Source: Parcubacteria group bacterium 21-54-25 (GTDB lineage: Bacteria; Patescibacteriota; Minisyncoccia; Phycocordibacterales; Phycocordibacteraceae). Taken from it: a stretch of DNA of 64,000 nt. Each line of letters starts with the position of its first letter. Positions within the stretch are counted from its first letter, which is position 1. A program made the translations under genes and the position numbers. Positions 1 through 64,000 of this stretch are shown here, piece by piece. Under the pieces are notes generated by a model, which saw only the letters and a program-made list of their open reading frames with translations, was not told where the DNA came from and did not search any database. The DNA lies in the NCBI GenBank assembly GCA_002255585.1, contig NCBJ01000005.1, positions 1,066 to 65,065 of the forward strand, given 5' to 3'.

Positions 1-7
1 GATTGTC

Positions 8-904
8 ATGCGTTTATTGCGAGAAGGTGGAGGAGGGTTTTCTCTCGAGACACTCGGGTTTCATGGAGAGACGATGGAGCGCGTGCATCAAGCGACACGC
101 GAAACAACGGGCATCATTTTGATTTCTGGGCCGACCGGATCTGGTAAAACAACAACACTCTATACTGTGCTCGATATAGTCAACACACCGGATGTTAACA
201 TCTCGACAATTGAAGACCCTATCGAGTATCAGATGAAGCGCGTCAATCAGACCCAGGTAAATCCGGCTATTGGGTTCACGTTTGCCACGGGCCTACGCTC
301 GCTCATGCGCCAGGACCCAAACATCATCATGGTGGGTGAAATCCGCGATGGCGAGACTGCCTCGCTTGCCATCAATGCGGCCTTAACCGGCCATCTCGTA
401 CTCTCGACTATCCACACCAACAGCGCTGCTGGCGCAATTCCGCGGTTGGTAGACATGGGCGTAGAGCCATTTCTGTTGGTCTCGACACTGCGCGTTATCG
501 TCGGGCAGCGTCTCGTGCGCAAACTTTGCGAGGAGAAGGAGACGTACGCACTGTCAAAAACCGATCGTGGAAAAATTGCATCAGAGGAACATTTTGAGGC
601 CGCTTTCAATTCGCTCGCGGAAGAAAAGCTGGTTAAATCGGGCACGACGCTCGATGACGTGCCGTTTTACCATCCTAAGCCCTCTGTCGAGTGCGAAGAT
701 GGGTACCGTGGGCGTATCGGTGTGCATGAGATCCTCTCCGTCTCTTCGGCTGTGCGCGATATTATTTTGCATGAGGGCACGACTGACGCAATTGAGGCGC
801 AGGCACGCAAAGAGGGCATGCTCACGATGCTCGAAGACGGTCTTTATAAAGCGGCGCGCGGCACCACTTCGGTTGAAGAAGTGTTGCGCGCGGTATCCGA
901 GTAA
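8..904 (+). CDS. pilB: Type IV pilus assembly / T2SS ATPase, PilB/GspE family, C-terminal part (5' end cut by window edge)
   Basis: ORF runs to window start; Walker A GPTGSGKTTT, Asp box IMVGEIRD, His box LSTIHTNSA; immediately followed by pilC. Confidence 0.85.
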   Translation: MRLLREGGGGFSLETLGFHGETMERVHQATRETTGIILISGPTGSGKTTTLYTVLDIVNTPDVNISTIEDPIEYQMKRVNQTQVNPAIGFTFATGLRSLMRQDPNIIMVGEIRDGETASLAINAALTGHLVLSTIHTNSAAGAIPRLVDMGVEPFLLVSTLRVIVGQRLVRKLCEEKETYALSKTDRGKIASEEHFEAAFNSLAEEKLVKSGTTLDDVPFYHPKPSVECEDGYRGRIGVHEILSVSSAVRDIILHEGTTDAIEAQARKEGMLTMLEDGLYKAARGTTSVEEVLRAVSE

Positions 905-913
905 CTTACCACT

Positions 914-2128
914 ATGAAATTTCGCGTTGTGATACGAAAAGCAGACGGAGAAAAAGATCAGCGTGTCATCGATGCGCCTTCGCATTTTGCAATATATGAG
1001 CAGATTGAAAAAGAGGGCGCATCGGTTATTTCCATCACCGAAGGAGCAGGGTTCACCATGCCAGCGTGGCTCAACATGTCCTTTGGTCGCATTGTTTCCC
1101 CAGACGCTCTCGTCGTCATGACCAAAAATCTAAGCGCAATGCTCCACGCAGGGCTCACGCTCTCTCGCGCGCTTGGGATCCTTGAGCGGCAAGCACGCAG
1201 CAAACGTTTTGCGCAGATCATTTCCGCCGTTGGCACGGAAGTCAAAAAAGGATCGGCGTTTCACACTGCGCTCGAGGCCTATCCAAAGGTTTTCTCGAAG
1301 CTGTTTATTTCTATGACGCACGCTGGGGAAGAGAGTGGCACGCTTGCCGAGTCGCTCACTATCGTCGGTACCCAGATGGAACGGAGCAGAAATCTCACGA
1401 AAAAAGTACGGGGCGCGATGATTTACCCGGCCATCATCATCATTGCCATGGTCGGCATCTCCATTCTCATGCTGGTCTTTGTGGTGCCGGTGTTGGCAAG
1501 TACGTTCTCGCAGCTCGGCGTTGCGTTGCCGCTTCCCACTCGCATCATTCTTGGCGCGTCGCATTTCCTACTCACCAACACGCTTATGGTGGTACTCATC
1601 GCCGCAATGGTTATCGCTGCGGCGGTAGTGTTTGTGCGTTCACGTGTCGGCGCCCGACTGCTCTTTGTGGGCATTCTCCATGTTCCGGTTATCGGAGAAC
1701 TGGTGCAAGAAACCTATGCTGCACGCGCCGCACGAACCCTCTCCTCACTCCTTTCTTCCGGTGTCGACATGTTGGGCGCGCTTGCTATTACCCGTGAAGT
1801 GGTCGGCGTTGAAACGTTTGCGTCGATTCTGAAAGAGGCGGAAGATCGTGTCCGCAAGGGCGAACAGCTTTCTGCGGCGTTTTTGGATCACGTCGATCGA
1901 TACCCCGTCATGTTTTCCGACATGATCGCTGTGGGTGAGGAAACAGGCAAAGTTGACGACATGTTGGAACAGGTCGCGGAGTTTTATGAAAATGATGTCG
2001 AGCAGCGCACTAAAGATCTCTCGACCATCGTCGAACCAATTCTGATGCTCCTCATCGGCACGGGCGTCGGCGTTTTCGCCATTGCCATCATCGCGCCGAT
2101 TTATTCGCTCTCCTCAGCAATTCATTAA
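914..2128 (+). CDS. pilC: Type IV pilus inner-membrane platform protein PilC/GspF family
   Basis: 404 aa, two GspF-type repeats, three TM segments, 10-bp gap after pilB. Confidence 0.85.
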   Translation: MKFRVVIRKADGEKDQRVIDAPSHFAIYEQIEKEGASVISITEGAGFTMPAWLNMSFGRIVSPDALVVMTKNLSAMLHAGLTLSRALGILERQARSKRFAQIISAVGTEVKKGSAFHTALEAYPKVFSKLFISMTHAGEESGTLAESLTIVGTQMERSRNLTKKVRGAMIYPAIIIIAMVGISILMLVFVVPVLASTFSQLGVALPLPTRIILGASHFLLTNTLMVVLIAAMVIAAAVVFVRSRVGARLLFVGILHVPVIGELVQETYAARAARTLSSLLSSGVDMLGALAITREVVGVETFASILKEAEDRVRKGEQLSAAFLDHVDRYPVMFSDMIAVGEETGKVDDMLEQVAEFYENDVEQRTKDLSTIVEPILMLLIGTGVGVFAIAIIAPIYSLSSAIH

Positions 2129-2501
2129 GTAAATGCTGCCGCTACGTGTGTGTAATGTAGCGACAGCACGGGGGATTATTTCAGTATCTTGCTATACGGC
2201 CGCAACAACCACAGCGAAACAATCACCCATATGACTATGCTGGTGTAGTACACTGCGCAAGACCATATATTCCACACCCAAAGATGCTCAGTTGTGAGCT
2301 TAAGATTGAGCACGAATCCAAAAGCGGCCATCATTTCCACGAAGCCAGTCTCGAACGACTGAAGGGCGGCTCGTTTTCGCTGCGTATGCATCGCAACTCC
2401 TCCGGAGGGTGAGTGACACGAGGAGACCTCGATATGAAACTTCTCACCAATCTATACCGCAACACACAATTCAGCGCAATAGAGTGCGCTATCATAGTGA
2501 C

Positions 2502-4208
2502 ATGCAGCACCAATATCGCGGTATGGGTCTTATTGACGTCATCGTCGGCTCGGCCCTCGTGCTCATAGTTTTCCTCGCACTCATGGGTGTATTGCGCGCC
2601 TCAATCCTCCTCTCAGCGCTCGCCAAAGCAAACGCCGGCGCCACGTCGCTCGCCGATAGTCAGATGGAATATCTGCGCGGCCTCACCTACGACAACCTCG
2701 GTACCGTGGGCGGCATTCCTGCCGGTCCCGTGCCGCAGGCTACGACCACCGTCATGGATAGTACGGCCTATACGATACAGACTTATATTCAATACATAGA
2801 TGACCCGGCCGACGGGCTGGGCGTAAATGACACAAACGGTATCACTACCGACTACAAAGTTGCGAAGGTCACGGTATCCTATTTCGCTGCCGGTCAGCCG
2901 CGATCAGCTGTTCTTGTCTCAAACTTCGCACCACCCGGTATTGAAACGACCGGCGGTGGCGGCACGCTGCAAATAAACGTCGTGAACGCAAATGGTGCAG
3001 CCGTGCCGGGCGCCACGGTGCACATCGTAAACACCAGCACAGCACCCACGGTCGACCTCTCTACTTTTTCAAATGCCGCTGGCACGGTGTACCTGCCAGG
3101 CGCAGCAACGTCGACGAACTATCAGGTAGCCGTGACCAAGGCCGGGTATTCGAATGCGCAAACGTACACGCGTACCACAACCAATCAAAACCCCTCGCCG
3201 GGCTATCTCACAGTGGTAAAAGACCAAACGACCACCGGTACGTTTGCCATAGACTATCTCGCCTCGCTCACTATGCGCACCTACTCACCGCCTACTCCCG
3301 GTACATTTTTGGACACCTTTAACGACGAGTCACTTCTTGCGGCAACCACGAGTATCGATGCGGTCGGCGGCGCGCTACAACTGTCTGGGAGCGCGCTTTC
3401 CGGCACCGCCCGCTCAGTTGCCGTCTCACCAAGCAACCTCGACACCTGGGGGAATCTTTCAGCAGGCCTGTCGGTACCGTCTGGCGCTAGTGTGCTGCTC
3501 CATATCTATGACGGCTCCGGAGTGCTTCTTCCGGATAGCGTACTTTCTGGGAACGCTACCGGCTTCTCCTCGTTTCCAGTGGATCTTTCTGGTATTTCTA
3601 CAAGCACGTACCCGACGCTGGCTATCGGCGCTGACATGACAACGCCAAACACGACCACCGTCCCACAAATTCTTGAGTGGTCACTGGGCTACACGACTGG
3701 TCCCACGCCACTTCCCAACGTTCCTTTTACGCTGACGGGCACGAAGACCATCGGATCAACGGGGTCTGGCGTGCCCATTTATAAAACCATTGTTGCAACG
3801 ACGACCAATGCGATGGGCGCGCGTACGCTTTCGCTCGAGTGGGACGCCTACGGCCTCTCGAATGTTACGGGGTACGACATCGAAGACGCCTGTCCGGCGC
3901 CGCCCTATTCACTTGCGCCCGGTTCGACCAACGCGGCAACGCTCACGCTCGTGCCCGGTACTGCCAACCGCCTCTACGTGCTCGTGCAGGATGCAAACGG
4001 CAATTCAGTTTCCGGCGCGACGGTCTCGCTTTCGCGCACCGGCTACACGAGCACCCACACAACTTCTGCATGCGCCGGTGCGTATTTCGGCAACCTTTCG
4101 GCCGCGAGTGACTACGAAATCGACATCAGTAAAAGTGGCTACACAAACGCCACGTTCACCGGTGTTTCTGTTTCCGGTCAGACGTTCTACACCGCCACGT
4201 TCCCATGA
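2502..4208 (+). CDS. Large pilin-like protein: class III (prepilin) signal MQHQYRG|MGLIDVIVGSALV then ~500-aa Thr/Ser-rich beta domains (carboxypeptidase-regulatory/Cna-B-like)
   Basis: Prepilin-type leader ending in G followed by hydrophobic helix with acidic residue (D) at +5; ORF track starts at 2409 but ATG 2502 gives a 7-aa leader; in pilus locus. Confidence 0.6.
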   Translation: MQHQYRGMGLIDVIVGSALVLIVFLALMGVLRASILLSALAKANAGATSLADSQMEYLRGLTYDNLGTVGGIPAGPVPQATTTVMDSTAYTIQTYIQYIDDPADGLGVNDTNGITTDYKVAKVTVSYFAAGQPRSAVLVSNFAPPGIETTGGGGTLQINVVNANGAAVPGATVHIVNTSTAPTVDLSTFSNAAGTVYLPGAATSTNYQVAVTKAGYSNAQTYTRTTTNQNPSPGYLTVVKDQTTTGTFAIDYLASLTMRTYSPPTPGTFLDTFNDESLLAATTSIDAVGGALQLSGSALSGTARSVAVSPSNLDTWGNLSAGLSVPSGASVLLHIYDGSGVLLPDSVLSGNATGFSSFPVDLSGISTSTYPTLAIGADMTTPNTTTVPQILEWSLGYTTGPTPLPNVPFTLTGTKTIGSTGSGVPIYKTIVATTTNAMGARTLSLEWDAYGLSNVTGYDIEDACPAPPYSLAPGSTNAATLTLVPGTANRLYVLVQDANGNSVSGATVSLSRTGYTSTHTTSACAGAYFGNLSAASDYEIDISKSGYTNATFTGVSVSGQTFYTATFP

Positions 4209-4819
4209 AAAACAATACGCACTACATGCACGCGCCGCGCGGCTTTACGTTAATTGAAATGTTGGTCACCATCGCTATAACGGCAGTGGTCATGACTGCG
4301 CTCACATTCCTCATTCAGTATTTCTATCGTACGAACACGTACGTTTTTGAGCAGACGGCCGCGGTTGAAAATGCGCGTAATGGAGTGCTGACGGCGATGC
4401 GCTATTTGCGCGAGGCCTCCTATGGTGCGGACGGTTCGTATCCTATTACGAGTGTCGCAACTTCGAGTGTCGAATTTTATGTTGATATCCAGGGGAATGG
4501 CATCGTTGACCGCGTGCACCTGTACCGCTTAGGCACCACGTTATATCAAGGGGTCACGGTGCCGGTGGGTAACCCGCTCTCGTATGTGGGTCAACCAGAA
4601 GCCACAACCACGCTTGCCACCTACGTGCGCAACAGTACCTCGACGCCGATTTTTCGCTATTACGATGCGAAAGGGAACGAACTCACGCCACCAATTACTG
4701 TTGCAAATATCGCATCGGTCAACACTACCGTTACCGTAAACCTAAACCCCGCGCGCGCACCGGAAGATTTCACTCTCTCAGTAGGCGCAACGCTGCGTAA
4801 CTTGCGTGCTGCGCCCTAG
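4205..4819 (+). CDS. Type IV pilin / pseudopilin (prepilin N-terminal methylation motif)
   Basis: HAPRG|FTLIEMLVTIAITAVV canonical GFTLIE motif; ATGA overlap with upstream stop; alternative start ATG 4226 gives 6-aa leader. Confidence 0.75.
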   Translation: MKNNTHYMHAPRGFTLIEMLVTIAITAVVMTALTFLIQYFYRTNTYVFEQTAAVENARNGVLTAMRYLREASYGADGSYPITSVATSSVEFYVDIQGNGIVDRVHLYRLGTTLYQGVTVPVGNPLSYVGQPEATTTLATYVRNSTSTPIFRYYDAKGNELTPPITVANIASVNTTVTVNLNPARAPEDFTLSVGATLRNLRAAP

Positions 4820-6308
4820 AGGCATTCCTTACATCATGCCGCCTACCCTGCACAAACGACGCGCTATCATACACGGTATGGGTACCACACCTCAGCGCGG
4901 CTCTATCATGCTTCTCGCGCTCGTGTTTGGCGCGATATTCCTCATGGTATTTTCCGGTTTATCCGGGTACGTGCTGGTCGAAAATAATTTTGAAATGTTT
5001 ACTCGAGCGCAAAGCGAGGCGGTCGCCATCGCGGAAGCGGGCCTTGAATATTACCGCTGGCACCTCGCACACTTTCCAACCGATTTGCAAAACGGTACCG
5101 GGCAGCCGGGGCCCTACACCATCACCTACTCTGACCCGCAGAGCGGTGCTACCGTGGGTACCTATACGCTCAATATCACCGGCAACCAGTCCTGCGGCCA
5201 AACGACGTCAATTGACATTACATCAACCGGTAGGCCAGCAGACAACCCCACGGTCTCGCAAACACTCATTGCGCGCTATGCACAACCAACCGTTGCAAAA
5301 TATGATTTCATTTCAAACGCAGGGGTGTGGATAGGTACTGGTGACGCGGTGCACGGTCCCTACCATTCAAATAGCGGCGTGCGTATGGATGGCACGAGCA
5401 ATGCGCCCATTACCAGTTCGCTCGCGTCGTGGACGTGCACCTCCTCATTTGGCTGTTCGCCAAGCCAGACGGAGCCGGGAGTATTCGGAAGCGGCTCCAA
5501 CCAAACCCTTTGGCAGTATCCGACATCGCAAGTTGATTTTGGCGCCATCGCCGCAAACTTTCCATCACTGAAGTCTATCGCGCAATCTAGTGGCATCTAC
5601 CTGCCGCGCTACAGCACGGGTAACAGCAACTCAAGCGCCTACCACAAGGGCTACCACCTCATTTTTAATGCAGACGGTACGGTTACTATAGACCGTGTTA
5701 CCGCACAGAAGACCTCAAACGTGGGCCTTCTTGATAGCGGTACTCTCGGAAATGACTACGCGCTGATTAATAATGAGACGGCATACGAGACGCTCAAAAT
5801 TCCCTCTGCGTGTGGGCTCATCTTTGTGGAAGACAACACGTGGGTGAGCGGCGTTATTCCCGCACAGGTTACCCTTGTCGTCGCAAATGTTTCGAACACG
5901 GGCGTTACCCCTGACGCATTTTTGCCAGGGAACATAACCTATGCCTCGGGGAATGGCTCGGATGGCTTCACACTCATCGCGCAGCACGATATTTTAATTA
6001 CACCCGATTCTCCACAGAACATGACCCTCGATGGGGTGTACGTAGCGCAGAGCGGCGCGTTTGGCAGGAATTATTACGGCAGTACATCCAATAGTTCGCA
6101 ATATGAGCCACGCGGCACGTTAACGACGGTCGGGACTATTGTCTCGGCGCTGCAGTCTGCGACAACCTGGGTAAATAATAGTGGACAACCGATAGGCGGA
6201 TACGCGAGCACTATAGACTACCCCGATCAACAGTTAGCCCAAAATCCACCGCCGTTTACTCCGGTGCTCTCGTCCGACTACCAGTTCGTTAACTGGCGAC
6301 AACAGTAG
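4806..6308 (+). CDS. PilX-like minor pilin / pilus-associated protein (N-terminal QRGS + hydrophobic segment)
   Basis: TTPQRGSIMLLALVFGAIFLMVF resembles PilX_N; GTG at 4806 overlaps previous gene, ATG 4836 or 4878 more likely starts; large Gly/Thr-rich extracellular part. Confidence 0.5.
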   Translation: MLRPRGIPYIMPPTLHKRRAIIHGMGTTPQRGSIMLLALVFGAIFLMVFSGLSGYVLVENNFEMFTRAQSEAVAIAEAGLEYYRWHLAHFPTDLQNGTGQPGPYTITYSDPQSGATVGTYTLNITGNQSCGQTTSIDITSTGRPADNPTVSQTLIARYAQPTVAKYDFISNAGVWIGTGDAVHGPYHSNSGVRMDGTSNAPITSSLASWTCTSSFGCSPSQTEPGVFGSGSNQTLWQYPTSQVDFGAIAANFPSLKSIAQSSGIYLPRYSTGNSNSSAYHKGYHLIFNADGTVTIDRVTAQKTSNVGLLDSGTLGNDYALINNETAYETLKIPSACGLIFVEDNTWVSGVIPAQVTLVVANVSNTGVTPDAFLPGNITYASGNGSDGFTLIAQHDILITPDSPQNMTLDGVYVAQSGAFGRNYYGSTSNSSQYEPRGTLTTVGTIVSALQSATTWVNNSGQPIGGYASTIDYPDQQLAQNPPPFTPVLSSDYQFVNWRQQ

Positions 6309-6330
6309 CGCGTTTCGTAATAATGGTAAG

Positions 6331-7089
6331 ATGAAAGGCATGATTATTGCTGCCAACTGGAAAACCTATGTAGAATCGACTGCGCGGGCCAAGAAACTTC
6401 TGGCGAGCGCGAAACGTCTCGCCGTGCACGCGAAGCAAGATGTGGTGCTTGCGCCACCCGCACCCTTTCTTGGAATGCTTGCCGCAGGGAATCGTTCCAA
6501 GGTTGCTTTTGCGGTGCAGGATGTGTCGACGGAAACCGGCGGCGCGCATACGGGCGCGGTTACCGCTGCCGCAGCGCGCGAAGCAGGCGCAACGCACGCC
6601 ATCGTCGGTCATTCAGAACGGCGCGCCGCTGGCGACGACAACGCCACGGTCGCGCTGAAATTACAACATATACTCGCGCAAGGCATGGTTCCGATTTTGT
6701 GTATCGGTGAACATACGCGCGATGATCAGGCGCGCTACCTCACCTTTTTACGTGAAGAAATTGCATCCGCATTTGGACCACTTTCACAGAAAGAGCGCGC
6801 AACAATTATTATTGCGTATGAGCCCATTTGGGCCATCGGTAAAACTGCGGCTGACTCTATTAGCCCAAATGATCTTACGGAAATGATCCTCTACATCCGC
6901 AAGGCACTCGCAGAGTTTCTCCTTGGGGAAAATGTCGCCACCGCGCGCGTTCTCTATGGTGGTTCGGTTGAGCCTGGCAACGCGCGCGAACTTGCCGAGG
7001 GGAGCGGCATCGATGGGTTTTTGGTGGGGCATGCAGCGACGGATGTTGCTTCCTTTACCGCGCTCGTGAAAGCCGTTTCAACTCGTTAG
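6331..7089 (+). CDS. tpiA: Triosephosphate isomerase
   Basis: AANWK, HSERR, AYEPIWAIGKT active-site signatures. Confidence 0.9.
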   Translation: MKGMIIAANWKTYVESTARAKKLLASAKRLAVHAKQDVVLAPPAPFLGMLAAGNRSKVAFAVQDVSTETGGAHTGAVTAAAAREAGATHAIVGHSERRAAGDDNATVALKLQHILAQGMVPILCIGEHTRDDQARYLTFLREEIASAFGPLSQKERATIIIAYEPIWAIGKTAADSISPNDLTEMILYIRKALAEFLLGENVATARVLYGGSVEPGNARELAEGSGIDGFLVGHAATDVASFTALVKAVSTR

Positions 7090-7093
7090 ACGC

Positions 7094-8236
7094 ATGAAGA
7101 CACTGCGTGATATCTCGCTTCTTCACAATGTGCCGGTGTTGGTGCGCGCGCCGCTCAATGAGCCGATCGAAAACGGCGAAATAGCAAGTGATTTTCGCCT
7201 GCGACGCACCTTGCCGACGATTGCCTTCCTTGCCAATGCGGGCGCCCGCGTCATTGTGTGCGGGCACATCGGGCGCGATCCAGGCGAGACGCTCGCCCCT
7301 GTCTATCGCGCGCTTGCGCAACGCCTTTCACACGTCTCGTTCTCGCCAGAGTCGGTTGGGCCCGCCGTGCGCGAGAAAGTACGCGCGCTCCATCCGGGCG
7401 ACGTGCTCGTGCTTGAGAACCTGCGGCGCCACAAAGGCGAAGCTATGAACGATCCAGACTTCGCGCATGAACTTGCACAAAATGCGGATGTGTTCGTGCA
7501 AGACGCATTTGATACCTGTCACCGAAAACACGCATCCATCGTCGGCGTGCCAGCACTGCTGCCGTCGTACGCGGGACTCCTCCTCGAAGAGGAAGTGCGT
7601 GAACTTTCCACCGCGCGTACTCCGCAGCACCCTGCGCTGGCTGTCATCGGTGGCGCAAAATTTGCAACGAAAGAACCAGTACTTACACAATTGCTCACGT
7701 GCTATGACCACGTTATGGTTGGCGGTGCGCTTGCAAATGATTTTCTTGTTGCCAAAGGCTACGCGCTCGGTGCATCGCTTCTCTCTGGAGCGGACGCAAC
7801 GCCCATCAAGATGCTTCTTGCAAATGAACGGCTGGTGTTGCCGCAAGACGTGATAATCGCTGCACCAGATGCGAATGTTTCGAGTGCACAGTCGGCCGCA
7901 CTCGACGCCATACCAGAAAAAGAGGCGGTACTTGATGCGGGTCCTAAGACGCAGGCCGCGCTCAGCACTCTCGCACACACCGCACAAACCATTCTTTGGA
8001 ACGGTCCGCTTGGCCATTATGAAAACGGTTTCACCGCGGGCACCAAGGCGCTTGCCGAAGCAATTGCCGCGAGCTCTGCGCGTTCAATCGTTGGCGGGGG
8101 CGACACAATTACCGCTATCGAAGAACTTGGCATCGGCGAGCACTTCTCTTTCATCTCGACGGGTGGCGGCGCGATGCTCGATTTCCTTACACACGGTACG
8201 CTTCCTGGCATCGAAGCACTCGCCGCCGACCAGTAA
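7094..8236 (+). CDS. pgk: Phosphoglycerate kinase
   Basis: 380 aa; LENLRRHKGE, GGGDT and GGGAMLDF motifs; 4-bp gap after tpiA. Confidence 0.9.
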   Translation: MKTLRDISLLHNVPVLVRAPLNEPIENGEIASDFRLRRTLPTIAFLANAGARVIVCGHIGRDPGETLAPVYRALAQRLSHVSFSPESVGPAVREKVRALHPGDVLVLENLRRHKGEAMNDPDFAHELAQNADVFVQDAFDTCHRKHASIVGVPALLPSYAGLLLEEEVRELSTARTPQHPALAVIGGAKFATKEPVLTQLLTCYDHVMVGGALANDFLVAKGYALGASLLSGADATPIKMLLANERLVLPQDVIIAAPDANVSSAQSAALDAIPEKEAVLDAGPKTQAALSTLAHTAQTILWNGPLGHYENGFTAGTKALAEAIAASSARSIVGGGDTITAIEELGIGEHFSFISTGGGAMLDFLTHGTLPGIEALAADQ

Positions 8237-8321
8237 TTGACAGGTAACTATTTTGTAGTAAAGTCAGCGACAGAATTCAACTCAACATATTGTTGCGTTG
8301 ATATATTGGGAGGGAATGGCC

Positions 8322-8957
8322 ATGCTCGCACCCGTCATCGAACTGCGGCCCCGCAAGGCGCTGCCGGAGAAAATCATGAATGTCGAAAGTGTGTGCGCGT
8401 TTGTGTCTCGGCATGTGTTTGATCGAGCAGTGTATGCCGCTACAGCGGTGCTCGCCATAGAGCTCCTGGTCGTCGTGCTGGTGGTGCACCAAGCTGCCGT
8501 CTGGCCTGCATGGGCGCCCTCTGCCTGGCTGCGGGCGGATCCGCACCGCTGTCTGTTCGTGGCCGCTTCGGTGGCGACACTCGTGAGCGTGTCGTTCGCT
8601 CTCATACTCTCGCCTCTTGCGCGGTCTAAGAACCGCTCCATGGCAGAAGTGGCGGAACCGCTTACCGCTATTGAGGTGTTTGCGGCAACGTACACCGCAA
8701 TCGCATGCACCACCGTGGGGATGTTAACTGTGGTAAACACCATCATCGCGCCGATATCGTACCGCTACCGGCTTGTGATGTTTGCCGTAACGAGTATGCT
8801 GATCGTTCCGCTTGCGGTGCTGACTGTTAAAACTGCACAGATGCGAACAGGGCAGCGGTTGCGGCAGCCACAGCCATGGCCGCATAAGACACTGCTTTAT
8901 GTCATTATTATGGCCCCGGCCACACTCATAACCCTCATCATATTCGCTGTCTCGTGA
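8322..8957 (+). CDS. Hypothetical polytopic membrane protein
   Basis: ORF 8298-8957; ATG 8322 sits 7 nt after GGGAGGG; 5-6 hydrophobic helices; TTGACA-17-TAAAGT promoter-like at 8236-8264. Confidence 0.5.
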   Translation: MLAPVIELRPRKALPEKIMNVESVCAFVSRHVFDRAVYAATAVLAIELLVVVLVVHQAAVWPAWAPSAWLRADPHRCLFVAASVATLVSVSFALILSPLARSKNRSMAEVAEPLTAIEVFAATYTAIACTTVGMLTVVNTIIAPISYRYRLVMFAVTSMLIVPLAVLTVKTAQMRTGQRLRQPQPWPHKTLLYVIIMAPATLITLIIFAVS

Positions 8958-8971
8958 GCAAAGGGACAGCA

Positions 8972-9004
8972 CAAAACGGCGCCGCAAGGTGCCGTTCTTT
9001 TTTA
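8972..9004. terminator. Bidirectional intrinsic terminator between convergent genes
   Basis: A-tract, stem AACGGCGCC/GGTGCCGTT, T-tract TCTTTTTT. Confidence 0.6.
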
Positions 9005-9409
9005 TTGTGCTGCGCGAATTTTCTCTGCAACAGCGCCCGCCTCGCCAGGCGCATACTCTTTCCTAGGCCAGGAGCGAAGACCGTCATCAGCAAAGCGGGG
9101 GATGAGGTGCAGGTGTGCATGAAAGACGAGCTGCCCGGCCGCCTTCTTATTATTCATGACGAGGTTCATGCCGTCTGCGTCAACCGCCCGCATAATTGCG
9201 GGGGCAATCTTTCGTGCGGTACGTGTCATTGCTGAAAGTGCCTCGTCAGAAATATCAAAAATGTTTTGCGCGGGCTCTTTTGGTATCACGAGTGTGTGGC
9301 CTGGATTGTTCGGATGAATGTCGAGAAACGCGAGGGTCTCGTCGTCTTCATATACGACATCAGCCGGAATTTCTCGGCGAATAATTTTTGCGAAAAGAGT
9401 ATCTTCCAT
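9002..9409 (-). CDS. HIT-family (histidine triad) nucleotide hydrolase
   Basis: IPKEP...HAHLHLIP histidine triad; start moved to ATG 9409 (MEDTLFAKIIRREIPA matches HIT N-termini); ORF track extends to 9514. Confidence 0.8.
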   Translation of the reverse strand: MEDTLFAKIIRREIPADVVYEDDETLAFLDIHPNNPGHTLVIPKEPAQNIFDISDEALSAMTRTARKIAPAIMRAVDADGMNLVMNNKKAAGQLVFHAHLHLIPRFADDGLRSWPRKEYAPGEAGAVAEKIRAAQ

Positions 9410-9526
9410 GGGTCTTATAGTACCGCACGCTCCGGTACCCACCCACTCTTTACAAACACGCACGCTCGTGTTATGAAATACACAGAAAGAACGCACGCAT
9501 TTCGCTTGCGGCACGGGAGAAATAAC

Positions 9527-10246
9527 ATGAAGAAAATACTGATTGTGCTCGTGGTGATTGTCGCGCTGCTGCTATCAGTCGCCGCTTCGGCGGCAACCGT
9601 CGAAGTGCTGCAAAACGGCTCCGTGCGTCTCGCGCAGAGGAGCGAGGTCGTCCGCCGCATCGATGTGCACTTTGACAAGGACGTCTTCACGTACGGAGAC
9701 GCGTGGAAGAAGGCGTGGGCTCACCCAGGCGTGCCGGTGCCTGTTGCGTCACACGTGACGCAACAGCGCGACGGTCTGTTCCATACGACAGAACAAACCG
9801 TTGTGGATACGGGCATTATGCGCAACGCAACCGGCGTACATCTGGTGCATGGCGTGAAAGAGGACACACGCCGAATTTTCAACCCGCTTCTTATCTTTTG
9901 GGCGGCATCCGGCGTGATGATGTGGATATTTGTGTGGGAGGTGAATAATGAAAAAGGATACAGTGAGAAGGGTTCGATCCTCATTTCGGGCGCCGGCGTC
10001 ATCACCCTTTTCATCACCGGCGCCGCCGTAGCCATCGCCTTTGTCTCCACCACTGGCACTACTGTCGTCATCGCTAGTTCGATCGCCGTTGCCGCCACCC
10101 TTGTCGCTCTTATCGCTTCAGCCGTCGCCACCCGCGCCACCGGCGACATCGTCGCAAAAAGGAGGCTCAACCTTTTGTTTCGAGTTGCGATATACGTATA
10201 TGCGGCTGCCATGGGGGCCGGTATCGGGTCCTTCCTGTCGAGTTAA
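9527..10246 (+). CDS. Hypothetical secreted/membrane protein (signal peptide, C-terminal hydrophobic Ala/Val-rich anchor)
   Basis: GGGAGA SD 6 nt before ATG 9527; MKKILIVLVVIVALLLSVAASAA signal; ORF-track 5' extension (9266) overlaps HIT gene and is rejected. Confidence 0.55.
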   Translation: MKKILIVLVVIVALLLSVAASAATVEVLQNGSVRLAQRSEVVRRIDVHFDKDVFTYGDAWKKAWAHPGVPVPVASHVTQQRDGLFHTTEQTVVDTGIMRNATGVHLVHGVKEDTRRIFNPLLIFWAASGVMMWIFVWEVNNEKGYSEKGSILISGAGVITLFITGAAVAIAFVSTTGTTVVIASSIAVAATLVALIASAVATRATGDIVAKRRLNLLFRVAIYVYAAAMGAGIGSFLSS

Positions 10247-10260
10247 GTTTTTCGGTCTTT

Positions 10261-10298
10261 GCGCCCCTTCGCTTCGCGTTGGGGCGCTCTTTGTTTCC
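10261..10298 (+). terminator. Intrinsic terminator
   Basis: GCGCCCC-loop-GGGGCGC then TCTTTGTTTCC. Confidence 0.55.
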
Positions 10299-10322
10299 TA
10301 TATTTGATACAATCACTCCCAC

Positions 10323-12047
10323 ATGACTCCATTCCACGCACCGATTGACGACTCTTTGAGAGACGAGCTTTCTGCGTACGACGATCTGACTGCCGCGCTT
10401 TTGGCGCGCCGCGGTGTGAGAACTGCAAAAGAGGCGGAGCAGTTTCTGAATCCTTCGTATGAACGCCACCTGCACGACCCGTTGCAGATGAAAAACATGC
10501 CGGTGGCGGCAGCGCGCCTGGCGCGTGCGATTAGCGATGGCGAGTACATTGCGGTATGGAGCGACTACGACGCCGACGGCATCCCGGGCGGCGTCGTGCT
10601 ACACGATTTCTTGAAAAAGGTCGGCGCACATTTTACAAACTACATTCCGCACCGGCACCTCGAAGGGTACGGCGTCAACGTGATGGGTATCGAGAAACTT
10701 GCAAAGGAAGGCGTTGCGCTCGTCATCACCGTGGACTCAGGCATTACCGACACTGAGCCTGTTGCGCGCGCCAAAGAACTTGGTGTGGACGTCATCGTTA
10801 CCGATCATCACCAGCCCGGCGAGATACTTCCTGACGCCTATGCGGTCGTCGATCCGAAACAGGATGGCGAGACGTACCCATTTCGTGAATTGTGCGGCGC
10901 GGCGCTCGCGTGGAAGCTCGTCGTCGCGACGCTCGCGCACGGCTTTACCGGCCGCGAGCACATCCCCGAAGGATGGGAGAAGTGGCTACTCGATATGGCG
11001 GGGCTCGCGACAATTGCGGACATGGTGCCGCTCGTCGATGAGAACCGCGTACTCGCGCACTATGGCTTGCTCGTGCTGCGCAAGTCGCCACGCGCAGGGC
11101 TTGTGGCGCTCTGTCGCACGATGCGTGTGAACCAGCGTGCGCTTAGTGAAGACGACGTGAGTTTTATGATTGCGCCACGCGTGAATGCTGCGTCACGCAT
11201 GGGCGATCCTATTGATGCGTTCCGACTGTTTGCTACCGACGACATCGTCGAAGCAAATGAACTGGCAAAAAAACTTGAAGCGGCGAATCGTCGTCGTCGC
11301 AGCGCATCGGCTGCGATCACGCGCCATGTGCACGCGCGTCTTGCCGAGCAGGGCGCGCGTGCAGACCTGCCGCCGGTACTTGCGCTTGGTGACCCCGAGT
11401 GGAGTCCTGCGCTCTTGGGGCTAGTCGCGGGCACTATCGCCGAAGAGTATGGTCGCTCCGTATTTCTTTGGGGGCGCGAAGTGAACCAAACAATCAAAGG
11501 GTCATGTCGCAGTAATGGCACTACTGATGTTTTCTCGCTCATGAACGCAGCACCCGACACGTTTGTACAATCAGGCGGGCATGCGCTGGCGGGCGGATTT
11601 AGCGTTCGCGCGGACGCGGTCTTCGATTTCGCGACGCGTTTGAACGAGGCGCACGCGCGCCTTCTTCTTGAACACGGTGCTGCCGAGGAAGCACTGCCGC
11701 TTCGCGCCGACGCCGAGCTTGCGCTTGCTGACGCAACACACGGTCTGCTTGTTCGGCTCGAACAGCTCGCGCCGTTTGGAGAAGGGAACAGGAAACCAGC
11801 GTGGCTTCTGCGCGAAATTGAGGTCGGAAAAGTTTCATGGTTTGGTAAAAACGAAGAACATTTGAAAATATCGCTGCCGCAGGCACGTTCCACGCTCGAA
11901 GCGGTCGCGTTTTTTGCTAAGCATGATTTGCGTGAGCGCGCACGACAACTCCAACCGGGTACGCGCGTGACACTCCTTGCGCACGTCGAGCGGGATACAT
12001 TTTTGCGTCGGAATGCGCTCCGTCTACGGGTTCTGTCGCTTACATAG
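10323..12047 (+). CDS. recJ: Single-stranded-DNA-specific exonuclease RecJ (DHH/DHHA1)
   Basis: DHH motifs SDYDADG, VITVDSG, TDHH, GGH...GG in C-terminal domain; 574 aa. Confidence 0.85.
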   Translation: MTPFHAPIDDSLRDELSAYDDLTAALLARRGVRTAKEAEQFLNPSYERHLHDPLQMKNMPVAAARLARAISDGEYIAVWSDYDADGIPGGVVLHDFLKKVGAHFTNYIPHRHLEGYGVNVMGIEKLAKEGVALVITVDSGITDTEPVARAKELGVDVIVTDHHQPGEILPDAYAVVDPKQDGETYPFRELCGAALAWKLVVATLAHGFTGREHIPEGWEKWLLDMAGLATIADMVPLVDENRVLAHYGLLVLRKSPRAGLVALCRTMRVNQRALSEDDVSFMIAPRVNAASRMGDPIDAFRLFATDDIVEANELAKKLEAANRRRRSASAAITRHVHARLAEQGARADLPPVLALGDPEWSPALLGLVAGTIAEEYGRSVFLWGREVNQTIKGSCRSNGTTDVFSLMNAAPDTFVQSGGHALAGGFSVRADAVFDFATRLNEAHARLLLEHGAAEEALPLRADAELALADATHGLLVRLEQLAPFGEGNRKPAWLLREIEVGKVSWFGKNEEHLKISLPQARSTLEAVAFFAKHDLRERARQLQPGTRVTLLAHVERDTFLRRNALRLRVLSLT

Positions 12048-12064
12048 TACCGCGCACGAATCCG

Positions 12065-12128
12065 CACAGCAGAAAAAGTGACCACTCCGGGGCGTTTGCC
12101 CAAGTCTTAGTCACTTTTTCTGCTGTGC
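12065..12128. repeat. Perfect 18-bp inverted repeat (stem) with 28-nt loop between recJ and rnhA
   Basis: GCACAGCAGAAAAAGTGA ... TCACTTTTTCTGCTGTGC. Confidence 0.7.
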
Positions 12129-12171
12129 AGGGTTTGCGAAACGCCCGTCATCGCACTGGTATACTGCACGC

Positions 12172-12591
12172 ATGCAATTCACGATTCATGCTGACGGCGG
12201 CGCGCGGGGGAACCCAGGCCCCGCCGGCGCCGGCGCGGTCATCCGTGACGCGGGCGGCAGCATCGTCGCTTCAGTCTCTAAATTTCTTGGACACCGCACC
12301 AACAACTTTGCTGAATACGAAGCAATCATACTTGCCTTTGAGCAACTTGCGAACCTCGTGCCGGAAAAGAAGCGCGTACAGGTACAGGCGATCGTAAAAA
12401 TGGACAGCGAACTCGTCGTCAAGCAAATGCGTGGCGAGTACAAAGTAAAGCACCCCGTTTTGAAACAGCAGCAGGCGAAACTCAAGGAACGTATCGCAAC
12501 GTTTGGAGAAGTGGCGTTCATGCACGTGCCACGCGCGCAAAACAAAGACGCTGACTTCCTCGCAAACGAAGCGATGGACGCTGCCGAGTAA
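12172..12591 (+). CDS. rnhA: Ribonuclease HI family protein
   Basis: DGGARGNPGPAGAGAV, NNFAEYEA, D...QNKDAD catalytic pattern of type 1 RNase H; TATACT 6 nt before ATG. Confidence 0.75.
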   Translation: MQFTIHADGGARGNPGPAGAGAVIRDAGGSIVASVSKFLGHRTNNFAEYEAIILAFEQLANLVPEKKRVQVQAIVKMDSELVVKQMRGEYKVKHPVLKQQQAKLKERIATFGEVAFMHVPRAQNKDADFLANEAMDAAE

Positions 12592-12600
12592 CTACGTTCC

Positions 12601-14112
12601 ATGCCGCTCTCCACAACCGGACGCGTGTTTTTTCTCGCGGCCGCTACTTTTGCGCTTGGCATTTTCATACGATCGCTCTACGTGCTTCCGATTTCGTTTG
12701 TCGCCATTGCCGCTCTTGCTGCAGTCGCGGCACTTGCGACATGGGTTGTTGCGCGGCAGCCAGTGTATATATTTTTTGGTGTGGCACTCGCCGCCCTTAC
12801 ATTTGGTGTGGTGCGCGTTTCAGTTACTCCACAAGAGCTGCCAAGCGCATTTGCAGACGAACTTGATACGGATGTGTCGCTCACTGGTACGGTTTCGGCG
12901 GCGCCGGACATTCGCGAAAGCAGTCAGCGCATCACCATTACGGTCTCAAAAGACAACGCGACGACGCGCGTGCTCGCCGTCGTCTCGCTCGGCACACCCG
13001 TGTCCTATGGTGAGCGCGTTACTGTGCGCGGGAAACTAACATCGCCACAATCGTTTGCCACCGACTATGGTCGCACTTTTCGTTACGATCGCTATCTTGC
13101 CGCCACTGGTGTCTTTGCCATCATGCCGCACGCGCTACTCACTGAAGTTGCACCGCCTTATGGTGTGTGGGCGCACGTGTATGGTGCGCTCATTGGAGTG
13201 AAGCGGTCATTTCTGCATGCGCTTGGGCTGGCGCTCCCGGAGCCGGCAGCTTCGCTTGCCGGCGGGCTTGTTGCGGGAGGCACCGAGGGACTTGGCGCGT
13301 CGCTCACGAGTGACTTCGTGCGTTCAGGCCTCATCCACATCGTCGTCCTTTCCGGCTACAACGTCATGATCGTTGCTGAGGCTGTGCTGTTCGCTCTTTC
13401 GTTTCTTGCGCGGCGCGCAGCTGCGGGCATCGCCGCGCTGGTCATCGGCGCGTTTGTGCTTGCCGCTGGTGCTGGCGCAGCAAGTATTCGCGCCGGGCTC
13501 ATGGCAGGCTTTGCGCTTTTGGCACGCGCAACCGGCCGTACGTACGACGTAACGCGCGCGCTCGTTGTAGCCGCGCTCCTGATGCTTCTTTGGAATCCAC
13601 TTCTTCTTGCATTTAGTCTCGGTTTCGATTTATCAATCATTGCGACACTCGGTCTCATCCTTGGCGTGCCGCTCATCGAACCGCACCTCGCTTTCATTAA
13701 AAATTTATTTCTGCGCGAAACCGCGGCCGCGACTATCACTGCACAAATTGCGGTGTTGCCGCTTCTGCTTTACGCCAACGGCCTCTTTTCGATTGTTGCG
13801 CTTCCTGCAAACCTGCTCGTGTTACCGCTCGTGCCGCTTGCAATGGCGACTTCAGCATTTGCCGGCCTTGTGGGTGTTGTGCTGCCGGCGCTTGCGCCTG
13901 CGTCAGCGCTTCCGGCATACGCGCTTTTAAGCTACATCGCGTGGGTAGTGCACGCCGCCGCCACCTTGCCGCTTGCGACGGTTGCAGTGCCGAGTTTCTC
14001 GTTTGTGTTTGTCATTCTTGCCTACGCGTTCCTCGCGCTCCCCGTGTACCGCCTCGCAAAAAATAAAAAACCGGCGCTCGCGAACACGAGCGCCAGCCAA
14101 CTCCTCCAGTAA
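12601..14112 (+). CDS. comEC: ComEC/Rec2 DNA-uptake channel: OB-fold (DUF4131) + competence membrane domain, no MBL domain
   Basis: N-terminal TM pair, then the OB-fold segment (starts VSLTGTVSAAPDIRESSQRITITVS, ends GRTFRYDRYLAATGVFA) and the competence-domain signature GLVAGGTEGLGASLTSDFVRSGLIHIVVLSGYNV; ends after last TM helix. Confidence 0.7.
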   Translation: MPLSTTGRVFFLAAATFALGIFIRSLYVLPISFVAIAALAAVAALATWVVARQPVYIFFGVALAALTFGVVRVSVTPQELPSAFADELDTDVSLTGTVSAAPDIRESSQRITITVSKDNATTRVLAVVSLGTPVSYGERVTVRGKLTSPQSFATDYGRTFRYDRYLAATGVFAIMPHALLTEVAPPYGVWAHVYGALIGVKRSFLHALGLALPEPAASLAGGLVAGGTEGLGASLTSDFVRSGLIHIVVLSGYNVMIVAEAVLFALSFLARRAAAGIAALVIGAFVLAAGAGAASIRAGLMAGFALLARATGRTYDVTRALVVAALLMLLWNPLLLAFSLGFDLSIIATLGLILGVPLIEPHLAFIKNLFLRETAAATITAQIAVLPLLLYANGLFSIVALPANLLVLPLVPLAMATSAFAGLVGVVLPALAPASALPAYALLSYIAWVVHAAATLPLATVAVPSFSFVFVILAYAFLALPVYRLAKNKKPALANTSASQLLQ

Positions 14113-14440
14113 CTGCGACTATTTCTTTTTTGTTCGTGCGAGATCCCGCCTTGCTTTTTGTACCACCTTGTTTCGTGCGAGTTTCCCGCGCCCCTGCAAA
14201 TTCCATCGCCGCACCGCCGCCTTCTTGTATGAGAATAGTAAATCGGAAGGAGAAGGTGTGGCGGTCTTCCTCCATGCGTCGCGCAAACCGAAAAGGAACG
14301 CGCCACACAAAAACTTCTTTCCCCTGCCAGATAACTCTCGTTGCCGCCTCCTCTTCTGTAATGCCCGCTCGCGTGAGTTCCCGCGCGAGCGACTCGTTTG
14401 TGAAAGCGTCTGTGAGAAGATACCACGCCGAGTCACTCAT
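14012..14440 (-). CDS. Hypothetical protein (first ~75 aa protein-like, remainder low complexity; may be shorter or decayed)
   Basis: GAGAGGAAA SD-like before ATG 14440; 3' 100 nt overlap comEC; a minus-strand terminator lies inside its 3' part. Confidence 0.25.
   Translation of the reverse strand: MSDSAWYLLTDAFTNESLARELTRAGITEEEAATRVIWQGKEVFVWRVPFRFARRMEEDRHTFSFRFTILIQEGGGAAMEFAGARETRTKQGGTKSKAGSRTNKKEIVAVTGGVGWRSCSRAPVFYFLRGGTRGARGTRRQE
14058..14094 (-). terminator. Intrinsic terminator in minus orientation, embedded in comEC 3' coding end
   Basis: GGCGCTCG-CGAACA-CGAGCGCC with A-tract on + strand (T-tract on - strand). Confidence 0.45.
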
Positions 14441-14558
14441 TGATTTTTCCTCTCAAACACAATGGTTCTTTAATCCGCCCCTACTTTGGCATGAGGAGGT
14501 CAGAGGGTCAACAAAAAGGAAATCCCGTGCAGCGTCAACTTTTTACTGCCTTTGGCAA

Positions 14559-17500
14559 TTACGCGCGCCTCTGTTTGCGCAGCTGGGCGCGATAAAACAA
14601 TACCGGCACCAAGACGAGCGTGAGCACGATGGCGAACGCGAGTCCAAACATAATACTGAAGGCGAGTGGCCCCCACGTGGCGTTGGTGAGCGAAAGAGGA
14701 ATCATGCCGATGACCGTGGTAATCGTTGTCAGAACGATGGGGCGCAAGCGTGTTGCTGCCGAGTCCACGACGACATCAATCGGCGCGGCCTCCGGGGTCG
14801 CGCGCAGATGACGAATCATTGAATCCATCAAAATGATTGCATGGTTGATGATGACGCCACCAAGCGCGATAACGCCCAGGAGTGACGAAAAAGAGATGGG
14901 CTGACCGGTGAGCGCCAAGCCATCAAGCACGCCAATAAGTGAGAGCGGCACGATGCTAATAAGGTAAAAAGTGTAGCGAAAGGAGTTGAACGCAACGATG
15001 AGAATCATAAACATAAGAACCAGCCCGGCGATAAGCGCGACAAACATTTGTGAGAAGGATTGGTTTATGCTCTTGGTGTCGCCGCCATAAGACACTGAGA
15101 CGCCGGGTGGCAGAGAGAGGGAGCTGATTTTTTTCTGAAACGCGCTCACAATAGCAGAGGCAGTTGTGTTTGAGCTTGGATACGCCGACACCGTTTCCAT
15201 ACGCACCTTGTCCTTGTGCACGATGCTTGCATTGTTTTGTGCGAGCGTGGCTGAAAGAATAGAACCAAGCAAGACCGGCCCCTGAGTTCCGTAGACGGTG
15301 AGGTTTTTAAGAGTGCCCAGCGTGGTGCTTGCGGTGTGTGATGGATTGGTACCCCCTGCGTTCAAGTTCATTTTTACCACGACATCCATGGTTTGATTCG
15401 GTTGGGTAATGCTAATTGCCTTGGTGCCGTTTATCGCACTGCGCAGGGTCTGGGCGACCGCAAGCGTGCTCACGCCACGCGCGGCGGCTTTCGCTCGGTC
15501 AATGGTGAAATCAAATTCCGTACCGTTATCTTGGGTACTGCTTGTCAGGTTGGTAACTCCGGGAATGGTTGCAAGCAGGTGTTTTGCGTTGTCGGCCGCA
15601 GTGATGATGTCGTTAAGGTTGTTTCCAAGAAATTCTATCTGCACGGGTGCGCCGCCGGGTGGCCCGCCCGTCACCTGCAGAACCTGCACTGTTGCATCGG
15701 TAATTGAAGCAAGTCTCTTTTGCAGGTCGTTTACCACGTACGTACTGGTGTACGGGTGTCCGGGCGGTAGGTTGACGGTAATGTTTGCGATGTTTGCCCC
15801 GCTTGCTGCATTTGCGAGCGCGCCGCCAGCCAGCGCGGACCCCTGTCCTACCGTTGTTTGAAAAGAATATACCTCGGGGTCTTTATACAGCACCGCCTCT
15901 ACCTGCTCCACTGCGCGGTTGGTGACCGCAAGCGTGGTGCCATAGGGTTTCGTGATACTGATAAAGACAAAATCTTGGTTATTTTGCGGAAGAAACACTG
16001 TCTGTACTACACCGAGAAGAGGGAGAGAGATTGAGACGGCAAAAAGGCCGGCGAGCAGCAGCAAGAATATTTTTTGCGTGTGCCGATGCGTTAGTATGCG
16101 TCGCAACATATTTTTGTACCACGCGGTAATGCGCGCCGTATAGTATTCCTGCTTCTCTTCAAAGGCGTTTGTATGTTTTTTACTCAAGACAATAGCCAGG
16201 AGCGGCACGAGGCCGAGCGATACAAAAATAGACGCAGTGAGAACGAAGATGAGCGTGTAGGGAATGCCAGCAATAAACTTTCCTACAATGCCAGAGATGA
16301 AAAAGAGCGGAACAAAAACAGCAACCGTTGCCATAGTGCCCGCGATAAGCGGCCACGCGTAGTCCGCGAGTGCTTGGCGCGCCGCAGCAAGCGCACCTCC
16401 ATTCCCTCGCATACGCGCGTGAATTGCCTCAGTAACGACAATACCGGAGTCCACCAAAATGCCGACTGCCAAAATAAGTGCAAACAAACTAATGAAATTG
16501 AGCGAGTTACCGGTCATGTACAGACCGATAAACGCGATAAGGAAGGAAAGGGGAATAGAAATCGCAGCAACAACTGCTTCGCGCCAACCAATGGTGATGA
16601 GCAGTACAAGCAACACCAACGCAACCGTTTCCACTCCAGTTTTCGCAAGATCACCGAGCTGTTTTCCAACCTGCACGCTCATATCGGTTGCGGGAGATAC
16701 GTAGACAGTAAAACCAGCAAGCGTTGTCTTTTGCAGAGACTGTAGCGCGTCCTTTACGGCGCTCGCTACGCCCTGCGTGGAGGCGCTGGACTGTTTGTAC
16801 ACCGAGAAGGTAATGGCATTTTGTGCGGGCTTTCCGCCCAGAGAAAGTCGCGAGTAGGTGGTCGCTGGCGCAAGACCATTAATCACCTGTGCTACATCGC
16901 GCACATACACCGCCGCGCCGTTTTTACTCGCCACGACGACGTTGTTGATAGTGGCGGGGTCTGTGATGCCGCCCTTGAAATTCACCGTATACGAAACACC
17001 GTTTGTTGAAATAGCGCCAACAGGTATAGGCGCATTTGCTGTTTGGATAGCGCCTATGACATCAGCGAGCGTAAGTCCGTATGCCGCAAGATTATTTTTA
17101 TTGACGATGACGTCGACCTGGCGATCCGGTACGCCCGCGACATTGACATCGGAAACACCGGACACGCGTTTCAGTGCGTCTGATACTGTTTGTCCCGTCT
17201 CCGACAAAAGAAGCGGGGGCACCGGCGCCGCGACTGACGCGATAAGAACCGGCGTATTGGAGAAGCTTACTTTTGTTACAGCGGGAGTGGACGCATCGGC
17301 AGGGAGGTTGGGAACGGCTTTTGACACTGCGTCGCGCAAATTTTGTATAGACTGATCAATGTTCGCATTCGCGTCAAACTGCACCGTGATAGTAGACACG
17401 CTGTCGCGCGAGGTAGACGTCATCGTATCAATATTGCTAATGCCCGATATCTGATCTTCAAGCTTGTTCGTGACAAGCGTCTCCATGTCGGTCGCAGACG

Positions 17501-17663
17501 CTCCGGTGAGCGTCGTGACGACGATGCCTTCCGCGATATTTACAGGCGGCTGTACTTCTTTGGGGATTTGGAGTAAAGAAAAAGAGCCAGCGATGATAAG
17601 CGTGGCGACAAGCACATAGCTAAACTGTCGCCGATCAAGAAAAAAATGCCACAGCCACAACAT
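14559..17663 (-). CDS. RND-family efflux transporter (AcrB/HAE1-like, 12 TM, two large periplasmic loops)
   Basis: 1034 aa, AcrB-type N-terminus MLWLWHFFLDRRQFSYVLVATLIIAG, duplicated TM bundles. Confidence 0.85.
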   Translation of the reverse strand: MLWLWHFFLDRRQFSYVLVATLIIAGSFSLLQIPKEVQPPVNIAEGIVVTTLTGASATDMETLVTNKLEDQISGISNIDTMTSTSRDSVSTITVQFDANANIDQSIQNLRDAVSKAVPNLPADASTPAVTKVSFSNTPVLIASVAAPVPPLLLSETGQTVSDALKRVSGVSDVNVAGVPDRQVDVIVNKNNLAAYGLTLADVIGAIQTANAPIPVGAISTNGVSYTVNFKGGITDPATINNVVVASKNGAAVYVRDVAQVINGLAPATTYSRLSLGGKPAQNAITFSVYKQSSASTQGVASAVKDALQSLQKTTLAGFTVYVSPATDMSVQVGKQLGDLAKTGVETVALVLLVLLITIGWREAVVAAISIPLSFLIAFIGLYMTGNSLNFISLFALILAVGILVDSGIVVTEAIHARMRGNGGALAAARQALADYAWPLIAGTMATVAVFVPLFFISGIVGKFIAGIPYTLIFVLTASIFVSLGLVPLLAIVLSKKHTNAFEEKQEYYTARITAWYKNMLRRILTHRHTQKIFLLLLAGLFAVSISLPLLGVVQTVFLPQNNQDFVFISITKPYGTTLAVTNRAVEQVEAVLYKDPEVYSFQTTVGQGSALAGGALANAASGANIANITVNLPPGHPYTSTYVVNDLQKRLASITDATVQVLQVTGGPPGGAPVQIEFLGNNLNDIITAADNAKHLLATIPGVTNLTSSTQDNGTEFDFTIDRAKAAARGVSTLAVAQTLRSAINGTKAISITQPNQTMDVVVKMNLNAGGTNPSHTASTTLGTLKNLTVYGTQGPVLLGSILSATLAQNNASIVHKDKVRMETVSAYPSSNTTASAIVSAFQKKISSLSLPPGVSVSYGGDTKSINQSFSQMFVALIAGLVLMFMILIVAFNSFRYTFYLISIVPLSLIGVLDGLALTGQPISFSSLLGVIALGGVIINHAIILMDSMIRHLRATPEAAPIDVVVDSAATRLRPIVLTTITTVIGMIPLSLTNATWGPLAFSIMFGLAFAIVLTLVLVPVLFYRAQLRKQRRA

Positions 17664-17666
17664 AGT

Positions 17667-19274
17667 TTAGGGGGTGCCAACAATGACCGACTGGCCGCTT
17701 GAAAGCCCGCGCGCGTCAATCACAATACGCAAAGAAGCGCTCACGTCTGGCTGAAGAGCCGCCATCCCATCGGCAATGTCTTGAATCGTAACCGGATGCG
17801 CGACGAGCGCGCTCGAACTGCTCACCGTAAAGATTTCCGCTCCCGCCGGTGTTATTTTTATCGCGGTGAGAGGAACAAAAAGAAGCGGGCCGCTGTATGT
17901 TGAAGTAACTCGATAAGAAAGTACAACGGGTACGGTTTCTCCATCGGTAAGCGTTTGTGGGGAACCAATGAGACCTACCCTGACTTCAATTTTGTTTGTC
18001 AGGGGGTCGCGCGCTGGCGCGATAAAGGTTATGACACCTGGGAAAGAGTCATTTATGATAGCCCTATCGCCCACGGCCAGTTTCGCGGCGTCGGTGGCGG
18101 AAACGGCCGTTTTGATATACAGAGCATGCGGATTTGAAATAACCGCAACAGGGGAAAACGTTGGTACGTAGTCACCAAGCGTGATGGGTAAACTGACGAT
18201 TGTTCCGCTAACAGGGCTTCGAACAATCGTTTTTTCAAGTGCTGCACGTGCGGCGTCATAGCCGCCCTGCGCTTGCTTTACTTGCGCCTTTGCAAGAGCG
18301 ATGGCACCGGCCGTGCCGCCTGTCGCTACGTTTTGTGCCGCTTGTGTTCCTGAAATAGCGTTGTCATACGCACTCTTTGCCGCAATAAGACCGGAAAGGG
18401 CGGCGTTCACTTCACTACGGCCTGCAGAAACAGATGCAGCGTAGCCCGCAAGGGTACTGGCAGACACGCTTGCGCTCGGCTGGGTTTCATTGATAGCAGC
18501 GGTAAGGTTTCCAAGAAATTGTGTAGCAAAATTCGCTGCAGTGATCACGTCCGTGCCGTGCGCGTCGAGTGTTGAGCTTGCGGTATCTTGCACCTCGGGA
18601 CGAATCGTCGCAAATATCGTTTGAAGCTGCCTTCGCTCTTCTTGCAACAGATTTATAAGTTTATTATCGGGTACGATAAGCGTTAGTTGTGCGGAAATTG
18701 TGCGAGGATTGGAGAAGAGCACGTCTGCTTTCGTGTGTATCGCGTCGTCAAGCGCGGCATAGGTACTCTGGAGCGCATTTGCAAAGGCGTTTTGTGCGTT
18801 ATTCTGCACACTCGTGCTTTGCACAACGGAAATATGGGACCCCGTTGCTGATGTGCCTTCAGCATTTGCAACGCCAACCTGCGCTGCTTCGTACGCGCCC
18901 TGCGCCTGCAAGACGACCGCCTGTTGGGAGCTATTTTCAAAGGAGGCAATGATTTCACCTGCGGAAACATGGTCACCAAGGGCGTGTGGAAGAGAAACAA
19001 TCTCGCCTGCCGTTTGCGAGAGCACGGTTGCCTGATTGAGTGACGTTACCGTGCCGATGACCGGAAGCGAACTTGTCGCAGATGAAAAACTCGCAATAGG
19101 AGCAACGGTTACCTGCACGGCGTTAGAAAGAGACGTATCGCCTGCTGCTGGTGTCGTGCGTGCGGTGTACGCGTGTATCCCCCCGCCAAGTGCGACAAGA
19201 AGAACAAGACCTCCAAAAAACGACCACAGCGGCGCGCGTGCGATAACGTTACGAAACGGTGTCAGTAGAGACAT
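17667..19274 (-). CDS. Efflux periplasmic adaptor (membrane fusion protein, HlyD/AcrA family)
   Basis: N-terminal TM anchor, long Ala/Gln-rich coiled-coil hairpin, biotinyl-lipoyl and beta-barrel segments; 3-bp gap to RND gene. Confidence 0.7.
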   Translation of the reverse strand: MSLLTPFRNVIARAPLWSFFGGLVLLVALGGGIHAYTARTTPAAGDTSLSNAVQVTVAPIASFSSATSSLPVIGTVTSLNQATVLSQTAGEIVSLPHALGDHVSAGEIIASFENSSQQAVVLQAQGAYEAAQVGVANAEGTSATGSHISVVQSTSVQNNAQNAFANALQSTYAALDDAIHTKADVLFSNPRTISAQLTLIVPDNKLINLLQEERRQLQTIFATIRPEVQDTASSTLDAHGTDVITAANFATQFLGNLTAAINETQPSASVSASTLAGYAASVSAGRSEVNAALSGLIAAKSAYDNAISGTQAAQNVATGGTAGAIALAKAQVKQAQGGYDAARAALEKTIVRSPVSGTIVSLPITLGDYVPTFSPVAVISNPHALYIKTAVSATDAAKLAVGDRAIINDSFPGVITFIAPARDPLTNKIEVRVGLIGSPQTLTDGETVPVVLSYRVTSTYSGPLLFVPLTAIKITPAGAEIFTVSSSSALVAHPVTIQDIADGMAALQPDVSASLRIVIDARGLSSGQSVIVGTP

Positions 19275-19283
19275 ATAAAAAGA

Positions 19284-19715
19284 TTAGGCAAGTGCGCCAT
19301 TTATTTTTTTAGTAAGGCGTACATACTGAGTAAATTCTTGGTCTGTGAGCGTTGAAAACAATCGCTTGAGATGGATGAGGATGGCATGCTGTACGCGCGC
19401 CATGCCGCGTCGCGCTGTGGGAGAGAGCGTCAACACACTTTCTCTACGATCAACAGTGCTCGATTTTTTTATGACGTACTGTTTCTTGACGAGCTCGTTG
19501 ACGAGCTGCGTCGCGGCGCTGCTGGTGATGCCAAACGTGCGCCGAATATCTTTTATAGAGGTACTCCTCTCTTTATAAATAAAGTGGAGCACCATCCACT
19601 GCGTGTGAGTCACCGAAAGGCCGTGCGTACGACACAGGTCTTTTAAGTTGGTGTGCTGACGCATTTTATGGAACCCCGCAAGCATGTTTTGCAGCTCTGC
19701 TGTTCGGGTATCCAT
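19284..19715 (-). CDS. MarR-family transcriptional regulator
   Basis: 143 aa; winged-HTH LSVTHTQWMVLHFIY...IKDIRRTFGITSSAATQLVNELVKKQYVIKKSSTVDRRESVLTLS; heads the MFP-RND operon. Confidence 0.8.
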   Translation of the reverse strand: MDTRTAELQNMLAGFHKMRQHTNLKDLCRTHGLSVTHTQWMVLHFIYKERSTSIKDIRRTFGITSSAATQLVNELVKKQYVIKKSSTVDRRESVLTLSPTARRGMARVQHAILIHLKRLFSTLTDQEFTQYVRLTKKINGALA

Positions 19716-19787
19716 AATAGATAAGATACTTACCTATTTGCCTTTTGTTGTCAAGTCGCTCGGTTGTGGGGCGGGCGTCCGCTCTTT

Positions 19788-19804
19788 GACCAACTAGGTC
19801 AAGA
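19788..19804. promoter_or_regulatory. Perfect palindrome TTGACC-aacta-GGTCAA upstream of marR (candidate operator)
   Basis: 6-bp arms, 5-bp spacer, 73 bp upstream of marR ATG. Confidence 0.35.
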
Positions 19805-20013
19805 GATCGTGGTTAGAGGAGAGAGTTTTTTGTTTTCATACGACAATGTATCGTACCCAAACAGATCTCACACGATCCCTTGACCCGACTGACCAATTCG
19901 ACCCACCGCACAACAGGGCTTCGCCACCACACCCCTCTTTCCTGTTTCGCTCTTTTGAGCTCATCAGCGCGAGCACACACTCGCGGACAGAGGGGAGCAG
20001 CGCTCCCCCGTAT

Positions 20014-20214
20014 TTAGTGCCGTCGTCGGTTTCCGCCTCGGATCGCATTTCCGAGGGTCACGAGTGCTCCGCCGACCGCATGGCGCACGAAACGCAAGGT
20101 CGCGCGCAGCGGCCAGAGCGCAACCGCGCCGGCACCTCGGTGCCCGCGAAACACAAACGCCAGTCCCGCTACCAGAATCCAAATTGCAAGCACGAGGACA
20201 ACGTTGTTGTGCAT
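20014..20214 (-). CDS. Small single-TM protein (66 aa)
   Basis: AAAGGAGA SD 5 nt before ATG 20214; MHNNVVLVLAIWILVAGLAFVF; lies directly downstream of 45-bp repeat copy 1. Confidence 0.4.
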   Translation of the reverse strand: MHNNVVLVLAIWILVAGLAFVFRGHRGAGAVALWPLRATLRFVRHAVGGALVTLGNAIRGGNRRRH

Positions 20215-20281
20215 CGTATTCTCCTTTTCACACACAATGCCCGGCGTGTGGATAATGTCCATAGGGCGCGGGTACGCCGCC

Positions 20282-20326
20282 ATCTCTTTGGAAACTCGAA
20301 CGCGTGCTCAAGTTCCCAAAAGATAG
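20282..20326. repeat. 45-bp perfect direct repeat, copy 1 (internal dyad around ACGCGT)
   Basis: ATCTCTTTGGAAACTCGAACGCGTGCTCAAGTTCCCAAAAGATAG identical to 20957-21001. Confidence 0.9.
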
Positions 20327-20397
20327 GACGAGCAACAGATTCCTCTGAAGCTCGCCCAATAAACCAGTGGAGATATCGCATCTCCACATCGAAAGAA

Positions 20398-20931
20398 CTA
20401 TACTAGTTTCGCCGTCGAGAGGCCCATACCGAGGGCCTCCTCGACAGTAATTTTTTTTCCATGCAGTCCGGGCGTTGCCTGGACGCTGCTCGGGCGGACC
20501 GGCTCGCCCGGGTGCACGGTGAAGACGATCTCGCGACCGTCTTCCTCCCCGACGATGAGGACAAGGAAGTCAACATCGTCACCCCGGACGCCCTCTACAA
20601 CCGCCGACACCCGGCCGGTGCCCTTACGGTCGTCGAGGGTGACGGTGGTTCCGGCGGGTAACTCCGCCAGAGGCTTGACCCCGAGGAGCCCGCGAAGGCT
20701 CCGCGTCCGAAAGGCCGTGCAGCCCTCCGAAATAGCCGGATGGGAGTACGCCTCCCACTCCGCCTCAAGGAGCGCTTGCTCCAACTCCTCAGGGGTGCTC
20801 ACACCTAAAATCACCGACCCGACCCCGCCGCCAGGAAGACGCTGCTCGAGCGTCTTCCGCCAATATTGTGCGTCTACCACCTTGGTAAACGCAATTGCGG
20901 TTACTACTACCTTCTTTCCTTTCATGTTCAT
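20398..20931 (-). CDS. Hypothetical protein (177 aa, acidic)
   Basis: GAGAGGTG SD 4 nt before ATG 20931; flanked by the two 45-bp repeat copies. Confidence 0.5.
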   Translation of the reverse strand: MNMKGKKVVVTAIAFTKVVDAQYWRKTLEQRLPGGGVGSVILGVSTPEELEQALLEAEWEAYSHPAISEGCTAFRTRSLRGLLGVKPLAELPAGTTVTLDDRKGTGRVSAVVEGVRGDDVDFLVLIVGEEDGREIVFTVHPGEPVRPSSVQATPGLHGKKITVEEALGMGLSTAKLV

Positions 20932-20956
20932 GTTGCACCTCTCTTTTTGAAGAATT

Positions 20957-21001
20957 ATCTCTTTGGAAACTCGAACGCGTGCTCAAGTTCCCAAAAGATA
21001 G
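20957..21001. repeat. 45-bp perfect direct repeat, copy 2
   Basis: Identical to 20282-20326; 25 bp upstream of the 20931 start. Confidence 0.9.
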
Positions 21002-21034
21002 CCTGACTCGATACAAACAAAGCACCGAGTCAGG
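21002..21034 (-). terminator. Hairpin CCTGACTCG-15nt-CGAGTCAGG downstream of minus gene 21050-21499
   Basis: 9-bp perfect stem immediately after stop codon. Confidence 0.4.
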
Positions 21035-21049
21035 CAAGAACAACATGAG

Positions 21050-21499
21050 TCAGTCGTCGTAGGCTCCGCTGAGCTCTACGAAGCCCTCCTCAACCGGAAA
21101 CTCAGACATGTGATCATCGGCAGTGGTGTCCCACCGCCAGTCTTTCGAGGACTCCACCATCAGGAGTCCTCGCTGCTCCGCTTCGCGGAACAGCGCCCTA
21201 AAGGACTCCGATAAGGTACCGTGGAAGTTCAGGGCGTGCCGCCTGCCGTCAAACTCCACGGTCACACTCACGAGCCCTTCTTGCCCCGGCCCCTCCAAGA
21301 GCGTATGGAGAACCAGTCTCCATACATTTGGCGGCTCATGCCGCCCCATTTTCAATACGATCTGCCCCGGGGAGCAGATCAGCTCTTCTCCCTCGTTGCT
21401 TCTCAGGTCGGCCGCGAGGCCGGCCCCGATACCCACCAGGAGCTCTACGAGCTCCTGGTACTGCCGCCTCGTGGCGGCCACGGTCGTGTGAACTTTCAT
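21050..21499 (-). CDS. Hypothetical protein (149 aa, acidic C-terminus)
   Basis: GGAGGA SD 3 nt before ATG 21499; GC-rich codon usage. Confidence 0.5.
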   Translation of the reverse strand: MKVHTTVAATRRQYQELVELLVGIGAGLAADLRSNEGEELICSPGQIVLKMGRHEPPNVWRLVLHTLLEGPGQEGLVSVTVEFDGRRHALNFHGTLSESFRALFREAEQRGLLMVESSKDWRWDTTADDHMSEFPVEEGFVELSGAYDD

Positions 21500-21829
21500 A
21501 ATTCCTCCTCGCCCGTTTCTGGGCTTAAGAATTTTTCCGAGAAACCGCTCGGGGCGGATGGCGGCGACGTACCACCTTAATCCCCTTATAAATGGGGAGT
21601 ATTTATTTAGGAATTGCTTTGCAATCCCTCATACCGCACCCAGCGCACGGATTGCGCGATGAGTCCGGCAGCGAGGAATAACAACGCGGTTGTTACACAC
21701 GCGAACAATTGTTCCGCGTTATTCCCAAACTACCTATTCAATTTTCAAGCAACATCCTGCCTCTTTAAATCGCAGGGAGAAGTCGGTGGCGACGCAATAA
21801 AATAACTGCCCTCGCCGACCGGCTTCTTC

Positions 21830-22000
21830 CAACGAAAAATGACTGGCTCTAGTAGGAGAGCCAGTCATTTTTCAGTCTGGAAACTTCGGGGACGCCGCAT
21901 ATCGTATGCTTTGATCGCGTTCTCCCTAAGACTCTCTTCTCTAAGAAATCATCTTTTATGTTGATTTGTAAGGTTCTTTCGTGCCCGCGCTCTTTCTTTG
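21830..22000 (-). ncRNA. Candidate ~170-nt small RNA (promoter-to-terminator unit with no ORF longer than 11 codons)
   Basis: Minus-strand TTGACA(22036-22031)-17 nt-TGcTAATAT(22013-22008) extended -10 promoter; intrinsic terminator 21836-21872; AT-rich 670-bp noncoding gap. Confidence 0.35.
21836..21872. terminator. Bidirectional intrinsic terminator
   Basis: AAAAATGACTGGCTCT-agtagg-AGAGCCAGTCATTTTT, 15-bp perfect stem flanked by A/T tracts. Confidence 0.7.
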
Positions 22001-22007
22001 TGTCTGT

Positions 22008-22036
22008 ATATTAGCATGGACAGTATATTTTGTCAA
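22008..22036 (-). promoter_or_regulatory. Near-consensus sigma70-type promoter (minus strand)
   Basis: TTGACA / 17-nt spacer / TG-n-TAATAT. Confidence 0.5.
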
Positions 22037-22172
22037 GTGCTTTTCCTCGGTATTCCTGCGGGCTTGTAACCTCATTACCTGCCACAATATTAGCACGAGT
22101 ATTAATATATGTCAAGCCCTCGACCGGTGCCGTAAGGCATCATCGATCAGGGGCTTGTTTTTAGCTTTTTAT

Positions 22173-22772
22173 TTATCTGCCACGCTCCGTCGCGTCGAAG
22201 CGGGCTTCGACGGCGGACCAGTTGAGGTTTTTAAAGAAGGCGTCCACGTAGCTCGACTTCTCAGCCGGGACGTAGTCCACCATGAAGGCGTGCTCCCAGA
22301 GGTCGAGCGCAAGCAGGACCGGAAGCCCCGCGAGCTGACCAATTTCGTGGTCGTTTACGAAGACGGTGTGGAGTGTTTTGCCTGCCGGATCGAAATACAC
22401 GACGACCCAGCCGATGCCGCGGCTGCCGGCGACCTCACGCACGTGGGCAATGAGATTTTCGTAGCTGCCGTATTTTTCCTCGGCCGCCTTTGCAAGTGCG
22501 CTGGCGGTATTTTGTTCCTTTGCGCCACCTTCAAACTGCTCGAAATAATGCTCATGCATGCGCATACCGTTGAACTCAAACGCAAACCGGCGGCGCAGCT
22601 CGGCGATGAGGTACGCATTCGCTTCTTTCTCTTCCGCTAGCTCGGCTATTTTCTGCCGGATGAGGTTAGTGTGTTTTACATACCCAGCGTAAAGCCCGAG
22701 GTGCACCTCTATTTGTGTAGCGGACAATCCAGAAAGTTCGGGGATGTTGAATGTGCGTGTTTTGTATTCCAT
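22173..22772 (-). CDS. sodA: Fe/Mn superoxide dismutase
   Basis: FNIPELSGL N-terminus, DLWEHAFMVDY metal-ligand signature; start set to ATG 22772 (ORF track extends to 22934). Confidence 0.85.
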   Translation of the reverse strand: MEYKTRTFNIPELSGLSATQIEVHLGLYAGYVKHTNLIRQKIAELAEEKEANAYLIAELRRRFAFEFNGMRMHEHYFEQFEGGAKEQNTASALAKAAEEKYGSYENLIAHVREVAGSRGIGWVVVYFDPAGKTLHTVFVNDHEIGQLAGLPVLLALDLWEHAFMVDYVPAEKSSYVDAFFKNLNWSAVEARFDATERGR

Positions 22773-22825
22773 ATATACATAGTATACACGAACGCGCGCC
22801 TTGTTTCGCGTGGTACCATTTTCGT

Positions 22826-23167
22826 ATGCCCTTTGAACACCCCGGCATGCCAGAAAGACACGCGGCCGCAATGGACGCGAGGATGGAGCGCCTTGCGCTT
22901 TCGGATTTGAAGCTACAGCCATACTTGATGGCACGACTCTTTGCGCTCTCTCATCCCGATGTGCGTTTGGACGATCCCGACGCGCGCACGCTTGCTGCGC
23001 GGGAGTGGGTTGCTGACGCTTCCGACCCGCAAACGCCTGCGGCGCGTTTCAGGCGCTATGTGGAAAAGAAGGCACAGGACGGAACACCACACGAAGTGGC
23101 GCTCACTGACGCAGCGTTCGATGAAATTCTTCGTGCCATCGGTGTGCTGCCCGAGACGGTGCACTGA
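22826..23167 (+). CDS. Hypothetical protein (113 aa)
   Basis: Divergent from sodA; ATG 22826 chosen over upstream TTG/ATG extension. Confidence 0.4.
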   Translation: MPFEHPGMPERHAAAMDARMERLALSDLKLQPYLMARLFALSHPDVRLDDPDARTLAAREWVADASDPQTPAARFRRYVEKKAQDGTPHEVALTDAAFDEILRAIGVLPETVH

Positions 23168-23240
23168 CCGACGAAAACGCTAAATTGTTATTCATCCAAG
23201 GTACTTGCAGTTGCCGCAAGTCCGTATACACTAAAGCTAT

Positions 23241-23621
23241 ATGCCTGAAAAATTTCCAACAAACAAACCAGCATCAACAGCAGCAAGCGGTACTCATAAC
23301 GAAGGTTCTGACGAAGACATCATGGTACAGAAAGTACACGACGCGCTGCGCCCCGAAAACGAGCGCAGAGGGAATCCGCTTACCGGCGAAGAACTTCTTT
23401 TTGTGGCAAGAGTATATGCGGAGAATGCAAGGAAACGCGGACAGAATGTGGACCCAGAGAACATTCCCATGGACGAACTGTTTGCCGCTCGGGAAGAGAT
23501 TAAAAAAGTCGGTATACCGATTGTCGATCCAGGGACGGGAGATGTTCTTCACGCTAAGGATGAGGAGAGTGTGCGCAGGACGATAGAACAACACTCTAAA
23601 GACATCCGTGAAGGGAACTAA
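23241..23621 (+). CDS. Hypothetical protein (126 aa, charged)
   Basis: Clean ORF followed by bidirectional terminator; TATACA 10 nt upstream of ATG. Confidence 0.45.
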   Translation: MPEKFPTNKPASTAASGTHNEGSDEDIMVQKVHDALRPENERRGNPLTGEELLFVARVYAENARKRGQNVDPENIPMDELFAAREEIKKVGIPIVDPGTGDVLHAKDEESVRRTIEQHSKDIREGN

Positions 23622-23655
23622 CAACGCATAACCACAATCTCGCGCGTAAACGTAA

Positions 23656-23712
23656 AAAAGAAGGGCCGCCGCGATCTTCGGACCGCGACGGCCTTGGTGG
23701 TTTTTGGTTTTA
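23656..23712. terminator. Bidirectional intrinsic terminator between convergent genes
   Basis: AAAAAAG-AAGGGCCGCCGCG-loop-CCGCGACGGCCTT-GGTGGTTTTTGGTTTT. Confidence 0.65.
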
Positions 23713-23904
23713 ATGGATCCTCTCGTTTTTGCGCGCCTGATCTCTGGATGCCAGGACGCGCATCATCCGCAACGCCTGGAGCATTTTCCAGGGCGGCCAG
23801 TTCCTGCCGCGCAGTTTCCGGACGGTCTCCTCGCCCGGGTCGTACTCCAGGCGTAGCGAGGCGATTTGCCGCTCCGCCTCTGCATCATCTGGCATCTCTC
23901 GCAT
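23710..23904 (-). CDS. Small hypothetical protein (64 aa, Arg-rich)
   Basis: GAGGAGA SD 6 nt before ATG 23904. Confidence 0.4.
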   Translation of the reverse strand: MREMPDDAEAERQIASLRLEYDPGEETVRKLRGRNWPPWKMLQALRMMRVLASRDQARKNERIH

Positions 23905-23963
23905 ATCGGCTCTCCTCGTCAAGGAACTTTACTTAAACAAAGTGTACAATACATTTTAAGACT

Positions 23964-24824
23964 ATGCAAACTGTCAGCCGCTCGCATACCGCCCTGTATC
24001 TTGGAATTATCGCGCTCTTGGTTGTCAATGCGTTCATCTGGTTAGCAGTATTTTCTGCTGGAGACGGCATGCTGCACATATCGTTTCTCGCTGTGGGCGA
24101 GGGCAGAGCGGTGCTCGTGCAAAGCCCGACCGGTGCAACCGTGCTCATAGACGGCGGCCCAGACCACGCAGTGCTGCGCGCGCTGCCCGCGGTGCTTGGG
24201 CCGCTCAACCGATCGCTCAATCTTGTCATTCTCACCAACCCGACCACCGCAAATGCTGGCGGGGTACCCGGCATCTTTGATCGCTACGACGTGCACGCAT
24301 TTATGGCTCCGGCCGTGCCAAACAGCAGCGTCGCCGCGCGCATGGCGGCCGCGGCCGCCGGAAACGAGCCGCAACTCGCCTATATTTCTGCAACGCGCGG
24401 CGCGCGCGTGGTTCTCGGCGCCGGCGCGTTCATCGACGTGCTTGCGCCAGATCGCGACGTGTCGGGCGTACGCGCCGAAACGGGTTCAACCGTGCTGCGT
24501 ATTGTGTATGGCGACACCGCCTTTCTGCTGCCAAGCGATGCGCCCGTTGGCGTTGAGCGTTGGCTGGCGCAGCTCGACGCTACGAGCACGCTTTCAAGCA
24601 CCGTGCTTGCCGTGGGGCACTTTGGCGCAAAAGACACGGTCGCTGGCGACTGGCTTTCGAAGGTGCGTCCGACGTACGCAGTCCTGTCCGTTGGACACAA
24701 TCCGTACGGCTACCCCGCCACCACGACACTCGCCACACTTGTGCGTGCCGGTGCGCGCGTGCTCACGACCGCGAGTGGCACCGTGGCGTTTGTGAGTGAT
24801 GGACAAGCGGTGTGGCGAAAATAA
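23964..24824 (+). CDS. ComEC/Rec2-type metallo-beta-lactamase domain protein with N-terminal TM anchor
   Basis: ISFLAVGEGRAVLVQSPTGATVLIDGG and VGHNPYGYP match ComEC C-terminal MBL domain; single TM helix at N-terminus. Confidence 0.65.
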   Translation: MQTVSRSHTALYLGIIALLVVNAFIWLAVFSAGDGMLHISFLAVGEGRAVLVQSPTGATVLIDGGPDHAVLRALPAVLGPLNRSLNLVILTNPTTANAGGVPGIFDRYDVHAFMAPAVPNSSVAARMAAAAAGNEPQLAYISATRGARVVLGAGAFIDVLAPDRDVSGVRAETGSTVLRIVYGDTAFLLPSDAPVGVERWLAQLDATSTLSSTVLAVGHFGAKDTVAGDWLSKVRPTYAVLSVGHNPYGYPATTTLATLVRAGARVLTTASGTVAFVSDGQAVWRK

Positions 24825-24854
24825 AAAAAGGTGCTGGCCGTCACGCCAGCACCG

Positions 24855-25523
24855 TCAATGTATCGTGGCTATTTGTTTTTCAAGCCACGCAATAACTTTT
24901 TTGTAGTCTGAAACAAGGATCTGGTGCCGGAGCACGAAGGGTAGGTAGTACTCTCGTGTCTCCGTTACCTTCATCACTACTTTCTTGCGCGGTATGATGT
25001 CGCACGAAAGACTCATGAGGTTGTCGAGACGGTCGGGAAGCTTCGTTTCAAACAACACCCGTTGGCGCGCAAGATCACGGAAGCGCTGGTGGTAGATGCG
25101 GTGCGCCTCATCACTTGAACGCCCTTCCTTGGTGCGTGGCGCGGACACCGCCGATACAATTGCCTCTACACCGTAGTTGAACTCGCGCTCCACAAACTCG
25201 CTCGTCCATATACCAAGCTCTTGTTCTTCATCAAACTCTCGGTTGTCGTGCAACAGACACGCAGTCAGCGTGTGCGCATCGCGCACCCCGACACGTTCAA
25301 GCGCAATAAGCGCGACGCGGCGCGGGTGTTCGATATACGGTTCTCCACGCAGTCGGCGCACGTCTGCAAACAGTTCCTCAGTCAAATCATGCGCTTTCAC
25401 GATCATTGCGTATTCAGCACTTTTCTTTAGAAAGTGCCGCCGCACGTGCTTCAGAAACGCTTCTCGACTTTCGGCGTTCTCGAGGAACGCCATTCGGTGC
25501 GGGTAAAACCCGTATGCGACCAT
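24855..25523 (-). CDS. HD-domain protein with RelA/SpoT-type (p)ppGpp hydrolase fold
   Basis: YIEHPRRVALIALERVGVRDAHTLTACLLHD resembles SpoT HD motif; AAGGAGG SD 6 nt before ATG 25523. Confidence 0.6.
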   Translation of the reverse strand: MVAYGFYPHRMAFLENAESREAFLKHVRRHFLKKSAEYAMIVKAHDLTEELFADVRRLRGEPYIEHPRRVALIALERVGVRDAHTLTACLLHDNREFDEEQELGIWTSEFVEREFNYGVEAIVSAVSAPRTKEGRSSDEAHRIYHQRFRDLARQRVLFETKLPDRLDNLMSLSCDIIPRKKVVMKVTETREYYLPFVLRHQILVSDYKKVIAWLEKQIATIH

Positions 25524-25595
25524 GGCAGCCTCCTTGGTTTGTCTATCTGTAAATGTGCAACTGGCCTCTCTATAGCACGGGCCGTGGGTATACAC

Positions 25596-25630
25596 AAACC
25601 CCGAGCCGGGCCTCGCCCGGCTCGGGGTTT
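25596..25630. terminator. Intrinsic terminator downstream of rpmB
   Basis: AAACCCCGAGCCGGG-cctcg-CCCGGCTCGGGGTTT perfect 15-bp stem. Confidence 0.65.
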
Positions 25631-25641
25631 GTGCGCCAAAC

Positions 25642-25884
25642 CTAAATCAGCCCGGCCTTTTTTAGTGTTGCGTACGCGCCGTTTTTCTTGATGTGGCGCA
25701 TGCCTTTCACGGAAACAGATGCCGTTATGGTCTTGCCAAGCTCCGCTACGAAAATGCGGCGCCTTTGCAAATTCGGCTGGCGCCGCGTCTTGCCCGTCGG
25801 GTTAAATTGCGTCGCACGCGTGCGGTTTGAGTACCGCCCACCGACTTGGGAGGTCTTGCCTGTAATGTCGCAAATGCGTGCCAT
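25642..25884 (-). CDS. rpmB: 50S ribosomal protein L28
   Basis: MARICDITGKTSQVGGRYSNRTRATQFNPTGKTRRQPNLQRRRIF L28 signature, 80 aa. Confidence 0.8.
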   Translation of the reverse strand: MARICDITGKTSQVGGRYSNRTRATQFNPTGKTRRQPNLQRRRIFVAELGKTITASVSVKGMRHIKKNGAYATLKKAGLI

Positions 25885-25918
25885 AGTGCTGCGCATGGTA
25901 CCATGCAAAGATAGCGAT

Positions 25919-26560
25919 ATGCAACTCGTCGACAGCAACACACTTTTCTTTATACTCATCCTCATATTTTCGGTTATCGTGCACGAGGTGGCGCACGGGT
26001 ATGCGGCGCATTCGCTCGGTGACCCGACCGCACGACTTGCAGGTCGTCTCACCCTAAACCCCATACCCCACATAGACCTTTTCGGGTCGATACTCATCCC
26101 TGCATTTCTTGTGCTCACCAACGCAGGAATTCTTTTTGGGTGGGCGAAGCCGGTACCGTACAATCCATACAATCTAAAAAATCAGCGATGGGGCGAAGCA
26201 CTCGTCGCGTTTGCTGGGCCGGGTACCAATCTGCTCATTGCGGTCATTTTCGCATTCATCGTCCGATTTTTCGGCACACTGCTTTCGCCGCAGGCACTGT
26301 CTCTTGCCGGGGCTATCATCCTCATAAACTTATTCCTCGGTCTCTTCAACCTCATTCCTATTCCGCCCTTTGACGGCTACACCGTGCTCTCTCGCGCCTT
26401 GTCGTATCGCCACGCGTTTGCTTTGCGCGCGTTCGAGCAACGCGTCCGTTCTTGGGGGCCGGTTGGACTTCTTGTTGTGCTATTCCTATTTATCACACTC
26501 CTTTCCGGCCCGTTTGCAAACCTTGTCTTCTTGCTTTTCCACCTGCTCGTGGGAGGATAA
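25919..26560 (+). CDS. Site-2 protease family (M50) membrane metallopeptidase
   Basis: HEVAHG zinc motif, NLIPIPPFDGY second motif, 5-6 TM; start ATG 25919 (ORF-track extension overlaps rpmB). Confidence 0.75.
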   Translation: MQLVDSNTLFFILILIFSVIVHEVAHGYAAHSLGDPTARLAGRLTLNPIPHIDLFGSILIPAFLVLTNAGILFGWAKPVPYNPYNLKNQRWGEALVAFAGPGTNLLIAVIFAFIVRFFGTLLSPQALSLAGAIILINLFLGLFNLIPIPPFDGYTVLSRALSYRHAFALRAFEQRVRSWGPVGLLVVLFLFITLLSGPFANLVFLLFHLLVGG

Positions 26561-26620
26561 GCGCACGTCTCGCGCCGCGAAAATCCAATACGCGCTTATT
26601 TATCAGTCTAAAATAACACT

Positions 26621-27103
26621 ATGGCAACCGAAAAAGCACCACAATCAACACTTAAAAACCTCTGGACTATCGCGACCATATCTTCGGCCATCGACAAGGA
26701 CAACAACACCCTTTCTCTCTTTGATATTCTCGAGGAGCTGACGCTCCAGGTGAGCGGGAGCATGCCCGAGCGCACGGTTATTCCCGTTAACCACCACCTT
26801 CTGAGCCTTTGGGAGCGCGAGGAGACCGGCACCCCGCTCACGCTCAAGTTTAAGGTGGTGCTGCGCGATCCGATAGGGAATATTCTGCACGAAAACCAGG
26901 CGGAAGTGGTCATGCAGGCGCCACACAAGCGCGCGCGTTTCCGCGCACAATTCAACGGCTTCCCAGTGAGTGTCCCTGGCATTTACCGCTACGAAATAGT
27001 GAGTCTTGAGCCGGAAAAAACGGGCGCGGAAATCCTCGGCGGGGTTGCCATAGAGGTCAAAGTGGCTCGTCAACCAATCAAAAGTCCGTACAGCCCGAGC
27101 TAA
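26621..27103 (+). CDS. Hypothetical protein (160 aa)
   Basis: Clean ORF, no recognisable motif. Confidence 0.45.
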   Translation: MATEKAPQSTLKNLWTIATISSAIDKDNNTLSLFDILEELTLQVSGSMPERTVIPVNHHLLSLWEREETGTPLTLKFKVVLRDPIGNILHENQAEVVMQAPHKRARFRAQFNGFPVSVPGIYRYEIVSLEPEKTGAEILGGVAIEVKVARQPIKSPYSPS

Positions 27104-27270
27104 GAGCCCAAAAGCAGTGTTTTAGGCATGTTTTGCCAGCGCAGGAGCTCTTTAGAATACATTTTTGAAAAATTGCCATATTGACAGCGATTGTGAGGGG
27201 TAGAGAATGAATGCACCACAACGCTTGGGGCGCTGGTTGGTTACTCTCTTATAATAAATAGTAAAAACCT

Positions 27271-30200
27271 ATGAAGAAAAGCTCGCTTCTACTTCTATCT
27301 GTTCTCACTACGCGCACGGCTCGCATCGTCGCGCTATCCCTTTCTGTCTCCGCCATCGCCATGGGCGGATTTTTTATTAGCCAGGCGTATGCATCATCAA
27401 CAGTGAACGTTATAACGTTCGATAAACCCATTAGCGGAAGCTATGTGCGCGGTACAACTGCACTTGCTTGGCAGTTCACCCAGACGGTATTTTCCAGTAC
27501 GGCTAATCTGACATACTCAAGCAACTTCTCGTCTTGGCAGAATAATGTCATTGGATCATCGATCGCGACGACAACACTTAATTATGATTGGCCGACAGTA
27601 GACATTCCAAATGGCACATACGAAGTTCGTTTAGAGGATAGTCTAAATAATAGCGGTACTTCTGCAACGTTTAATATAGACAACACGCCCCCCACAACAA
27701 CGCTCGCGACAACGACGTCCCCAGACCCGACAACGGGTTGGTACAACAACACAAGCGGATACACGCCGCCCCAAATCACACTCACCTGCACCGACAACTT
27801 GAGCGGCTGCTTAGAAATTGTGCAGAATTGGTACAACGCGACCTCAAGTGCGCTTGTCGCGTCCGCGACAACAACTGGTGCGACTGCAACGATAGACCCG
27901 AGTTCCATCCCGCAAGGCGACAACATTCTGGTCTACTACTCAGAGGACAACGCGGTTGATAAACATGGTGTGCACAACGTCGAGAAAGCGCATCAGGCAG
28001 AGTTCAAAGTAGACACCCAAGCCCCAAGCATCTCTTCCTACACACTCAACGGCAAGGCCGCTGACGCCTATCTCAATCCGAATCTCCCCAACGCCTCAAC
28101 GACGATCACCCTTACCGCAAACGAGCCGGTTGATTGGTCTTCTATACAAATGGTCAACGCTAGTGGAAGCTCGGTAAAAACGTTTACCGTCAGCTCAACT
28201 TATGACGGGACGAATTCCGCAACGGTAACTTGGGATGGTAAGACTGCCACCAGCACTGCTTCTGAAGGTATATACACCATCAAGGCGCATATTATCGATC
28301 TACATGGGAATGATGTTAAAAATATTTCTCTCACACTGTACACCATTACGATTGACACAACGCCGCCAACCCTCACCCTTTCTTCTCCCGTGGCGAATAC
28401 CGTGTACGAGAGCAAAACGGCCAACGGTAACACAACAGCAAGCACGACCGCTCTTGATTTCACCGCCTCTGACGCCAACCCGCTCACGTACACTTATTCT
28501 ATTGACGGCCACGCGACCACGAGTCCAGCGACGGCTCAAAATGGCGTGCCTACGACCGCCGCTCTTTCCGGTTCCGGCCTCACCGACGGGCAGCACACAC
28601 TCGTCGTGACGGTGACCGATGGCGCGGGTAATAGCGTCTCCTCGGCGCCTGTCTCGTTTGTTTTTGACAACAACAAAACGCTCACCGTGAGCAATCAAGC
28701 AAGCGACAACGCCGACTTCAGCTCTATCGGCGCTGCGGTCGCGGCTTCTGACGCGGCAGGGCTCTCGGGCGAGGCAATCAGTGTCTATAAAGGCACTGGT
28801 TCGTACGCCGAAAACGTCACGCTTGATAACCCATTCACGCTTGAAAGTCAGAGCTCTTCTAACGAAGCAGTAATTAAGGGCACGGTAACGATTCCTTCCA
28901 CGGGAAGCGGTACCACCGTGCAGAACCTCTCATTTACGAACCCAGGTGCGAGCACGGCACTCGTTATTAGCGGCGCAAGTAATGTAAGGGTCGCTAGCAG
29001 TACGTTTAACGGTATCGGTACTGGTACTGCAACGGGGAACATTCAAGCAATAGACGTAAATAGTAGCGGAGGTACTTCAATGTCGGATATCACCATCTCT
29101 GGTAACACAATTACAAATGTTGGGAATAACAGCAACGGTAGTTCAAAAGGCATCTACATTGGCGACTCGACCGGCTCAAACACGATCTCGAACGTGACAA
29201 TTGATGGGAATCAAATCTCAAGCATAACTGCCGATAATTCGAACAAAGGCGCCTATGGTGTTCTGGTGAATCATGCAACTTCGGTCACGGGCGCAACAAC
29301 CGGACTACTCATTCAAGACAACACCATCTCGGGACTCAATGGCCTGTGGGCACACGCAATTGGTCTTGAAGGCAACACGCCGAGCGCAGTCGTGACAGGG
29401 AACATCATCAGTGGTCTCACTGATAACAAAGATGGTACCGACGACGTGGGTGTTATGTTGCAAGACGATGGTGGCGTGTCGACGGTCACTATATCTAAAA
29501 ACCAATTCGCGTCTGACATCATCGGCGTAGGAAACGCGACGACCACTTTGACCGCGACCACAACCGCTACGGGTAACTGGTGGGGGAGTATCCAAGGTCC
29601 GAAAACTTCTGCATACGCCACGATTAGTAATCCTTATGGAGATGGTGCTTCTGTGTACGGTCCGGTCTCTTATACACCGTGGTGCACCGACTCGTCATGT
29701 TCGTCGACTGGTAGCGCGCCAACGGCAGTTGTAACTAATCCTCCCCATAATCCAACAAATGTTACAAGTCCTCGTTTTACCGTTGGCTCCGCCACTTCTT
29801 CAGCCAGTACGGTTGTGTATTACAAATATCAGCTTGACGGGTATCCGTGGAGTGCAGCGACCTCAACGAGCGTTGCCATCGCAACATCAAGTCTTGCCGA
29901 CGGCTCACACACACTGAACGTCCTTGGCCGCGACCAGGCAGGCAACTGGCAAACGACGCCGACCACGTACACGTGGACGATTAATACGACAGCACCAGTC
30001 CTCAAGGAAGTCACACCAATTACGACACCGACCGCAAGCACGACGGTGTCGTACGTGTTCAACACAACCAAGCCAGGCAGCCTTGCTTACGCAGGCAGCT
30101 GCAACAACGGCTCGCTCAGAAGTGTGAGCGCCGAAGGTAACGCAACGACGACCTTTAGTTCGCTTTCTGATGGTCTGTACAACTCGTGCACCATTACCGA

Positions 30201-32265
30201 GACGGATAACGCAGGGAACACGAGTAACGTGCTTACTATCGCGCCCTTTATCATTGACACGACACCGCCTGTTATTAACGTGGGGCCGGCTATCATCGCG
30301 AGCACTACCGTAACCGAAAACGCAACCGCCACAGACGCGCTCTCGGGTGTCGCCTCCACCACATGGACGCAAGTAGCTGGCCCGGGCACGGTTACCTTCG
30401 GCTCGCTGCATGCGACAAGCACAACGCTTACGGCAAGCATCGACGGTCTCTACACGCTCCAACTTGCCGCAACCGACAAGGCGGGCAATACGAGCACGGC
30501 AACGCTGAGCTTCACCTGGGATACCGTACCCCCCACAATTACCGCTCCGGCAAACATCACGAAAGAGGCAACGGGATCTTTGACGCCGGTTACTCTTGGC
30601 ACGCCCACGGTCTCTGACAACCTATCTACCACAACCGGTTCAATAAAGGTTACGAATGACACGCCGTCTGCATTTCCGGTTGGTACCACGACGGTCACCT
30701 GGACGGCAACGGACGCGGCAGGCAACAGTGCGAGCACGACGCAGGAAGTGGGTATCATAGACACAATACCGCCAACTATCTCCGGCACACCTGCAAATAT
30801 TACTGCCGAGGCAACGTCATCTCTCGGTGCGTACGTGAGCTGGACGAGCCCGACCGCGACCGACGTCGTTGATGGAACCGATACGGTAAGCTGTCTTCCA
30901 GCATCTGGCTCGCAGTTCAATCTCGGCACGACGACCGTTTCTTGTAGCGCGACCGACCACGCGGGCAACACAGCGTCAACAACCTTTAAGGTGGCGGTGC
31001 GCGACACGACACCGCCCATCATCGCGTCGCACGCTGACATTACCGTCACGGCCGATCAGCTCGGCGGCAGTAAAGTGACGTACACCGCGCCTAACTCGAC
31101 CGACGCAGTTGATGGCACGGTGGCGGCAACGTGTGCACCGGCTTCCGGCACGCTCTTTCCGGTAAACGCGACCACGACCGTGACCTGCACCAAGACTGAC
31201 GCACACGGCAATGTCGCAACACCGACCACCTTCACGGTGACGGTCAATCCAGGTCCGCTCGTGCAGCTCGGTATTACCGCTGCGCCAACAAACCCCACCA
31301 CTGCAAATGCAAGCACCATTACCGTTAGCGGCCAAGACCAGTACGGCAACACGGTGCCGAGCGACAACTCAACAATCGCCGTTCTTTCCACCGATGGTGG
31401 CGGGACATTGGGCACGACGCTCTTGACGCTCGTGAACGGTGCGTCAACAACCGAGCTCACGAGCACACAGCCGGGCACCGTGCACGTGAACGCCGCAAGT
31501 AGCCCACTCACACCAGCACAAACGACCGTGACATTCACGGGCGCGACGGTGCCGGACACCACGCCGCCAATTATCTCAAGCATACAGTCAACAAACATTG
31601 GCACGAGCACAGTGACGATAACGTGGCTCACAAACGAGAACGCGACGTCCCAGGTGGAGTACGGTACGACGTCAGGCTACGGTACTTCAACTGCCGTCGA
31701 CTCGACACTCACCTCTTCCCACAGCGTGACGCTCACCGGCCTCACACCAAACACGACGTATCACTTCCGCGTTAAATCAGCCGACGCATCGAACAATCTC
31801 GCAACCTCGGTCGACAACACGTTCACGACGGCAGTCGACAACAATACTGCGGTACTCGCCGTAAACGGTATCGACGCGACAAAGACCTACGCCATCGCCG
31901 ACGACACCTTTGGCAATGGCTGGGCGTGGACCTTCCACGTGACCGTTCCGACGACTGAACAGTATCTCTCGATGAAGTTCAACGATTTCCTCGGTGCGCC
32001 AAGCGGCACTATTCCGGTCGCGGGTAACGTGCGTTTCTACTCACTGCAATCATCTGACGCAAACGCGACGACGAGCGCAATTACGATTGCCGGCCCCGGT
32101 GCCTACAGCGCGCCAATGCACCTCACGGGCGACCTGGCACCAGGCACGGCTGGACGACAGGTAGATATTGTGGTAGAAATGCGTGTGCCGACCGGCACTA
32201 CAGGGGGCTCCTACTCGACCAGCTATGGCATCCAATCGACCAGCACGCCGCCGGTAATTCCTTAA
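27271..32265 (+). CDS. Giant secreted surface protein (1664 aa): signal peptide, right-handed beta-helix repeats, three HYR domains, Big_2-like and Fn3 domains
   Basis: MKKSSLLLLSVL...AYASS signal; NVTIDGNQISSITADNSN beta-helix repeats; three ~80-aa D-x-T-PP-I / DxVDG / C-PASGSxF / TTTVTCTxTD HYR units (30531-31260); VEYGTTSGYG...TTYHFRV Fn3. Confidence 0.8.
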   Translation: MKKSSLLLLSVLTTRTARIVALSLSVSAIAMGGFFISQAYASSTVNVITFDKPISGSYVRGTTALAWQFTQTVFSSTANLTYSSNFSSWQNNVIGSSIATTTLNYDWPTVDIPNGTYEVRLEDSLNNSGTSATFNIDNTPPTTTLATTTSPDPTTGWYNNTSGYTPPQITLTCTDNLSGCLEIVQNWYNATSSALVASATTTGATATIDPSSIPQGDNILVYYSEDNAVDKHGVHNVEKAHQAEFKVDTQAPSISSYTLNGKAADAYLNPNLPNASTTITLTANEPVDWSSIQMVNASGSSVKTFTVSSTYDGTNSATVTWDGKTATSTASEGIYTIKAHIIDLHGNDVKNISLTLYTITIDTTPPTLTLSSPVANTVYESKTANGNTTASTTALDFTASDANPLTYTYSIDGHATTSPATAQNGVPTTAALSGSGLTDGQHTLVVTVTDGAGNSVSSAPVSFVFDNNKTLTVSNQASDNADFSSIGAAVAASDAAGLSGEAISVYKGTGSYAENVTLDNPFTLESQSSSNEAVIKGTVTIPSTGSGTTVQNLSFTNPGASTALVISGASNVRVASSTFNGIGTGTATGNIQAIDVNSSGGTSMSDITISGNTITNVGNNSNGSSKGIYIGDSTGSNTISNVTIDGNQISSITADNSNKGAYGVLVNHATSVTGATTGLLIQDNTISGLNGLWAHAIGLEGNTPSAVVTGNIISGLTDNKDGTDDVGVMLQDDGGVSTVTISKNQFASDIIGVGNATTTLTATTTATGNWWGSIQGPKTSAYATISNPYGDGASVYGPVSYTPWCTDSSCSSTGSAPTAVVTNPPHNPTNVTSPRFTVGSATSSASTVVYYKYQLDGYPWSAATSTSVAIATSSLADGSHTLNVLGRDQAGNWQTTPTTYTWTINTTAPVLKEVTPITTPTASTTVSYVFNTTKPGSLAYAGSCNNGSLRSVSAEGNATTTFSSLSDGLYNSCTITETDNAGNTSNVLTIAPFIIDTTPPVINVGPAIIASTTVTENATATDALSGVASTTWTQVAGPGTVTFGSLHATSTTLTASIDGLYTLQLAATDKAGNTSTATLSFTWDTVPPTITAPANITKEATGSLTPVTLGTPTVSDNLSTTTGSIKVTNDTPSAFPVGTTTVTWTATDAAGNSASTTQEVGIIDTIPPTISGTPANITAEATSSLGAYVSWTSPTATDVVDGTDTVSCLPASGSQFNLGTTTVSCSATDHAGNTASTTFKVAVRDTTPPIIASHADITVTADQLGGSKVTYTAPNSTDAVDGTVAATCAPASGTLFPVNATTTVTCTKTDAHGNVATPTTFTVTVNPGPLVQLGITAAPTNPTTANASTITVSGQDQYGNTVPSDNSTIAVLSTDGGGTLGTTLLTLVNGASTTELTSTQPGTVHVNAASSPLTPAQTTVTFTGATVPDTTPPIISSIQSTNIGTSTVTITWLTNENATSQVEYGTTSGYGTSTAVDSTLTSSHSVTLTGLTPNTTYHFRVKSADASNNLATSVDNTFTTAVDNNTAVLAVNGIDATKTYAIADDTFGNGWAWTFHVTVPTTEQYLSMKFNDFLGAPSGTIPVAGNVRFYSLQSSDANATTSAITIAGPGAYSAPMHLTGDLAPGTAGRQVDIVVEMRVPTGTTGGSYSTSYGIQSTSTPPVIP

Positions 32266-32272
32266 TAGATAT

Positions 32273-32914
32273 ATGAAAACACTCACTACACTCATCACGA
32301 GCGTTGCGTTTCTGGCGCTGGCAGCTCCGGCAATGGCGTCTACGGTGAGTGGAACGCTATCGACGGGTGTCTCGACGGGTATTTCAGGTATCGTGGACGC
32401 GGGTGTCTCTGCAAGCGTTCCGCCTGGAACGTATGCAAGTACGCAGAGCGTCGCGCTCTCGGCGAGCGGTTCTGACAACATCTACTACACGGTGGATGGT
32501 TCGTCACCAGCATGTGCTCCCACGACGGGAACGCTGTACGCTGGAGCGATTACCGTTTCTAGCTCAGAAACCATTCGCGCGGCTGCGTGTTTCGGCACCG
32601 TCGCGTCGCCAGTAGGCGTCTTCGCGTACGGCATTAATATTCCGACGCCCTCTTCTTCTGGGGGTGGAAGTAGCGGTGGCGGAGGAGGCGGTGGTGGGAG
32701 CAGTGGCGGCGGAAGCGTCATTACAACGCCGACAACTGCTACCACAACGCTTGTAGGCGACATTAATGGCGACGGGCAGGTGAACGTGCTGGACTTTAAC
32801 ACGCTCTTGGTGCAGTGGGGAGAGACAGGCAGCAACCTTTCTGCCGATCTCAACCACGATGGCGTTGTTGACGTGCTCGATTTCAATTTACTCATGGCTC
32901 ACTGGACAGCTTAA
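32273..32914 (+). CDS. Secreted protein with Fn3-like CHB_HEX_C-type domain, Gly/Ser linker and C-terminal dockerin module
   Basis: Signal MKTLTTLITSVAFLALAAPAMAS; NIYYTVDGSSPA; GGGSSGGGGGGGGSSGGGS; dockerin repeats DINGDGQVNVLDFNTLL and DLNHDGVVDVLDFNLLM. Confidence 0.7.
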   Translation: MKTLTTLITSVAFLALAAPAMASTVSGTLSTGVSTGISGIVDAGVSASVPPGTYASTQSVALSASGSDNIYYTVDGSSPACAPTTGTLYAGAITVSSSETIRAAACFGTVASPVGVFAYGINIPTPSSSGGGSSGGGGGGGGSSGGGSVITTPTTATTTLVGDINGDGQVNVLDFNTLLVQWGETGSNLSADLNHDGVVDVLDFNLLMAHWTA

Positions 32915-32920
32915 TTACTC

Positions 32921-33709
32921 ATGACTCGTATGAACCGAATATTCTCAGTAGGGGCGCTCGTGCTTTCCTTTGTATTACCAGCCGCCGCGTTTGCGGCGTC
33001 AGTCGGGCTTTCTCCGGCATCGGTTTCAGTGAAGCCGGGCGAGGTATTCACCGTAACAGTGCTTGCAAACCCTGCGGGTGCGCATGTGTACACGGTGCGC
33101 GCAAATATTTCTTTTAACCCGTCACTAGTGTCGGTAACCAACTTTGCGTTCGCACCGAAATGGATCCAGCTTACGCAACCTGGCTATGACGCGATCGACA
33201 ATACCAATGGTTCGCTCATAAAAACTGCCGGTTACCCAGGCGGAATCACGAACCCAACGGTGCTTGGCACTGCGACTTTCACCGCGAAGAAAGCGGGTAC
33301 GGCGGCTATTACGGCAACCAACCAGTCGCTCTTGCTTGATGCAAACGGTAAAAACGCGCTCTCTGGCACACAGGGTCTGGTGAGTGTGGTAGTAACTGTA
33401 CCGCCCACCCCCACACCAGCTCCGAAGCCAAAACAAACTGCCGCAACGACCCAGACGGCCTCGGTTGTGCGTGCTGTCGCGTTTGGTGCGACCGCAACGG
33501 CATCGGCGTCTGCCAGCACCACTGCAGCTTCCACTAGTGTGGCAACTGCCCCCGCCGCGACATCTGCGCCCGCCACAGCCGCGACCAGCAGCAGCACCTC
33601 CGGCGGAAGCTCGTCGCTACCTATTGTGATAGTCGTTATTGTTATTGCACTTCTCCTTGCTCTCTGGTGGATGAATAGCAAGCGCACTCCCAAAACCCCG
33701 TCCGCGTAA
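32921..33709 (+). CDS. Cell-surface anchored protein with N-terminal cohesin-like beta-sandwich domain, Thr/Ala-rich stalk and C-terminal TM anchor
   Basis: Signal peptide; GEVFTVTVLANPAGAHVYTVRANISFNPSLVSV...TATFTAKKAGTAAITA cohesin-like pattern; C-terminal LPIVIVVIVIALLLALWWMNSKR. Confidence 0.6.
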   Translation: MTRMNRIFSVGALVLSFVLPAAAFAASVGLSPASVSVKPGEVFTVTVLANPAGAHVYTVRANISFNPSLVSVTNFAFAPKWIQLTQPGYDAIDNTNGSLIKTAGYPGGITNPTVLGTATFTAKKAGTAAITATNQSLLLDANGKNALSGTQGLVSVVVTVPPTPTPAPKPKQTAATTQTASVVRAVAFGATATASASASTTAASTSVATAPAATSAPATAATSSSTSGGSSSLPIVIVVIVIALLLALWWMNSKRTPKTPSA

Positions 33710-33726
33710 GAAAACGGGTATGGAGT

Positions 33727-33760
33727 GAAAACCCCGCGCGCCCCTGGCGCGCGGGGTTTT
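33727..33760 (+). terminator. Intrinsic terminator before rpsL
   Basis: AAAACCCCGCGCGCC-cctg-GCGCGCGGGGTTTT. Confidence 0.65.
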
Positions 33761-33831
33761 CACGTGGTTGCGTTTCCGCGTCCATTCCTATATAGTGCTC
33801 CCAACCCCCGCGTGGGGATTTTACGTTCGAT

Positions 33832-34242
33832 ATGTCTACCATCAACCAACTTTCAAAGAAACATCGACAGAGTAAAACAAGGAAGAGCAAGGTCCCCGCG
33901 CTTTCGCGTGGCTTTAATGCGCTCAAGAACCGCCCAGCGTACTATGCGTCGCCCTTTAAGCGCGGTGTGTGCACTAAAGTCACCACGAAAACTCCTCGCA
34001 AACCAAACTCTGCTATTCGTAAAATCGCTCGCGTGCGTCTTACCAACGGCATGGAAGTAACGGCGTACATTCCGGGCGAGACACACAACCTGCAAGAGCA
34101 CTCGGTCGTACTTTTGCGCGGCGGTCGTGTGAAGGACATCGGCGTGCAGTACACAGTCGTGCGCGGGAAACTCGACGCTGCCGGTGTCGACAAGCGCCGC
34201 CGCGGGCGCTCGCGCTATGGTGCAAAGAAGCCACGCGAATAA
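33832..34242 (+). CDS. rpsL: 30S ribosomal protein S12
   Basis: [42 protein letters not shown]. Confidence 0.9.
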
Positions 34243-34247
34243 TTTTT

Positions 34248-34712
34248 ATGCGACACCCAATTAAGAAACCGCGCACCTGGAAGCCAGACCTTACGTATGG
34301 GTCGGAGACACTGACGCGCTTCATAAACGCGGTCATGTTCGACGGTAAGAAAGACACTGCGCGCACCGTGGTCTATGCTGCGCTCGCACGCATAAAAAAA
34401 GATGAACTCGATCCACTTGAGACTTTTGAAACCGCAATTCGCAACATTTCGCCGTTGATGGAGGTGCGCTCGCGCCGTGTCGGTGGCGCAAACTACCAGG
34501 TGCCGCGCGAGGTACCCCAGCAGCGCCGTCTCGCGCTTGCGTTTCGTTGGCTCATCAATGCCGCGCGCTCGAAAAAAGGAAAGCCAATGGCAGAGAAACT
34601 CGCCGAGGAGATCATGCTTGCCGCCAAGAACGAGGGTGAAGCCGTGAAAAAGAAAGACGACATGCACCGCATGGCCGAAAGCAACAAAGCATTCGCCCAC
34701 TTTGCGTGGTAG
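34248..34712 (+). CDS. rpsG: 30S ribosomal protein S7
   Basis: FINAVMFDGKKDTARTVVY, VRSRRVGGANYQVP. Confidence 0.9.
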   Translation: MRHPIKKPRTWKPDLTYGSETLTRFINAVMFDGKKDTARTVVYAALARIKKDELDPLETFETAIRNISPLMEVRSRRVGGANYQVPREVPQQRRLALAFRWLINAARSKKGKPMAEKLAEEIMLAAKNEGEAVKKKDDMHRMAESNKAFAHFAW

Positions 34713-34729
34713 AACATCTGTAGGAAGAT

Positions 34730-34768
34730 GCAAACCACCCGCGCGCCACAGGCGCGCGGGTGGTTTGC
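34730..34768. repeat. Perfect 18-bp-stem hairpin between rpsG and PEBP gene
   Basis: GCAAACCACCCGCGCGCC-aca-GGCGCGCGGGTGGTTTGC, abuts TATACT 6 nt before ATG 34781. Confidence 0.7.
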
Positions 34769-34780
34769 TATACTGCGCCT

Positions 34781-35263
34781 ATGACACTCACCCTCGCCAG
34801 CACTGCGTTTGCTCACGCGGGACGTATTCCAAAGAAATATACGTGCGATGGCGAAAACGTGTCTCCACCGCTCACCATTTCGGGGGTGCCAAAGGGCACC
34901 GTGTCACTTGCGCTCACCATGGAGGATCCCGACATCCCACAGTTTGCAAAGGAGAAATTTGGCATTGATGTTTTTGACCACTGGACGCTCTTTACTATTC
35001 CGCCGAGCACAACTGAGATAGCTGAAGACGCTTCCTCGGTGGGGAAGGAGGGCGTCACTACGAGCGGGAAGACCGGCTACACCGGCCCGTGTCCGCCGCC
35101 CGATCACGAACCCAAAGAGCACCGCTACTTTTTCCGTCTCTATGCGCTTGATGCCGAGCTCTCGCTTGTCGATGGCGTGACCAAGGACCGCGTGCTTGCC
35201 GCTATAAAAGGGCACGTCCTTGCCACCACAGAGCTCATGGGTACCTACACCCGCGCAGTGTGA
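34781..35263 (+). CDS. YbhB/YbcL (PEBP/Raf-kinase-inhibitor-like) family protein
   Basis: KYTCDGENVSPPL...DPDIP...GYTGPCPP...HRYFFRLYALD PEBP signatures; GTG 34760 alternative start. Confidence 0.75.
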   Translation: MTLTLASTAFAHAGRIPKKYTCDGENVSPPLTISGVPKGTVSLALTMEDPDIPQFAKEKFGIDVFDHWTLFTIPPSTTEIAEDASSVGKEGVTTSGKTGYTGPCPPPDHEPKEHRYFFRLYALDAELSLVDGVTKDRVLAAIKGHVLATTELMGTYTRAV

Positions 35264-35422
35264 GGGACGTCAGACGTTCCTCCCTCATTTGCCTGTCCAC
35301 GTGTTTGTGCTGTGTACGAGAAACTGCGTACGTTTTATCCACACGACAGCGCCCCGGCGCGCCATTTGTGTGCTTTACTAAACTAAACATGTCTCCTTTA
35401 CACATGCGCTACTCATCGCAAC

Positions 35423-37168
35423 ATGTACTCGCAACAACTGCTTGATTACATTAGTGCACAACGAAAAGCGGGTGCCGAGCGCGGCGTTATAGTCGAGACA
35501 CTGCGTACTGCTGGGTGGAGTGAAAACGATATCAACGCCGCTCTCGTTGCAGAGGGGGTGCCAGCACCACCCGCACCGGTGCCAACGCTACCGCCCGAAC
35601 AAGCGCCAGCAGCAACCGCCGTGGGAGCGGGCTCTCCGACACCAGAGGCAAACACACATCGTTCGTGGGCGCGTCTACTTACCATAGGGGTTTCGGTGCT
35701 TGTTCTTGTTGTGCTGGTTGCAGGCGTTGCCTATGCTTATGTAGAGAAGATAGGACCGTTCTCAAGCCCTCCGTACACTGAAAACAATCTGTTCTCTGGA
35801 CTACTCACCAAGGCGGCACTCATACGCACATCCACGTATGAAGCATCCTCAACGCTTATCATGGAGCCGAGAGAGGCAGACGCGAAGCCGTTCACCTATC
35901 AGCCACCAAGCAAACAACTCATTGCAGAGTACACAAACGATGCGCAGCGCGCACAATCTGTGTCAAATATCCTTATGCAGCTTCAGTATGCAACACGCTA
36001 CCCAGCATCGTTACTACAGCTACAGAGACAGAACAACTCGCACCTCTACAATCCTGTATTTTCGATATCGATAAATGATCCCGTAACAAACAAACCCTAC
36101 GACTACACGCTTACTAACGGCGGTAAGAATTTTGCCCTGAGCGTTACGTTTCAAACGAGTGATGCGATACAGGCCATTCAGAGAGAATATGGATATTCAG
36201 CCACCAACACGCCCATTACGGGACAAACGGTCACGTTTACCAAAAATAGCCCCACATACTACTACCTCTCATCGACCCCTCCCAAACCGTTTTTTGTACA
36301 GATGCAAGATATGGCGAGCTACTTTCCTCCGCAATTAGCTGTCGCGTTTTCTTTAGGTGCCACAGTGGATTGGGCACACAGCGCAGACTGGAAATTCAAT
36401 CTTTCCGCATCGGGAGACTTTGGTGATCTCACGTATAAAGTTGGTGGAGATGCCCTAAAGAAAGATGGCGTGTACTACCTGCGCATCAACGACATTCCTG
36501 GCATAGTCGGCATGCTCGCCGACTACAAAGGAAAGTGGATTAAGTACGATCCAGCAACGGCGACGACAACAGCTACCGCATACCCCATTTCAGAATTGTC
36601 GAGCATTACATCCCAGCTCCCACAGGCGGAGAAAGACTACAAGAAGCAGCGGGCTGCCTATACCAAACTGCTGCTCATGGCGGCAAACATAGCTGACAGC
36701 GTGCACCTTATGCATTTCAAAACACCGCCTGTGGTCGACCACGTCAACGGCCGCACGCTCTATCGGTACGAGTTAGTACTCAATAAGGATGCGATAGTAC
36801 CGTTTTATACAAAACTGCTTGCCGCGGCAAAGCAAGACCCTGATCTTGCCAACGCGCCGTTCGTTACCGACACGGGCCTCATTAATTACCTGAAGAGTCC
36901 TGAGTTTGACAGCGTTTTTGCGTACTATAACGAGAATACCGCACTTACGTTGTGGGTTGACCCGCAAGGATTCCCCGCGCAGCTTAGTTACAGTATTCGC
37001 TTTGTACCGCCAGACACCGCCACCGCGCTGAAAGATAAACAAGCACGTCTCACGTTTACGTTGAACATGTCGCGCATTAATCAGCCAGTAACCATTCAGG
37101 CCCCGTCCGGAGCCAAGACCGTCGAGCAGCTTGTCGGGACAAGCACGCCTGGCGGCATAGGTCTATAG
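35423..37168 (+). CDS. Membrane protein: ~45-aa N-terminal LRTAGW module, Pro/Ala linker, one TM, ~480-aa extracytoplasmic domain
   Basis: MYSQQLLDYISAQRKAGAERGVIVETLRTAGWSENDINAALVAEGVPAPP paralogous to N-terminus of 51090 gene. Confidence 0.55.
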   Translation: MYSQQLLDYISAQRKAGAERGVIVETLRTAGWSENDINAALVAEGVPAPPAPVPTLPPEQAPAATAVGAGSPTPEANTHRSWARLLTIGVSVLVLVVLVAGVAYAYVEKIGPFSSPPYTENNLFSGLLTKAALIRTSTYEASSTLIMEPREADAKPFTYQPPSKQLIAEYTNDAQRAQSVSNILMQLQYATRYPASLLQLQRQNNSHLYNPVFSISINDPVTNKPYDYTLTNGGKNFALSVTFQTSDAIQAIQREYGYSATNTPITGQTVTFTKNSPTYYYLSSTPPKPFFVQMQDMASYFPPQLAVAFSLGATVDWAHSADWKFNLSASGDFGDLTYKVGGDALKKDGVYYLRINDIPGIVGMLADYKGKWIKYDPATATTTATAYPISELSSITSQLPQAEKDYKKQRAAYTKLLLMAANIADSVHLMHFKTPPVVDHVNGRTLYRYELVLNKDAIVPFYTKLLAAAKQDPDLANAPFVTDTGLINYLKSPEFDSVFAYYNENTALTLWVDPQGFPAQLSYSIRFVPPDTATALKDKQARLTFTLNMSRINQPVTIQAPSGAKTVEQLVGTSTPGGIGL

Positions 37169-37196
37169 AGAACGCGCGGTCCGTACGGACCGCGCG

Positions 37197-37466
37197 TCAA
37201 TGTATTGTTGGACTGTCCGATTGAAAATCGGGCTCTTCAAACCCAAGCGCTCGGAGCGAATCAGCGAGTATGTATTCGGTTTTTGATGCCCAAATGCTTC
37301 CATCGTCAAACATAATGAAATTCCAAGCGCACCCATCATCCTCGTCCAAAAAACAAACAAAGAAATAGCCACTCTCTTCGGGGAAGAGGTGACGAAACGC
37401 TTCGAACGCCCGCTCCTTCAACTGTGTGAAAGAGTAGATTTCGAGTACGAGTTTCTCCTCACTCAT
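37197..37466 (-). CDS. Small hypothetical protein (89 aa)
   Basis: GGGGGAG SD 6 nt before ATG 37466; ORF track starts at TTG 37472. Confidence 0.4.
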
Positions 37467-37674
37467 GGGCAACTCCCCCAGTTCCTACTGTCTCACTGCA
37501 TATTACGTGCGTATTACCAATACCGCAAACGCACGATCCGCGGCACCGACGCATGAGAGAAATAAGATTGCCACGCAATCGAGCGGATTACGGCACAAAG
37601 ATTGCATTTTGCTGGATTTGAGCTATTCTACAAGCAACGCTTTCGGCGGGTTTTTATTTTTATTATCACGCTCT

Positions 37675-39822
37675 ATGAATCGAGACTATCCACTGGAGAA
37701 AGTACGCAACTTCGGCATTATTGCCCACATCGACGCTGGTAAAACCACCACCAGTGAACGCGTGCTTTTCTACACGGGCTCTCAGCACAAAATCGGCGAG
37801 GTGCATGAAGGCGAAACCACAACAGACTGGATGGAGCAGGAGCGCGAGCGCGGCATCACTATCACCGCCGCTGCTATCACTTGTTTCTGGAGCAAGACCG
37901 AGCAGAAAGACAAAAAGGACCTCTCGAAAAAATTTCGCTTCAATATCATCGATACGCCAGGGCACATTGACTTCACCGCCGAGGTGCAGCGCTCCATGCG
38001 CGTTTTGGACGGTGCAATCGTCGTATTTGACGGTGTCGCCGGTGTTGAGCCGCAGTCAGAAACAAACTGGCGCTACGCGGATGACGCAAACGTGCCGCGC
38101 CTGTGCCTCATAAACAAGCTCGATCGCACCGGTGCTTCGTTTGAACGCTCGTACCAGAGCATTCTCGACCGTCTCTCAAAAAAGGCCGTGCGTATGCAAA
38201 TTCCTATGGGCGAGGAAGGGGCGCACGAAGGGGTCGTGGATCTCCTCACAATGCAAGCGTACACGTTTACCGGAAACATGGGCGAAGACGTGGTGCCTGT
38301 TCCAGTCCCGGAACAGTTAAAAACTGACGCCGAGAAATATCGCGCCGAGCTCGTTGAGCGCATCGTCGAACAAGATGAAAACCTCATGAGCGCGTACCTC
38401 GAAGGCAACGAGCCGCCGCTCGCAGACCTTAAGAAGGCGCTGCGTAACGCAGTCATTGCAAACGAAGTATTTCCTGTATTCGCTGGCTCGGCGCTCAAAA
38501 ACAAGGGCGTGCAGCTTGTGCTTGACGCTGTTGTTGACTATCTCCCCTCACCGCTTGATCTGCCGCCCGTGAAAGGCATTGACCCAAAAACAAGCGGAGA
38601 AATTGAGCGCAAGCCCTCTGACGACGAGCCGTTCACCGCGCTCGCGTTTAAACTCCAGACGGATCCATTCGTCGGCGCACTTACGTTCTTCCGGGTATAC
38701 GCGGGCACACTCGAAGCCGGCTCGTATATATACAACGCCAACACGGGCACGAAAGAGCGCGTTGGTCGCATTGTGCGGCTCCAGGCTGACAAACGCGAAG
38801 AGGTGAAGAAAGTCTTCACGGGTGAAATAGCCGCTGCCGTAGGACTGAAAGACACGAAGACCTCGCACACGCTTTGTGACGAAGCACACCCTATTGTGCT
38901 TGAGGAGATTCACTTTCCGGAACCGGTCGTTTCGCTTCGCATTGAGCCGAAAACCAAAGCCGACCAAGAGAAGCTCGGTATTGCGCTCAGGAAGCTCGCC
39001 GACGAAGACCCCACGTTCCGTGTCTCTACCGATGATGAGACCATGGAGACGATCATCGCTGGCATGGGTGAGCTGCACCTGGACATTCTCGTTGATCGCA
39101 TGAAGCGCGAGTTCAACGTCGAAGCAAACGTTGGTAAACCGCAGGTAGCGTACCGCGAAACGATTAAAAGTACTGCCGAAGTGGAGAACAAGTACATCAA
39201 ACAGACCGGTGGTCGTGGACAGTACGGCCATGTGAAAATCCGCATCAAGCCGCTTGAAGAATTGCCTGAAGGTGCAAAGATTCCAAATAACACGAAGCGC
39301 GAAGACCACTTTGAGTTCATCAACAGCATTAAAGGAGGCGTGATCCCACAGGAATACATTCCGGCAGTGGAAAAAGGCATTCGCGAGGCGTTGGACCGCG
39401 GCATCTTGGCTGGCTACCCCATGGTAGACGTCTCTGTCGACCTTTTTGACGGTTCGTATCACGACGTCGACTCATCCGAAATCGCATTCAAAATTGCCGC
39501 CTCACAAGCTTTTCAGGAAGCGGCGAAGCAAGCGAAACCAGTTTTACTCGAACCGATTATGCGCGTCGAGGTGGTGGTGCCCGAGGAATTTATGGGCGAC
39601 GTTACCGGTAACCTCTCGGGCAAGCGCGGTGCCATTGAAGGTATGGAAGACCGCGGTATGAGCAAGGCCATCCACGCGAAGGTGCCGCTTGCAGAGATGT
39701 TTGGCTACACCACAACACTGCGTTCCATGACCGAGGGTCGCGGTTCCATGACCATGGAGTTCGACCACTATGAGACCGTGCCGACCAACGTTGCGCAAGA
39801 TATCATCGCGAGCCGTAAGTAA
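37675..39822 (+). CDS. fusA: Elongation factor G
   Basis: [25 protein letters not shown]1 motif, [13 protein letters not shown]; start ATG 37675 (track 5' extension overlaps minus gene); TATTAT 8 nt upstream. Confidence 0.9.
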
Positions 39823-39883
39823 AACTCAGTAAAAGCATAAAGAATGCTTCACTCTCTGTCTCGGTAGGGCATCTCTTATTTAT

Positions 39884-40792
39884 TTATGACGCAATACGCA
39901 CGCGCTCAAGCTCGGGGAGCAGTTTCTCATAAAGCCGCTCAATCAGCTGCAGAAGGACAAGCACCTCGTCGCGATTTTGTTTGAGTACCCCAAGCTTAAA
40001 TACATACGTTTTCACGCCGTAGCACTCGAAGCCAAATTCTTTGTATCCTTCCATAAGCATTGCCATAGCATCGGGTTGCAGTATTTCAAGTGCCTCTATC
40101 TCCTCGCCTTGCGGCACATACACGGAAAATTCTTTATTGAAATCACCCTCCACGGTGAGCGGCTTCGTATCTGACGGTTTCCAAACAAGCGCTGGGTCGA
40201 TCGTCATAAGGGACGTATGCGGTCGGATGAGAAGATGAGGCAGTTGATGCTGTACCTCAATCTCACCGACAATGTATTGTATTTGTTCTTGATACCTGCC
40301 CAAGCCAACGATGAACGAGTAGTTATACAGCCGTAACGCAGCATCTTTGTATGTTCCAGAAAGCACATGCGAAAGTGCTCTGTCATGTCCGCGCTCAAAA
40401 AAGCTGCCTGATACTGTTCCGGTAGATGCAGAGGGCGCATACGTAAACCCAAGCGAGTCAGCTAATTCGGTGAAAAACAATTTCTGCATTCTGAAATACA
40501 CACGCAAATATAAGACGATGGGAATGAGTAGCGGAAGAAGAAAGAGCAGTAACAGAATAACTGTCTCGGTGTTCGTATCTGCTATGGCGGCTAGATCATT
40601 TGCCGAAGCTACCCACCAAGCCGCGCTTTCAAGCAGAAGCATAGCTGCTACAGCCATGAATGTGTGCATGGGGCGCCGCTGCAACAAATAGCGCCAAGTG
40701 CTGCGCTGTACGCTAAGCACGGGCTCGTCCTGTTTGCGGGCGCCTGTATTTTTTGGTGGCGACGCGGACGGGACGCGAGACGACATATCCAT
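39884..40792 (-). CDS. Hypothetical membrane protein (302 aa, two TM near N-terminus)
   Basis: AAAGGA 3 nt before ATG 40792; inserted between fusA and tuf. Confidence 0.5.
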   Translation of the reverse strand: MDMSSRVPSASPPKNTGARKQDEPVLSVQRSTWRYLLQRRPMHTFMAVAAMLLLESAAWWVASANDLAAIADTNTETVILLLLFLLPLLIPIVLYLRVYFRMQKLFFTELADSLGFTYAPSASTGTVSGSFFERGHDRALSHVLSGTYKDAALRLYNYSFIVGLGRYQEQIQYIVGEIEVQHQLPHLLIRPHTSLMTIDPALVWKPSDTKPLTVEGDFNKEFSVYVPQGEEIEALEILQPDAMAMLMEGYKEFGFECYGVKTYVFKLGVLKQNRDEVLVLLQLIERLYEKLLPELERVRIAS

Positions 40793-40917
40793 ATATCCTT
40801 TATAGTAGCAGGTAGCAGCAGAATGCTCCGAGGTGTCGAACCGTGTTGTCCACAGCGACTTCTTGACAAGTACTTGAGCTACGGTGTGGTCACGTTATAC
40901 AAAATAACTCTCTATTC

Positions 40918-43900
40918 ATGAAACAAATTTCTCGCGCGCTCGTGCTCCCTGTGTTGTTCCTTGCTTTTGCCACCCCCGCCTTTGCGGCGACCAACACCCC
41001 GACCGATTACGACATCATGAGTGCCTGTTTTGGCCAAACGCCCACAGCCGGTAGTGTTTGTGCCAAGGCAGATTTCGATGGCGATGGCATCGTTAATATC
41101 GCTGACCTAGCAGCATTCAAGAGTGCCATAAAATACGATATCAATGGTGACGGGGCCGTAGATCTGTCCCCCAACGGCGCGGACGCCGCTGCGCTACAGG
41201 CCTGTTTTGGCCAAACGCCCACGGCCGGTAGTCCGTGTGCTAAAGCCGATCTAAACGGTGACGGGATGGTGAATTTTGCTGACCTAAGCGCGTTTAAGGC
41301 CGCAAGCAAATACGACTTAAACGGCGACGGGGAAATAACGTTCAATAACACGAGCGCGCCGGTCATCACCAATATTGTTAACGACGCAACGCCGAACGTG
41401 AACGTGACGATTTCTGGCACGAACTTCGATCCGGCCTCGAACACCGTTACTATTGGTGGAACAAGTAGGAACTTGCCATCTTTCAACGGGACGAATATCA
41501 ACTTCCAGATGACGGACTTCGGTCTTAGTGCTGGCAGTTATTCAGTACAGGTCACCACTTCAGCTGGTGCAAGTAATGTATATCAGGCGACCATCACGAA
41601 TTCCCCGGCGAGCACGGGTCTCAAAATAGCGCTTTTGCCGACGTCGCCGAACGGCACCACCCTCTTTCAGGGTCAGAGTGGCGCTGATCTCGCGGACTTC
41701 GTGTTCTCGAATCCAAGCTCAGTTCCGATTACTGTGACCAGTCTTGCTTTCAACCGTATCGGCGCTTCGAGCGACTCGGCGATGACAAACGTGTACCTCT
41801 CGCACAGCGGTACGCGCGTGACGGGGTCTAGTGGAGTTTATAATTCCCAATTTTCGTTCACAGATGGGGCGGGCCTCTTCACGGTCCCGGCGGGGGGTAC
41901 GTATTCGGTTTCGGTTCTTTCCGACATCGCGAACAGCGCCTCATCTGGTCAGCAGATCGGCGTGGCACTCGCTTCCGTTGGTTCTTTTGGCGCTATTGAT
42001 CCCTCGGTCAACTTCCCAATTAATGCCGGTTATCAAACAATTTCAACCCAAACACCTGCCCCCGCCATCACCTCCGTCTCGCCTACGAGTGGTTCTACAA
42101 ACACAGCCGTCACTCTCTATGGCACGAACCTTCAAGGGGCCACACAGGTACGGTTCTACAACACAAGCGGACAATTTGTCGCAAGCCAGAACGTTACGTC
42201 CGTTTCCTCTGACGGCACACACGTAACGTTCATTATCTCAGGTGTCTTCATGGGTATGGAGGGCGCAGGTTCATATCAAATAAATGTGCAATCGCCGAAT
42301 GGAACAACCAACAGTGAACCGTTTACCGTGACGTCGGAATCTATCCCCACCATCACCTCCACCAGCGCCAAGGCCGCAGGCACGTTCCAGGCGGATGCTG
42401 GCGGCGGTTTGCAGGTTTTCGGCACTGGTTTTTCCTCCGGTGCAACGGCGTATATCAACGGGGCACCGGTGACGACCACCTATGTCTCAAGTACTGAACT
42501 GGGGGTCAACGTTCCAACCAGCCTCTCTGCTGGCGCGAGCTATCCGATGTATGTTACTGGCGGAGGCGGCACGAGCAACACGGTGCAAATACAAATCTTG
42601 AGCAATCTTGCCAATTACCCGCACATCACCTCCACCAGCGCCAAGGCCGCAGGCACGTTCCAGGCGGATGCTGGTGGTGTCCTACAAATTTCTGGCACGA
42701 ACTTTTCCGGCGCAACAGCGGTATACATTGGCGGAGAACAGGCCACGATTACGAGTAACACCGGGACCTCGATCTTGATCGACGTCCCGAGCAACCTTTC
42801 CGCTGGCGTGAGCTACCCGCTCTTCGTTACCGGTCCTACCACCGGTGTGAGCAACACGGTGCAAATACAGATTTTGAGCGTCTTAAACTCGACCCCCACC
42901 ATCACCTTTGCGCAAGTGCCCGCCGAGAACAACAACGTGCTCCATCCAGGCGAACCAGCACGAGTATTCGGTGCGAACCTTGACCAAGCGGGGTCCATTC
43001 CAGTTGAAGTACGATTTATCGCTGCGGGCGCGACAGTCTACTCCGCTGATGTGCCAGGCACCGTGAACGCCGATGGTACGCAAGTGTCCTTTACGGTTCC
43101 ATCCTTATCGAACGGGACCTACTCACTCCTCGTCTATGCCAGAACATCGTTCGGCACGAATCAGATTTCGGTATCTGTCACAAGTCCGGCTACAGGAAGG
43201 ATCATCCCGTCAACCACGTTTATGAATTTTCACGTCGTACAAGGCCAGAGCAATCCACCGCCGGTCCCTATGACGCTTACGAACGCAGGTTCGGTACCGG
43301 TGGACTACACGCTCAACGTACCTAACCAACCAGCGTGGTTGAACACGAGCTATAGCACCAACACCCTGACGCTTGCCGCGGGCGGTGTCGTGGAGCTTGA
43401 GGCGTCAGTGGACGCCACGCAAGTAAATGCGCCGGGCACATACACGGCAACCCTGGTTGTGTCGGGCAATTTTTCAGGCTCACCGCTCAGCATTCCAGTT
43501 ACCCTAACGATTGATGCGGCACAAAACAGCAGTACGCCAACACCTTCAACTAACGAAAATACCCCACCGACCTCAAATACAAATACGCCAGCTGGCCCGT
43601 TCACCCAAAACCTCTGGCGCGGGCAGCATGGGGAAGAAGTGGTACAGCTGCAACAGCTCCTTAATCGCGACCCGAATACGCAAATTGCGGATTCAGGTCC
43701 CGGCTCGCCAGGTGAAGAAAATGGCTACTATGGCTACCTGACGCAGTCCGCAGTGCAAAATTTCCAGTGCAAGTACAACATCGTTTGTTCTGGCTCGCCT
43801 GACGCCACCGGCTATGGCGTGGTGGGGCCGCAGACGCGCGACGAACTGAACATGCTCTATGACCAGCAGGGCAGTAGCGCAGCAGCGGGTGCGCAGGCGA

Positions 43901-44073
43901 CGAACAATGTTGGCAATTCTAGCGGAACGAACGGTGCGCAAACAAACAACACCACAAGCGCATCCTCGCCCGCACCAACCGCCGCCCAGCTACAGACTCA
44001 ACTCCAGCAACTTTTACAACTTGTGCTCCAGCTCCAACAACAGCTTGCGCGGCAGCAGGCCTCCCCTAACTAA
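40918..44073 (+). CDS. Large secreted protein: signal peptide, two tandem dockerin modules, multiple IPT/TIG-like Ig domains, peptidoglycan-binding (PG_binding_1-like) domain, C-terminal Gln/Leu coiled-coil
   Basis: KADFDGDGIVNIADLAAF...DINGDGAVDL and KADLNGDGMVNFADLSAF...DLNGDGEITF; tandem 91-aa ITSTSAKAAGTFQADAGG repeats; NLWRGQHGEEVVQLQQLLNRD...GYYGYLTQSAVQNFQ. Confidence 0.75.
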   Translation: MKQISRALVLPVLFLAFATPAFAATNTPTDYDIMSACFGQTPTAGSVCAKADFDGDGIVNIADLAAFKSAIKYDINGDGAVDLSPNGADAAALQACFGQTPTAGSPCAKADLNGDGMVNFADLSAFKAASKYDLNGDGEITFNNTSAPVITNIVNDATPNVNVTISGTNFDPASNTVTIGGTSRNLPSFNGTNINFQMTDFGLSAGSYSVQVTTSAGASNVYQATITNSPASTGLKIALLPTSPNGTTLFQGQSGADLADFVFSNPSSVPITVTSLAFNRIGASSDSAMTNVYLSHSGTRVTGSSGVYNSQFSFTDGAGLFTVPAGGTYSVSVLSDIANSASSGQQIGVALASVGSFGAIDPSVNFPINAGYQTISTQTPAPAITSVSPTSGSTNTAVTLYGTNLQGATQVRFYNTSGQFVASQNVTSVSSDGTHVTFIISGVFMGMEGAGSYQINVQSPNGTTNSEPFTVTSESIPTITSTSAKAAGTFQADAGGGLQVFGTGFSSGATAYINGAPVTTTYVSSTELGVNVPTSLSAGASYPMYVTGGGGTSNTVQIQILSNLANYPHITSTSAKAAGTFQADAGGVLQISGTNFSGATAVYIGGEQATITSNTGTSILIDVPSNLSAGVSYPLFVTGPTTGVSNTVQIQILSVLNSTPTITFAQVPAENNNVLHPGEPARVFGANLDQAGSIPVEVRFIAAGATVYSADVPGTVNADGTQVSFTVPSLSNGTYSLLVYARTSFGTNQISVSVTSPATGRIIPSTTFMNFHVVQGQSNPPPVPMTLTNAGSVPVDYTLNVPNQPAWLNTSYSTNTLTLAAGGVVELEASVDATQVNAPGTYTATLVVSGNFSGSPLSIPVTLTIDAAQNSSTPTPSTNENTPPTSNTNTPAGPFTQNLWRGQHGEEVVQLQQLLNRDPNTQIADSGPGSPGEENGYYGYLTQSAVQNFQCKYNIVCSGSPDATGYGVVGPQTRDELNMLYDQQGSSAAAGAQATNNVGNSSGTNGAQTNNTTSASSPAPTAAQLQTQLQQLLQLVLQLQQQLARQQASPN

Positions 44074-44206
44074 GCGTAGACGTTGCGTGGGAGAACTGCC
44101 GCGGCGGTTTTGTTGACAGGACGTGTGTCTTGTTTATACACTCAGCGATAGCAGCTCATCGATGGGCTGTGATACAGGATTAGATCTTTTTTGAGGAGAC
44201 CGTCTG

Positions 44207-44512
44207 ATGGAAACGCAAGAAAAAGAACGGCTTACTTTCTGTCGCAGCAACCTTGCAATTCGTGACGATAAGGTTGTTGCCACGACCAATGGATTCTCCA
44301 CCGCATACGAGTTTGATAGCGCGTTCGTTCAGGGGCGTATGGTGCCGTCGACCGTAGACGGCGTGAAAATCGGCAGATTTGGGTCGGACGTTCTAATACA
44401 GCACAATGGAGAGTCCTTCATCACGGACTGGCGTGTGCTTCGGGACGTCGTCATCCTCACCTTAAAAAAAGAGGGATGGAAGTTCATTGACGAGAAGGGA
44501 GATTGGGTCTGA
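44207..44512 (+). CDS. Hypothetical protein (101 aa)
   Basis: GAGGAGA SD 7 nt before ATG; followed by terminator. Confidence 0.5.
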   Translation: METQEKERLTFCRSNLAIRDDKVVATTNGFSTAYEFDSAFVQGRMVPSTVDGVKIGRFGSDVLIQHNGESFITDWRVLRDVVILTLKKEGWKFIDEKGDWV

Positions 44513-44527
44513 CGATATCGGATCACG

Positions 44528-44570
44528 TCCCGCCAAATGGATGCGCGTATGCATTTGGCGGGATTTTTGT
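44528..44570 (+). terminator. Intrinsic terminator
   Basis: TCCCGCCAAATG-loop-CATTTGGCGGGA then TTTTTGTTT. Confidence 0.65.
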
Positions 44571-44737
44571 TTCATTTGCTTGACCTTTTTGTAGTGGTCG
44601 GGTAGTCTTTTTAGTAACGCAATCGTTTACGTGCGGTACATTTTGTATCACACGTAAACGCGGCGGCATTTCCGTCGGCGCACCGCGCGGCGCGTTGGTC
44701 ATTTATTCGGTCTTTATCATTAATTTTTACAAGACAT

Positions 44738-45940
44738 ATGGCAGCAGAATTTGATCGCAGCAAACCGCACATGAACGTGGGTACCATCGGTCACGTTGAT
44801 CATGGCAAAACCACACTCACGGCAGCTATTTTGAACGTTCTTCTTCTCAACAAGGACAGCGGTTACGGTGCCCGTGCTGAGAAAATTGAGAACATCGACA
44901 ACGCGCCGGAAGAAAAGGCGCGTGGCATCACCATCGCACTTCACCACTCGGAGTACGAGACGCCGAAACGTCACTACGCACACGTTGACGCTCCGGGCCA
45001 TGCTGACTACATCAAAAACATGATCACCGGCGCCGCGCAGATGGATGGTGCGGTGCTTGTAGTCGCCGCGACCGACGGCGTGATGCCGCAAACGCGCGAG
45101 CACATCCTTCTTGCGAAGCAAGTAGGCGTGCCGCAACTCATTGTTTTTCTCAACAAGGTAGACATGGTGCAAGAGGCCGATCTCATCGACCTCGTAGAAG
45201 AAGAAGTGCGCGAACTCCTCACCAAACAGGGTTTTGATGGTGCTAATACGCCGATTGTTCGCGGTTCAGGTCTGAAAGCGCTCGAGGCAACCAAGGCCGA
45301 TGACGAATGGGCGCTCAAGGTAAAGGAGCTCGTCGACACGATGGATGAGTACTTCCCACAGCCGAAGCGCGATCTCGACAAACCGTTTCTCATGCCGATC
45401 GAAGACATCTTCTCGATTGAAGGACGCGGTACGGTGGTCACCGGGCGCATCGAGCGAGGTAAGGTGAGCGTTGGCGAGGAAGTCGAGATCGTGGGTATTA
45501 AAGACACGGCAAAAACAACCGTTACGGGCATTGAAATGTTTAACAAACACCTTCAGGAGGGCCAGGCCGGCGACAACGCGGGTGTTCTCTTGCGCGGCAC
45601 TAAGAAAGAGGACGTGCACCGTGGCCAAGTGCTTGCCAAGCCGGGCACCGTGACGCCACACACCGAGTTTGACGCAGAGGTATACATTCTTGGCAAAGAC
45701 GAAGGTGGTCGCCACACGCCGTTTTTCACCGGGTATAAGCCGCAGTTCTACATCCGCACGACGGATGTCACTGGCGAAGTGACGCTTCCCGAAGGAAAAG
45801 AAATGGTCATGCCGGGCGATACCGTCACGTTCAAAGTAAAGCTCGTCGCACCGGTCGCGCTCGAGGAACAGCAACGCTTTGCTATCCGCGAGGGTGGCAA
45901 GACGGTAGGCGCAGGTGTTGTCACAAAGATTAACGCGTAA
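44738..45940 (+). CDS. tuf: Elongation factor Tu
   Basis: [26 protein letters not shown]; 400 aa. Confidence 0.95.
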
Positions 45941-45980
45941 CGCGACGCTTCGAAACAACACACAGACCTTTCCCATCAGC

Positions 45981-46367
45981 ATGGCAACCGCAACGACCAA
46001 GAAAACGACAACGCGCAAGACGGCAAAAACAGCCAAGACTGTCGAAGTGCCGGTCGTACCCGAGCACAAGCTGCGCATCCGTGTGCGTGCATACGAGCAC
46101 AAGGTGCTCGATCTCTCGGTCAAGCAAATCATGGACACCGCTGAGCGCCTCGACGCGCAGGTCGTTGGTCCCGTGCCGCTTCCAACGGAAGTGAAGCGCT
46201 GGACGGTGAACCGTTCGACATTCGTGCACAAAAATGCGCGCGAACAGTTCGAAATGCGTATCCACAAACGTCTCATCGACATCATGAACCCTTCGCAAAA
46301 GGTTGTGGAGGCACTCACGAACCTCTCACTTCCTTCTGGAGTAACGATTGACGTGAAAATGGTCTGA
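45981..46367 (+). CDS. rpsJ: 30S ribosomal protein S10 with Lys/Thr-rich N-terminal extension
   Basis: KLRIRVRAYEHKVLD...PVPLPTEVKRWTVNRSTFVHKNAREQFEMRIHKRLIDI; start ATG 45981. Confidence 0.85.
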   Translation: MATATTKKTTTRKTAKTAKTVEVPVVPEHKLRIRVRAYEHKVLDLSVKQIMDTAERLDAQVVGPVPLPTEVKRWTVNRSTFVHKNAREQFEMRIHKRLIDIMNPSQKVVEALTNLSLPSGVTIDVKMV

Positions 46368-46383
46368 TTTCAGTCTCGAAGAG

Positions 46384-46420
46384 AAAAAGCAGGCGGCCCG
46401 GAAGGGCCGCCTGCTTTTTT
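46384..46420 (+). terminator. Intrinsic terminator immediately after rpsJ
   Basis: AAAAAGCAGGCGGCCC-ggaa-GGGCCGCCTGCTTTTTT. Confidence 0.75.
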
Positions 46421-46481
46421 CGGAAGAGAAGTCGGCGAGTTAACCAGAGCGTACACAAGACACTGAGCCGTAACCGAAAAA

Positions 46482-46509
46482 TTGACAAAATATATTTTCC
46501 GTGTACTAT
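46482..46509 (+). promoter_or_regulatory. Sigma70-type promoter for inserted lipoprotein gene
   Basis: TTGACA-16 nt-TACTAT. Confidence 0.5.
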
Positions 46510-46580
46510 CTGCACCAGACGTTTTTTGTTATCACAATACAGATCTCAGTATCCAAACGAGTACAACGAGGAGGTGCACC

Positions 46581-47891
46581 GTGAAAGCGACACGAAAGAC
46601 AGTAGTTGCAGTACTTATGGTGGTCTCGGCCCTGTCTCTTGCGGCCTGCAAGAGCAGCGGGAACTCGGTGGCGTCAGCGAGTAGTGGCGGGACCCAAACG
46701 CCCACCACTTCGCCATCGCCATCGCCAACTCCGACCCCGTCTCCAGCGGCAACGTATATTTCTGGTTACATCGTCGGAGGCGCACAGACGGGAGTGACGG
46801 TTACCGCCAGTCCCGGGGGTACCGCTGCAACAACCGGCGCAAGCGGGGCTTACACCCTGTCAAACTTGCCGGACGGCACCTACACAATCACTCCATCTGA
46901 CGGGTCGGGAACCGTGTTCTCGCCGGCCAGCAAGACCGTGACGGTGAATGGTGCCGGTGTGGCGGGTGTAAACTTCACCGCACCAACCCCGCCTCTTACC
47001 ACGGGGGACATTCTTTTCCCGTGCCTCTACGCGGTGTGCGTAGAAAACTTGGCGACGGGGACATCGAATGTGCTGCTGCAGAACCCCAGTGTAACGGCGT
47101 GGCAGCCGCTCACGATTGTTCCCATGCGCGTGGGGATTTCGATTGCCTACGATGGGTCAAATCTCGCTGGCCCTTCCTGGGTGTCGTTTCTTCCGGGCAT
47201 GCCGTCGCCGCCGCGGGTGTTCATGAACGGAGGGAACATGACGCCCAATTGCTCCGCCATCACTGACGGCCGAAGCTTCGACACCGCAAGTGTCTCGGGT
47301 GTTGGCGACATAGCGGTCGTAACAGCCCCCTGCTCGGTCCCAGGAGTAGGGAATAAAACGGACATCTTCATCGTTCAGATGGATGGTTCGGGACACTACG
47401 TTCGTGTCACGTCCGATATGGACATCGAGCGATCGCCTGTTTTTGCCGGTATCAACTTGGCAAAGAGTCAGGTGACAGTGCTCTTTGTGGACACCACCAC
47501 GGGCAACATCATGAAGCAAGTGGTGGACGTCTCTTCAACGAGCACCACGACGCTCGTCGGCGCGCCGACCGTCTTTGCGAAGGACGCAGCTGATGACGAT
47601 CGGGCATTATCGGTGAACCTAGACTACACCAAGGTCGCCTTCGTGCAGAAGGTGAACGGATTGAATCACCTCATGGTAGAGGCGACCGCGGGGGGTCCGG
47701 TGACAGATCTCGGCTTGGGAGACAATCCGTACTGGGATCTCGGGGGAAGCAACCTGATTGAGTACTCGTACAACGGCAAACTGTATGCGGTCAAGCCGGA
47801 CGGTACGGGGCGGGTTGCGATACCTGTTCCTGGCAACTTGTCGGTGGCGTCGGGCCCCGCTTGGGTGGTGTTCGCCCCTCCGGGAGGCTAA
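46581..47891 (+). CDS. Lipoprotein with carboxypeptidase-regulatory-like domain and beta-propeller-like C-terminal region
   Basis: GAGGAGGTG SD then GTG 46581; lipobox LSLAAC; YISGYIVGG...GAYTLSNLPDGTYTITPS; track start 46482 rejected. Confidence 0.6.
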   Translation: MKATRKTVVAVLMVVSALSLAACKSSGNSVASASSGGTQTPTTSPSPSPTPTPSPAATYISGYIVGGAQTGVTVTASPGGTAATTGASGAYTLSNLPDGTYTITPSDGSGTVFSPASKTVTVNGAGVAGVNFTAPTPPLTTGDILFPCLYAVCVENLATGTSNVLLQNPSVTAWQPLTIVPMRVGISIAYDGSNLAGPSWVSFLPGMPSPPRVFMNGGNMTPNCSAITDGRSFDTASVSGVGDIAVVTAPCSVPGVGNKTDIFIVQMDGSGHYVRVTSDMDIERSPVFAGINLAKSQVTVLFVDTTTGNIMKQVVDVSSTSTTTLVGAPTVFAKDAADDDRALSVNLDYTKVAFVQKVNGLNHLMVEATAGGPVTDLGLGDNPYWDLGGSNLIEYSYNGKLYAVKPDGTGRVAIPVPGNLSVASGPAWVVFAPPGG

Positions 47892-47915
47892 TCCAGGAGG
47901 CTAACCCAACCCACC

Positions 47916-47953
47916 AAAGAGCCATAACGCACAGTGCGTTATGGCTCTTTTTT
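47916..47953 (+). terminator. Intrinsic terminator after lipoprotein gene
   Basis: AAAGAGCCATAACGCAC-GTGCGTTATGGCTCTTTTTT. Confidence 0.7.
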
Positions 47954-48143
47954 ATATCGTGCGCGCCGCCCCACTACATAACTAGCGGCCTGTTTTCTTG
48001 CGTATCTGCTCGCCTTCGTGTAGAGTGCTTCCCATAACGCTACGTACTTATCGGGTCGCTCATGCAACTCAGATAAAGACCAATGGCCATTCGCGCAGCG
48101 CGATATGCCACTGCGCGTTTTACTTTCACTATAAACCTAAAGC

Positions 48144-48818
48144 ATGGCACACGCCGCGACTGATACCCATACAGATGCCGCAGCCGTTTCCGACGGGGCG
48201 AAGAAGTTTATCCTTGCGCGCAAGGAGCGCATGACGCAAATATTCACTGAGGAAGGGCGTGCGTTTGCCGGCACCATACTGAAGGCCGGTCCGGTGACCG
48301 TGACGCAAGTGAAGTCCCCCGAAACCGATGGGTACGCTTCAGTACAGGTCGGGTTTGATGCACAGAAGCCAGAGCGGCTCTCCAAGGCGGTACGTGGCCA
48401 TCTCAAAGACAAGGCGTTTAAAGTGCTGAAAGAGTTTCGTGTGGAGAATCCGACAAACTATACCGTCGGTATGGAAATCTCAGTTGATTCATTTGCTGAA
48501 GGCGACAAAGTGCAGATAGCGGGCACCATGAAGGGCCGCGGGTTTGCTGGTGTGGTGAAGCGCCATGGGTTTCATGGCGGACCGCGCACACACGGTCAGA
48601 AGCACTCAGAGCGCGAACCAGGTTCTATTGGTGGCTCCGGCGGCCGCGCAGGTGGCCGTGTGGCAAAAGGGCTTCGTATGGCTGGCCGTATGGGCAATAC
48701 GCGCGTAACCGTTAAAGGACTCAAAGTGCTCGCGGTCGACTCGAAAGCAGGAGAAATCATTATTTCCGGCGCAGTGCCAGGCGCGCGCGGTTCGTTGGTC
48801 GAGATTGTGAGCATGTAA
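48144..48818 (+). CDS. rplC: 50S ribosomal protein L3
   Basis: KKFILARKERMTQIFTEEGRAFAGTILKAGPVTVTQVK, GFAGVVKRHGF; N-terminal residues uncertain. Confidence 0.85.
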   Translation: MAHAATDTHTDAAAVSDGAKKFILARKERMTQIFTEEGRAFAGTILKAGPVTVTQVKSPETDGYASVQVGFDAQKPERLSKAVRGHLKDKAFKVLKEFRVENPTNYTVGMEISVDSFAEGDKVQIAGTMKGRGFAGVVKRHGFHGGPRTHGQKHSEREPGSIGGSGGRAGGRVAKGLRMAGRMGNTRVTVKGLKVLAVDSKAGEIIISGAVPGARGSLVEIVSM

Positions 48819-49612
48819 TGAATTCACGTATGACTACTACAGCAAAAACGACCACGAAGAAAACAGCTACGCCGCGCAGCGTGACTGCCGTGAACGTGAA
48901 TGAGTCTGCTACAAAAAAACCTGCCGCCCCGCTTTCTGCGCCGGTGTACACGATGGCGGGAAAGCAGGCGGGCACCGTCTCGCTCCCGGAGACCGTATTT
49001 GGCGTGCCATGGAAAGCAGACCTTGTGCACCAGGTGGTAACGGCGATGCAAGCAAACGCACGACCGACCGTCGCGCACACCAAAACGCGTGGCGAGGTAC
49101 GCGGCGGCGGCAAAAAGCCATGGAAACAGAAGGGTACTGGGCGCGCGCGCCACGGATCATCGCGTTCGCCGATTTGGCGCGGCGGTGGCACCACGCACGG
49201 CCCACGCGCGGAGCGTTCTTACACACAAAAGATAAACCGTAAAATGCGTGCGGGTGCACTTGCATCCGTGCTCTCCCGAAAGTTCAAGGACGGCAAGGTG
49301 CTCTTCGTGGATACGCTTTCTTTCGACGCACCTAAGACGAAAGACGCAAAGGTGGCGCTGGTAGCGATAGCGAAAGCTGCCGGCACGCCGACGCTTGCCA
49401 CGCGTCGCGCACACGCTGCTCTCATTGCATTTTCTAGCAATGACCTCGCTGCCAAGAAGAGTTTTACTAATTTTGGTAATCTGCTTACGGAGGACGTGCG
49501 CAACATAAACCCAGTCGAGGTGTTGCGGTACCAGTATCTGCTTATCGAGAAACCGGCTGAGGCACTCGAGGCGCTTAGTGCGCGCCTGTCGTCCGCAAAG
49601 CGTGTTTCATAA
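48818..49612 (+). CDS. rplD: 50S ribosomal protein L4 (N-terminal extension)
   Basis: TKTRGEVRGGGKKPWKQKGTGRARHGS L4 signature; TAATG overlap with rplC. Confidence 0.85.
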   Translation: MNSRMTTTAKTTTKKTATPRSVTAVNVNESATKKPAAPLSAPVYTMAGKQAGTVSLPETVFGVPWKADLVHQVVTAMQANARPTVAHTKTRGEVRGGGKKPWKQKGTGRARHGSSRSPIWRGGGTTHGPRAERSYTQKINRKMRAGALASVLSRKFKDGKVLFVDTLSFDAPKTKDAKVALVAIAKAAGTPTLATRRAHAALIAFSSNDLAAKKSFTNFGNLLTEDVRNINPVEVLRYQYLLIEKPAEALEALSARLSSAKRVS

Positions 49613-49622
49613 TTATTATCGT

Positions 49623-50009
49623 ATGGCACTTTTCTCCCGCAATCCCAAGAAAGAAACCAAGGCGAAAAAATCGTCTGCAGCAGCTACCCCGCGTACCAAA
49701 ACGCGCGAGGCAACCACGGCGATACGCGCGCGCGCTGCAGTGGCACTCACTGCACCGTGGATTTCTGAAAAAGCACTCATCGGCACCGAGAAGGGTGTGT
49801 ATGTATTTGCCGTTTCGCACGTCGCTACGAAAGGCGACATCGCGCGCGCCATTGAGACCGTGTACAAAGTTGTGCCGCGTTCCGTGCGCATAGTCAATTT
49901 GCCGGGTAAGCGCGTCTCGCGTCGTACGACAAGCGGGGTCGCCCTTCGCCCGCGCCGACGCAAGGCGTACGTGTACCTCAAGAAAGGTGACACGATCCAA
50001 TTTGCCTAA
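49623..50009 (+). CDS. rplW: 50S ribosomal protein L23
   Basis: ISEKALIGTEKGVYVFAVSHVATKGDIARAIETVYKV...YVYLKKG; start ATG 49623. Confidence 0.85.
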   Translation: MALFSRNPKKETKAKKSSAAATPRTKTREATTAIRARAAVALTAPWISEKALIGTEKGVYVFAVSHVATKGDIARAIETVYKVVPRSVRIVNLPGKRVSRRTTSGVALRPRRRKAYVYLKKGDTIQFA

Positions 50010-50027
50010 TCTTACTCTGTACTCTGT

Positions 50028-50870
50028 ATGAAAACGTATCGACCAACCACCAAAAGCCGCCGACACATGTCGACCCTGCCTTTCCGCAAGACGCTCTCGG
50101 GCGATAAGCCCACCAAGCAGCTGCTCGCAAGCAAAAAACGCCAGGCGGGGCGGAACGCGTTTGGACGCATTACCACCCGGCACCAGGGAGGCGGGCATAA
50201 GCGCCGCCTACGCGACATTGACTTCACGTACAACAAATTTGACATCCTCGCAACACTCGAGACCATCGAGTATGACCCGTATCGCTCAGCGAACATCGCG
50301 CGCGTGCTCTACGCAGACGGCGAGCGACGTTATGTGCTTGCGCCAAAAGACCTGGGGGTCGGCGATACGTTTACCGTTTCTCGTACCGCACCGGTAAAGG
50401 TGGGAAACCGCTTGCCGCTCGGGAAAATTCCAGTCGGTACGTTTGTGTACAACATCGAGCTTTCGCCAGCTGCCGGCGCACGACTCGCACGCTCAGCAGG
50501 AAACTATGCGCAAGTCGTTGCCCATGACGCAGGGTATGCGCAGGTGAAGCTGCCTTCGACAGAAATACGCAAGATTTCTGATCAGTGTTTCGCGTCTATC
50601 GGTTCAGTGGGTAACGAAGAGCACAGTCTGGTGAATATAGGCAAAGCCGGTCGCGCGCGCTGGATGGGCAAGCGGCCAACTGTTCGCGGATCTGCCATGA
50701 ACCCTGTCGACCACCCGCACGGCGGCGGTGAGGGCAAGCAAGGGCGCGGTCTGCGGCGCGCAAAGACAATGTGGGGTAAGCCCTCTGGCAAGGGCCAGAA
50801 GACACGCCGTCCAAAGAAATTCTCGAACACGTTCATCGTGTCTCGCCGCAAGGTCGGTAAGCGCCGCTAA
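50028..50870 (+). CDS. rplB: 50S ribosomal protein L2
   Basis: [47 protein letters not shown]. Confidence 0.9.
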
Positions 50871-50957
50871 TTTTCAAAATCATTCAGCTCACACACAACC
50901 CGCCAACACACTGGCAGCGTGTATACATGCTGAATGAAGGAAGTCTAACTCCCTTCA

Positions 50958-51014
50958 TTTTATTGATCCCCTGCTTCGTTTCCTGCCGTGAGTAAGGTTA
51001 AACCTTACTCACGG
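50958..51014. repeat. 57-bp repeat element copy 1, contains perfect 14-bp palindrome CCGTGAGTAAGGTT/AACCTTACTCACGG
   Basis: 55/57 identical to 52976-53032. Confidence 0.85.
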
Positions 51015-51089
51015 ATACTACGTATGGATATTCACAAAAACAACCACTGCCACCATTTTCTTTTGTTTGCTCTTGTATACTAACAAGCA

Positions 51090-52352
51090 ATGATTGATCA
51101 ACAGGTGGTTACCTATGTGCGCCAACAGTTTGCAGGTGGAGCTACCACTGATGCAATACAACAAGCTCTTCGCACTGCTGGTTGGAATGATGAATCCATC
51201 CGCGCAGCGCTTGCTGCCGCGCAGGGAGTGCCCGCCGCTCCTATTGCTACAGCCCCTGCACCCACCCCGCAGGCGAGCCACGCGTCGGGTGCGTTCGCGA
51301 AGGCGGGCACCAGCGCGTTCCAAGCACAATATCCGCTTAGCGTGCGCAGGAAGTTCTGGAAGAAACTTTTATCCCAAACTATTGGGTGGGGTATTACCGT
51401 TTTCTTGCCAACCCTCGTTTTGTTCATTGGCGGCCTGATATACAACTTACCAGCGCTCACCTTTACAGGGCTGGTGCTTTTTGTCCCATATTTTGTAGCT
51501 CTCGCTCTTTACGCATGGTATGTGAAGGCGTATATCCGTTTGTATTACTACAACGACAACGAGTCGTTTATTACTATTCGCAAAGGGGTTTTCACTCCGC
51601 AGGAGATCCACGTCCAGTACCCAAAAGTCCAAGATGTATATGTTGATCAGGATTTGATCGATCGCCTGCTTGGCCTCTATGATGTGCACCTCGCGAGCGC
51701 TACCGTAACCTCTGGTATGGAGGCGCATATTGATGGGGTAAACGCCGACATTGCGGGCAGACTCAAGGACGTCCTGCTCTCTCGAGTGCAGGGAAACGCG
51801 CGCTCGTTCCCCGAATCTCCTCAAGCAGGGCCGCAAACTCATCCTACCGAGTCTGCGCAGCCGCGGCCGGGGTTCCATGGGAATATCTCAAACAGCGAAT
51901 ACCCCATTCAAGGAACGTGGCTCACTGGGCGAATCATATCCGCGGTACTTCACGGCATGGTGTGGGGCGTCATCGTTGGTGTTTGGGCTAACTACAACAT
52001 CTCTCTCGGGGTTCTCGTATTTCTGGTCGTGTCGGTGTTTCAGGCAGGGTATGTTCTCATTTGGAAAAAGAATTACCGTTTTCAATTTTTACCAGAATAT
52101 ATTTTGGTACACACGGGCGTCATTAGCTGGTCAGATCGACACATTCCCTACAACACAATCCAAGACGTAAATCTCTCGCAGCCCATTTGGGGTAGAATGT
52201 TTGGTTTTGCGAACGTACGGATCGAGAACGCGACCCAGGGTGGGGTGGGCAGTATTAATATTCCCGGCCAGACGCTTGTCAACGCGGGTGCTATTACCGA
52301 TGCGCTCAAATCTATCATTCTGACCAAAGATTCGTCGCGAACCGGGCTATAA
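51090..52352 (+). CDS. Membrane protein: N-terminal LRTAGW module + TM segments + two bacterial PH (bPH_2/YdbT-like) domains
   Basis: ALRTAGWNDESIRAALAAAQGVPAAP; FLPEYILVHTGVISWSDRHIPYNTIQDVNLSQPIWGRMFGFANVRIE; TATACT 8 nt before ATG. Confidence 0.6.
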   Translation: MIDQQVVTYVRQQFAGGATTDAIQQALRTAGWNDESIRAALAAAQGVPAAPIATAPAPTPQASHASGAFAKAGTSAFQAQYPLSVRRKFWKKLLSQTIGWGITVFLPTLVLFIGGLIYNLPALTFTGLVLFVPYFVALALYAWYVKAYIRLYYYNDNESFITIRKGVFTPQEIHVQYPKVQDVYVDQDLIDRLLGLYDVHLASATVTSGMEAHIDGVNADIAGRLKDVLLSRVQGNARSFPESPQAGPQTHPTESAQPRPGFHGNISNSEYPIQGTWLTGRIISAVLHGMVWGVIVGVWANYNISLGVLVFLVVSVFQAGYVLIWKKNYRFQFLPEYILVHTGVISWSDRHIPYNTIQDVNLSQPIWGRMFGFANVRIENATQGGVGSINIPGQTLVNAGAITDALKSIILTKDSSRTGL

Positions 52353-52361
52353 CCCAACTCA

Positions 52362-52934
52362 TTGCGCATGCCTCAAGGGTTAGTATCAAACGATATCCGA
52401 CAGTACACTAACGGCAGTGTTTCGAGCGAAAATTACCCGATACAGCGCCACCGCCTGCTCGTCGCGTATAGCGGCATCATCCTTCTGTTTGGCACAAGCT
52501 GGGCTTTTCTCGCTTCCATCGCATGGGCTTTCCTGCAGATTATGTTGTCCGCCGCGTTCGGCCTGCATTTTTCGACCAGCATCAACCTGTTTGTCCTCGT
52601 TTTACTTCTTCCGACCAGTATTATTGCCGAGGCCGTATACATTGCCATTGCGATTAAAAACATTCAATTTAAATTTCTCCCAGAGTACCTTGAATTGCGG
52701 GGTGAGGTCATCGGAACGGAAGAAAAGCACATCTTCTACCGGACCATTCAAAACATTGAAGTTTCTCAGGGTATGTTCGAACGCATGCTCGGTATTGCGT
52801 CAGTTGGTATCGAGAACGCGGCACACGGGGTCGGGCCGGAAACGGTTGGACAGGCATATATTCCAGCACAGACCCTCGAAAATGCTCGATCACTTGCCGC
52901 CATGCTCGAAACCCTACGGGTTACGACAATGTAA
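52362..52934 (+). CDS. Membrane protein with single bPH_2 (YdbS-like) domain, paralog of C-terminus of upstream gene
   Basis: FLPEYLELRGEVIGTEEKHIFYRTIQNIEVSQGMFERMLGIASVGIE. Confidence 0.55.
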   Translation: MRMPQGLVSNDIRQYTNGSVSSENYPIQRHRLLVAYSGIILLFGTSWAFLASIAWAFLQIMLSAAFGLHFSTSINLFVLVLLLPTSIIAEAVYIAIAIKNIQFKFLPEYLELRGEVIGTEEKHIFYRTIQNIEVSQGMFERMLGIASVGIENAAHGVGPETVGQAYIPAQTLENARSLAAMLETLRVTTM

Positions 52935-52975
52935 GACTTTGAAGCAAAGCCGCAGTGAGACCGTTCCAGCCGGTA

Positions 52976-53032
52976 TTTTATTGATCCCATGCTTCGTTTC
53001 CTGCCGTGAGTAAGGTTTAACCTTACTCACGG
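52976..53032. repeat. 57-bp repeat element copy 2 (12-bp palindrome)
   Basis: Differs from copy 1 at 2 positions. Confidence 0.85.
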
Positions 53033-53146
53033 TAACCTAGACCTTCCTCACGAGCGTCCCAACGTAATCACCCCGTGCGCTTCCGAGACCACGTACGCAC
53101 AAGTGGCCGTTGACACAATGCCGCTGACACATTACTTTTACAGGCA

Positions 53147-54445
53147 ATGAGGAAATATGTGCTCGTGCTCGCAGTTTTTATATTTTTTGGATATCCTGCA
53201 CTCACACGAGCAGATTCTACGGCTTATTCGCCGCAATGCTATAACCAGAAAATAACGCCAGCACAGGAACAGAGTATTATCAACGGCACAGCCGATACGT
53301 CCACTTCAACCGCAGTACAAGGCGCGCTAGATTCGACGTCATACTCTAATTTCAGCACGACATCTGTTGATGGTTTTGTTCAGCAGAATAACGCGGTGGC
53401 CGGGACGTGTCGTCTTATAAAAAGCATATATAATACTATTTCTATCGATCCCGCACTTCAGGATAGTTATTGGCTTGCTACGCATTTCGGTATTGGTGTC
53501 ACTGTACAATCAGCAACCAAAGACGTGTGCGCACAGTACACCTGTACTGGTATAGAATCTAGCGGCGCCATTGGTCCGCCGGTGGTATACACAAAACATT
53601 CTGAATACATCACAAACATCAGTACCAGTACGACCGTTACCGTTGCCGATTCGCCTGACGACGTCAGCGCACCTCTTACGAGATACGTAGTGCTGGATAA
53701 GGCACATTTTCTTCCGTTGCTGCAAAGCGCTTTTCAAAAAGCGGGCGTCGTTTTCTCGACAACGCAAATACCGTCTCTAACCCTTCACATCTATGATAAA
53801 AATGAAATCGCCGATATTATTCACAATATCGCAACCAAAAATTGGTACGTGGACGTTGGCGGAGACGGTCCCGGCAGACAATTTAGCACCAGCACAGTGA
53901 TGGATACGCTGTATGTGTCACCGTCACGTGGGGACCCTTCTTTTTATGACGTGTACACCGAGAACCTCACCTACGGTAATTATATCTATGGCCCCAAGGG
54001 CGATATCGTTGAAACTCAGTATGCGCCTGTGGATTATGGGAATGACGCGATTCTTACCAGTAAAGACCTGCAGATAAGTTGGGCGCCGTGGGGTCACTGG
54101 TATCTTGATACTATCCCTGTCGTCCCAATCACCAGCCCGCTCGTGTCAGTCCACAACTACTGGATGTTTACCAAGGTGCACGGCCAAATCGTCCTGGCAT
54201 GGGAAAAGAGCGTGTACGGACTCGATGATGGAACAACACGGACAGTCACAAGAAACTCTGCGAATGTGAATATGGCGATGCTGTTTGGCAGTGCGCCGCA
54301 CACTACAACTTCATCCACGAAGGCAAAGCAGAACCCTGTCCACGCGCAAACAGCCACATCATCTGCTACTACGAGCACCACTGCGGCACCTGCACCGCAA
54401 GGATTCTTTGCGCGCATCTGGAGTTGGCTCACGTCGTGGCTCTAG
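53147..54445 (+). CDS. Hypothetical secreted protein (432 aa)
   Basis: Signal MRKYVLVLAVFIFFGYPALTRADS; Thr/Ser-rich. Confidence 0.5.
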   Translation: MRKYVLVLAVFIFFGYPALTRADSTAYSPQCYNQKITPAQEQSIINGTADTSTSTAVQGALDSTSYSNFSTTSVDGFVQQNNAVAGTCRLIKSIYNTISIDPALQDSYWLATHFGIGVTVQSATKDVCAQYTCTGIESSGAIGPPVVYTKHSEYITNISTSTTVTVADSPDDVSAPLTRYVVLDKAHFLPLLQSAFQKAGVVFSTTQIPSLTLHIYDKNEIADIIHNIATKNWYVDVGGDGPGRQFSTSTVMDTLYVSPSRGDPSFYDVYTENLTYGNYIYGPKGDIVETQYAPVDYGNDAILTSKDLQISWAPWGHWYLDTIPVVPITSPLVSVHNYWMFTKVHGQIVLAWEKSVYGLDDGTTRTVTRNSANVNMAMLFGSAPHTTTSSTKAKQNPVHAQTATSSATTSTTAAPAPQGFFARIWSWLTSWL

Positions 54446-54446
54446 C

Positions 54447-54800
54447 ATGCTTATCTACGTCCACCAGTTTCTCAACGCGCTTGTGTTTTCAGCTCTTGTT
54501 GAAGGTGCTGTTGTACTACTATTGTGCCTACTCTTAAGGAAAGGTAGACAAACGATACTTGCGACCATCTCGGTTGCGGTATTTGGGACAATGGGCACTA
54601 TTCCCTATGTATGGTTCGTTTTCCCTACAATTTTCTGGTACTCTGCAAATACCGCACTCTATACTGCCGAAGGCTTCGCGTTTGTTGCTGAGGCACTGCT
54701 CTATAGGTTCGTTGGGAAACTCTCCATGCGCCAAGCCTTTCTTTTCTCACTTCTAGCAAACGCCGCTTCGTATTTTCTCGGGCGTGTATTGTTTGGATAA
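54447..54800 (+). CDS. Small membrane protein (117 aa, 3-4 TM)
   Basis: ATG 54447 one nt after upstream stop; ORF-track 5' part overlaps previous gene. Confidence 0.4.
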   Translation: MLIYVHQFLNALVFSALVEGAVVLLLCLLLRKGRQTILATISVAVFGTMGTIPYVWFVFPTIFWYSANTALYTAEGFAFVAEALLYRFVGKLSMRQAFLFSLLANAASYFLGRVLFG

Positions 54801-54898
54801 TACCGTTGTGTTTTTCGGCTTGAGCTAGGAGGATTGTTGACTCCTTGGTCTGTTTCCTGTACCTTTCTTATATCCCGCCCCGCGGGTTTTAATTTCAT

Positions 54899-55249
54899 AT
54901 GTCCAGATCAATCAAGAAAGGTCCCTACGTAGACCTGAAGCTCATGAGCAAAATCCGCGGCAAGAAGCCGTCGGAGTCTTCGGTTGTAAAAACATGGGCG
55001 CGCGGAAGCCAAATCGCGCCGGAGATGGTCGGATTTACCTTCGGGGTGCACAATGGCAAGCAGCATGTGGAGGTCCTCGTTACCGAGGACATGGTCGGCC
55101 ACCGGCTTGGTGAATTTTCGCCGACCAAGAAATTTGTACGCCATGGTGGCAAGATGCAGAAAGAACTCGAACAGAAGCGTCAGCAAACGGAAATTGCAGC
55201 GGCGAAAGCGGCCAAAGAGCCAGCGGCGACGAAAGTCGCCGGAAAATAG
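54899..55249 (+). CDS. rpsS: 30S ribosomal protein S19 (C-terminal extension)
   Basis: [27 protein letters not shown]. Confidence 0.9.
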
Positions 55250-55251
55250 AT

Positions 55252-55584
55252 ATGAAAGCGGAGCTCACTGGCTATGGACAATCGCCGCGCAAGGTGCGTC
55301 TGGTAACCGATTTGGTGAAAGGTAAGCGCGTTTCTGACGCCCTTACAGCGCTCGCGTTTTTGCCAAAGCGTGCCGCAGAGCCGATTGCAAAGCTTATTCG
55401 CTCAGCAGCGGCAAATGCCGCGCAGGGGGGCGACCACGTGGAGAATCTGCGTATCGAGAACATCACGGTCGATAGTTCTGGCATGCTGCGTCGCTACCGC
55501 GCGCGCGCGTTTGGCCGCGGTGCAACGATTCGCCATCGCCGTAGTCGCATCGCGATAACGCTCTCAGAAGACCAGGGCGCATAA
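55252..55584 (+). CDS. rplV: 50S ribosomal protein L22
   Basis: SPRKVRLVTDLVKGKRVSDALTALAFLPKRAAEPI. Confidence 0.9.
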   Translation: MKAELTGYGQSPRKVRLVTDLVKGKRVSDALTALAFLPKRAAEPIAKLIRSAAANAAQGGDHVENLRIENITVDSSGMLRRYRARAFGRGATIRHRRSRIAITLSEDQGA

Positions 55585-55595
55585 TTTCTTTTTCC

Positions 55596-56297
55596 ATGAC
55601 ACACATTGTCCATCCCTACGCACATCGACTCGGTATCATTCGCGACTGGCGAAGTCGTTGGTTCGCTGCTGACAAAAAGCAGTATCGAGAAAACCTCAAT
55701 GTCGACAATGTCATTCGTAATTTTCTTACGAAGCGCCTGCGAGGTATGCATGTCAGCCACGTCGAAATTGAGCGCAACGCCACCGAATTGCGTATTCTCA
55801 TACACACCGCGCGTCCAGGGCTGGTTATTGGTCGATCTGGAGAACACGCGACGAAACTACGCGCAGAAATAATTCGCATCACACGCGCCACCGCCCCCGC
55901 GCATAATCGCATCATAAAAATTGATGTTGCGGAGATTCGCCAGCCAGAGACGAGCGCGGCTGTTGTTGCATACATGGTTGCCGAAGGACTTGAGAAACGC
56001 ATGCCGTTTCGTCGCATCCTGAAACAGACGGCCGAGAAAGTGATGGCCGTGCGCGACGTCATCGGGGTGCGTGTTACGGTGTCCGGCCGCTTGGGGGGCG
56101 CGGATATGTCACGCAAAGAAGAGATTAAAAAAGGCCGCATCCCGCTCCAGACATTTCGCGCCAATATCGATTTTGCACACGAGAAAGCATATCTGCCATA
56201 CGGTGTGATTGGGATTAAGGTGTGGATTTATATGGGCGATCAACACGCGGACGATGAGCGAGTGAGCACGCCACGCTTCCCCGGCCACGCTGCGTAA
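55596..56297 (+). CDS. rpsC: 30S ribosomal protein S3
   Basis: HIVHPYAHRLGIIRDWRSRWFA, KH domain, GRSGEHATK. Confidence 0.9.
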   Translation: MTHIVHPYAHRLGIIRDWRSRWFAADKKQYRENLNVDNVIRNFLTKRLRGMHVSHVEIERNATELRILIHTARPGLVIGRSGEHATKLRAEIIRITRATAPAHNRIIKIDVAEIRQPETSAAVVAYMVAEGLEKRMPFRRILKQTAEKVMAVRDVIGVRVTVSGRLGGADMSRKEEIKKGRIPLQTFRANIDFAHEKAYLPYGVIGIKVWIYMGDQHADDERVSTPRFPGHAA

Positions 56298-56309
56298 CCA
56301 CCATCTACT

Positions 56310-56729
56310 ATGTTGTTTCCCAAGAAAGTAAAGCATCGCAAATGGCAAACTGGCCGCAAGAGTGAAGCGCGTCGCTCACGTCCCGATACGCGCGGCATCA
56401 CCCTTTCGTTTGGTAGCTATGGCCTCAAGGCCACGACGCCCGCCCGTCTCACGAGCAACCAGATTGAGGCAGCGCGCAAGATCCTCTCGCGCGCAACCGG
56501 AAAAGGTGGTAAGGTCTGGATTCGTGTCTTCCCCGACCGACCGATTACGCAGAAGCCGGCGGAGGTGGGCATGGGTCACGGTAAGGGCGATCCCAAGTAT
56601 TTCGTGTTTGAGGTACGCCCGGGCCGCATTTTGTTTGAAATTGATGGCGTGGCAGACACCCCTGCTCGTGATGCGTTGCGCCGTGCGGGCACAAAACTCC
56701 CGATGAAGACAACGGTCGTCATACGGTAA
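56310..56729 (+). CDS. rplP: 50S ribosomal protein L16
   Basis: KHRKWQTGR, RLTSNQIEAARKIL. Confidence 0.9.
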   Translation: MLFPKKVKHRKWQTGRKSEARRSRPDTRGITLSFGSYGLKATTPARLTSNQIEAARKILSRATGKGGKVWIRVFPDRPITQKPAEVGMGHGKGDPKYFVFEVRPGRILFEIDGVADTPARDALRRAGTKLPMKTTVVIR

Positions 56730-56738
56730 TAAATTATT

Positions 56739-57002
56739 ATGGAAACGAAAAACGCGTATCAAAAAATTTCGAACGGCGAACTCGCGAAGCTTCTTGCCGA
56801 CAAGCGCGAGGCGTTGCGCGCACTGCGTTTTTCCGCAGCGGGTTCACGCCCAAAGGACTCAAGCGAGCCTGCTAAACTGCGTAAAGAAATTGCACGCATC
56901 ATGACCGAATTCTCTGCACGTGCTATTACCGACAAGCAGCATCGAGTATCGGAGACCATACTCGATGCTGCTGACGAGGCACACATACACACCACCACAT
57001 AA
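56739..57002 (+). CDS. rpmC: 50S ribosomal protein L29 (C-terminal extension)
   Basis: ELAKLLADKREALRALRFSAAGSRPKDSSEPAKLRKEIARI. Confidence 0.8.
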   Translation: METKNAYQKISNGELAKLLADKREALRALRFSAAGSRPKDSSEPAKLRKEIARIMTEFSARAITDKQHRVSETILDAADEAHIHTTT

Positions 57003-57007
57003 CCACC

Positions 57008-57253
57008 ATGACCACTTCCATAACCACACCGCAGACATTTCACGGCGTCGTCGTAAAGACGGCAGCAAAAGACACGGCTGTCGTGGCAGTGTCACGGTAT
57101 GTAAAGCACCCGAAGTACAAAAAATATCAAGTGCGGACGAAGAAGTATCTTGTGCACGATCCGGGGAATACGGCGCAGGTGGGTGACACGGTCACCATCA
57201 TCGCGTGCCGTCCCGTGTCGAAACTGAAACGCTTCGCGCTTGCAACATCATGA
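57008..57253 (+). CDS. rpsQ: 30S ribosomal protein S17
   Basis: FHGVVVKTAAKDTAVVAVSRYVKHPKYKKY. Confidence 0.85.
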   Translation: MTTSITTPQTFHGVVVKTAAKDTAVVAVSRYVKHPKYKKYQVRTKKYLVHDPGNTAQVGDTVTIIACRPVSKLKRFALATS

Positions 57254-57627
57254 TACAACCACAAACCATCGTAACTATTGCGGACAATTCAGGCGGTAAG
57301 ATTGCGCGCGTGTTCAAGGTGCTTGGCGGCCACAAGCGTCGCTACGCGCACATCGGTGACACGGTGGTTGTCTCGGTGCAGGTAGCAGAGCCGCGCAAGG
57401 TCGTCAAGAAAAAGGACGTAGCGCGCGCTGTTATCGTGCGGCAACGGCAGCCCATGCGCCGCAAGGACGGGTCGTACATAGCTTTTGATGACAATGCAGT
57501 AGTCTTGATTGAAAAGCGTGGTAAGGAAATGGCGCCGCGTGGCAACCGCGTGTTTGGTCCAGTGCCGCGCGAACTTGCTGAGCGCGGCTGGCAGTCGATT
57601 ATCTCGGCCGCACCAGAAGTGGTGTAA
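57250..57627 (+). CDS. rplN: 50S ribosomal protein L14
   Basis: MIQPQTIVTIADNSGGKIARVFKVLGG; ATGA overlap with rpsQ. Confidence 0.9.
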   Translation: MIQPQTIVTIADNSGGKIARVFKVLGGHKRRYAHIGDTVVVSVQVAEPRKVVKKKDVARAVIVRQRQPMRRKDGSYIAFDDNAVVLIEKRGKEMAPRGNRVFGPVPRELAERGWQSIISAAPEVV

Positions 57628-57643
57628 TCATTTGTCTATACGT

Positions 57644-57949
57644 ATGAAACTCAAAAAAGGTGATATGGTAAAAGTCATAACAGGTAAGGATAAAGGGAAG
57701 ACCGGCGCAGTGCTTCGTGTTTTGCCGCACGAAAATCGTGTGGTGGTTGAAGGTGTCGCCATGGCAAAGCGCCACCGGCGCGGTGCGCCTGGTCAGACTG
57801 GGCGCATCGTCGAGCACCCTCTGTCAATTAACGCGTCAAACGTGATGGCTATAGACCCGGAGACAAAAAAGCCAACACGTTTGCGCATCGTACGTACGGA
57901 TGGCGTTCGTACGCGTGTCGCCGTTAAAAGCGGTAAAGCACTTGCCTAA
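57644..57949 (+). CDS. rplX: 50S ribosomal protein L24
   Basis: MKLKKGDMVKVITGKDKGKTGAVLRVLP KOW motif. Confidence 0.85.
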   Translation: MKLKKGDMVKVITGKDKGKTGAVLRVLPHENRVVVEGVAMAKRHRRGAPGQTGRIVEHPLSINASNVMAIDPETKKPTRLRIVRTDGVRTRVAVKSGKALA

Positions 57950-57955
57950 TAAGTT

Positions 57956-58507
57956 ATGATGCTTTCAAAAGAACGACAACAGACAGCTTTCGACGTACTC
58001 TCAGGCACGTTTGGCTACACCAGTCGTATGGCCGCGCCGCGTGTAGTCAAAGTAGTGGTCTCTTCCGGCACCGGCAAGAAACGTGATGCCAAACAACTCG
58101 AGCTTATTGCCGATCGGCTCGCACATATTACCGGGCAAAAACCTTCCTCACGATCCGCAAAGCAATCTATCGCCTCGTTTAAAGTACGCGAAGGAGATCC
58201 GGTCGGTTTTTCGATAACGCTACGTGGCGCACGTATGTTCGATTTTCTCGACAAACTCATCCATGTCGCGTTGCCGCGTACGCGCGATTTCCGTGGCATT
58301 CCCAGAACAGCAATTGATGCTATGGGTAACATTACTATCGGTATTCGTGAGCACACCATTTTTCCTGAGACGGCCGATGAAGACCTTAAGGATGTCTTTG
58401 GGCTTGCAGTGACGGTCGTTACGACGGCGCGCACACGCGAAGAAGCAGAGGCATTCTTTCGTCACTTGGGGTTTCCCCTGCGCGTTGACGGGGACGCAAA
58501 ACGTTGA
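57956..58507 (+). CDS. rplE: 50S ribosomal protein L5
   Basis: PRVVKVVVSSGTGKKRDAKQLE...RDFRGIP...GNITIGIREHTIFPE. Confidence 0.9.
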   Translation: MMLSKERQQTAFDVLSGTFGYTSRMAAPRVVKVVVSSGTGKKRDAKQLELIADRLAHITGQKPSSRSAKQSIASFKVREGDPVGFSITLRGARMFDFLDKLIHVALPRTRDFRGIPRTAIDAMGNITIGIREHTIFPETADEDLKDVFGLAVTVVTTARTREEAEAFFRHLGFPLRVDGDAKR

Positions 58508-58551
58508 TAGGATGAGCTTGTGACGCTCTCCGCGTCTTTTTTCTTATTTTT

Positions 58552-58821
58552 ATGGCAAAAACTTCTCAACTCGCACGAAACGCAAAGCGCGTGAAGCTCG
58601 CGGCGAAGTACGCACAGAAGCGTACGGCGCTTAAAGCTGCTGGTGATTGGGAAGGACTACAGAAACTTCCTCGCAATTCTTCACCCGTACGGATAAAAAA
58701 TCGTTGCGCCGTCTCCGGCCGTAGTCGGGGTTATCTGCGACCGTTTGGACTCTCGCGCATCACGTTCCGCGAGCTTGCCCGTGAGGGCAAGATTCCGGGC
58801 GTTAAAAAAGCATCATGGTAA
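58552..58821 (+). CDS. rpsN: 30S ribosomal protein S14 (89 aa, non-zinc form)
   Basis: [41 protein letters not shown]. Confidence 0.8.
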
Positions 58822-59201
58822 GTGACCGCGTCGGAGACTTCATCATTCGGTTGAAAAACGCGAGTGCCGTAAAGCGTACTGAGGTCGCTGTACCGTACTC
58901 CAAACAACTTGAAGCGATTGCGAAGAAACTACGCGAACTTGGTTTTGTCGGTATGGTCGAGAAAATGGATGAACGAACACTTCGTGTCACACTCGCGTAT
59001 GATACGCGGGGGGTAAGCCGTATCCGTAATGTTCGTCGCCTCTCTAAACCCGGCCGGCGGCTTTATGTGTCGCATCGCGGTGTTCATACAGTCGCGGGCG
59101 GCACGGGTGCGCGCATTCTCTCCACGCCTCAAGGGGTCCTCTCGGACGCCGAGGCACGTCGTGCGCGTGTTGGAGGAGAATCACTTTTCGAAATCTGGTA
59201 A
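58815..59201 (+). CDS. rpsH: 30S ribosomal protein S8
   Basis: [29 protein letters not shown]...GGEVLCYVW-like tail ESLFEIW. Confidence 0.9.
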
Positions 59202-59213
59202 CCTATCTATTCT

Positions 59214-59747
59214 ATGTCACGCTTTGTAAAAAAACCTATTGGTGTACCACCACGAGTTGAGGTGGCGGCTGACGTTAGCACCCTGTCGGTCAAGGGCCCG
59301 CTTGGTACACTTTCACGCACCGTGCACCCCACCATCGCTATAACTGTCGCTTCTGAGGGTGTGTCTATAGCGGCGCGGAATAACAGTAAACTTGCGAAAG
59401 CACTCTCCGGCACGTTCGCCGCACATCTCAAAAACATGATGGCCGGGGTCTCTGCGCCGTTTAAGAAAACGCTTATACTGGAGGGCGTTGGGTATCGGGT
59501 CGAGCAGAAAGGGAAGGAATTGGTATTTACAGTCGGGTTCTCACATCCCGTTGCACTTCCTATTCCAGAAGGCATTACCGCCGCAGTCGAAAAAAACATC
59601 GTTCGGCTTGAGGGTATTGATAAGGAGCTCGTCGGGCAGTTTGCCGCCGTCGTGCGTGCCGTAAAGCCACCGGAACCATATCTTGGGAAAGGTATTCGCT
59701 ATGAAGGCGAAGTGATCCGTCGCAAACAGGGCAAGAAATCTGTATAA
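59214..59747 (+). CDS. rplF: 50S ribosomal protein L6
   Basis: [17 protein letters not shown]...[12 protein letters not shown]; two L6 repeats. Confidence 0.9.
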
Positions 59748-59755
59748 ACAACAGT

Positions 59756-60103
59756 ATGGCTACTTCCACAACCAAACACTCTTTGAGAATACGCCGGCAC
59801 GCCCGCGTGCGTGCGCGGGTGACTGGCACGAAAGAACGCCCACGCCTTGCGGTATTTAAGTCGAACCGGTTTATTTCGGCACAGCTTATCGATGATGTGG
59901 CTTCCAAAACACTCGCCAGCGCACACGGTCGCGAGTTTGGCGGCGCCAAACTCGCACAGGCGGAAGCGGTTGGCAAATCTCTCGCCGCGCGTGCAAAGAA
60001 AACAGGCATCACTACAGTTGTCTTTGACCGTGGTGGCTATGCTTACGCGGCGCGTGTGAAAGCACTTGCCGATGCCGCGCGCGCTGGAGGACTCGCTTTT
60101 TAA
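59756..60103 (+). CDS. rplR: 50S ribosomal protein L18
   Basis: [20 protein letters not shown]...[30 protein letters not shown]. Confidence 0.85.
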
Positions 60104-60107
60104 TGAT

Positions 60108-60755
60108 ATGAAAACGATAACACCCGATATAATTACCGAGAAAGAAACACCGCGCGTCGAGGCTCCGGTGGAACGTCTTCCCGTCGAAACGCCCGCTGCC
60201 CAGCCGAAAGTCGAGCAAAAAGATAATCGTGCTACGGCGCCCGCGATTCGCGCACCGCGCGGTCGAGGCGCGCGCCGTGGCCGCGGCGAGCGCCCCCGTT
60301 CTGAATTTGATCAAGCGACGATTGATGTGCGTCGTGTAGCGCGTGTGATGGCAGGTGGGCGACGCTTCAGTTTCAGTGTAACCGTGGTCATTGGTGATCG
60401 TAAGGGTCGAGTAGGCGTTGGACTCGGCAAGGGGGCCGATACGGCACTCGCAATCGAGAAGGCGACGCGTGACGCTCGTCGCCGTCTCATCACTGTGTCA
60501 CGGACGAACTCAGGTTCAATCCCGCATGCCGTCTCGGAGAAGTATGCTTCGTCTGTGGTCACCGTGATTCCGTCGCCCGGACGCGGCGTGGTCGCCGGGA
60601 GTGCCATGCGTACGGTATTGGAGCTTGCAGGCGTAAGCGACGTTGTGGGGAAAATTCTCTCACGTTCAAAAAATAAACTTACGATTGCCCGTGCGACTGT
60701 CATCGCGCTCGGCATGCTCACGCCGTCGCCTTCGCTGCCGAAATCACAGGTATAA
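60108..60755 (+). CDS. rpsE: 30S ribosomal protein S5 (long N-terminal extension)
   Basis: IDVRRVARVMAGGRRFSFSVTVVIGDRKGRVGVGLGKGADTALAIEKA; start ATG 60108 after rplR stop. Confidence 0.85.
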   Translation: MKTITPDIITEKETPRVEAPVERLPVETPAAQPKVEQKDNRATAPAIRAPRGRGARRGRGERPRSEFDQATIDVRRVARVMAGGRRFSFSVTVVIGDRKGRVGVGLGKGADTALAIEKATRDARRRLITVSRTNSGSIPHAVSEKYASSVVTVIPSPGRGVVAGSAMRTVLELAGVSDVVGKILSRSKNKLTIARATVIALGMLTPSPSLPKSQV

Positions 60756-60763
60756 TTATCGTT

Positions 60764-61216
60764 ATGCAACTGCACACACTCAAACCGTCCCATGCAAAAA
60801 CGACTGCCCGTCGGGTTGGTCGTGGGGGCAAGCGTGGCAAGACAAGCGGTCGCGGCACCAAAGGCCAGAAGTCGCGTGCCGGCCACAAAATACGGCCAGA
60901 GATGCGCGATCTGATTAAGAAACTTCCGAAGCGTCGCGGCTACGGCAAAAACCGTAGCCGGACCGTACGCAGTAATCGAAAATCATTTGCAACGGTGAAC
61001 CTTTCGGCACTCGAAGCGCACTTTACTGCAGGCGAGACGGTGACTCCAACCGCACTTGTGCGTAGCGGCCTCGTGCGAACCCTGCGTGGCGCCGCCGGTG
61101 TGAAAATTCTTGGTACCGGAGCGCTTACCAAAGCACTCACTGTTTCTAAATGTCTCGTTTCGGCTGCCGCTGTTCACGCTATAGAGACGGCAGGCGGCAC
61201 CGTTACTCATGATTGA
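60764..61216 (+). CDS. rplO: 50S ribosomal protein L15 (follows rpsE directly; no L30 gene)
   Basis: MQLHTLKPSHAKTTARRVGRGGKRGKTSGRGTKGQKSRAG. Confidence 0.85.
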   Translation: MQLHTLKPSHAKTTARRVGRGGKRGKTSGRGTKGQKSRAGHKIRPEMRDLIKKLPKRRGYGKNRSRTVRSNRKSFATVNLSALEAHFTAGETVTPTALVRSGLVRTLRGAAGVKILGTGALTKALTVSKCLVSAAAVHAIETAGGTVTHD

Positions 61217-62483
61217 GGCATTCTTCAAGAAACTTAAGCTCACCTTCACGGATCGAGAAATCCGAAACCGTGTTCTCGTCGTCATTGGCGCACTCGTACT
61301 CTTTCGTTTCCTCGCGGCAATTCCCATTCCGGGCGTGAACCACGTGCGCTTGCAGGAATTTTTTGCAAGCAATCAATTTCTCGGCCTTCTCAATATTTTT
61401 TCCGGCGGGGGCCTCGCACAGCTTTCCATCGTCATGCTCGGCGTGGCGCCATACATCAACGCGTCCATCATTATGCAGGTCGCAACAATAATTTTCCCTC
61501 AGGTTAAAGAAGCATATTTTGAAGAAGGCGAAGCCGGGCGCGCAAAATTTATTCAGTGGAGCCGTGTCTTGACGGTGCCACTCGCGTTTCTTCAAGGCAT
61601 CGGCTTCCTTATACTACTTCAAAACCAAGGCATCATACCGCACCTCTCGCTATTGGCGTTTTCAGCGAATGTGGCGCTCGTGGCGGGCGGGTCTATGCTC
61701 CTCACCTGGATCGGTGAGCTCGTTACGGAGTTCGGTATTGGTAACGGAGTCTCGCTCATCATATTCGCAGGTATCATTTCCGGTGTTCCGGCAGCGGTCT
61801 CACAAGCACTCTTCACTGCCACGGCCCAAAGCATACCGTCGTATCTTGGTTTTGCGGCTATTGCGCTTGGTATCACCTATGCTGTGGTAGTCGTTTCAGA
61901 CGCAGAGCGCTCAATTCCCATCGCCTATGCTCGCGCAGTGCGGGGGGCAGCTTTTTCACAAGGTGCGGCTACCTATTTACCGATTCGCATCTTGCAGGCC
62001 GGTGTTATTCCAATCATTTTTGCGCTGTCGCTTCTGCTTCTTCCACAGATGGCGCTCTCCATGCTTGCGGCAGCAGGAATATCCGGCGTGCAGGGAGCAT
62101 CGCTCTGGTACGCTTCATTCGTCGCCAATCCGTGGGAATATGGATCAATCTATTTCCTACTTGTCATTCTCTTTACCTATTTTTATACCGCTATTACATT
62201 CGACCCACACCGTATCTCCGACGATCTCCAAAAGAGCGGTGCTTTTGTGCCTGGTGTGCGCCCCGGTCGTGAGACCGAAAAGTATGTTGGCGCAGTCGTA
62301 AATCGTGTCACGCTCCCGGGCGCAGTCTTCCTTGGCCTGCTCGCCGTTGCGCCATTTATCATTCAAGGAGTGACGGGCATTACCACCTTCTTGGTTGGGG
62401 GTACCGCACTCCTGATCGTTGTACAAGTGCTGCTTGACCTCGCGCTCAAAATCGACGCACAGGTCTCATTGCGGGAGTATTAA
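61209..62483 (+). CDS. secY: Preprotein translocase subunit SecY
   Basis: 424 aa, 10 TM, FLAAIPIPGV, GVAPYINASIIMQ. Confidence 0.9.
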   Translation: MIEAFFKKLKLTFTDREIRNRVLVVIGALVLFRFLAAIPIPGVNHVRLQEFFASNQFLGLLNIFSGGGLAQLSIVMLGVAPYINASIIMQVATIIFPQVKEAYFEEGEAGRAKFIQWSRVLTVPLAFLQGIGFLILLQNQGIIPHLSLLAFSANVALVAGGSMLLTWIGELVTEFGIGNGVSLIIFAGIISGVPAAVSQALFTATAQSIPSYLGFAAIALGITYAVVVVSDAERSIPIAYARAVRGAAFSQGAATYLPIRILQAGVIPIIFALSLLLLPQMALSMLAAAGISGVQGASLWYASFVANPWEYGSIYFLLVILFTYFYTAITFDPHRISDDLQKSGAFVPGVRPGRETEKYVGAVVNRVTLPGAVFLGLLAVAPFIIQGVTGITTFLVGGTALLIVVQVLLDLALKIDAQVSLREY

Positions 62484-62547
62484 CGCTCGTGTTTTTGGGC
62501 ACGGTCGTTGCAGTCTTGCTATTTTTCACCTACACTTTCATCTACCC

Positions 62548-63120
62548 ATGGCGGATACCCACACTATTTTTTTTCTTGGCAAGCCTGGCTGTGGAAAAGG
62601 TACACAAGCAAGGCATCTTTCAAGACGCACCGAGTGGCCGATTATTTCTGCTGGCGCTCAATTTAGAGAGATTGCGACTGAAAATTCACCGGTCGGACGT
62701 AAAATAAAAAATGAAATTGATTCAGGTGCTCTTGCGCCACACTGGTTTGCTATGTATCTCTACCAAAAATCGTTGTTCTCCGTGCCAGAAAACCAGAGTG
62801 TTATTTTTGACGGTTTCAACAGAAAGCTTGAGGAGGCACGGTTAGTGGTCGATTCTCTCACATGGCTCAATCGACCTTTTGTTGTTATTAACCTTGTTAT
62901 TTCTGATGAATTAGTACGTACTCGTATCGAGACGCGAAGCCGTAGTGAAAAGCGCGGAGACGATCAGAGCGTAGAAACACGCCTTGAGGAATACTACACA
63001 TACACGCAGCAAGCGATTGAATTGTTTCGCGCAGAACACATGTTGGTCGATATCGATGGCGCGCAGGATGAAGACACGATCGCTGCCGACATCTGCACAG
63101 CGCTTGCGCTTTCTGCATGA
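62548..63120 (+). CDS. adk: Adenylate kinase
   Basis: FLGKPGCGKGTQA P-loop; start ATG 62548. Confidence 0.8.
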   Translation: MADTHTIFFLGKPGCGKGTQARHLSRRTEWPIISAGAQFREIATENSPVGRKIKNEIDSGALAPHWFAMYLYQKSLFSVPENQSVIFDGFNRKLEEARLVVDSLTWLNRPFVVINLVISDELVRTRIETRSRSEKRGDDQSVETRLEEYYTYTQQAIELFRAEHMLVDIDGAQDEDTIAADICTALALSA

Positions 63121-63896
63121 TAGTCCGTACGCCAAAACAGCGCGATACCCTCATCGAGGCAGGCCGTCGTCTCGGCGTGGTACTGGACGAGCTTGCAAGA
63201 GCCGCGGTACCCGGCTGCTCGACGGAGGCGCTTGACGACCTTGCCGAGCAACTCATCCGTGCGGAAGGTGACGAGCCGTCCTTCCTCGGCTACACCCCTG
63301 AAGGATCTGCGCGCCCGTACCCAGCGACGGTATGCGTATCGATAAACGATGCAGTAGTTCACGGTATTCCGAATGAATCACCGCGCTTGCTTACAGAAGG
63401 TGATCTGGTAAGTCTCGATCTCGGGCTTACACACGACGGCATCATCGTCGACTCGGCCATTACGGTTCCGGTTGGAAAAACTGATAAGACTGGCTACGCG
63501 CTCATGAGCGCCACCGCAGCCGCACTTGAAGCAGCAATGGCAGTCGCGCAACCCGGCGCTCGCGTGGGGGACATTTCGTACGCAACGGAGAAGGCATTTG
63601 AAAGAACAGGATTTTCTGTAGTGAAAATGCTTGGGGGGCACGGCGTGGGTGCACACGTGCACGAAGAGCCGTTCATTGCTAACGCAGGGAAGCCAGGAAC
63701 GGGCGAGATACTTGTGCCAGGCATGGTGCTTGCGCTTGAGCCCATTGCCAACGAAGGTAAGGCAACAGTAGTCATTGCTAACGACGGGTACACGTTTCGT
63801 ACGAAAGATGGCAAGCGGTCAGCACATTTTGAGCACACGATTCTGGTAGAGACAGGCGGTCCACTCGTCGTAACGCGTCGCCCGAGTGAGAAGTGA
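63117..63896 (+). CDS. map: Methionine aminopeptidase type I
   Basis: Metal ligands in ...VHGIP...DLVSLDLG...HGVG...H..E...E...; ATGA overlap with adk. Confidence 0.9.
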   Translation: MIVRTPKQRDTLIEAGRRLGVVLDELARAAVPGCSTEALDDLAEQLIRAEGDEPSFLGYTPEGSARPYPATVCVSINDAVVHGIPNESPRLLTEGDLVSLDLGLTHDGIIVDSAITVPVGKTDKTGYALMSATAAALEAAMAVAQPGARVGDISYATEKAFERTGFSVVKMLGGHGVGAHVHEEPFIANAGKPGTGEILVPGMVLALEPIANEGKATVVIANDGYTFRTKDGKRSAHFEHTILVETGGPLVVTRRPSEK

Positions 63897-64000
63897 TTCG
63901 GTCACCCGGGCCTGTCAGTCTGTTTGAAAAAATGCACGCCCCGGGCCGCTTGGCCACGTCTTACGCATTTTCCACAAACCGGCTGACAGGCCAGTTTGTG

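Follow-up and report, generated by a model that had tools for sequence, protein, structure and literature searches.

A ComEC split between two genes in Parcubacteria, with a detached metallo-beta-lactamase half that has lost its metal ligands

The window, a 64-kb stretch of DNA from Parcubacteria group bacterium 21-54-25, opens with type IV pilus genes (8..4819, plus strand) that encode a PilB/T-type ATPase cut at the window start, PilC, and a pilin that carries an N-methylation motif (Pfam matches to T2SSE, T2SSF and N_methyl). This pilus is likely the DNA-capture partner of ComEC. Pfam further identifies RecJ (10323-12047) and an RNase H-like gene (12172-12591) on the same strand, both conserved upstream of the gene for the N-terminal half of ComEC (ComEC-N; 12601..14112, plus strand). 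The 503-aa ComEC-N product is 100% identical to NCBI B7X04_02180 of this bacterium. In Pfam it matches DUF4131 (PF13567, OB fold) at residues 29-175 (59.8 bits, cut-off 31.6) and Competence (PF03772) at residues 223-485 (147.8 bits, cut-off 23) and has no metallo-beta-lactamase (MBL) domain, and it aligns with the solved ComEC 30bt_A at residues 144-475. The initial annotation, made from the sequence alone, had placed an OB fold and a competence membrane module here, which these matches bear out. It had also noted that the channel gene stops right after the last transmembrane (TM) helix; about 20 residues follow the last hydrophobic helix, and the K/R-rich tail that they form at the end of the protein is presumably cytoplasmic.

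A second gene on the plus strand, at 23964..24824, encodes 286 aa. The AF2 model and sequence matches indicate a TM helix (residues 6-30) and, after it, an alpha/beta domain of MBL type (residues ~36-286) that would face outside the cytoplasm. The model has a pLDDT of 93, a confidence that partly reflects intact homologues because these dominate the underlying alignment. Is this domain related to ComEC or to some other MBL family? It matches the C-terminal part of the ComEC_Rec2 model TIGR00361 (positions 427-660, E 4.6e-14, 51.5 bits), and ComEC-N matches positions 154-389 of the same model (32.6 bits); the equivalog cut-off is 190 bits, which neither half reaches. A phmmer search of the PDB returned the MBL part of solved ComEC (30bt_A residues 510-791, E 6e-19) and 9ic4 (E 1.8e-18), the best non-ComEC MBL having an E value of only 0.76. 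Foldseek likewise ranked the ComEC MBL domain 9ic4 first (E 1.5e-21, TM 0.78/0.83); its best non-ComEC match was the phosphorylcholine esterase Pce (E 9e-13), already known as the nearest relative of the ComEC MBL domain outside ComEC itself. Finally, the protein shares 38% identity, TM helix included, with the C-terminus of a three-domain ComEC. It is thus an MBL domain of the ComEC C-terminal type with a single TM anchor, as initially annotated, and both reading frames lie on the plus strand where they had been placed, with the quoted peptides present in their translations.

That annotation had allowed for an unrelated MBL hydrolase, and one might also suspect that the split is an assembly or frameshift artefact. 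The sole point in favor is a missing Pfam match: neither the window protein nor its homologs in L002 and L039 match any family, Lactamase_B (PF00753) included, at E <= 0.01, and intact halves (P0004, L008, L014) score 50-54 bits against PF00753. Against an unrelated hydrolase stand the TIGR00361 match, the identity to three-domain ComEC, and the fact that ComEC alone among solved structures gives significant sequence matches, so that the protein groups with ComEC and not with other MBL families; against an artefact, independently assembled genomes show the split as well and have other genes separating the halves. We reject both ideas as next to impossible.

The two halves tile a complete ComEC. 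On the fused 793-aa protein P0260, the N-half covers residues 85-505 and the MBL half residues 512-787, with no overlap, which puts the break point at about residues 505-512 of fused ComECs. The correspondence of both halves to ComEC is far beyond chance, and the central claim stands: ComEC is divided here between a gene for the channel and one for a TM-anchored MBL domain. Related genomes are split too, and do not have a fused ComEC alongside an independent paralog: the best 120 homologs of either half are all stand-alone proteins (~285 aa for the MBL half, ~495 aa for the channel), and they come from Kaiserbacteria, Paceibacteria and Parcubacteria. The two-gene ComEC is therefore clade-wide in Parcubacteria and not specific to the window genome. 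In L008 the halves overlap by ATGA, which may couple their translation; in L014 they are adjacent, and in L003 sodA alone separates them. An old gene fission would account for this arrangement, an ancestral three-domain ComEC having been cut in the cytoplasmic loop before the last TM helix to yield a channel subunit (OB fold plus competence module) and a bitopic one, in which a single TM helix places the MBL domain outside. The two products would then assemble in trans. Most Parcubacteria have an MBL subunit with all catalytic motifs, encoded beside the channel gene, and its nuclease presumably works in trans.

In the window, 9.85 kb separate the stop of the channel gene from the start of the MBL gene. 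Directly 3' of ComEC-N is a small conserved gene (13973..14443) whose strand is ambiguous (ORF 14119-14436 on the minus strand or 13973-14443 on the plus strand); small ORFs that occupy this position in L036 and L039 share 43-45% identity with it. Then comes a block of ~7.7 kb (14445..22172), delimited by Pfam and synteny, that holds an RND efflux cassette: an AcrB-type RND pump (14559-17663), an HlyD-type fusion protein (17667-19274), MarR (19284-19715) and two unannotated ORFs (20398-20931 and 21050-21499), all on the minus strand. The block is lineage-specific, being absent at the equivalent position in L002, L034, L036, L039 and L047, whose gene order is otherwise the same, RecJ and RNase H upstream included; its GC content is 0.533, as against 0.58 and 0.57 in the flanks. 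Next is an Fe/Mn superoxide dismutase gene (sodA; 22173..22934, minus strand, Pfam Sod_Fe_C), whose true start is probably later than 22934. This sodA is a conserved spacer, found at the same place in L001, L002, L003, L034, L036, L039, L040, L042 and L047. Two small conserved plus-strand genes (22751-23167, 138 aa, and 23241-23621, 126 aa), whose products have no Pfam matches and share 40-44% identity with same-position ORFs in L036 and L039, complete the interval. In close relatives, the interval between the halves contains just the small gene, minus-strand sodA and at most two or three other small genes. The separation of about 10 kb originally remarked on is thus accurate as a distance; it would have arisen by secondary insertion of the efflux block between the channel gene and the sodA-MBL segment, and is not part of the split itself.

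The His/Asp metal ligands of the ComEC nuclease are not conserved in the window protein. Alignments with 30bt and 9ic4, together with a motif table of 120 homologs, place the remnant of MBL motif II at residues 91-97 (T-N-P-T-T-A-N; 24234..24254, plus strand), where ComEC has T-H-P-D-x-D-H; N92-P-T94-T-A96-N97 replaces all four metal ligands of this motif. The x-H-H-G-S-x motif of ComEC has become G-H-F-G-A-K (residues 218-223; 24615..24632, plus strand), in which H219 is kept, the second His is Phe and the Ser is Ala (A222). The bridging Asp of motif IV is retained (D192, in LLPSDA). This degeneration is common to a whole sub-clade and not confined to the window protein: motif II is intact or near-intact in about 112 of 120 stand-alone homologs (exactly T-H-P-D-x-D-H in 103, and with only the first His changed, to Asn, in nine), and members of the degenerate clade have TNPTTAN, TNPQASN, TNTRTAV, TNIDTGS, TTPSDSA or TDTKSAD in its place, so the former active-site positions vary. 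In the ComEC MBL domain, H598A, D602A, H603A and D700A each eliminate activity in vitro, D600A slows the reaction about 5-fold, and the equivalents of the four inactivating changes abolish transformation in Legionella pneumophila (PMC12455585); a double Asp-to-Ala change costs the domain Mn2+ binding and activity (PMC8579336). Judged by its residues, the MBL half is catalytically degenerate and cannot be a canonical metal-dependent nuclease, and because the metal ligands are lost, we predict that it lacks Mn2+-dependent nuclease activity.

Could it nevertheless be a nuclease that works in trans, as the initial annotation suggested, attacking the non-transported strand through a metal site that has been rebuilt or is mononuclear? 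It retains D192 and H219, the Asn residues N92 and N97 could coordinate a metal and give weak or altered activity, and the gene is under purifying selection; moreover, Silale et al. did not take the replacement of His by Asn and of Asp by Glu in Streptococcus pneumoniae as proof of inactivity (PMC8579336). However, all four motif II ligands are changed here, two of them to Thr and Ala, and a single Ala at H598, D602 or H603, three of the four corresponding positions, inactivates the enzyme, the fourth (D600A) slowing it ~5-fold (PMC12455585); the double Asp-to-Ala mutant does not bind Mn2+ (PMC8579336); and clade members differ from one another at the motif II positions, which speaks against a newly formed functional site. 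An active nuclease is accordingly very unlikely.

Loss of the catalytic motifs, the missing Pfam match and separation from ComEC-N could suggest a decaying pseudogene of the former ComEC C-terminus. The selection data say otherwise. Degenerate MBL genes have dN/dS values of 0.13 (P0002 vs L001) and 0.14-0.18 (P0006 vs L002); for the genome pair of the latter comparison (L034 vs L002), values are 0.09-0.12 for ComEC-N and 0.12-0.14 for sodA. The degenerate MBL gene is thus under purifying selection at a rate similar to that of ComEC-N. Given dN/dS values (0.13-0.18) equal to those of neighboring housekeeping genes, at least 12 distinct intact, full-length ORFs in as many lineages of the degenerate clade (42-61% identity) and a confidently predicted fold, the pseudogene explanation is effectively refuted.

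Two further features changed or persisted along with the loss of ligands. Sequence comparison within the clade identifies an N-P-Y-G-Y-P loop (residues 246-251, with Y248 and Y250; 24699..24716, plus strand) in which both aromatic positions are kept and which is invariant in the four closest degenerate-clade members. Judged only by its spacing from the HHGS serine, it may correspond to ComEC 'loop 2', the pin or guide loop; in L. pneumophila this loop is R-F-x-F (R688/F689/F691), lies at the channel entrance, and abolishes transformation when its two aromatics are mutated. The ectodomain, once acidic, has become neutral or basic: its net charge ranges from -3 to +20 across the degenerate clade, compared with -13.5 +/- 5.6 (range -27 to -2) in 108 intact stand-alone homologs.

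From the purifying selection and the retention of fold, TM anchor and aromatic loop we infer a non-catalytic partner of the ComEC channel. On the best available explanation, the MBL half is probably a non-catalytic and possibly DNA-guiding subunit of a two-piece ComEC, selected even though its active site is lost. What goes beyond the observed split, ComEC homology, ligand loss, selection and synteny history is that the subunit would assemble with the channel in trans, bind or guide DNA and have no nuclease activity of any kind. It would sit docked at the mouth of the channel and there bind the incoming DNA or guide it, perhaps as a strand-separating pin, and the non-transported strand would pass to another nuclease or stay undegraded; no replacement nuclease, an EndA-like partner included, was identified within the 64-kb window. 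Of the two alternatives first offered, a nuclease in trans or an unrelated hydrolase beside a nuclease-less ComEC, neither fits.

A further alternative is that the detached MBL domain now serves a purpose that has nothing to do with ComEC, such as binding an envelope or host-surface component, for which it would have retained no more than its fold and TM anchor, and that ComEC-N works alone. The metal ligands and the DNA-contact Ser and His are gone, the ectodomain charge has changed strongly, and the nearest non-ComEC structural relative, Pce, is a cell-wall enzyme. ComECs with DUF4131 and Competence only are common, including in transformable species (PMC6299819), and the position of the MBL gene, no longer near ComEC-N in the window, L001 and L040, fits this explanation equally well. 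Against it, the order RecJ, RNase H, ComEC-N, sodA (minus strand), MBL persists in five degenerate-clade genomes (L002, L034, L036, L039, L047); the loop whose aromatics are needed for L. pneumophila transformation is invariant in the closest members; and both halves evolve at similar rates between genome pairs (N-half/MBL 60/58%, 68/56% and 56/44%). We consider recruitment to an unrelated job rather unlikely, although less so than an active nuclease.

A bolder version of the non-catalytic subunit can be put forward tentatively, at somewhat less than even confidence: that a basic, dead, membrane-anchored MBL 'pseudonuclease' has become an obligatory subunit of a two-piece ComEC and binds or wedges the duplex at the channel mouth across a radiation of Parcubacteria. 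ComEC-dependent transformation has been demonstrated in a cultivated CPR bacterium (PMC10633639). If the dead subunit is indeed obligatory, the role of the MBL domain in DNA uptake is separable from strand degradation, and the host either uses another nuclease or imports DNA without degrading the second strand. This touches on what the ComEC MBL domain contributes beyond hydrolysis and on why S. pneumoniae keeps an apparently inactive copy. Parcubacteria offer two natural experiments: detachment of the MBL module across the group, and then destruction of its active site in one sub-clade with selection maintained. The first indicates that ComEC can be divided ahead of its last TM helix and still be viable, and the intact and dead stand-alone subunits, taken together, provide a clean means of telling structural or guiding roles apart from catalysis. 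The findings also bear on inferences about DNA uptake and processing in these nucleotide-auxotrophic bacteria.

They call, too, for a correction to the CPR literature. The window N-half by itself, with DUF4131 and Competence, has the 'DC profile' of Pimentel and Zhang 2018 (PMC6299819), and Meheust et al. 2019 reported the CPR ComEC family to be without MBL fusion (PMC6744442). Both surveys scored domains per protein and so counted the MBL domain as absent, whereas Parcubacteria usually encode this 'lacking' domain in a separate, neighboring gene; in the searchable literature we found no mention of a separate MBL gene as the missing ComEC domain.

Compared with canonical ComEC/Rec2 (Bacillus subtilis; Moorella/Neomoorella, PDB 32KS/30BT/30BU and 9IC4), the window preserves the three modules and their order, namely OB fold, competence channel, and last TM helix with extracytoplasmic MBL domain, and both halves align end to end. 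It differs in that the modules are divided between two polypeptides, the cut falling in the loop that precedes the last TM helix, and in that the MBL domain has no H-x-D-x-D-H ligands, which make ComEC an Mn2+-dependent nuclease. The intact stand-alone halves (P0004, L008, L014) resemble the window protein in length, TM anchor, fission point and ComEC-N neighborhood, but keep GQGD, THPDxDH, GD, GHHGS, YGHP, a PF00753 match and an acidic ectodomain, none of which the window protein has. Pce/CbpE (PDB 2BIB, 1WRA), the second-best structural match after ComEC, is only 14-15% identical to the window MBL protein; it has no TM anchor and has choline-binding repeats and an intact binuclear Zn site. 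A parallel in kind is S. pneumoniae ComEC, which is served by a separate nuclease, EndA, and likewise keeps its MBL module despite substituted metal ligands. There, however, the module remains part of the fused protein and has undergone conservative substitutions (His to Asn, Asp to Glu, Asp to Asn), whereas the window encodes it in a gene of its own, with radical replacements (Thr, Ala, Phe) at positions that drift from one relative to the next.

Both ORFs that the initial annotation had described as parts of a split ComEC (12601-14112 and 23964-24824) are present on the + strand, one locus of each kind within the 64-kb window, and their products are 100% identical to proteins B7X04_02180 and B7X04_02235 of Parcubacteria group bacterium 21-54-25. 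In Pfam searches the first product (ComEC-N, 503 aa) has a DUF4131 OB fold (residues 29-175) and a Competence domain (residues 223-485), both scoring well over the cut-offs, and no MBL domain; about 20 residues past the last hydrophobic helix it terminates, in a K/R-rich tail. The second product (the MBL half, 286 aa) has no Pfam match. Is it the C-terminal part of ComEC, or an unrelated MBL hydrolase beside a nuclease-less ComEC? The protein matches the C-terminal part of the TIGR00361 ComEC_Rec2 model (positions 427-660, E 4.6e-14). Searched against all solved structures it matched ComEC alone, with E values of 6e-19 (30bt_A), 1.8e-18 (9ic4) and 1.8e-7 (9vc6), against 0.76 for the next MBL protein, and the unrelated-MBL reading was rejected on these grounds. 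The AlphaFold2 model (mean pLDDT 93, pTM 0.89, helix at residues 6-30) has as its best structural match the ComEC MBL crystal structure 9ic4 (E 1.5e-21, TM 0.78/0.83), followed by Pce/CbpE, which the literature also names as the closest relative of the ComEC MBL domain. Family model, solved structures and predicted fold thus agree with the original assignment of this product to the ComEC C-terminal type.

Judged by alignment, the split is a clean fission. ComEC-N aligns to residues 144-475 of the 801-residue solved ComEC chain 30bt_A, and the MBL half, with its TM helix, to residues 510-791. On P0260, a fused 793-aa ComEC from the representative search in which Pfam confirmed DUF4131, Competence and Lactamase_B, the halves correspond to residues 85-505 and 512-787 (the latter at 38% identity), which places the cut in the short loop that precedes the last TM helix, with nothing missing. 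The charges at the break (the basic C-tail of ComEC-N and an Arg ahead of the helix in the short N-tail of the MBL half) would, by the positive-inside rule, leave the MBL domain facing outwards, as in canonical ComEC.

Splitting of ComEC is general in Parcubacteria, unlike the 10 kb gap. All of the best 120 homologues of the MBL half stand alone, at about 255-300 aa but for a single one of 379 aa; those with a name come from Kaiserbacteria, Paceibacteria or Parcubacteria, and the best 120 homologues of ComEC-N are all of about 430-525 aa with DUF4131 and Competence only. Among the best 148 matches of an exhaustive representative search, 105 are stand-alone, 17 partial and 26 fused (750-845 aa, matched at the C-terminus). 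A genome scan used as query A2, a four-sequence alignment of the sub-clade to which the window belongs. When the surveyed genomes are compared for fused and split forms, the split recurs in Parcubacteria, and fused comEC genes of about 780-820 codons occur in Chloroflexi (loci L004, L007 and L019) and at many metagenome loci (L050-L076). The two genes can be very close: at L008 the ComEC-N stop codon overlaps the MBL-gene start (ATGA), at L014 (Jorgensenbacteria) 82 bp lie between them, and at L003 only an opposite-strand superoxide dismutase gene does. A neighbour-joining tree of 154 MBL domains recovers the window's clade (P0001, P0002, P0003, P0006, P0241, P0242 and P0246) and sets fused and stand-alone forms only roughly apart; the clustering of the degenerate sequences could be long-branch attraction, and the tree is too weak for counting fission or ligand-loss events.

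In five relatives (L002, L034, L036, L039 and L047) the gene order is RecJ, RNase H, ComEC-N, a small gene in some cases, sodA (opposite strand), up to three small genes, the MBL half, an HD gene (opposite strand) and L28/M50, and the ComEC halves are 0.7-2.3 kb apart. None of these genes, the small ones included, is missing from the window, which also has a block of about 7.7 kb (~14445-22172) with an AcrB-type pump, an HlyD-type fusion protein, MarR (all by Pfam) and unannotated ORFs. The GC content of the block is 0.533, against 0.57-0.58 in the flanks. The separation of about 10 kb noted initially therefore exists, but it is not part of the split itself: it reflects a secondary insertion into an otherwise shared gene order.

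The RND efflux cassette (14559-19715: AcrB, the HlyD-type protein and MarR) lies between ComEC-N and sodA. At L042 (2285-7086) HlyD and AcrB occupy the same position in opposite orientation, and the L042 AcrB is 80% identical to that of the window, as against 59% for the flanking ComEC-N and 46% for the MBL half. The identity and the flipped orientation suggest that the cassette is mobile or was exchanged recently, or that an inversion took place at a hot spot for insertions. In L001 and L040 the spot is taken up by different genes of unknown function; Pfam, run on the L001, L040 and L042 genes lying upstream of sodA and on two small L039 ORFs, matched only DoxX, on an L042 ORF. Also within the inserted block, a 45-nt perfect direct repeat that is itself partly palindromic (ATCTCTTTGGAAACTCGAACGCGTGCTCAAGTTCCCAAAAGATAG, at 20282-20326 and 20957-21001) brackets an unannotated ORF (20398-20931, - strand).

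Three small genes, one just past ComEC-N (13973-14443 region) and two between sodA and the MBL half (22751-23621), are kept in place in L036 and/or L039 at 40-45% identity; they have no Pfam matches and may belong to the functional neighbourhood of ComEC. RecJ (a 5'-3' ssDNA exonuclease) and an RNase H-like gene stand directly upstream of ComEC-N in the window (10323-14112), in L002, L034, L036, L039 and L047, and in L008, where the upstream ORF was assigned from size alone. Such an arrangement may couple DNA uptake to nucleotide salvage or to processing in the cytoplasm. Promoter, terminator and Rfam scans around ComEC-N and the MBL gene gave nothing over background. By eye, an extended -10-like element on which the promoter scan was silent (TGTACAAT, 23943-23950) lies 14-21 nt upstream of the MBL start codon (23964), which has no obvious Shine-Dalgarno sequence.

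As one possibility, the initial annotation had the nuclease working in trans. Residue-by-residue alignment to solved ComECs, together with a motif table of the 120 homologues, showed that the His/Asp metal ligands are not conserved, all four motif II positions being substituted at once (T-N-P-T-T-A-N for the usual T-H-P-D-x-D-H). The motif I region reads GEGR for GQGD, G-H-H-G-S has become G-H-F-G-A, and the C-terminal loop is Y-G-Y-P in place of Y-G-H-P; the bridging Asp of motif IV is kept (D192). In the characterised M. glycerini ComEC domain the H598A, D602A, H603A and D700A mutants have virtually no activity and D600A is slowed five-fold, and the equivalent L. pneumophila mutants are not transformable (PMC12455585); in the M. 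thermoacetica domain a double Asp-to-Ala change in motif II abolished Mn2+ binding and nuclease activity (PMC8579336). By its motifs, the MBL half of the window is catalytically degenerate.

P0002/L001/L033, P0003/L036, P0006/L002/L034, P0241, P0242, P0246 and L039-L045 share this degeneracy; L047, a partial match, was put in this clade from identity and synteny only. Every member stands alone, and what occupies the former ligand positions varies from one to another, which argues against a rebuilt active site. The motif set is intact or near-intact in about 112 of the 120 nearest stand-alone homologues, and Pfam PF00753 is matched by the intact halves tested (P0004, L008 and L014) and not by degenerate ones. 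Nine of the 120 (P0066, P0078, P0083, P0088, P0091, P0109, P0110, P0112 and P0117) have T-N-P-D-K-D-H, in which the sole change is the first motif II His to Asn, the substitution also reported for S. pneumoniae ComEC. A further pair, P0104 and P0108, is degenerate in a different way. At L019 (8423-10759, Chloroflexi MAG JACQYF010000042) a fused 778-aa ComEC has a degenerate MBL domain (TNPDDAH, without GQGD or HHGS), so that ligand loss occurs also in fused ComECs outside CPR.

Could the MBL half be a pseudogene? For two closely related pairs of degenerate genes, dN/dS was 0.13 (dS 0.19) and 0.14-0.18 (dS 0.37-0.44); for other genes of L034 against L002 the values were 0.09-0.12 (ComEC-N), 0.05-0.10 (RNase H) and 0.12-0.14 (sodA). 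The ORF is full length throughout the degenerate clade, at 42-61% identity, and with the low dN/dS this led us to reject the pseudogene reading. The two halves are similarly conserved, the identities to the window (ComEC-N/MBL half) being 60/58%, 68/56%, 59/46% and 56/44% in individual genomes.

What selection preserves is hinted at by two features. An N-x-Y-G-Y-P loop is invariant in the four closest members of the clade and, from its distance to the HHGS serine, may correspond to ComEC 'loop 2', a pin or guide element whose two aromatics are needed for transformation in L. pneumophila. For 108 intact stand-alone homologues the ectodomain has a net charge of -13.5 +/- 5.6 (range -27 to -2); in the degenerate clade it runs from -3 to +20. 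Losing three or four acidic ligands does not explain a shift of this size, and its direction is the one to be expected of a binder of DNA or another polyanion.

Elsewhere in the window, three consecutive genes (27271-33709) resemble a cohesin-dockerin surface assembly, unusual for a CPR bacterium. One encodes a 1664-aa protein in which Ig-like, PKD, HYR and fn3 domains occur, another a 213-aa protein that matches dockerin weakly, and the third is a 262-aa ORF (259 aa in L037) with a cohesin domain; a 1051-aa protein (40918-44073) also has a weak dockerin match. L037/L038 (GCA_035427565.1, contig DAOMBW010000006.1, 55.9 kb) encode proteins identical to those of the window, collinear over at least 25-54 kb, indicating the same or a nearly identical organism assembled independently.

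Domain surveys have described ComECs 'lacking' the MBL domain (PMC6299819), and Meheust et al. found the ComEC-MBL fusion essentially absent from CPR bacteria (PMC6744442); neither paper mentions a separately encoded MBL half, and full-text literature searches found no report of one for Parcubacteria, Patescibacteria or CPR. Some stand-alone halves are annotated 'competence protein ComEC' in databases, so the split is already implicit there. No earlier description appears to exist of a dead stand-alone MBL subunit kept under selection.

The analysis establishes a two-gene ComEC whose TM-anchored, ComEC-derived MBL-fold subunit has lost its ligands, is under purifying selection and has stayed linked to ComEC-N in most relatives. 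The main rival explanation is that this subunit now serves a function outside ComEC, with which the loosened linkage seen in the window, in L001 and in L040 is consistent; the linkage kept in most relatives fits a subunit still working with ComEC. On this latter, preferred reading the subunit would still dock on the channel/OB-fold subunit and act as a non-catalytic DNA-binding or strand-guiding element, the other strand being degraded by another factor or left undegraded. A Pfam search of the window for a replacement nuclease, in which many ORFs were without a match, gave RecJ and RNase H, both of cytoplasmic type, and neither an EndA- nor a NucA-type domain. By Pfam, the window also has type IV pilus genes, 8-12 kb upstream, and a cultivated CPR bacterium has been shown to undergo natural transformation that depends on ComEC (PMC10633639). 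The proposed mechanism has a precedent in S. pneumoniae: the MBL domain of its fused ComEC is partly substituted and was suggested by Silale et al. to be kept as a guide (PMC8579336), and EndA degrades the non-transported strand.

Follow-up and report, generated by a model that had tools for sequence, protein, structure and literature searches.

A 45-nt sequence is found in two exact copies ahead of consecutive minus-strand genes in this Parcubacteria contig, which raises the question of whether it acts on DNA, as a promoter or a binding site for a regulator, or on the RNA that is transcribed through it. An initial annotation of the 64,000-nt stretch analyzed here (the window) proposed the former, a duplicated promoter/operator cassette defining a small regulon that is possibly under the control of an adjacent marR gene. 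The reading favored here, with moderate confidence, is that the 45-mer is an intercistronic RNA stem-loop which punctuates the transcript of its gene block in the manner of phages and also provides homology for recombination, and that it is not a DNA operator.

A duplicated element in a three-gene block

The 45-mer (ATCTCTTTGGAAACTCGAACGCGTGCTCAAGTTCCCAAAAGATAG) is present as exact copies at 20282-20326 and 20957-21001 in a window-wide match, versus none expected from 100 shuffles; the flanks of the two copies are unrelated and identity ends sharply at the repeat edges, as the initial annotation had described. Both gaps of a three-gene minus-strand block hold one copy each, in the same orientation, and the distances to the following start codons (25 and 67 nt) agree with the 25-68 bp given earlier, so the idea of a duplicated cis-acting cassette ahead of two consecutive genes holds. 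The features of the locus, in the order of transcription, are as follows.

21050..21499, minus strand: 149-aa orphan gene, first in the block; Shine-Dalgarno sequence (SD) GAGGAGGA, -11.6 kcal/mol; GC3 0.76
21001..21035, minus strand: hairpin A, GC-rich, 14 bp, cassette-specific, abutting repeat copy 2
20957..21001, minus strand: copy 2 of the 45-nt repeat, transcribed first of the two, separating the 149-aa gene from the 177-aa gene and ending 25 nt short of the ATG at 20931
20398..20931, minus strand: 177-aa gene, between both repeat copies; SD -12.0 kcal/mol; GC3 0.72
20367..20387, minus strand: hairpin B (GUGGAGAU-GCGAU-AUCUCCAC), 10 nt past the stop codon of the 177-aa gene
20326..20357, minus strand: hairpin B' (GGGCGAGC...GCUCGUCC), cassette-specific, abutting repeat copy 1
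20282..20326, minus strand: copy 1 of the 45-nt repeat, transcribed after copy 2, separating the 177-aa gene from the 66-aa gene and ending 67 nt short of the ATG at 20214
20014..20214, minus strand: 66-aa gene, third in the block; predicted to encode a small membrane protein whose tail is Arg-rich; SD AAGGAGAA, -9.3 kcal/mol
19991..20009, minus strand: GC-rich hairpin (GGGGGAGC-GCU-GCUCCCC), adjoining the hammerhead on its 5' side
19939..19993, minus strand: predicted type III hammerhead ribozyme at the 3' end of the block, in the third spacer position
19721..19754, minus strand: marR promoter and inverted repeat, with a -35 element (TTGACA) at 19749-19754 and GTAAGTATCTTAT at 19721-19733, outside the 45-mer element

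No further match to the 45-mer was found within the window when up to 3 mismatches were allowed, no third or degenerate copy exists in the window plus ~10.6 kb of further contig (~75 kb in total), and neither 185,579 GTDB species-representative genomes nor the JGI metagenomes contain a match, so the earlier view that this is not a generic interspersed repeat is upheld. An Rfam search with the 45-mer returned no family at E values up to 10. Two other assemblies of the source genome are identical across the locus, and neither contains an empty-site, deletion or recombinant allele. In an analogous spacer of one viral contig (L034) there is a 15-bp stem that closely resembles that of the 45-mer; it is not counted as a homolog of the 45-mer, since the search pattern forced most of the likeness and a few such matches are expected, by estimate, among natural hairpins.

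Several other explanations for a pair of identical repeats were considered and rejected. The spacing of 630 nt, with a gene inside, does not fit a CRISPR-like mini-array, the copies are not tandem as in type III toxin-antitoxin repeats, and neither a reverse transcriptase nor A-specific differences point to the template and variable repeats of a diversity-generating retroelement. An assembly artifact was rejected because the operon is coherent and independent re-assemblies are identical; to our knowledge, 45 nt is also not a usual assembler k-mer size.

The 149-aa protein is its own sole match among 5.8 billion clustered proteins, has weak partial matches only in a HMMER scan of 1.84 billion representatives, and matched nothing in Pfam, PHROG or PADLOC. 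The 66-aa open reading frame is called as a gene in two public assemblies, and its product matched no family in the same three collections. Homolog searches place the 177-aa protein in a patchy accessory family of candidate phyla radiation (CPR) bacteria, Clostridia, other phyla and phage, including viral contigs of 57-241 kb; its AF2 model has a pLDDT of 94.9, and a structural neighbor search with this model found none.

The initial annotation had also remarked on SDs unlike those of core genes, and this is borne out for the cassette genes by their anti-SD duplex energies (listed above), which compare with a window median of -0.9 kcal/mol, and by a comparable SD in only 1 of 44 other large open reading frames. 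GC3 is 0.66-0.76 in the block genes versus 0.60, and GC content is 0.58-0.65 in the block versus ~0.47-0.56 in its flanks, where the neighbors are a superoxide dismutase (SOD) gene and marR. Together, the strong SDs in a genome that is otherwise SD-less, the GC3 and GC values, the absence of the block from relatives, and the patchy distribution of the 177-aa family, which adjoins an orphan gene, indicate that the block is foreign, horizontally acquired and phage-like.

A sense-strand hairpin and its spacers

The dyad that was reported earlier is present and is larger than described, as the entire 45-mer folds into a single hairpin with arms of ~20 bp, 19 internal pairs (15 Watson-Crick and, as read on the minus strand, 4 G.U), a single bulged A and a loop of 4 nt. 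All four of the non-Watson-Crick positions in the stem are G.U on the gene-sense strand, and the predicted RNA fold of the 45-mer alone is accordingly asymmetric (-21.8 kcal/mol on the sense strand versus -10.3 kcal/mol on the other); DNA parameters also make the sense strand more stable (-9.3 versus -5.1). With 10-nt flanks, copy 2 folds at -24.2 kcal/mol (z -4.45) on the minus strand versus -12.1 (z -0.78) on the plus strand, and the corresponding values for copy 1 are -31.8 kcal/mol (z -5.35) and -18.1 (z -2.24).

The G.U asymmetry is statistically modest, with a chance probability of ~0.0015 if mismatch types are uniform and ~0.02 under transition bias; given four transitions, all would be G.U on one strand 1 time in 8. 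It fits RNA or single-stranded DNA alike and does not tell them apart. The combination of 20-bp arms and sense-strand G.U pairs nevertheless argues for an element that acts as a single strand (the transcript) rather than a DNA operator. No covariation can be seen in the window 45-mer because its two copies are identical, and structural (covariation) support is drawn from analogous, non-homologous hairpin families at other loci. An energy-based hairpin survey across the window was too noisy in this GC range to be informative.

As an RNA, the 45-mer has the geometry of an RNase III-type hairpin, with 19-20 pairs, one bulge and about two turns of mostly regular double-stranded RNA. The helix covers neither the SD nor the start codon, and inspection for ribozyme or riboswitch features found none, only a plain helix. 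The 45-mer itself does not resemble a terminator, as its stem is followed by AAAGAGAU and then by non-U sequence instead of the GC stem and U tract looked for.

Each copy is part of a larger arrangement, since both spacers are chains of sense-strand hairpins in which the U-rich 5' arm of the 45-mer directly follows a gene-specific hairpin. The 149-aa/177-aa spacer (copy 2) folds at -55.2 kcal/mol (z -6.83) and the 177-aa/66-aa spacer (copy 1) at -67.5 kcal/mol (z -6.39), both on the sense strand. A terminator scan identified hairpin A plus the U-rich start of the 45-mer (UAUCUUUU) as an intrinsic-terminator-like site, and hairpin B' is arranged like hairpin A, with its last pair using the first C of the 45-mer.

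The third spacer position contains no 45-mer. It holds a complete hammerhead core (CUGAUGA...GAAA) which, aligned to RF00008, also has the expected A15.1-U16.1 pair and a non-G at position 17, plus a GUC cleavage site with a predicted cut between 19986 and 19985. Stem I is 6-7 bp, stem II is GCUC-AAAA-GAGC, and stems I and II are loop-closed while stem III is open. The whole-window RF00008 score is 41.3 bits (E 1.4e-5), under the 48.5-bit gathering cutoff; all 16 of the phage-locus hammerheads tested score 35-47.5 bits, so this cutoff misses the lineage. In phages, 21 non-redundant copies have the same architecture, and their stems I and III covary freely; the phage-borne subfamily extends to 47 viral contigs, where hammerheads are mostly found 15-35 nt ahead of an SD and ATG, in 2-4 copies per locus that bracket single genes. 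The element at 19939..19993 is thus classed as a type III hammerhead of this phage-borne subfamily and is predicted to be self-cleaving. Once it cleaves, the hairpin at 19991..20009 would become the 3'-terminal structure of the upstream mRNA, and the order of hairpin then hammerhead recurs in phage loci.

These features can be combined into a model for the block. The 149-aa, 177-aa and 66-aa genes would be transcribed as one RNA, on which each gene-specific hairpin and the U-rich start of the 45-mer may act as a leaky terminator or 3' protector. On RNA that reads through, the 20-bp helix would form and serve as a processing signal, a stability signal or both, either as a site for an RNase III-type double-strand-specific endonuclease or as the structured 5' end of the downstream cistron. 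The outcome would be the same as that of hammerhead self-cleavage, namely gene-length mRNAs that are insulated from their neighbors. At the DNA level, the identical copies may be the homology tract by which the 177-aa cassette recombined into the block and, by analogy with the promoter-early stem-loops (PeSLs) of T4-type phages, it may be able to loop out as a 675-bp circle. Of genes for such ribonucleases, only that for RNase Y was seen in the ~75 kb of accessible source sequence.

Analogous loci and competing explanations

Repeated spacer hairpins, different at each locus, also occur at other loci of the 177-aa family (L008/L036/L037, L009, L004, L045, L052, L057 and L070), and hammerheads are found at five loci of the family, with type III ribozymes at four beyond the window block (L044, L047, L049 and L103). 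The closest analog of the window block is L049, where six diverged copies of a 20-pair hairpin are located 30-40 nt before successive SD/ATGs, each following a terminator-like hairpin and U tract, and where one spacer has a hammerhead in the pre-SD slot of the hairpin. Across this family 91.7% of cells are paired and compensatory changes are found at 5 pairs; 0 of 500 shuffles reach its pairing and covariation scores, and every slid register scores lower. The L049 copies have diverged yet kept their pairing, which points to selection on structure. Two 79%-identical copies in L004 likewise hold one fold through double changes, and the near-identical strains of the nearest analog family (L008/L036/L037) had too little variation to reveal covariation.

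A wider proposal, held with low confidence, is that accessory arrays of CPR bacteria and phages have an interchangeable pre-SD slot that is filled by either a self-cleaving hammerhead or a locus-specific ~20-bp hairpin, its protein-dependent counterpart, which a double-strand-specific RNase of the host would cut, that the hairpins are homogenized within each array by concerted evolution, and that the same repeats are integrase-free recombination handles which move single genes, making such arrays distinct from integrons and from promoter-bearing PeSLs. As a caution on how much the recurrence of this layout means, the window contains another such pair (50957/52975), so hairpin repeats in two copies may be common in these genomes generally; a second pair of hairpin repeats in this genome encloses an insertion of two genes between rplB and rpsS.

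The alternative that survives best, though it is considered unlikely as a complete account, is that the 45-mer is only a recombination site or scar, such as an att-like core or a homology tract (resembling an integron attC, or duplicated on insertion of a 675-bp circle), with no role in RNA; the hairpin would then be of consequence only as folded single-stranded DNA, if it is of any. The identical copies bracket exactly one promiscuous gene and their identity ends at the 45-mer edges, the repeat pair at rplB and rpsS also encloses an insertion, the 177-aa homolog in L013 belongs to an element bordered by a duplicate of a tRNA 3' end, the strand asymmetry holds under DNA parameters too, and PeSLs provide a precedent. 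However, the block has SOD and marR as neighbors and no integrase or recombinase beside it (the nearest rve-type gene is ~20 kb away), and the attC consensus is violated, with pyrimidines instead of purines after GTT and a length of 45 nt versus a 57-nt minimum. In addition, the repeats in L008, L004 and L049 precede successive genes rather than bracketing the 177-aa homolog, and those in L049 keep their pairing despite divergence. Recombination is compatible with the transcript-level explanation, not exclusive of it.

It is improbable, though in keeping with a sense-strand hairpin just ahead of two SD-led genes, that the 45-mer is an RNA operator to which a protein of the block or host binds to control translation or antitermination of both downstream genes, on the model of lambda nut boxB, HK022 put or phage coat-protein operators. 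Recognition of a specific sequence would be in line with copies that are 100% identical, and the orphan 149-aa and Arg-rich 66-aa proteins have no assigned function. On the other side, the helix includes neither SD nor start codon, and a plain 20-bp helix with one bulge has little specific surface. The 177-aa family is not the binder, since it travels with unrelated hairpins at other loci.

The dyad symmetry, two downstream starts and a nearby MarR gene that prompted the original proposal could also reflect a duplicated DNA promoter/operator, bound by MarR or another factor and defining a two-gene regulon, a reading now regarded as quite improbable. A consensus scan of the gene strand found no sigma-70-like -35/-10 elements within the copies or adjoining them. 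It did detect a textbook promoter (TTGACA-N17-TAATAT) twice at 22115-22008, ~1 kb away, which shows that promoters of the source organism are recognizable. The best candidate found by eye, GATAAT at the edge of copy 2, lacks a -35 and does not occur at copy 1, and the 25 nt between the end of copy 2 and the ATG are too few to accommodate a downstream promoter. A MarR operator would be expected to be a dyad of ~16-20 bp that overlaps a promoter, but the element is 45 bp with 20-bp arms, far beyond a repressor dyad, its imperfections are all strand-specific G.U pairs, and no promoter was found with it. The marR gene is the first of a MarR-MFP-RND efflux unit that is conserved in three relatives (L115, L116 and L117) without the island or the 45-mer; these relatives are 55-58% identical, and the neighborhood common to them ends at marR-MFP-RND. 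All four marR genes share a promoter-overlapping inverted repeat (GTAAG-TAT-CTTAy) with no likeness to the 45-mer, and the window version, GTAAGTATCTTAT, is likely the MarR operator, a putative assignment. What remains of the original proposal is the duplicated cassette, the unusual strong-SD genes and the exclusion of a generic repeat, while the promoter, the operator and the link to MarR have little support.

Finally, as a short, imperfect, intergenic palindrome with identical copies, the 45-mer might be a selfish element (REP/BIME- or MITE-like) that entered permissive intergenic DNA on two occasions and does nothing for the block, but this is highly improbable. It occurs twice in ~75 kb, in one orientation and within one 2-kb foreign block, matches none of the species-representative genomes or metagenomes searched, has no target-site duplications, no terminal inverted repeats beyond the hairpin and no RAYT/TnpA nearby, and forms the same precise junction with the preceding hairpin at both copies.

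Significance and known systems

If the favored reading is true, the locus shows how a CPR host that otherwise barely uses SDs can express foreign, SD-dependent genes of phage type, which are packaged with self-contained spacers that terminate, process and insulate cistrons with a ribozyme in one slot and long hairpins in the others. This would link PeSL-type spacer stem-loops, hammerhead-flanked prophage genes and integrase-free cassette shuffling, which are usually described separately. The analysis also adds a Parcubacteria genome to those with a hammerhead ribozyme (the literature searched had no joint mention of hammerheads and the candidate phyla radiation) and shows that the gathering cutoff of Rfam Hammerhead_3 misses every tested copy of a phage-borne subfamily. 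For palindromes that adjoin regulator genes, strand-specific G.U pairing should be checked before they are called operators.

REP/BIME stem-loops stabilize upstream mRNA in operons such as malEFG, and REPs are present in hundreds of copies genome-wide together with a RAYT transposase. The 45-mer is similarly an imperfect palindrome in an intercistronic spacer, and REPs act on RNA as a barrier to 3' exonucleases; it differs in having two copies in one foreign block over the ~75 kb covered. In phage T7 early mRNA, RNase III hairpins are located between cistrons, and their cleavage produces gene-length mRNAs with a protective terminal structure. The 45-mer shares with these sites the form of a ~20-bp irregular intercistronic hairpin, whereas the T7 hairpins contain characteristic internal loops and do not repeat one another exactly.

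Like the attC sites of integrons, the 45-mer is an imperfect palindrome with strand-specific folding that separates promoterless, co-directional small cassettes. Unlike attC, it does not fit RYYYAAC...GTTRRRY, as its sense strand reads TGGGAAC...GTTTCCA and its opposite strand TGGAAAC...GTTCCCA, a purine/pyrimidine polarity opposite to the R''/R' consensus. In addition, attC sites are ~57-141 nt with extrahelical bases, compared to a 45-mer with a single bulged A, and this element is upstream of an SD instead of marking the 3' end of a cassette beside an integrase; no IntI was found among the called genes within +/-10 kb of the block.

In prophage regions, individual genes are known to be flanked by multiple hammerheads (Perreault et al., 2011; PMC3088659), a pattern that the phage-borne subfamily described above, with its 2-4 copies per locus, matches. 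The window block resembles these in having elements of variable identity in successive spacers of co-directional phage-type genes, and differs in that two of its three spacer slots hold a plain 20-bp hairpin without catalytic-core features.

The PeSLs are mobile regulatory cassettes of T4-type phages, repeated stem-loop units that flank ORFans and whose recombination into mini-circles has been shown experimentally (Arbiol et al., 2010, PMC2839356; Comeau et al., 2014, PMC4122927). When compared with them, the 45-mer was found to be a short, near-identical intergenic repeat with a stable stem-loop that is co-oriented with the genes, and its copies lie next to ORFan or accessory genes, in a variable block that relatives do not have. 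As with PeSLs there is no dedicated recombinase, and identical copies are predicted to be able to loop out the enclosed gene. The differences are that a strong sigma-70 early promoter defines a PeSL and none was detected at the 45-mer, that the 45-mer is in a CPR bacterial chromosome in two copies only, and that its hairpin is longer (20 bp), has no U tract on its 3' side and shares its block with a hammerhead ribozyme. On the favored reading, the locus is an example of a known phage style of gene-cassette punctuation, not a new kind of system.

A strand-biased hairpin between the genes of a foreign block

Sequence matching in the window confirmed two exact copies of the 45-mer, whose identity stops abruptly at the repeat borders; even with three mismatches allowed, the window has no further copy, and chance alone would give none. 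Both copies lie in spacers between three co-directional minus-strand genes and, as the initial annotation had claimed, upstream of two start codons, 25 nt (copy 2) and 67 nt (copy 1) from the copy end. The features of the block are:

21499-21050, minus: 149-aa gene, first of three
21035-21001, minus: hairpin A, GC-rich and gene-specific, directly 5' of copy 2
20957-21001: copy 2 of the 45-mer
20931-20398, minus: 177-aa gene, second of three
20357-20326, minus: hairpin B', GC-rich and gene-specific, directly 5' of copy 1
20282-20326: copy 1 of the 45-mer
20214-20014, minus: 66-aa gene, third of three
20009-19991, minus: GC-rich hairpin (from folding), directly 5' of the hammerhead
19939-19993, minus: type III hammerhead ribozyme, directly 3' of the 66-aa gene

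Over its full length the 45-mer folds into one hairpin, with 19 pairs within the repeat, a 4-nt loop and a single bulged A; the symmetry noted initially is present, but as a 20-bp stem found in both spacers rather than as a short dyad. On the minus (gene sense) strand each of the four non-Watson-Crick positions is a G.U pair, on the plus strand an A.C mismatch, and this difference makes the folding energies asymmetric: -21.8 kcal/mol on the sense strand vs -10.3 on the other for the 45-mer alone as RNA, and z-scores of -5.4 and -4.5 vs -2.2 and -0.8 when 10-nt flanks are included. The asymmetry remains with DNA parameters (-9.3 vs -5.1). Assuming uniform mismatch types, we calculate a p of about 0.0015 for the all-G.U pattern, rising to about 0.02 under realistic transition bias; once four transition-type mismatches are granted, finding all on one strand is a 1 in 8 event, so this bias is supportive rather than decisive.

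Judged by its composition, SD-led starts, orphan first gene and scattered second gene family, the block is foreign to its host, Parcubacteria group bacterium 21-54-25. Its GC is 0.58-0.65 vs about 0.47-0.56 in the flanks, and its GC3 0.66-0.76 vs 0.60. The strong SDs reported for the downstream genes are even more striking than claimed, since anti-SD pairing of the three block genes reaches -11.6, -12.0 and -9.3 kcal/mol, whereas the 45 large ORFs of the window have a median of -0.9 kcal/mol and one other start is comparable; by this median the host genome is essentially SD-less. The lone non-island gene with a strong SD (-11.2) is an HD-domain gene at 24855-25523 (minus).

Homolog searches left the 149-aa protein an orphan. 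The 177-aa family, with conserved motifs DDRKGTG and HPGEPV, occurs in >100 loci (L001-L114) of candidate phyla radiation (CPR) bacteria, Clostridia and large phages; its distribution is scattered, taking in CPR lineages, Clostridia, Alphaproteobacteria, Nitrospirae and Bacteroidales along with viral contigs of 57-241 kb. It has no Pfam, PHROG or PADLOC match, and the structure model of the window protein (pLDDT 94.9) has no neighbour in PDB or BFVD. The homolog in L013, a Saccharibacteria locus, lies within a segment of roughly 4.7 kb between a tRNA gene (4678-4761) and a 32-nt direct repeat (9422-9453) that duplicates the 3' end of that tRNA gene, an arrangement typical of integrated mobile elements. 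In another locus, L063, the homolog lies between two 16S rRNA 3'-end copies (130-231 and 1458-1559; 102 nt, 96% identical), which points to an insertion into, or at, an rRNA operon.

Spacer signals and the MarR question

Hairpins A and B' differ in sequence, and the final pair of each takes the first C of the 45-mer, which puts the repeat's U-rich start (UAUCUUUU) right after a strong stem; a scan scored hairpin A plus this tract as terminator-like. The sequence 3' of the 45-mer is A-rich rather than U-rich, so the repeat by itself is no terminator. Each entire spacer is a string of sense-strand stem-loops (z -6.8 and -6.4).

The proposed promoter did not survive a consensus scan, which found no sigma-70-like site in or beside either copy on the gene strand, though it detected two textbook TTGACA-N17-TAATAT promoters, with TG, at 22115-22008; the room between copy 2 and the ATG is only 25 nt. 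Those tandem promoters (22115-22087 and 22036-22008, minus) lie inside a 30-nt direct repeat, and ~150 nt past them is a terminator, a perfect 17-bp hairpin plus U tract (21873-21834, minus). The unit at 21834-22115 (minus) has no Rfam match and may be a small RNA that has escaped annotation, or a leader for the island.

The evidence also speaks against regulation by the adjacent MarR. The marR gene (19715-19284) is the first of a marR-MFP-RND unit that is kept in three related genomes, all three of which lack the island. Four marR genes (the window's and its relatives L115, L116 and L117) have in common TTGACA, ~15-17 nt and an inverted repeat, GTAAG-TAT-CTTAy, immediately before the start codon:

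19721-19754, minus: marR promoter with its inverted repeat; shared by four Parcubacteria-type genomes

This inverted repeat, which is likely the MarR autoregulatory operator, bears no resemblance to the 45-mer. What stands of the duplicated promoter/operator cassette is thus a duplicated cis-element before two genes, most probably neither promoter nor operator and not belonging to MarR. A palindrome found in the window only, TTGACC-N5-GGTCAA (19786-19802), lies slightly upstream of the marR promoter.

A hammerhead ribozyme and recurring spacer layouts

The third spacer position is occupied by a type III hammerhead, found by Rfam search (41.3 bits; E 9e-7 in a 4-kb search, 1.4e-5 over the whole window). 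Its catalytic core is complete, with a GUC cleavage site that would place the cut between 19986 and 19985; stem I is CGCGAG(U)/(G)CUCGCG, stem II is GCUC-AAAA-GAGC. Just 3' of it are an SD-like AGAGGGG and a GTG mini-ORF of roughly 20 codons. Since its score falls under the RF00008 gathering cutoff (48.5), the hammerhead was tested independently: the same core and stem II occur on 47 IMG/VR contigs (L118-L164) vs about 0.2 expected by our estimate, and 21 non-redundant copies have the full architecture in common while stems I and III covary freely, most of them 15-35 nt 5' of an SD and ATG. These copies form a phage-borne subfamily of type III, with stem I loop GUGU/GAGU and stem II GCUC-NNNN-GAGC. 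All 16 of its hammerheads tested, in seven phage loci, score 35-47.5 bits, under that cutoff, so default annotation would overlook them. The tested loci have 2-4 hammerheads apiece, placed on the same strand to either side of individual genes, and a stem-loop immediately 5' of the ribozyme is itself repeated from spacer to spacer. The same arrangement was described in prophages and read as cutting long transcripts into gene-length mRNAs (Perreault et al. 2011, PMC3088659). Our literature search found no paper pairing hammerheads with the CPR.

Many 177-aa-family loci have unrelated spacer repeats of their own, in near-identical copies, which fold into hairpins that are usually more stable on the gene strand.

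Repeated spacer elements in loci of the 177-aa family
L008/L036/L037: 59-65 nt; -29 vs -21 kcal/mol; located before the homolog and before the gene 5' of it
L009: 100 nt; copies 99% identical
L004: copies 79% identical; same fold retained via double changes
L045, L052, L057, L070 and others: repeated spacer hairpin elements

L008 and L009 are otherwise diverged, and a non-coding stretch 3' of the homolog is conserved between them (1752-1900 and 5529-5700; e.g. CATACAGCGCGCTATAAA, CCATCAGCTAATCGGGGAAAAGGACAGC); it has no Rfam match and may be a 3'-UTR RNA element.

Type III hammerheads occur in four further loci of the family (L044, L047, L049, L103), and L049, an array of small co-directional genes, is the clearest parallel to the window block. 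Each of its spacers has a terminator-like hairpin whose U tract is the 5' arm of a longer hairpin, with the SD/ATG 30-40 nt on, and in one spacer a hammerhead (46.4 bits) replaces the long hairpin. The consensus of its six diverged hairpin copies has 20 pairs, equal in stem length to the window's, with 91.7% of cells paired and compensatory changes in five pairs; none of 500 shuffles reached the observed pairing or covariation score, and every slid register was lower. In such arrays it is therefore the helix that is conserved, not the sequence, and a self-cleaving ribozyme can take its position. For the window element, whose two copies are identical, this structural support comes by analogy. 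L049 also has two hydrophobic mini-ORFs of 32-33 codons (4816-4914 and 5034-5135), both ending ...W(Y/R)YR; the same repeated spacer element comes after each, and one of the two lies directly 3' of the hammerhead. They resemble the predicted small membrane protein beside the window hammerhead.

A proposed spacer element for mobile gene cassettes

We propose that the whole block would be transcribed as one RNA, in which each gene-specific hairpin and U tract would attenuate transcription and shield the upstream 3' end. The 45-nt helix would arise on read-through RNA as a processing and/or stability element, serving either as an RNase III-type site or as a structured 5' terminus of the following cistron; its function would parallel cleavage by the hammerhead. 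On DNA, the two identical copies may provide a homology tract for exchange of the 177-aa cassette. This combination of transcript-level spacer element and homology tract is the reading we favour, with slightly better than even confidence; its weakest link is the specific nuclease step. The host encodes RNase Y.

A 45-mer that is purely a recombination site or scar is compatible with much of the evidence; it leaves the structure conservation in diverged analogues unexplained and we consider it unlikely. That the hairpin serves as a protein-binding RNA operator is quite doubtful, and a DNA operator or promoter, the initial reading of its position and symmetry, fits poorly and is improbable. No match was found in 185,579 species-representative genomes or JGI metagenomes, in a search that tolerated changes at G.U positions and in the loop; one viral match (L034) may be chance, and about 75 kb of the source genome was searched. 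A REP- or MITE-like selfish element is a poor fit and highly improbable. As an integron attC site the 45-mer fails on consensus, on length and on the lack of an integrase among the genes called within 10 kb.

This genome may make wider use of two-copy hairpin repeats, given a second pair at 50957-51014 and 52975-53032 (+) (58 nt, 97% identical), which contains a perfect 13-bp hairpin and brackets two bPH_2-domain genes; with two further ORFs, these genes are inserted into the ribosomal protein operon, separating rplB from rpsS. A very long hairpin of about 35 bp (12055-12137, minus) surfaced as a spurious miRNA-family match.

In the promoter-early stem-loop (PeSL) cassettes of T4-type phages, recombination between flanking copies has been shown experimentally to give mini-circles (PMC2839356; PMC4122927). 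Like the PeSL and hammerhead systems, the favoured reading would make the 45-mer a punctuation of mobile phage-type gene cassettes; unlike PeSLs, the element is promoter-less and resides in a CPR chromosome.

Follow-up and report, generated by a model that had tools for sequence, protein, structure and literature searches.

The window analysed here is a 64,000-nucleotide stretch of DNA from an uncultivated Kaiserbacteria (CPR) bacterium, and the element of interest lies just downstream of its superoxide dismutase (SOD) gene. Patescibacteria (CPR) genomes are tiny and contain little noncoding sequence, which makes a gene-free gap of 673 bp under selection stand out. The gap (22172..21500) is bordered by SOD on one side and by a gene for a 149-aa protein on the other. 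An earlier note on this DNA had described a noncoding gap of ~670 bp between sodA and a hypothetical gene with a Shine-Dalgarno sequence, and this description holds, as does its statement that the interval is AT-rich (GC of 0.42-0.46 vs ~0.58-0.61 in the flanking genes).

The SOD gene (22173..22772, minus strand) encodes a 199-aa Fe/Mn superoxide dismutase (Pfam Sod_Fe_C, E = 7.2e-20) and is the conserved upstream neighbour of the element. It is apparently leaderless, as the sequence TGtATACT ends 8 nt ahead of the ATG. SOD orthologs are present at 80 Kaiserbacteria/Paceibacterota loci. A diverged relative with a 71% identical SOD protein, L009, carries a homologous element in the same place. 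Since L121 is identical to L009, and L001-L006 are identical to the window, two independent sequences of the element are available.

Past the SOD stop codon is a weak, imperfect hairpin without a U-tract (22120..22172, minus strand; -10.8 kcal/mol, z = -1.7). This segment is missing in L009, where the alignment has a gap, and the hairpin was not picked up by a terminator scan; it is not a credible terminator. By terminator scanning and folding, no credible terminator was found between SOD and the large hairpin T1, described below, in either the window or L009. In two relatives that lack the element, L107 and L126, a canonical terminator directly follows SOD.

The 149-aa gene (21050..21499, minus strand) is preceded by the Shine-Dalgarno sequence GGAGG, and no promoter of its own was detected. 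The protein is an orphan that matched only itself among 5.8 billion proteins, had no Pfam, PHROG or PADLOC match, and gave nothing significant by blastp against the L009 proteins. The genes downstream of the element are thus unrelated in the two species. The 149-aa gene is closed by a canonical terminator (21001..21035, minus strand), a 14-bp stem followed by TATCTTTT, which sets the outer limit of any read-through transcript.

The earlier note had proposed a near-perfect sigma70 promoter on the minus strand, and each of its parts is present. This promoter, P2 (22008..22036, minus strand), consists of a perfect -35 hexamer (TTGACA, 22036-22031), a 17-nt spacer, and an extended -10 made up of TGC (22016-22014) and TAATAT (22013-22008). 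It agrees with the consensus at 10/12 positions plus the TG, which places it in the sigma-70 extended -10 class, defined by a near-TTGACA -35, a spacer of 16-18 nt, TGn and a near-TATAAT -10. The note had described P2 and had missed a tandem copy, P1 (22087..22115, minus strand), 79 nt upstream. P1 reads TTGACA-17-TGcTAATAT, is found in the window species and is absent from L009. The functional blocks of P1 and P2 are identical, and the likeness of the two copies is confined to these blocks (repeat family D3, 70%). A search of the 64 kb for TTGACA-N14-TGNTAATAT with <=2 mismatches returned 2 sites against 0.18 expected, and these are P1 and P2. Elsewhere in the window (1-20000, 23501-43500 and 44001-64000), promoter-like sites occur at or below chance level, and no further site combines a perfect -35 with a 17-nt spacer and TG.

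P2 is kept in L009 as TTGACA-17-TGcTAAGAT. Within its footprint, CTTGACAAA is conserved at 9/9 positions and CATGCTAA at 8/8, the spacer positions between the blocks are conserved at 0/10, and the 17-nt spacing is unchanged. Conservation confined to the -35 and extended -10 blocks is what functional promoters show; P2 is genuine-looking in this respect and is predicted to be active. In L009, the SOD stop codon TGA falls within the -35 hexamer TTGACA itself. In the window, P2 lies 137 nt past the SOD stop, with no terminator intervening.

Transcription from P2 is predicted to begin at ~A22001-22003. The 5' body of the RNA (21880..22003, minus strand) is purine-rich and 73% identical to L009 over the aligned columns, with the fully conserved blocks UCAACAUAAAA, AGAGAGUCUU and AAGUUUCCAGAC. 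It contains small hairpins with compensatory changes (consensus helices 2 and 3).

The 5' body is followed by T1 (21826..21879), which resembles a bidirectional intrinsic terminator, with terminator features on both strands. It is the first terminator downstream of SOD and lies ~170 nt from P2. Its perfect 17-bp hairpin (21834-21873; arms 21834-21850 and 21857-21873, with a 6-nt loop) has flanking A5 and U5 tracts, then CGUU. The note had given a 15-bp perfect stem with a U-tract (21836-21872); the hairpin is there, but it is larger than first described because the A5 and U5 tracts pair. T1 has a folding energy of -33.1 kcal/mol (z = -9.2 vs shuffles), and its L009 ortholog has one of -39.6 kcal/mol (z = -7.8). 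Downstream of the stem, the sequence is UUUUUCGUU in the window and UUUUCGUU in L009. The base of the stem changes from UGA/UCA in the window to GCGGG/CCCGC, with pairing and A/U tracts kept, in a comparison that covers two species only. A stable G+C-containing stem-loop followed by a U-tract is what defines an intrinsic terminator in sequence, and T1 is predicted to terminate on this basis. Canonical A-tract/stem/T-tract terminators also occur elsewhere in this genome, such as at 47916-47950.

Conservation does not stop at T1. It continues at 58-72% identity for ~230 nt, to ~21600, and then falls to a background of 38%. H2 (21778..21827, minus strand) is a long, imperfect, conserved hairpin directly after T1, with folding energies of -26.0 kcal/mol (z = -3.7) for the window copy and -31.4 kcal/mol (z = -4.5) for L009, and it includes three double-compensated pairs (helices 8 and 9). 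Next is a conserved linker, UUGAAAA..AUAG.UAG..ACGC.GAACAA (21700..21777, minus strand; 72% identity over 21700-21765), which is predicted to be mostly single-stranded or in long-range helices, and for which alternative pairings can be drawn. A sigma-70 or sigma-54-like promoter inside the linker was considered and rejected, as inspection by eye showed no conservation of it in L009. The conserved unit is closed by a 3' hairpin domain (21600..21699, minus strand), with a 23-nt insertion at the hairpin tip in L009 and, in its terminal part, an alternative short hairpin, GGGAUUGCA..GCAAUUCC. Helices 11-13 of this domain contain 6 double-compensated pairs, with several G-U pairs that are possible on the minus strand only. 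By segment, identity is 73% in the 5' body, 80% in T1, 67% in H2, 72% in the linker and 58% in the 3' domain, and 38% just beyond. Overall, the element is 66% identical between the two species, vs 70% for the SOD gene.

The earlier note had inferred a discrete RNA of ~170 nt. A candidate noncoding RNA gene is indeed present, but its extent was underestimated: the conserved, structured unit reaches ~21600 and is ~400 nt long, so the 170-nt RNA is at most one product or domain of it.

Could the element be only the long 3'UTR or terminator region of the SOD mRNA, with P1 and P2 inactive and conservation that reflects mRNA stability or another 3'UTR function? Neither species has a closer SOD terminator, the L009 stop codon abuts the element, and the element is found only beside SOD, all of which fit such a reading. 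It is nevertheless highly improbable. The pattern at P2, with hexamers and spacing kept and a spacer at 0/10, is that of a promoter and not of an RNA element, and it is precisely the functional blocks that P1 repeats. Closer relatives have SOD genes without such a 3'UTR, and the conservation past T1 would be left unexplained.

The comparison of the two species also points to a structured RNA. When the structure is taken from one species, 95 of its 129 pairs are kept in the other, vs 76.8 +/- 5.5 expected, a value that 1 of 2000 permutations reached; the opposite strand performs more weakly. The consensus structure has 15-18 double-compensated pairs vs 0-4 in slid controls, a count that comes from two sequences. 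On the minus strand, the consensus structure contains 24 G-U and 0 A-C cells, and the alifold energy is -94.8 for the minus strand vs -84.3 for the plus strand. A plus-strand RNA meeting the bidirectional T1 was rejected: a search for a plus-strand promoter gave none, and both the structure and the distribution of G-U pairs point to the minus strand.

With two independent sequences only, these covariation statistics are weak, and a 170-nt RNA plus a second domain is inseparable from a single large structured noncoding RNA of ~400 nt (22001 to ~21600), in which T1 would be an internal helical arm and the halves would be joined by long-range helices. Alifold places two such helices around T1 and H2. 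The first (A2 columns 84-92:301-309) has 8 pairs, 2 of them double-compensated, and the second (A2 columns 106-116:247-259) has 11 pairs, of which 6 are changed and all are canonical, with G-U pairs that exist on the minus strand only. The consensus energy is -94.75 kcal/mol, vs -88.2 with the halves folded apart, and conservation is unbroken across T1. Still, the split model is equal in covariation, with 18 double-compensated pairs vs 15, and where each sequence is folded alone, the minimum-energy structure favours local hairpins here. A perfect hairpin of 17-19 bp with U4-5 behind it, whose A/U tracts are kept while the stem base is rebuilt, has the look of a terminator. Stable RNAs normally avoid internal terminator signals, and there is no terminator near 21600 that would set a 3' end. 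A single ~400-nt RNA is thus possible but unlikely.

The element lacks coding potential. As the earlier note had proposed, there is no ORF of more than 11 codons; the longest closed sense ORF in the predicted transcript has 11. A 44-codon ORF that begins in the hairpin and exits the interval is not conserved. No gene was called in the element by three independent annotations, and no conserved reading frame was seen in L009: the tblastx matches are equal and patchy across the six frames and contain stops. A degraded SOD copy or other pseudogene was rejected, as there is no protein-like frame and no SOD-derived remnant.

The distribution of the element is patchy. Searches with nhmmer (a single sequence and a two-sequence profile) and with blocks and motifs, across the 80 SOD loci from species-representative genomes, found only L009/L121. 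No homolog was found in contigs from ten SOD relatives that are closer or had otherwise gone unscreened, in two viral-contig scans or by blastn against phages and plasmids, and a pattern scan of metagenomes gave 16 matches, all of them chance. A covariance model of the 5' unit, run over 0.7 Mb, had one new match, in L084, which is the terminator of an 88-aa gene. Two ORFs used as bait for homologs gave nothing new: a 121-aa antisense ORF of L009 had one identical copy only among 5.8 billion proteins, and a 63-aa ORF of the window, compared with 1.84 billion representatives, gave low-complexity noise only. Beside SOD, the element is absent at the loci of 79 other species and in 7 more contigs of SOD relatives obtained by protein look-up, and is therefore dispensable or relocated in most relatives.

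A patchy distribution and a location at a synteny breakpoint with adjoining orphan genes are also what a non-functional remnant would display, be it what is left of a degraded gene, a piece of a mobile element or a chance arrangement. Of the readings considered, this one is the least probable. In two species with SOD proteins of 71% identity, the element is found at one and the same position. Its own identity comes near that of the SOD gene and is well over the 38% background, and compensatory changes are present. In addition, it is a single copy in the window, the phage, plasmid and viral collections contain nothing that matches it, and the lack of a protein-like frame or SOD-derived remnant also argues against this reading.

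Known RNA families do not account for the element. The Rfam covariance search that the note had suggested was run with Rfam 15 on the whole window and gave no match at the gathering threshold. At E <= 10, the window and L009 copies had only generic miRNA-model hairpin matches on T1 (both strands) and a few weak fragments at E >= 2, to which the L009 copy added two antisense fragments, one of Ms1 (21 bits) and one of sobemo_FSE (19 bits); all of these matches are far below the gathering scores. The other check suggested, a comparative alignment in relatives, showed that L009 keeps the promoter blocks and the T1 pairing, with no conserved frame.

Several specific identities were tested and rejected. 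ARAGORN finds no tmRNA or tRNA, and a 6S RNA or Ms1 has a noise-level match only. The CR-I motif of RNase P is GAGGAAAGUCC. The L009 sequence GAGGAGAGUCUU resembles it, but has no Rfam match even at E <= 10. Similarly, AUUAAGGUGGUACGUCG at 21575-21559 resembles a T-box motif but falls beyond the limits of the conserved unit, has no counterpart in L009 and lacks an Rfam match. A type III toxin-antitoxin antitoxin RNA (ToxI-like), which would show short direct repeats in tandem ahead of a toxin gene and a terminator in between, was rejected, as the element has no tandem repeats and no direct-repeat family, and the downstream proteins had no PADLOC or Pfam toxin match. An integron-like platform, with a strong promoter, variable orphan cassettes and 45-nt palindromic repeats, was rejected as well: no attC core motifs were seen, the repeat occurs only twice, and there is no integrase among the annotated neighbours. 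Antisense or s-SodF-like pairing to the SOD mRNA or other window genes was rejected for want of complementarity above chance. Conserved unpaired blocks are present in the element, and in the 64-kb window and L121, which are the sequences covered, the longest match to a potential target is 13 nt vs 11-15 nt in shuffled controls.

A same-strand gene without a detectable promoter of its own follows the element in both species, no terminator closes the conserved unit, and T1 sits amid conserved sequence, an arrangement known from riboswitch and attenuator leaders. These features suggest a cis-acting leader or attenuator, in which P2 would drive the downstream gene or genes, the 5' body would sense a signal and determine if T1 forms, and the 3' domain would be the remaining 5'UTR. 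Alternative pairings of the terminator/antiterminator type can be drawn for the two sequences available, and the conserved block AGAGAGUC, read by eye, could pair with the T1 5' arm as a putative antiterminator. Known leaders, however, track a gene family, and here the two species have unrelated genes downstream, one of them an orphan. Such a leader would also be much more strongly conserved than the gene under its control. No riboswitch, T-box or leader family was matched even at E <= 10, and the sequence after the terminator, normally not conserved in riboswitches, is conserved here. A leader role is accordingly quite unlikely.

The best explanation, held with roughly even confidence, is a noncoding RNA gene that is transcribed independently and lies nested in the 3' region of SOD, with T1 in common with SOD and a leaky read-through. 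P2, a very strong sigma-70-type promoter reinforced here by P1, would start minus-strand transcription at ~22001. Most transcripts would stop at the T1 hairpin and U-tract (~21835-21831), which would yield a structured RNA of ~170 nt. The SOD mRNA, with no terminator of its own, would also end at T1 and carry the same sequence as its 3'UTR. T1 would be leaky, and read-through would add the ~230-nt conserved 3' domain (H2, linker and distal hairpin, to ~21600) and continue into whichever orphan gene lies downstream. The model needs leaky termination because the conserved 3' domain has no visible promoter to account for it if T1 is efficient. With no terminator at the end of the unit (~21600), the long form would physically be an mRNA leader. 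Both the firing of P2 and a T1 that terminates only partially are predictions. Most plausibly, the product would act as an RNA, either as a trans-acting regulator or by binding protein, and would be co-expressed with SOD as well as independently of it.

The earlier note had treated the RNA as separate from sodA. A clean separation does not stand: since SOD has no terminator of its own and the L009 stop codon is inside the -35, the hairpin probably serves SOD as terminator too, and there is an overlap between the RNA and the 3'UTR of SOD. The note had listed such a situation as evidence against a discrete RNA; here it is read instead as a layout already known for sRNAs that have their own promoter and are embedded in an mRNA 3' end.

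A more far-reaching proposal is that the element represents a new class of ~400-nt structured RNA in CPR/Kaiserbacteria, with the strongest promoter of its region and an internal, conditionally read-through terminator. Such a unit would make an abundant short RNA, plus a long RNA that switches on a recently acquired downstream orphan gene when T1 is bypassed, and would form an RNA-based expression platform at a synteny breakpoint. This proposal is speculative and unlikely.

Literature searches found no characterised sRNA or regulatory RNA in Patescibacteria (CPR), and CPR bacteria are not known to have an Hfq or ProQ context. If its transcription is confirmed, the element would be a first sRNA embedded in an mRNA 3' end in this group, with a physical coupling to SOD, an enzyme of the oxidative-stress response. 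It would also be a concrete target for metatranscriptome mining, and the conserved domain past the terminator could reveal a mechanism of regulated read-through.

Among known systems, the element can be compared with 6S RNA and Ms1, with which it has in common strong tandem promoters, a length of ~170-400 nt, no coding potential and possible co-transcription with a downstream gene; in E. coli, ssrS and ygfA are co-transcribed. It differs in that it has no 6S match, and its Ms1 match is a 21-bit wrong-strand fragment vs a gathering score of 162. Its fold is multi-hairpin and not a rod with a central bubble, and its patchy occurrence is not that of a housekeeping RNA. Riboswitch and attenuator leaders have the same order of promoter, conserved structured RNA, intrinsic terminator and same-strand gene without its own promoter. 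Unlike these leaders, the element has no Rfam cis-regulatory match, is followed by unrelated orphan genes and is conserved after its terminator.

The s-SodF RNA of Streptomyces coelicolor is ~90 nt long, is processed from a longer transcript and lacks its own promoter, and acts through a 19-nt match to the sodN mRNA (PMC3919588). The likeness is that s-SodF, too, is a small RNA, and a stable one, that comes from the 3'UTR of a SOD gene (Fe type). The element differs in that a conserved strong promoter, P2, directly precedes its RNA, which sets it apart from a processed sRNA, and in that it shows no long complementarity above chance (64-kb window and L121).

The nearest counterparts are sRNAs embedded in mRNA 3' ends with their own promoter, such as DapZ in dapB, MicL in cutC, MicX and ArgX (PMC9438474). 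The DapZ promoter is just upstream of the dapB stop codon (PMC9438474), and the element similarly has its promoter at or overlapping the 3' end of the upstream coding sequence, with the SOD stop inside the -35 in L009. In DapZ and MicL, the sRNA and the upstream mRNA have a common terminator, an arrangement that is probable for the element, and the RNA can be produced both with the host gene and independently of it. The element has no homology to any of these sRNAs and no identified seed-target pairing, and its ~230-nt conserved, structured domain past the terminator is missing in them.

On the minus strand, the 199-aa Fe/Mn superoxide dismutase (SOD) gene (22772..22173; Pfam Sod_Fe_C, E = 7e-20) is followed, by sequence reading, by a weak hairpin without a U-tract, two promoter-like sites, P1 (22115..22087) and P2 (22036..22008), and a purine-rich stretch of ~125 nt leading to T1, a perfect 17-bp terminator-like hairpin. 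T1 has a 6-nt loop (arms 21873-21857 and 21850-21834), and its outer pairs join an A5 tract to a U5 tract, followed by CGUU. The same reading places 330 nt without a credible ORF 3' of T1 and then a 149-aa gene (21499..21050) with GGAGG in front; a terminator scan finds a strong terminator of this gene at 21035..21001. The SOD gene appears leaderless: its ATG, at 22772, comes 8 nt past the end of an extended -10-like TGtATACT (22788..22781, minus strand), and this start has no Shine-Dalgarno sequence.

On the best-supported reading of the locus, the 3' region of SOD harbors a noncoding RNA that is transcribed independently. P2, together with P1 in the window species, would fire at ~22001, and T1 would end most of these transcripts at ~170 nt and would terminate SOD mRNA as well. 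Partial read-through of T1 would yield a longer form that includes a conserved 3' domain and runs on into the orphan gene downstream. The sequence signals are present and selectively conserved, the region has no coding potential, its structure is biased to one strand, and SOD has no separate terminator; we infer that the promoters are active, how efficient T1 is and how the RNA acts.

The earlier note, which proposed a ~170-nt small RNA, described the region accurately, since the measurements of promoter, hairpin, GC and ORF agree with it. The GC of the element region is 0.42-0.46 compared to ~0.6 in the flanking genes, matching the claimed AT-richness, and the longest closed sense-strand ORF in the predicted transcript is 11 codons, as claimed. 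The perfect stem and U-tract of T1 were correctly seen, but the stem is 17 bp and not 15 bp, with a folding energy of -33.1 kcal/mol (z = -9.2 in the window). The promoter motif at P2 was also confirmed, while the second copy, P1, had been missed. Both read TTGACA-17 nt-TGcTAATAT, and this pattern, allowing up to two mismatches, occurs in 64 kb only at P1 and P2 (0.18 expected). Scanning most of the rest of the window for promoters turned up no further site that combines perfect -35, 17-nt spacer and TG, and counts of promoter-like sites there did not exceed the shuffled expectation. The sole other TG-extended promoter-like site noted in the window, TTGACG-17-TAGGAT (58485-58536, plus strand; 9/12 match), has a terminator-like hairpin within 10 nt downstream (GACGCTCTCCGCGTC, then TTTTTTCTTA), an odd juxtaposition.

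The comparative alignment suggested in the earlier note covered 80 SOD-anchored loci from species-representative genomes. A homologous element lies directly downstream of SOD in exactly one of them, L009 (nhmmer E = 3e-39), whose SOD is 71% identical to that of the window; L121 is an identical copy of the L009 element on a longer contig, leaving two independent element sequences (window and L009). The element is missing from the contigs examined for closer SOD relatives (73-81% identity), and locus L125 lacks it yet has the downstream MarR gene in common at 59% identity. The SOD relatives are from Candidatus Kaiserbacteria/Paceibacterota genomes. Two NCBI metagenome-assembled genomes and a Logan assembly encode an identical SOD and an identical 149-aa protein; the latter carries a hypothetical-protein annotation in Parcubacteria group bacterium 21-54-25. 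The bacterium of the window belongs to the CPR (Patescibacteria). In another relative, L103, the region after SOD is filled by multiple copies of a palindromic unit (4600-4830 and 5215-5260; GGACTTCGTAAGTCC / GGACTTACGAAGTCC) that look like a REP-like repeat family by sequence; the predicted 73-aa ORF that spans them is probably spurious.

P2 is kept in L009 with its 17-nt spacing unchanged. CTTGACAAA (9/9) and CATGCTAA (8/8) are identical, and the spacer between these blocks is identical at 0/10 positions. Because identity is confined to two blocks at fixed spacing, the pattern reads as a promoter footprint and not as that of an RNA element. L009 has neither P1 nor the weak hairpin in the alignment. 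The footprint at P2 and the existence of P1 weaken the view that the element is merely the SOD 3'UTR.

T1 is also conserved in L009 (-39.6 kcal/mol), where its stem base is rebuilt, with GCGGG/CCCGC in place of UGA/UCA, and both the A and the U tract are kept. In that genome the SOD stop codon, TGA, sits inside the -35 hexamer of P2, which leaves no room for SOD termination before the element. Relatives without the element, L107 and L126, carry a canonical terminator directly 3' of SOD, so in both element-bearing genomes T1 takes the role that such a SOD-proximal terminator has elsewhere; in both, promoter and RNA body are placed between the SOD stop codon and T1. Elsewhere in the window, a 16-bp hairpin flanked by AAA/TTT (47916-47950; AAAGAGCCATAACGCAC..GTGCGTTATGGCTCTTT, then TTTATATCGT) is another intrinsic terminator of the bidirectional type, similar in style to T1.

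The earlier note had bounded the RNA at its terminator. Promoter and T1 are conserved, but conservation does not end at T1, and the conserved unit appears to extend to ~21600. Identity between window and L009 in aligned columns is 73% in the 5' body, 80% in T1, 67% in H2 (the long hairpin next after T1), 72% in the linker and 58% in the distal hairpin domain, and only 38% beyond ~21600. Overall, the element is conserved about as well as the SOD gene (66% vs 70% nucleotide identity). No conserved reading frame was found between window and L009: tblastx matches are comparable, patchy and stop-interrupted in all six frames, and a 103-codon open frame of L009 is disrupted in the window.

The single-species structure projected onto the other species keeps 95/129 pairs, compared to 76.8 +/- 5.5 expected if substitutions are independent. 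This retention was reached in 1/2000 permutations (2/2000 in the reciprocal test), and the opposite strand is weaker (25-32/2000). The two-sequence RNAalifold consensus has 90 pairs, 15 of them changed on both sides (0-4 in slid controls), with 24 G-U cells and 0 A-C cells. Its energy is -94.8 kcal/mol on the minus strand and -84.3 on the plus, a gap mostly 3' of T1 (-54.5 vs -45.0 kcal/mol). Given the retained pairs, compensated changes, G-U cells and strand energy bias, the whole conserved unit looks like a minus-strand RNA in these models. A non-functional remnant is made less plausible by the near-SOD identity and the compensatory changes. A rival model is one structured RNA of ~400 nt in which T1 would be an internal arm, as the consensus has two long-range helices around T1 and H2. 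Against this, the halves folded separately give 18 double-compensated pairs (-88.2 vs -94.75 kcal/mol for the joint fold), equally good covariation for the two sequences.

The genes 3' of the element are unrelated between window and L009/L121. The 149-aa protein is an orphan that matches only itself among 5.8 billion proteins, and Pfam, PHROG and PADLOC give no match for it. In L121, the element is immediately followed by a gene (9194-9499) for a 101-aa protein that Pfam matches weakly to ART-PolyVal (ADP-ribosyltransferase-like); genes for a PIN-domain protein and a ParE toxin lie nearby, so this neighborhood is toxin-rich and variable. A promoter of the downstream gene itself was detected in neither species. 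A cis-acting leader or attenuator of that gene is weakened as an explanation, because the genes are unrelated orphans and conservation continues 3' of the terminator. A perfect 45-nt direct repeat, the internally imperfect palindrome ATCTCTTTGGAAACTCGAACGCGTGCTCAAGTTCCCAAAAGATAG, occurs only twice in 64 kb (20282-20326 and 20957-21001). On the minus strand, a small hypothetical gene (177 aa; 82/89 aa) starts 20-25 nt downstream of each copy, and a MarR-family regulator gene (19715..19284) follows closely downstream of both copies; the repeat may be a common operator or 5' regulatory element.

The Rfam 15 search, likewise suggested in the earlier note, gave no match at gathering thresholds across the window. 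At E <= 10, T1 was matched on both strands by generic hairpin (miRNA) models, and a few weak fragments (E-values of at least 2) appeared, as did two antisense fragments in the L009 copy: Ms1 at 21 bits (gathering score 162) and sobemo_FSE at 19 bits. ARAGORN found no tRNA or tmRNA, and the element has no tandem repeats and no match among the phage, plasmid and viral sequences searched. An SOD-derived remnant was rejected, as no such similarity occurs in the element. The longest complementarity to SOD mRNA, the rest of the window or L121 is 13 nt, compared to 11-15 nt in shuffled controls. At 21559-21575 (minus strand), AUUAAGGUGGUACGUCG resembles the T-box consensus AAUUAGGGUGGUACCGCG; since the site falls outside the conserved unit, is missing from L009 and has no Rfam T-box match, the likeness is probably chance.

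The locus is a credible new noncoding RNA of a general kind already known. In the literature found, there is no sRNA report for Kaiserbacteria or other CPR bacteria, a lineage in which no RNA of this kind is known to have been characterized. The conserved structured domain past the terminator is the one feature outside the explanation of the model. DapZ and MicL are sRNAs whose promoters are embedded where a coding sequence ends, that of DapZ just upstream of the dapB stop codon (PMC9438474); like them, the element would have its own promoter at the 3' end of its host coding sequence. The ~90-nt s-SodF, from the Streptomyces sodF 3'UTR, is similar in being an RNA of an SOD 3' region but, unlike the element, is processed without its own promoter, and works through a 19-nt match to sodN (PMC3919588).
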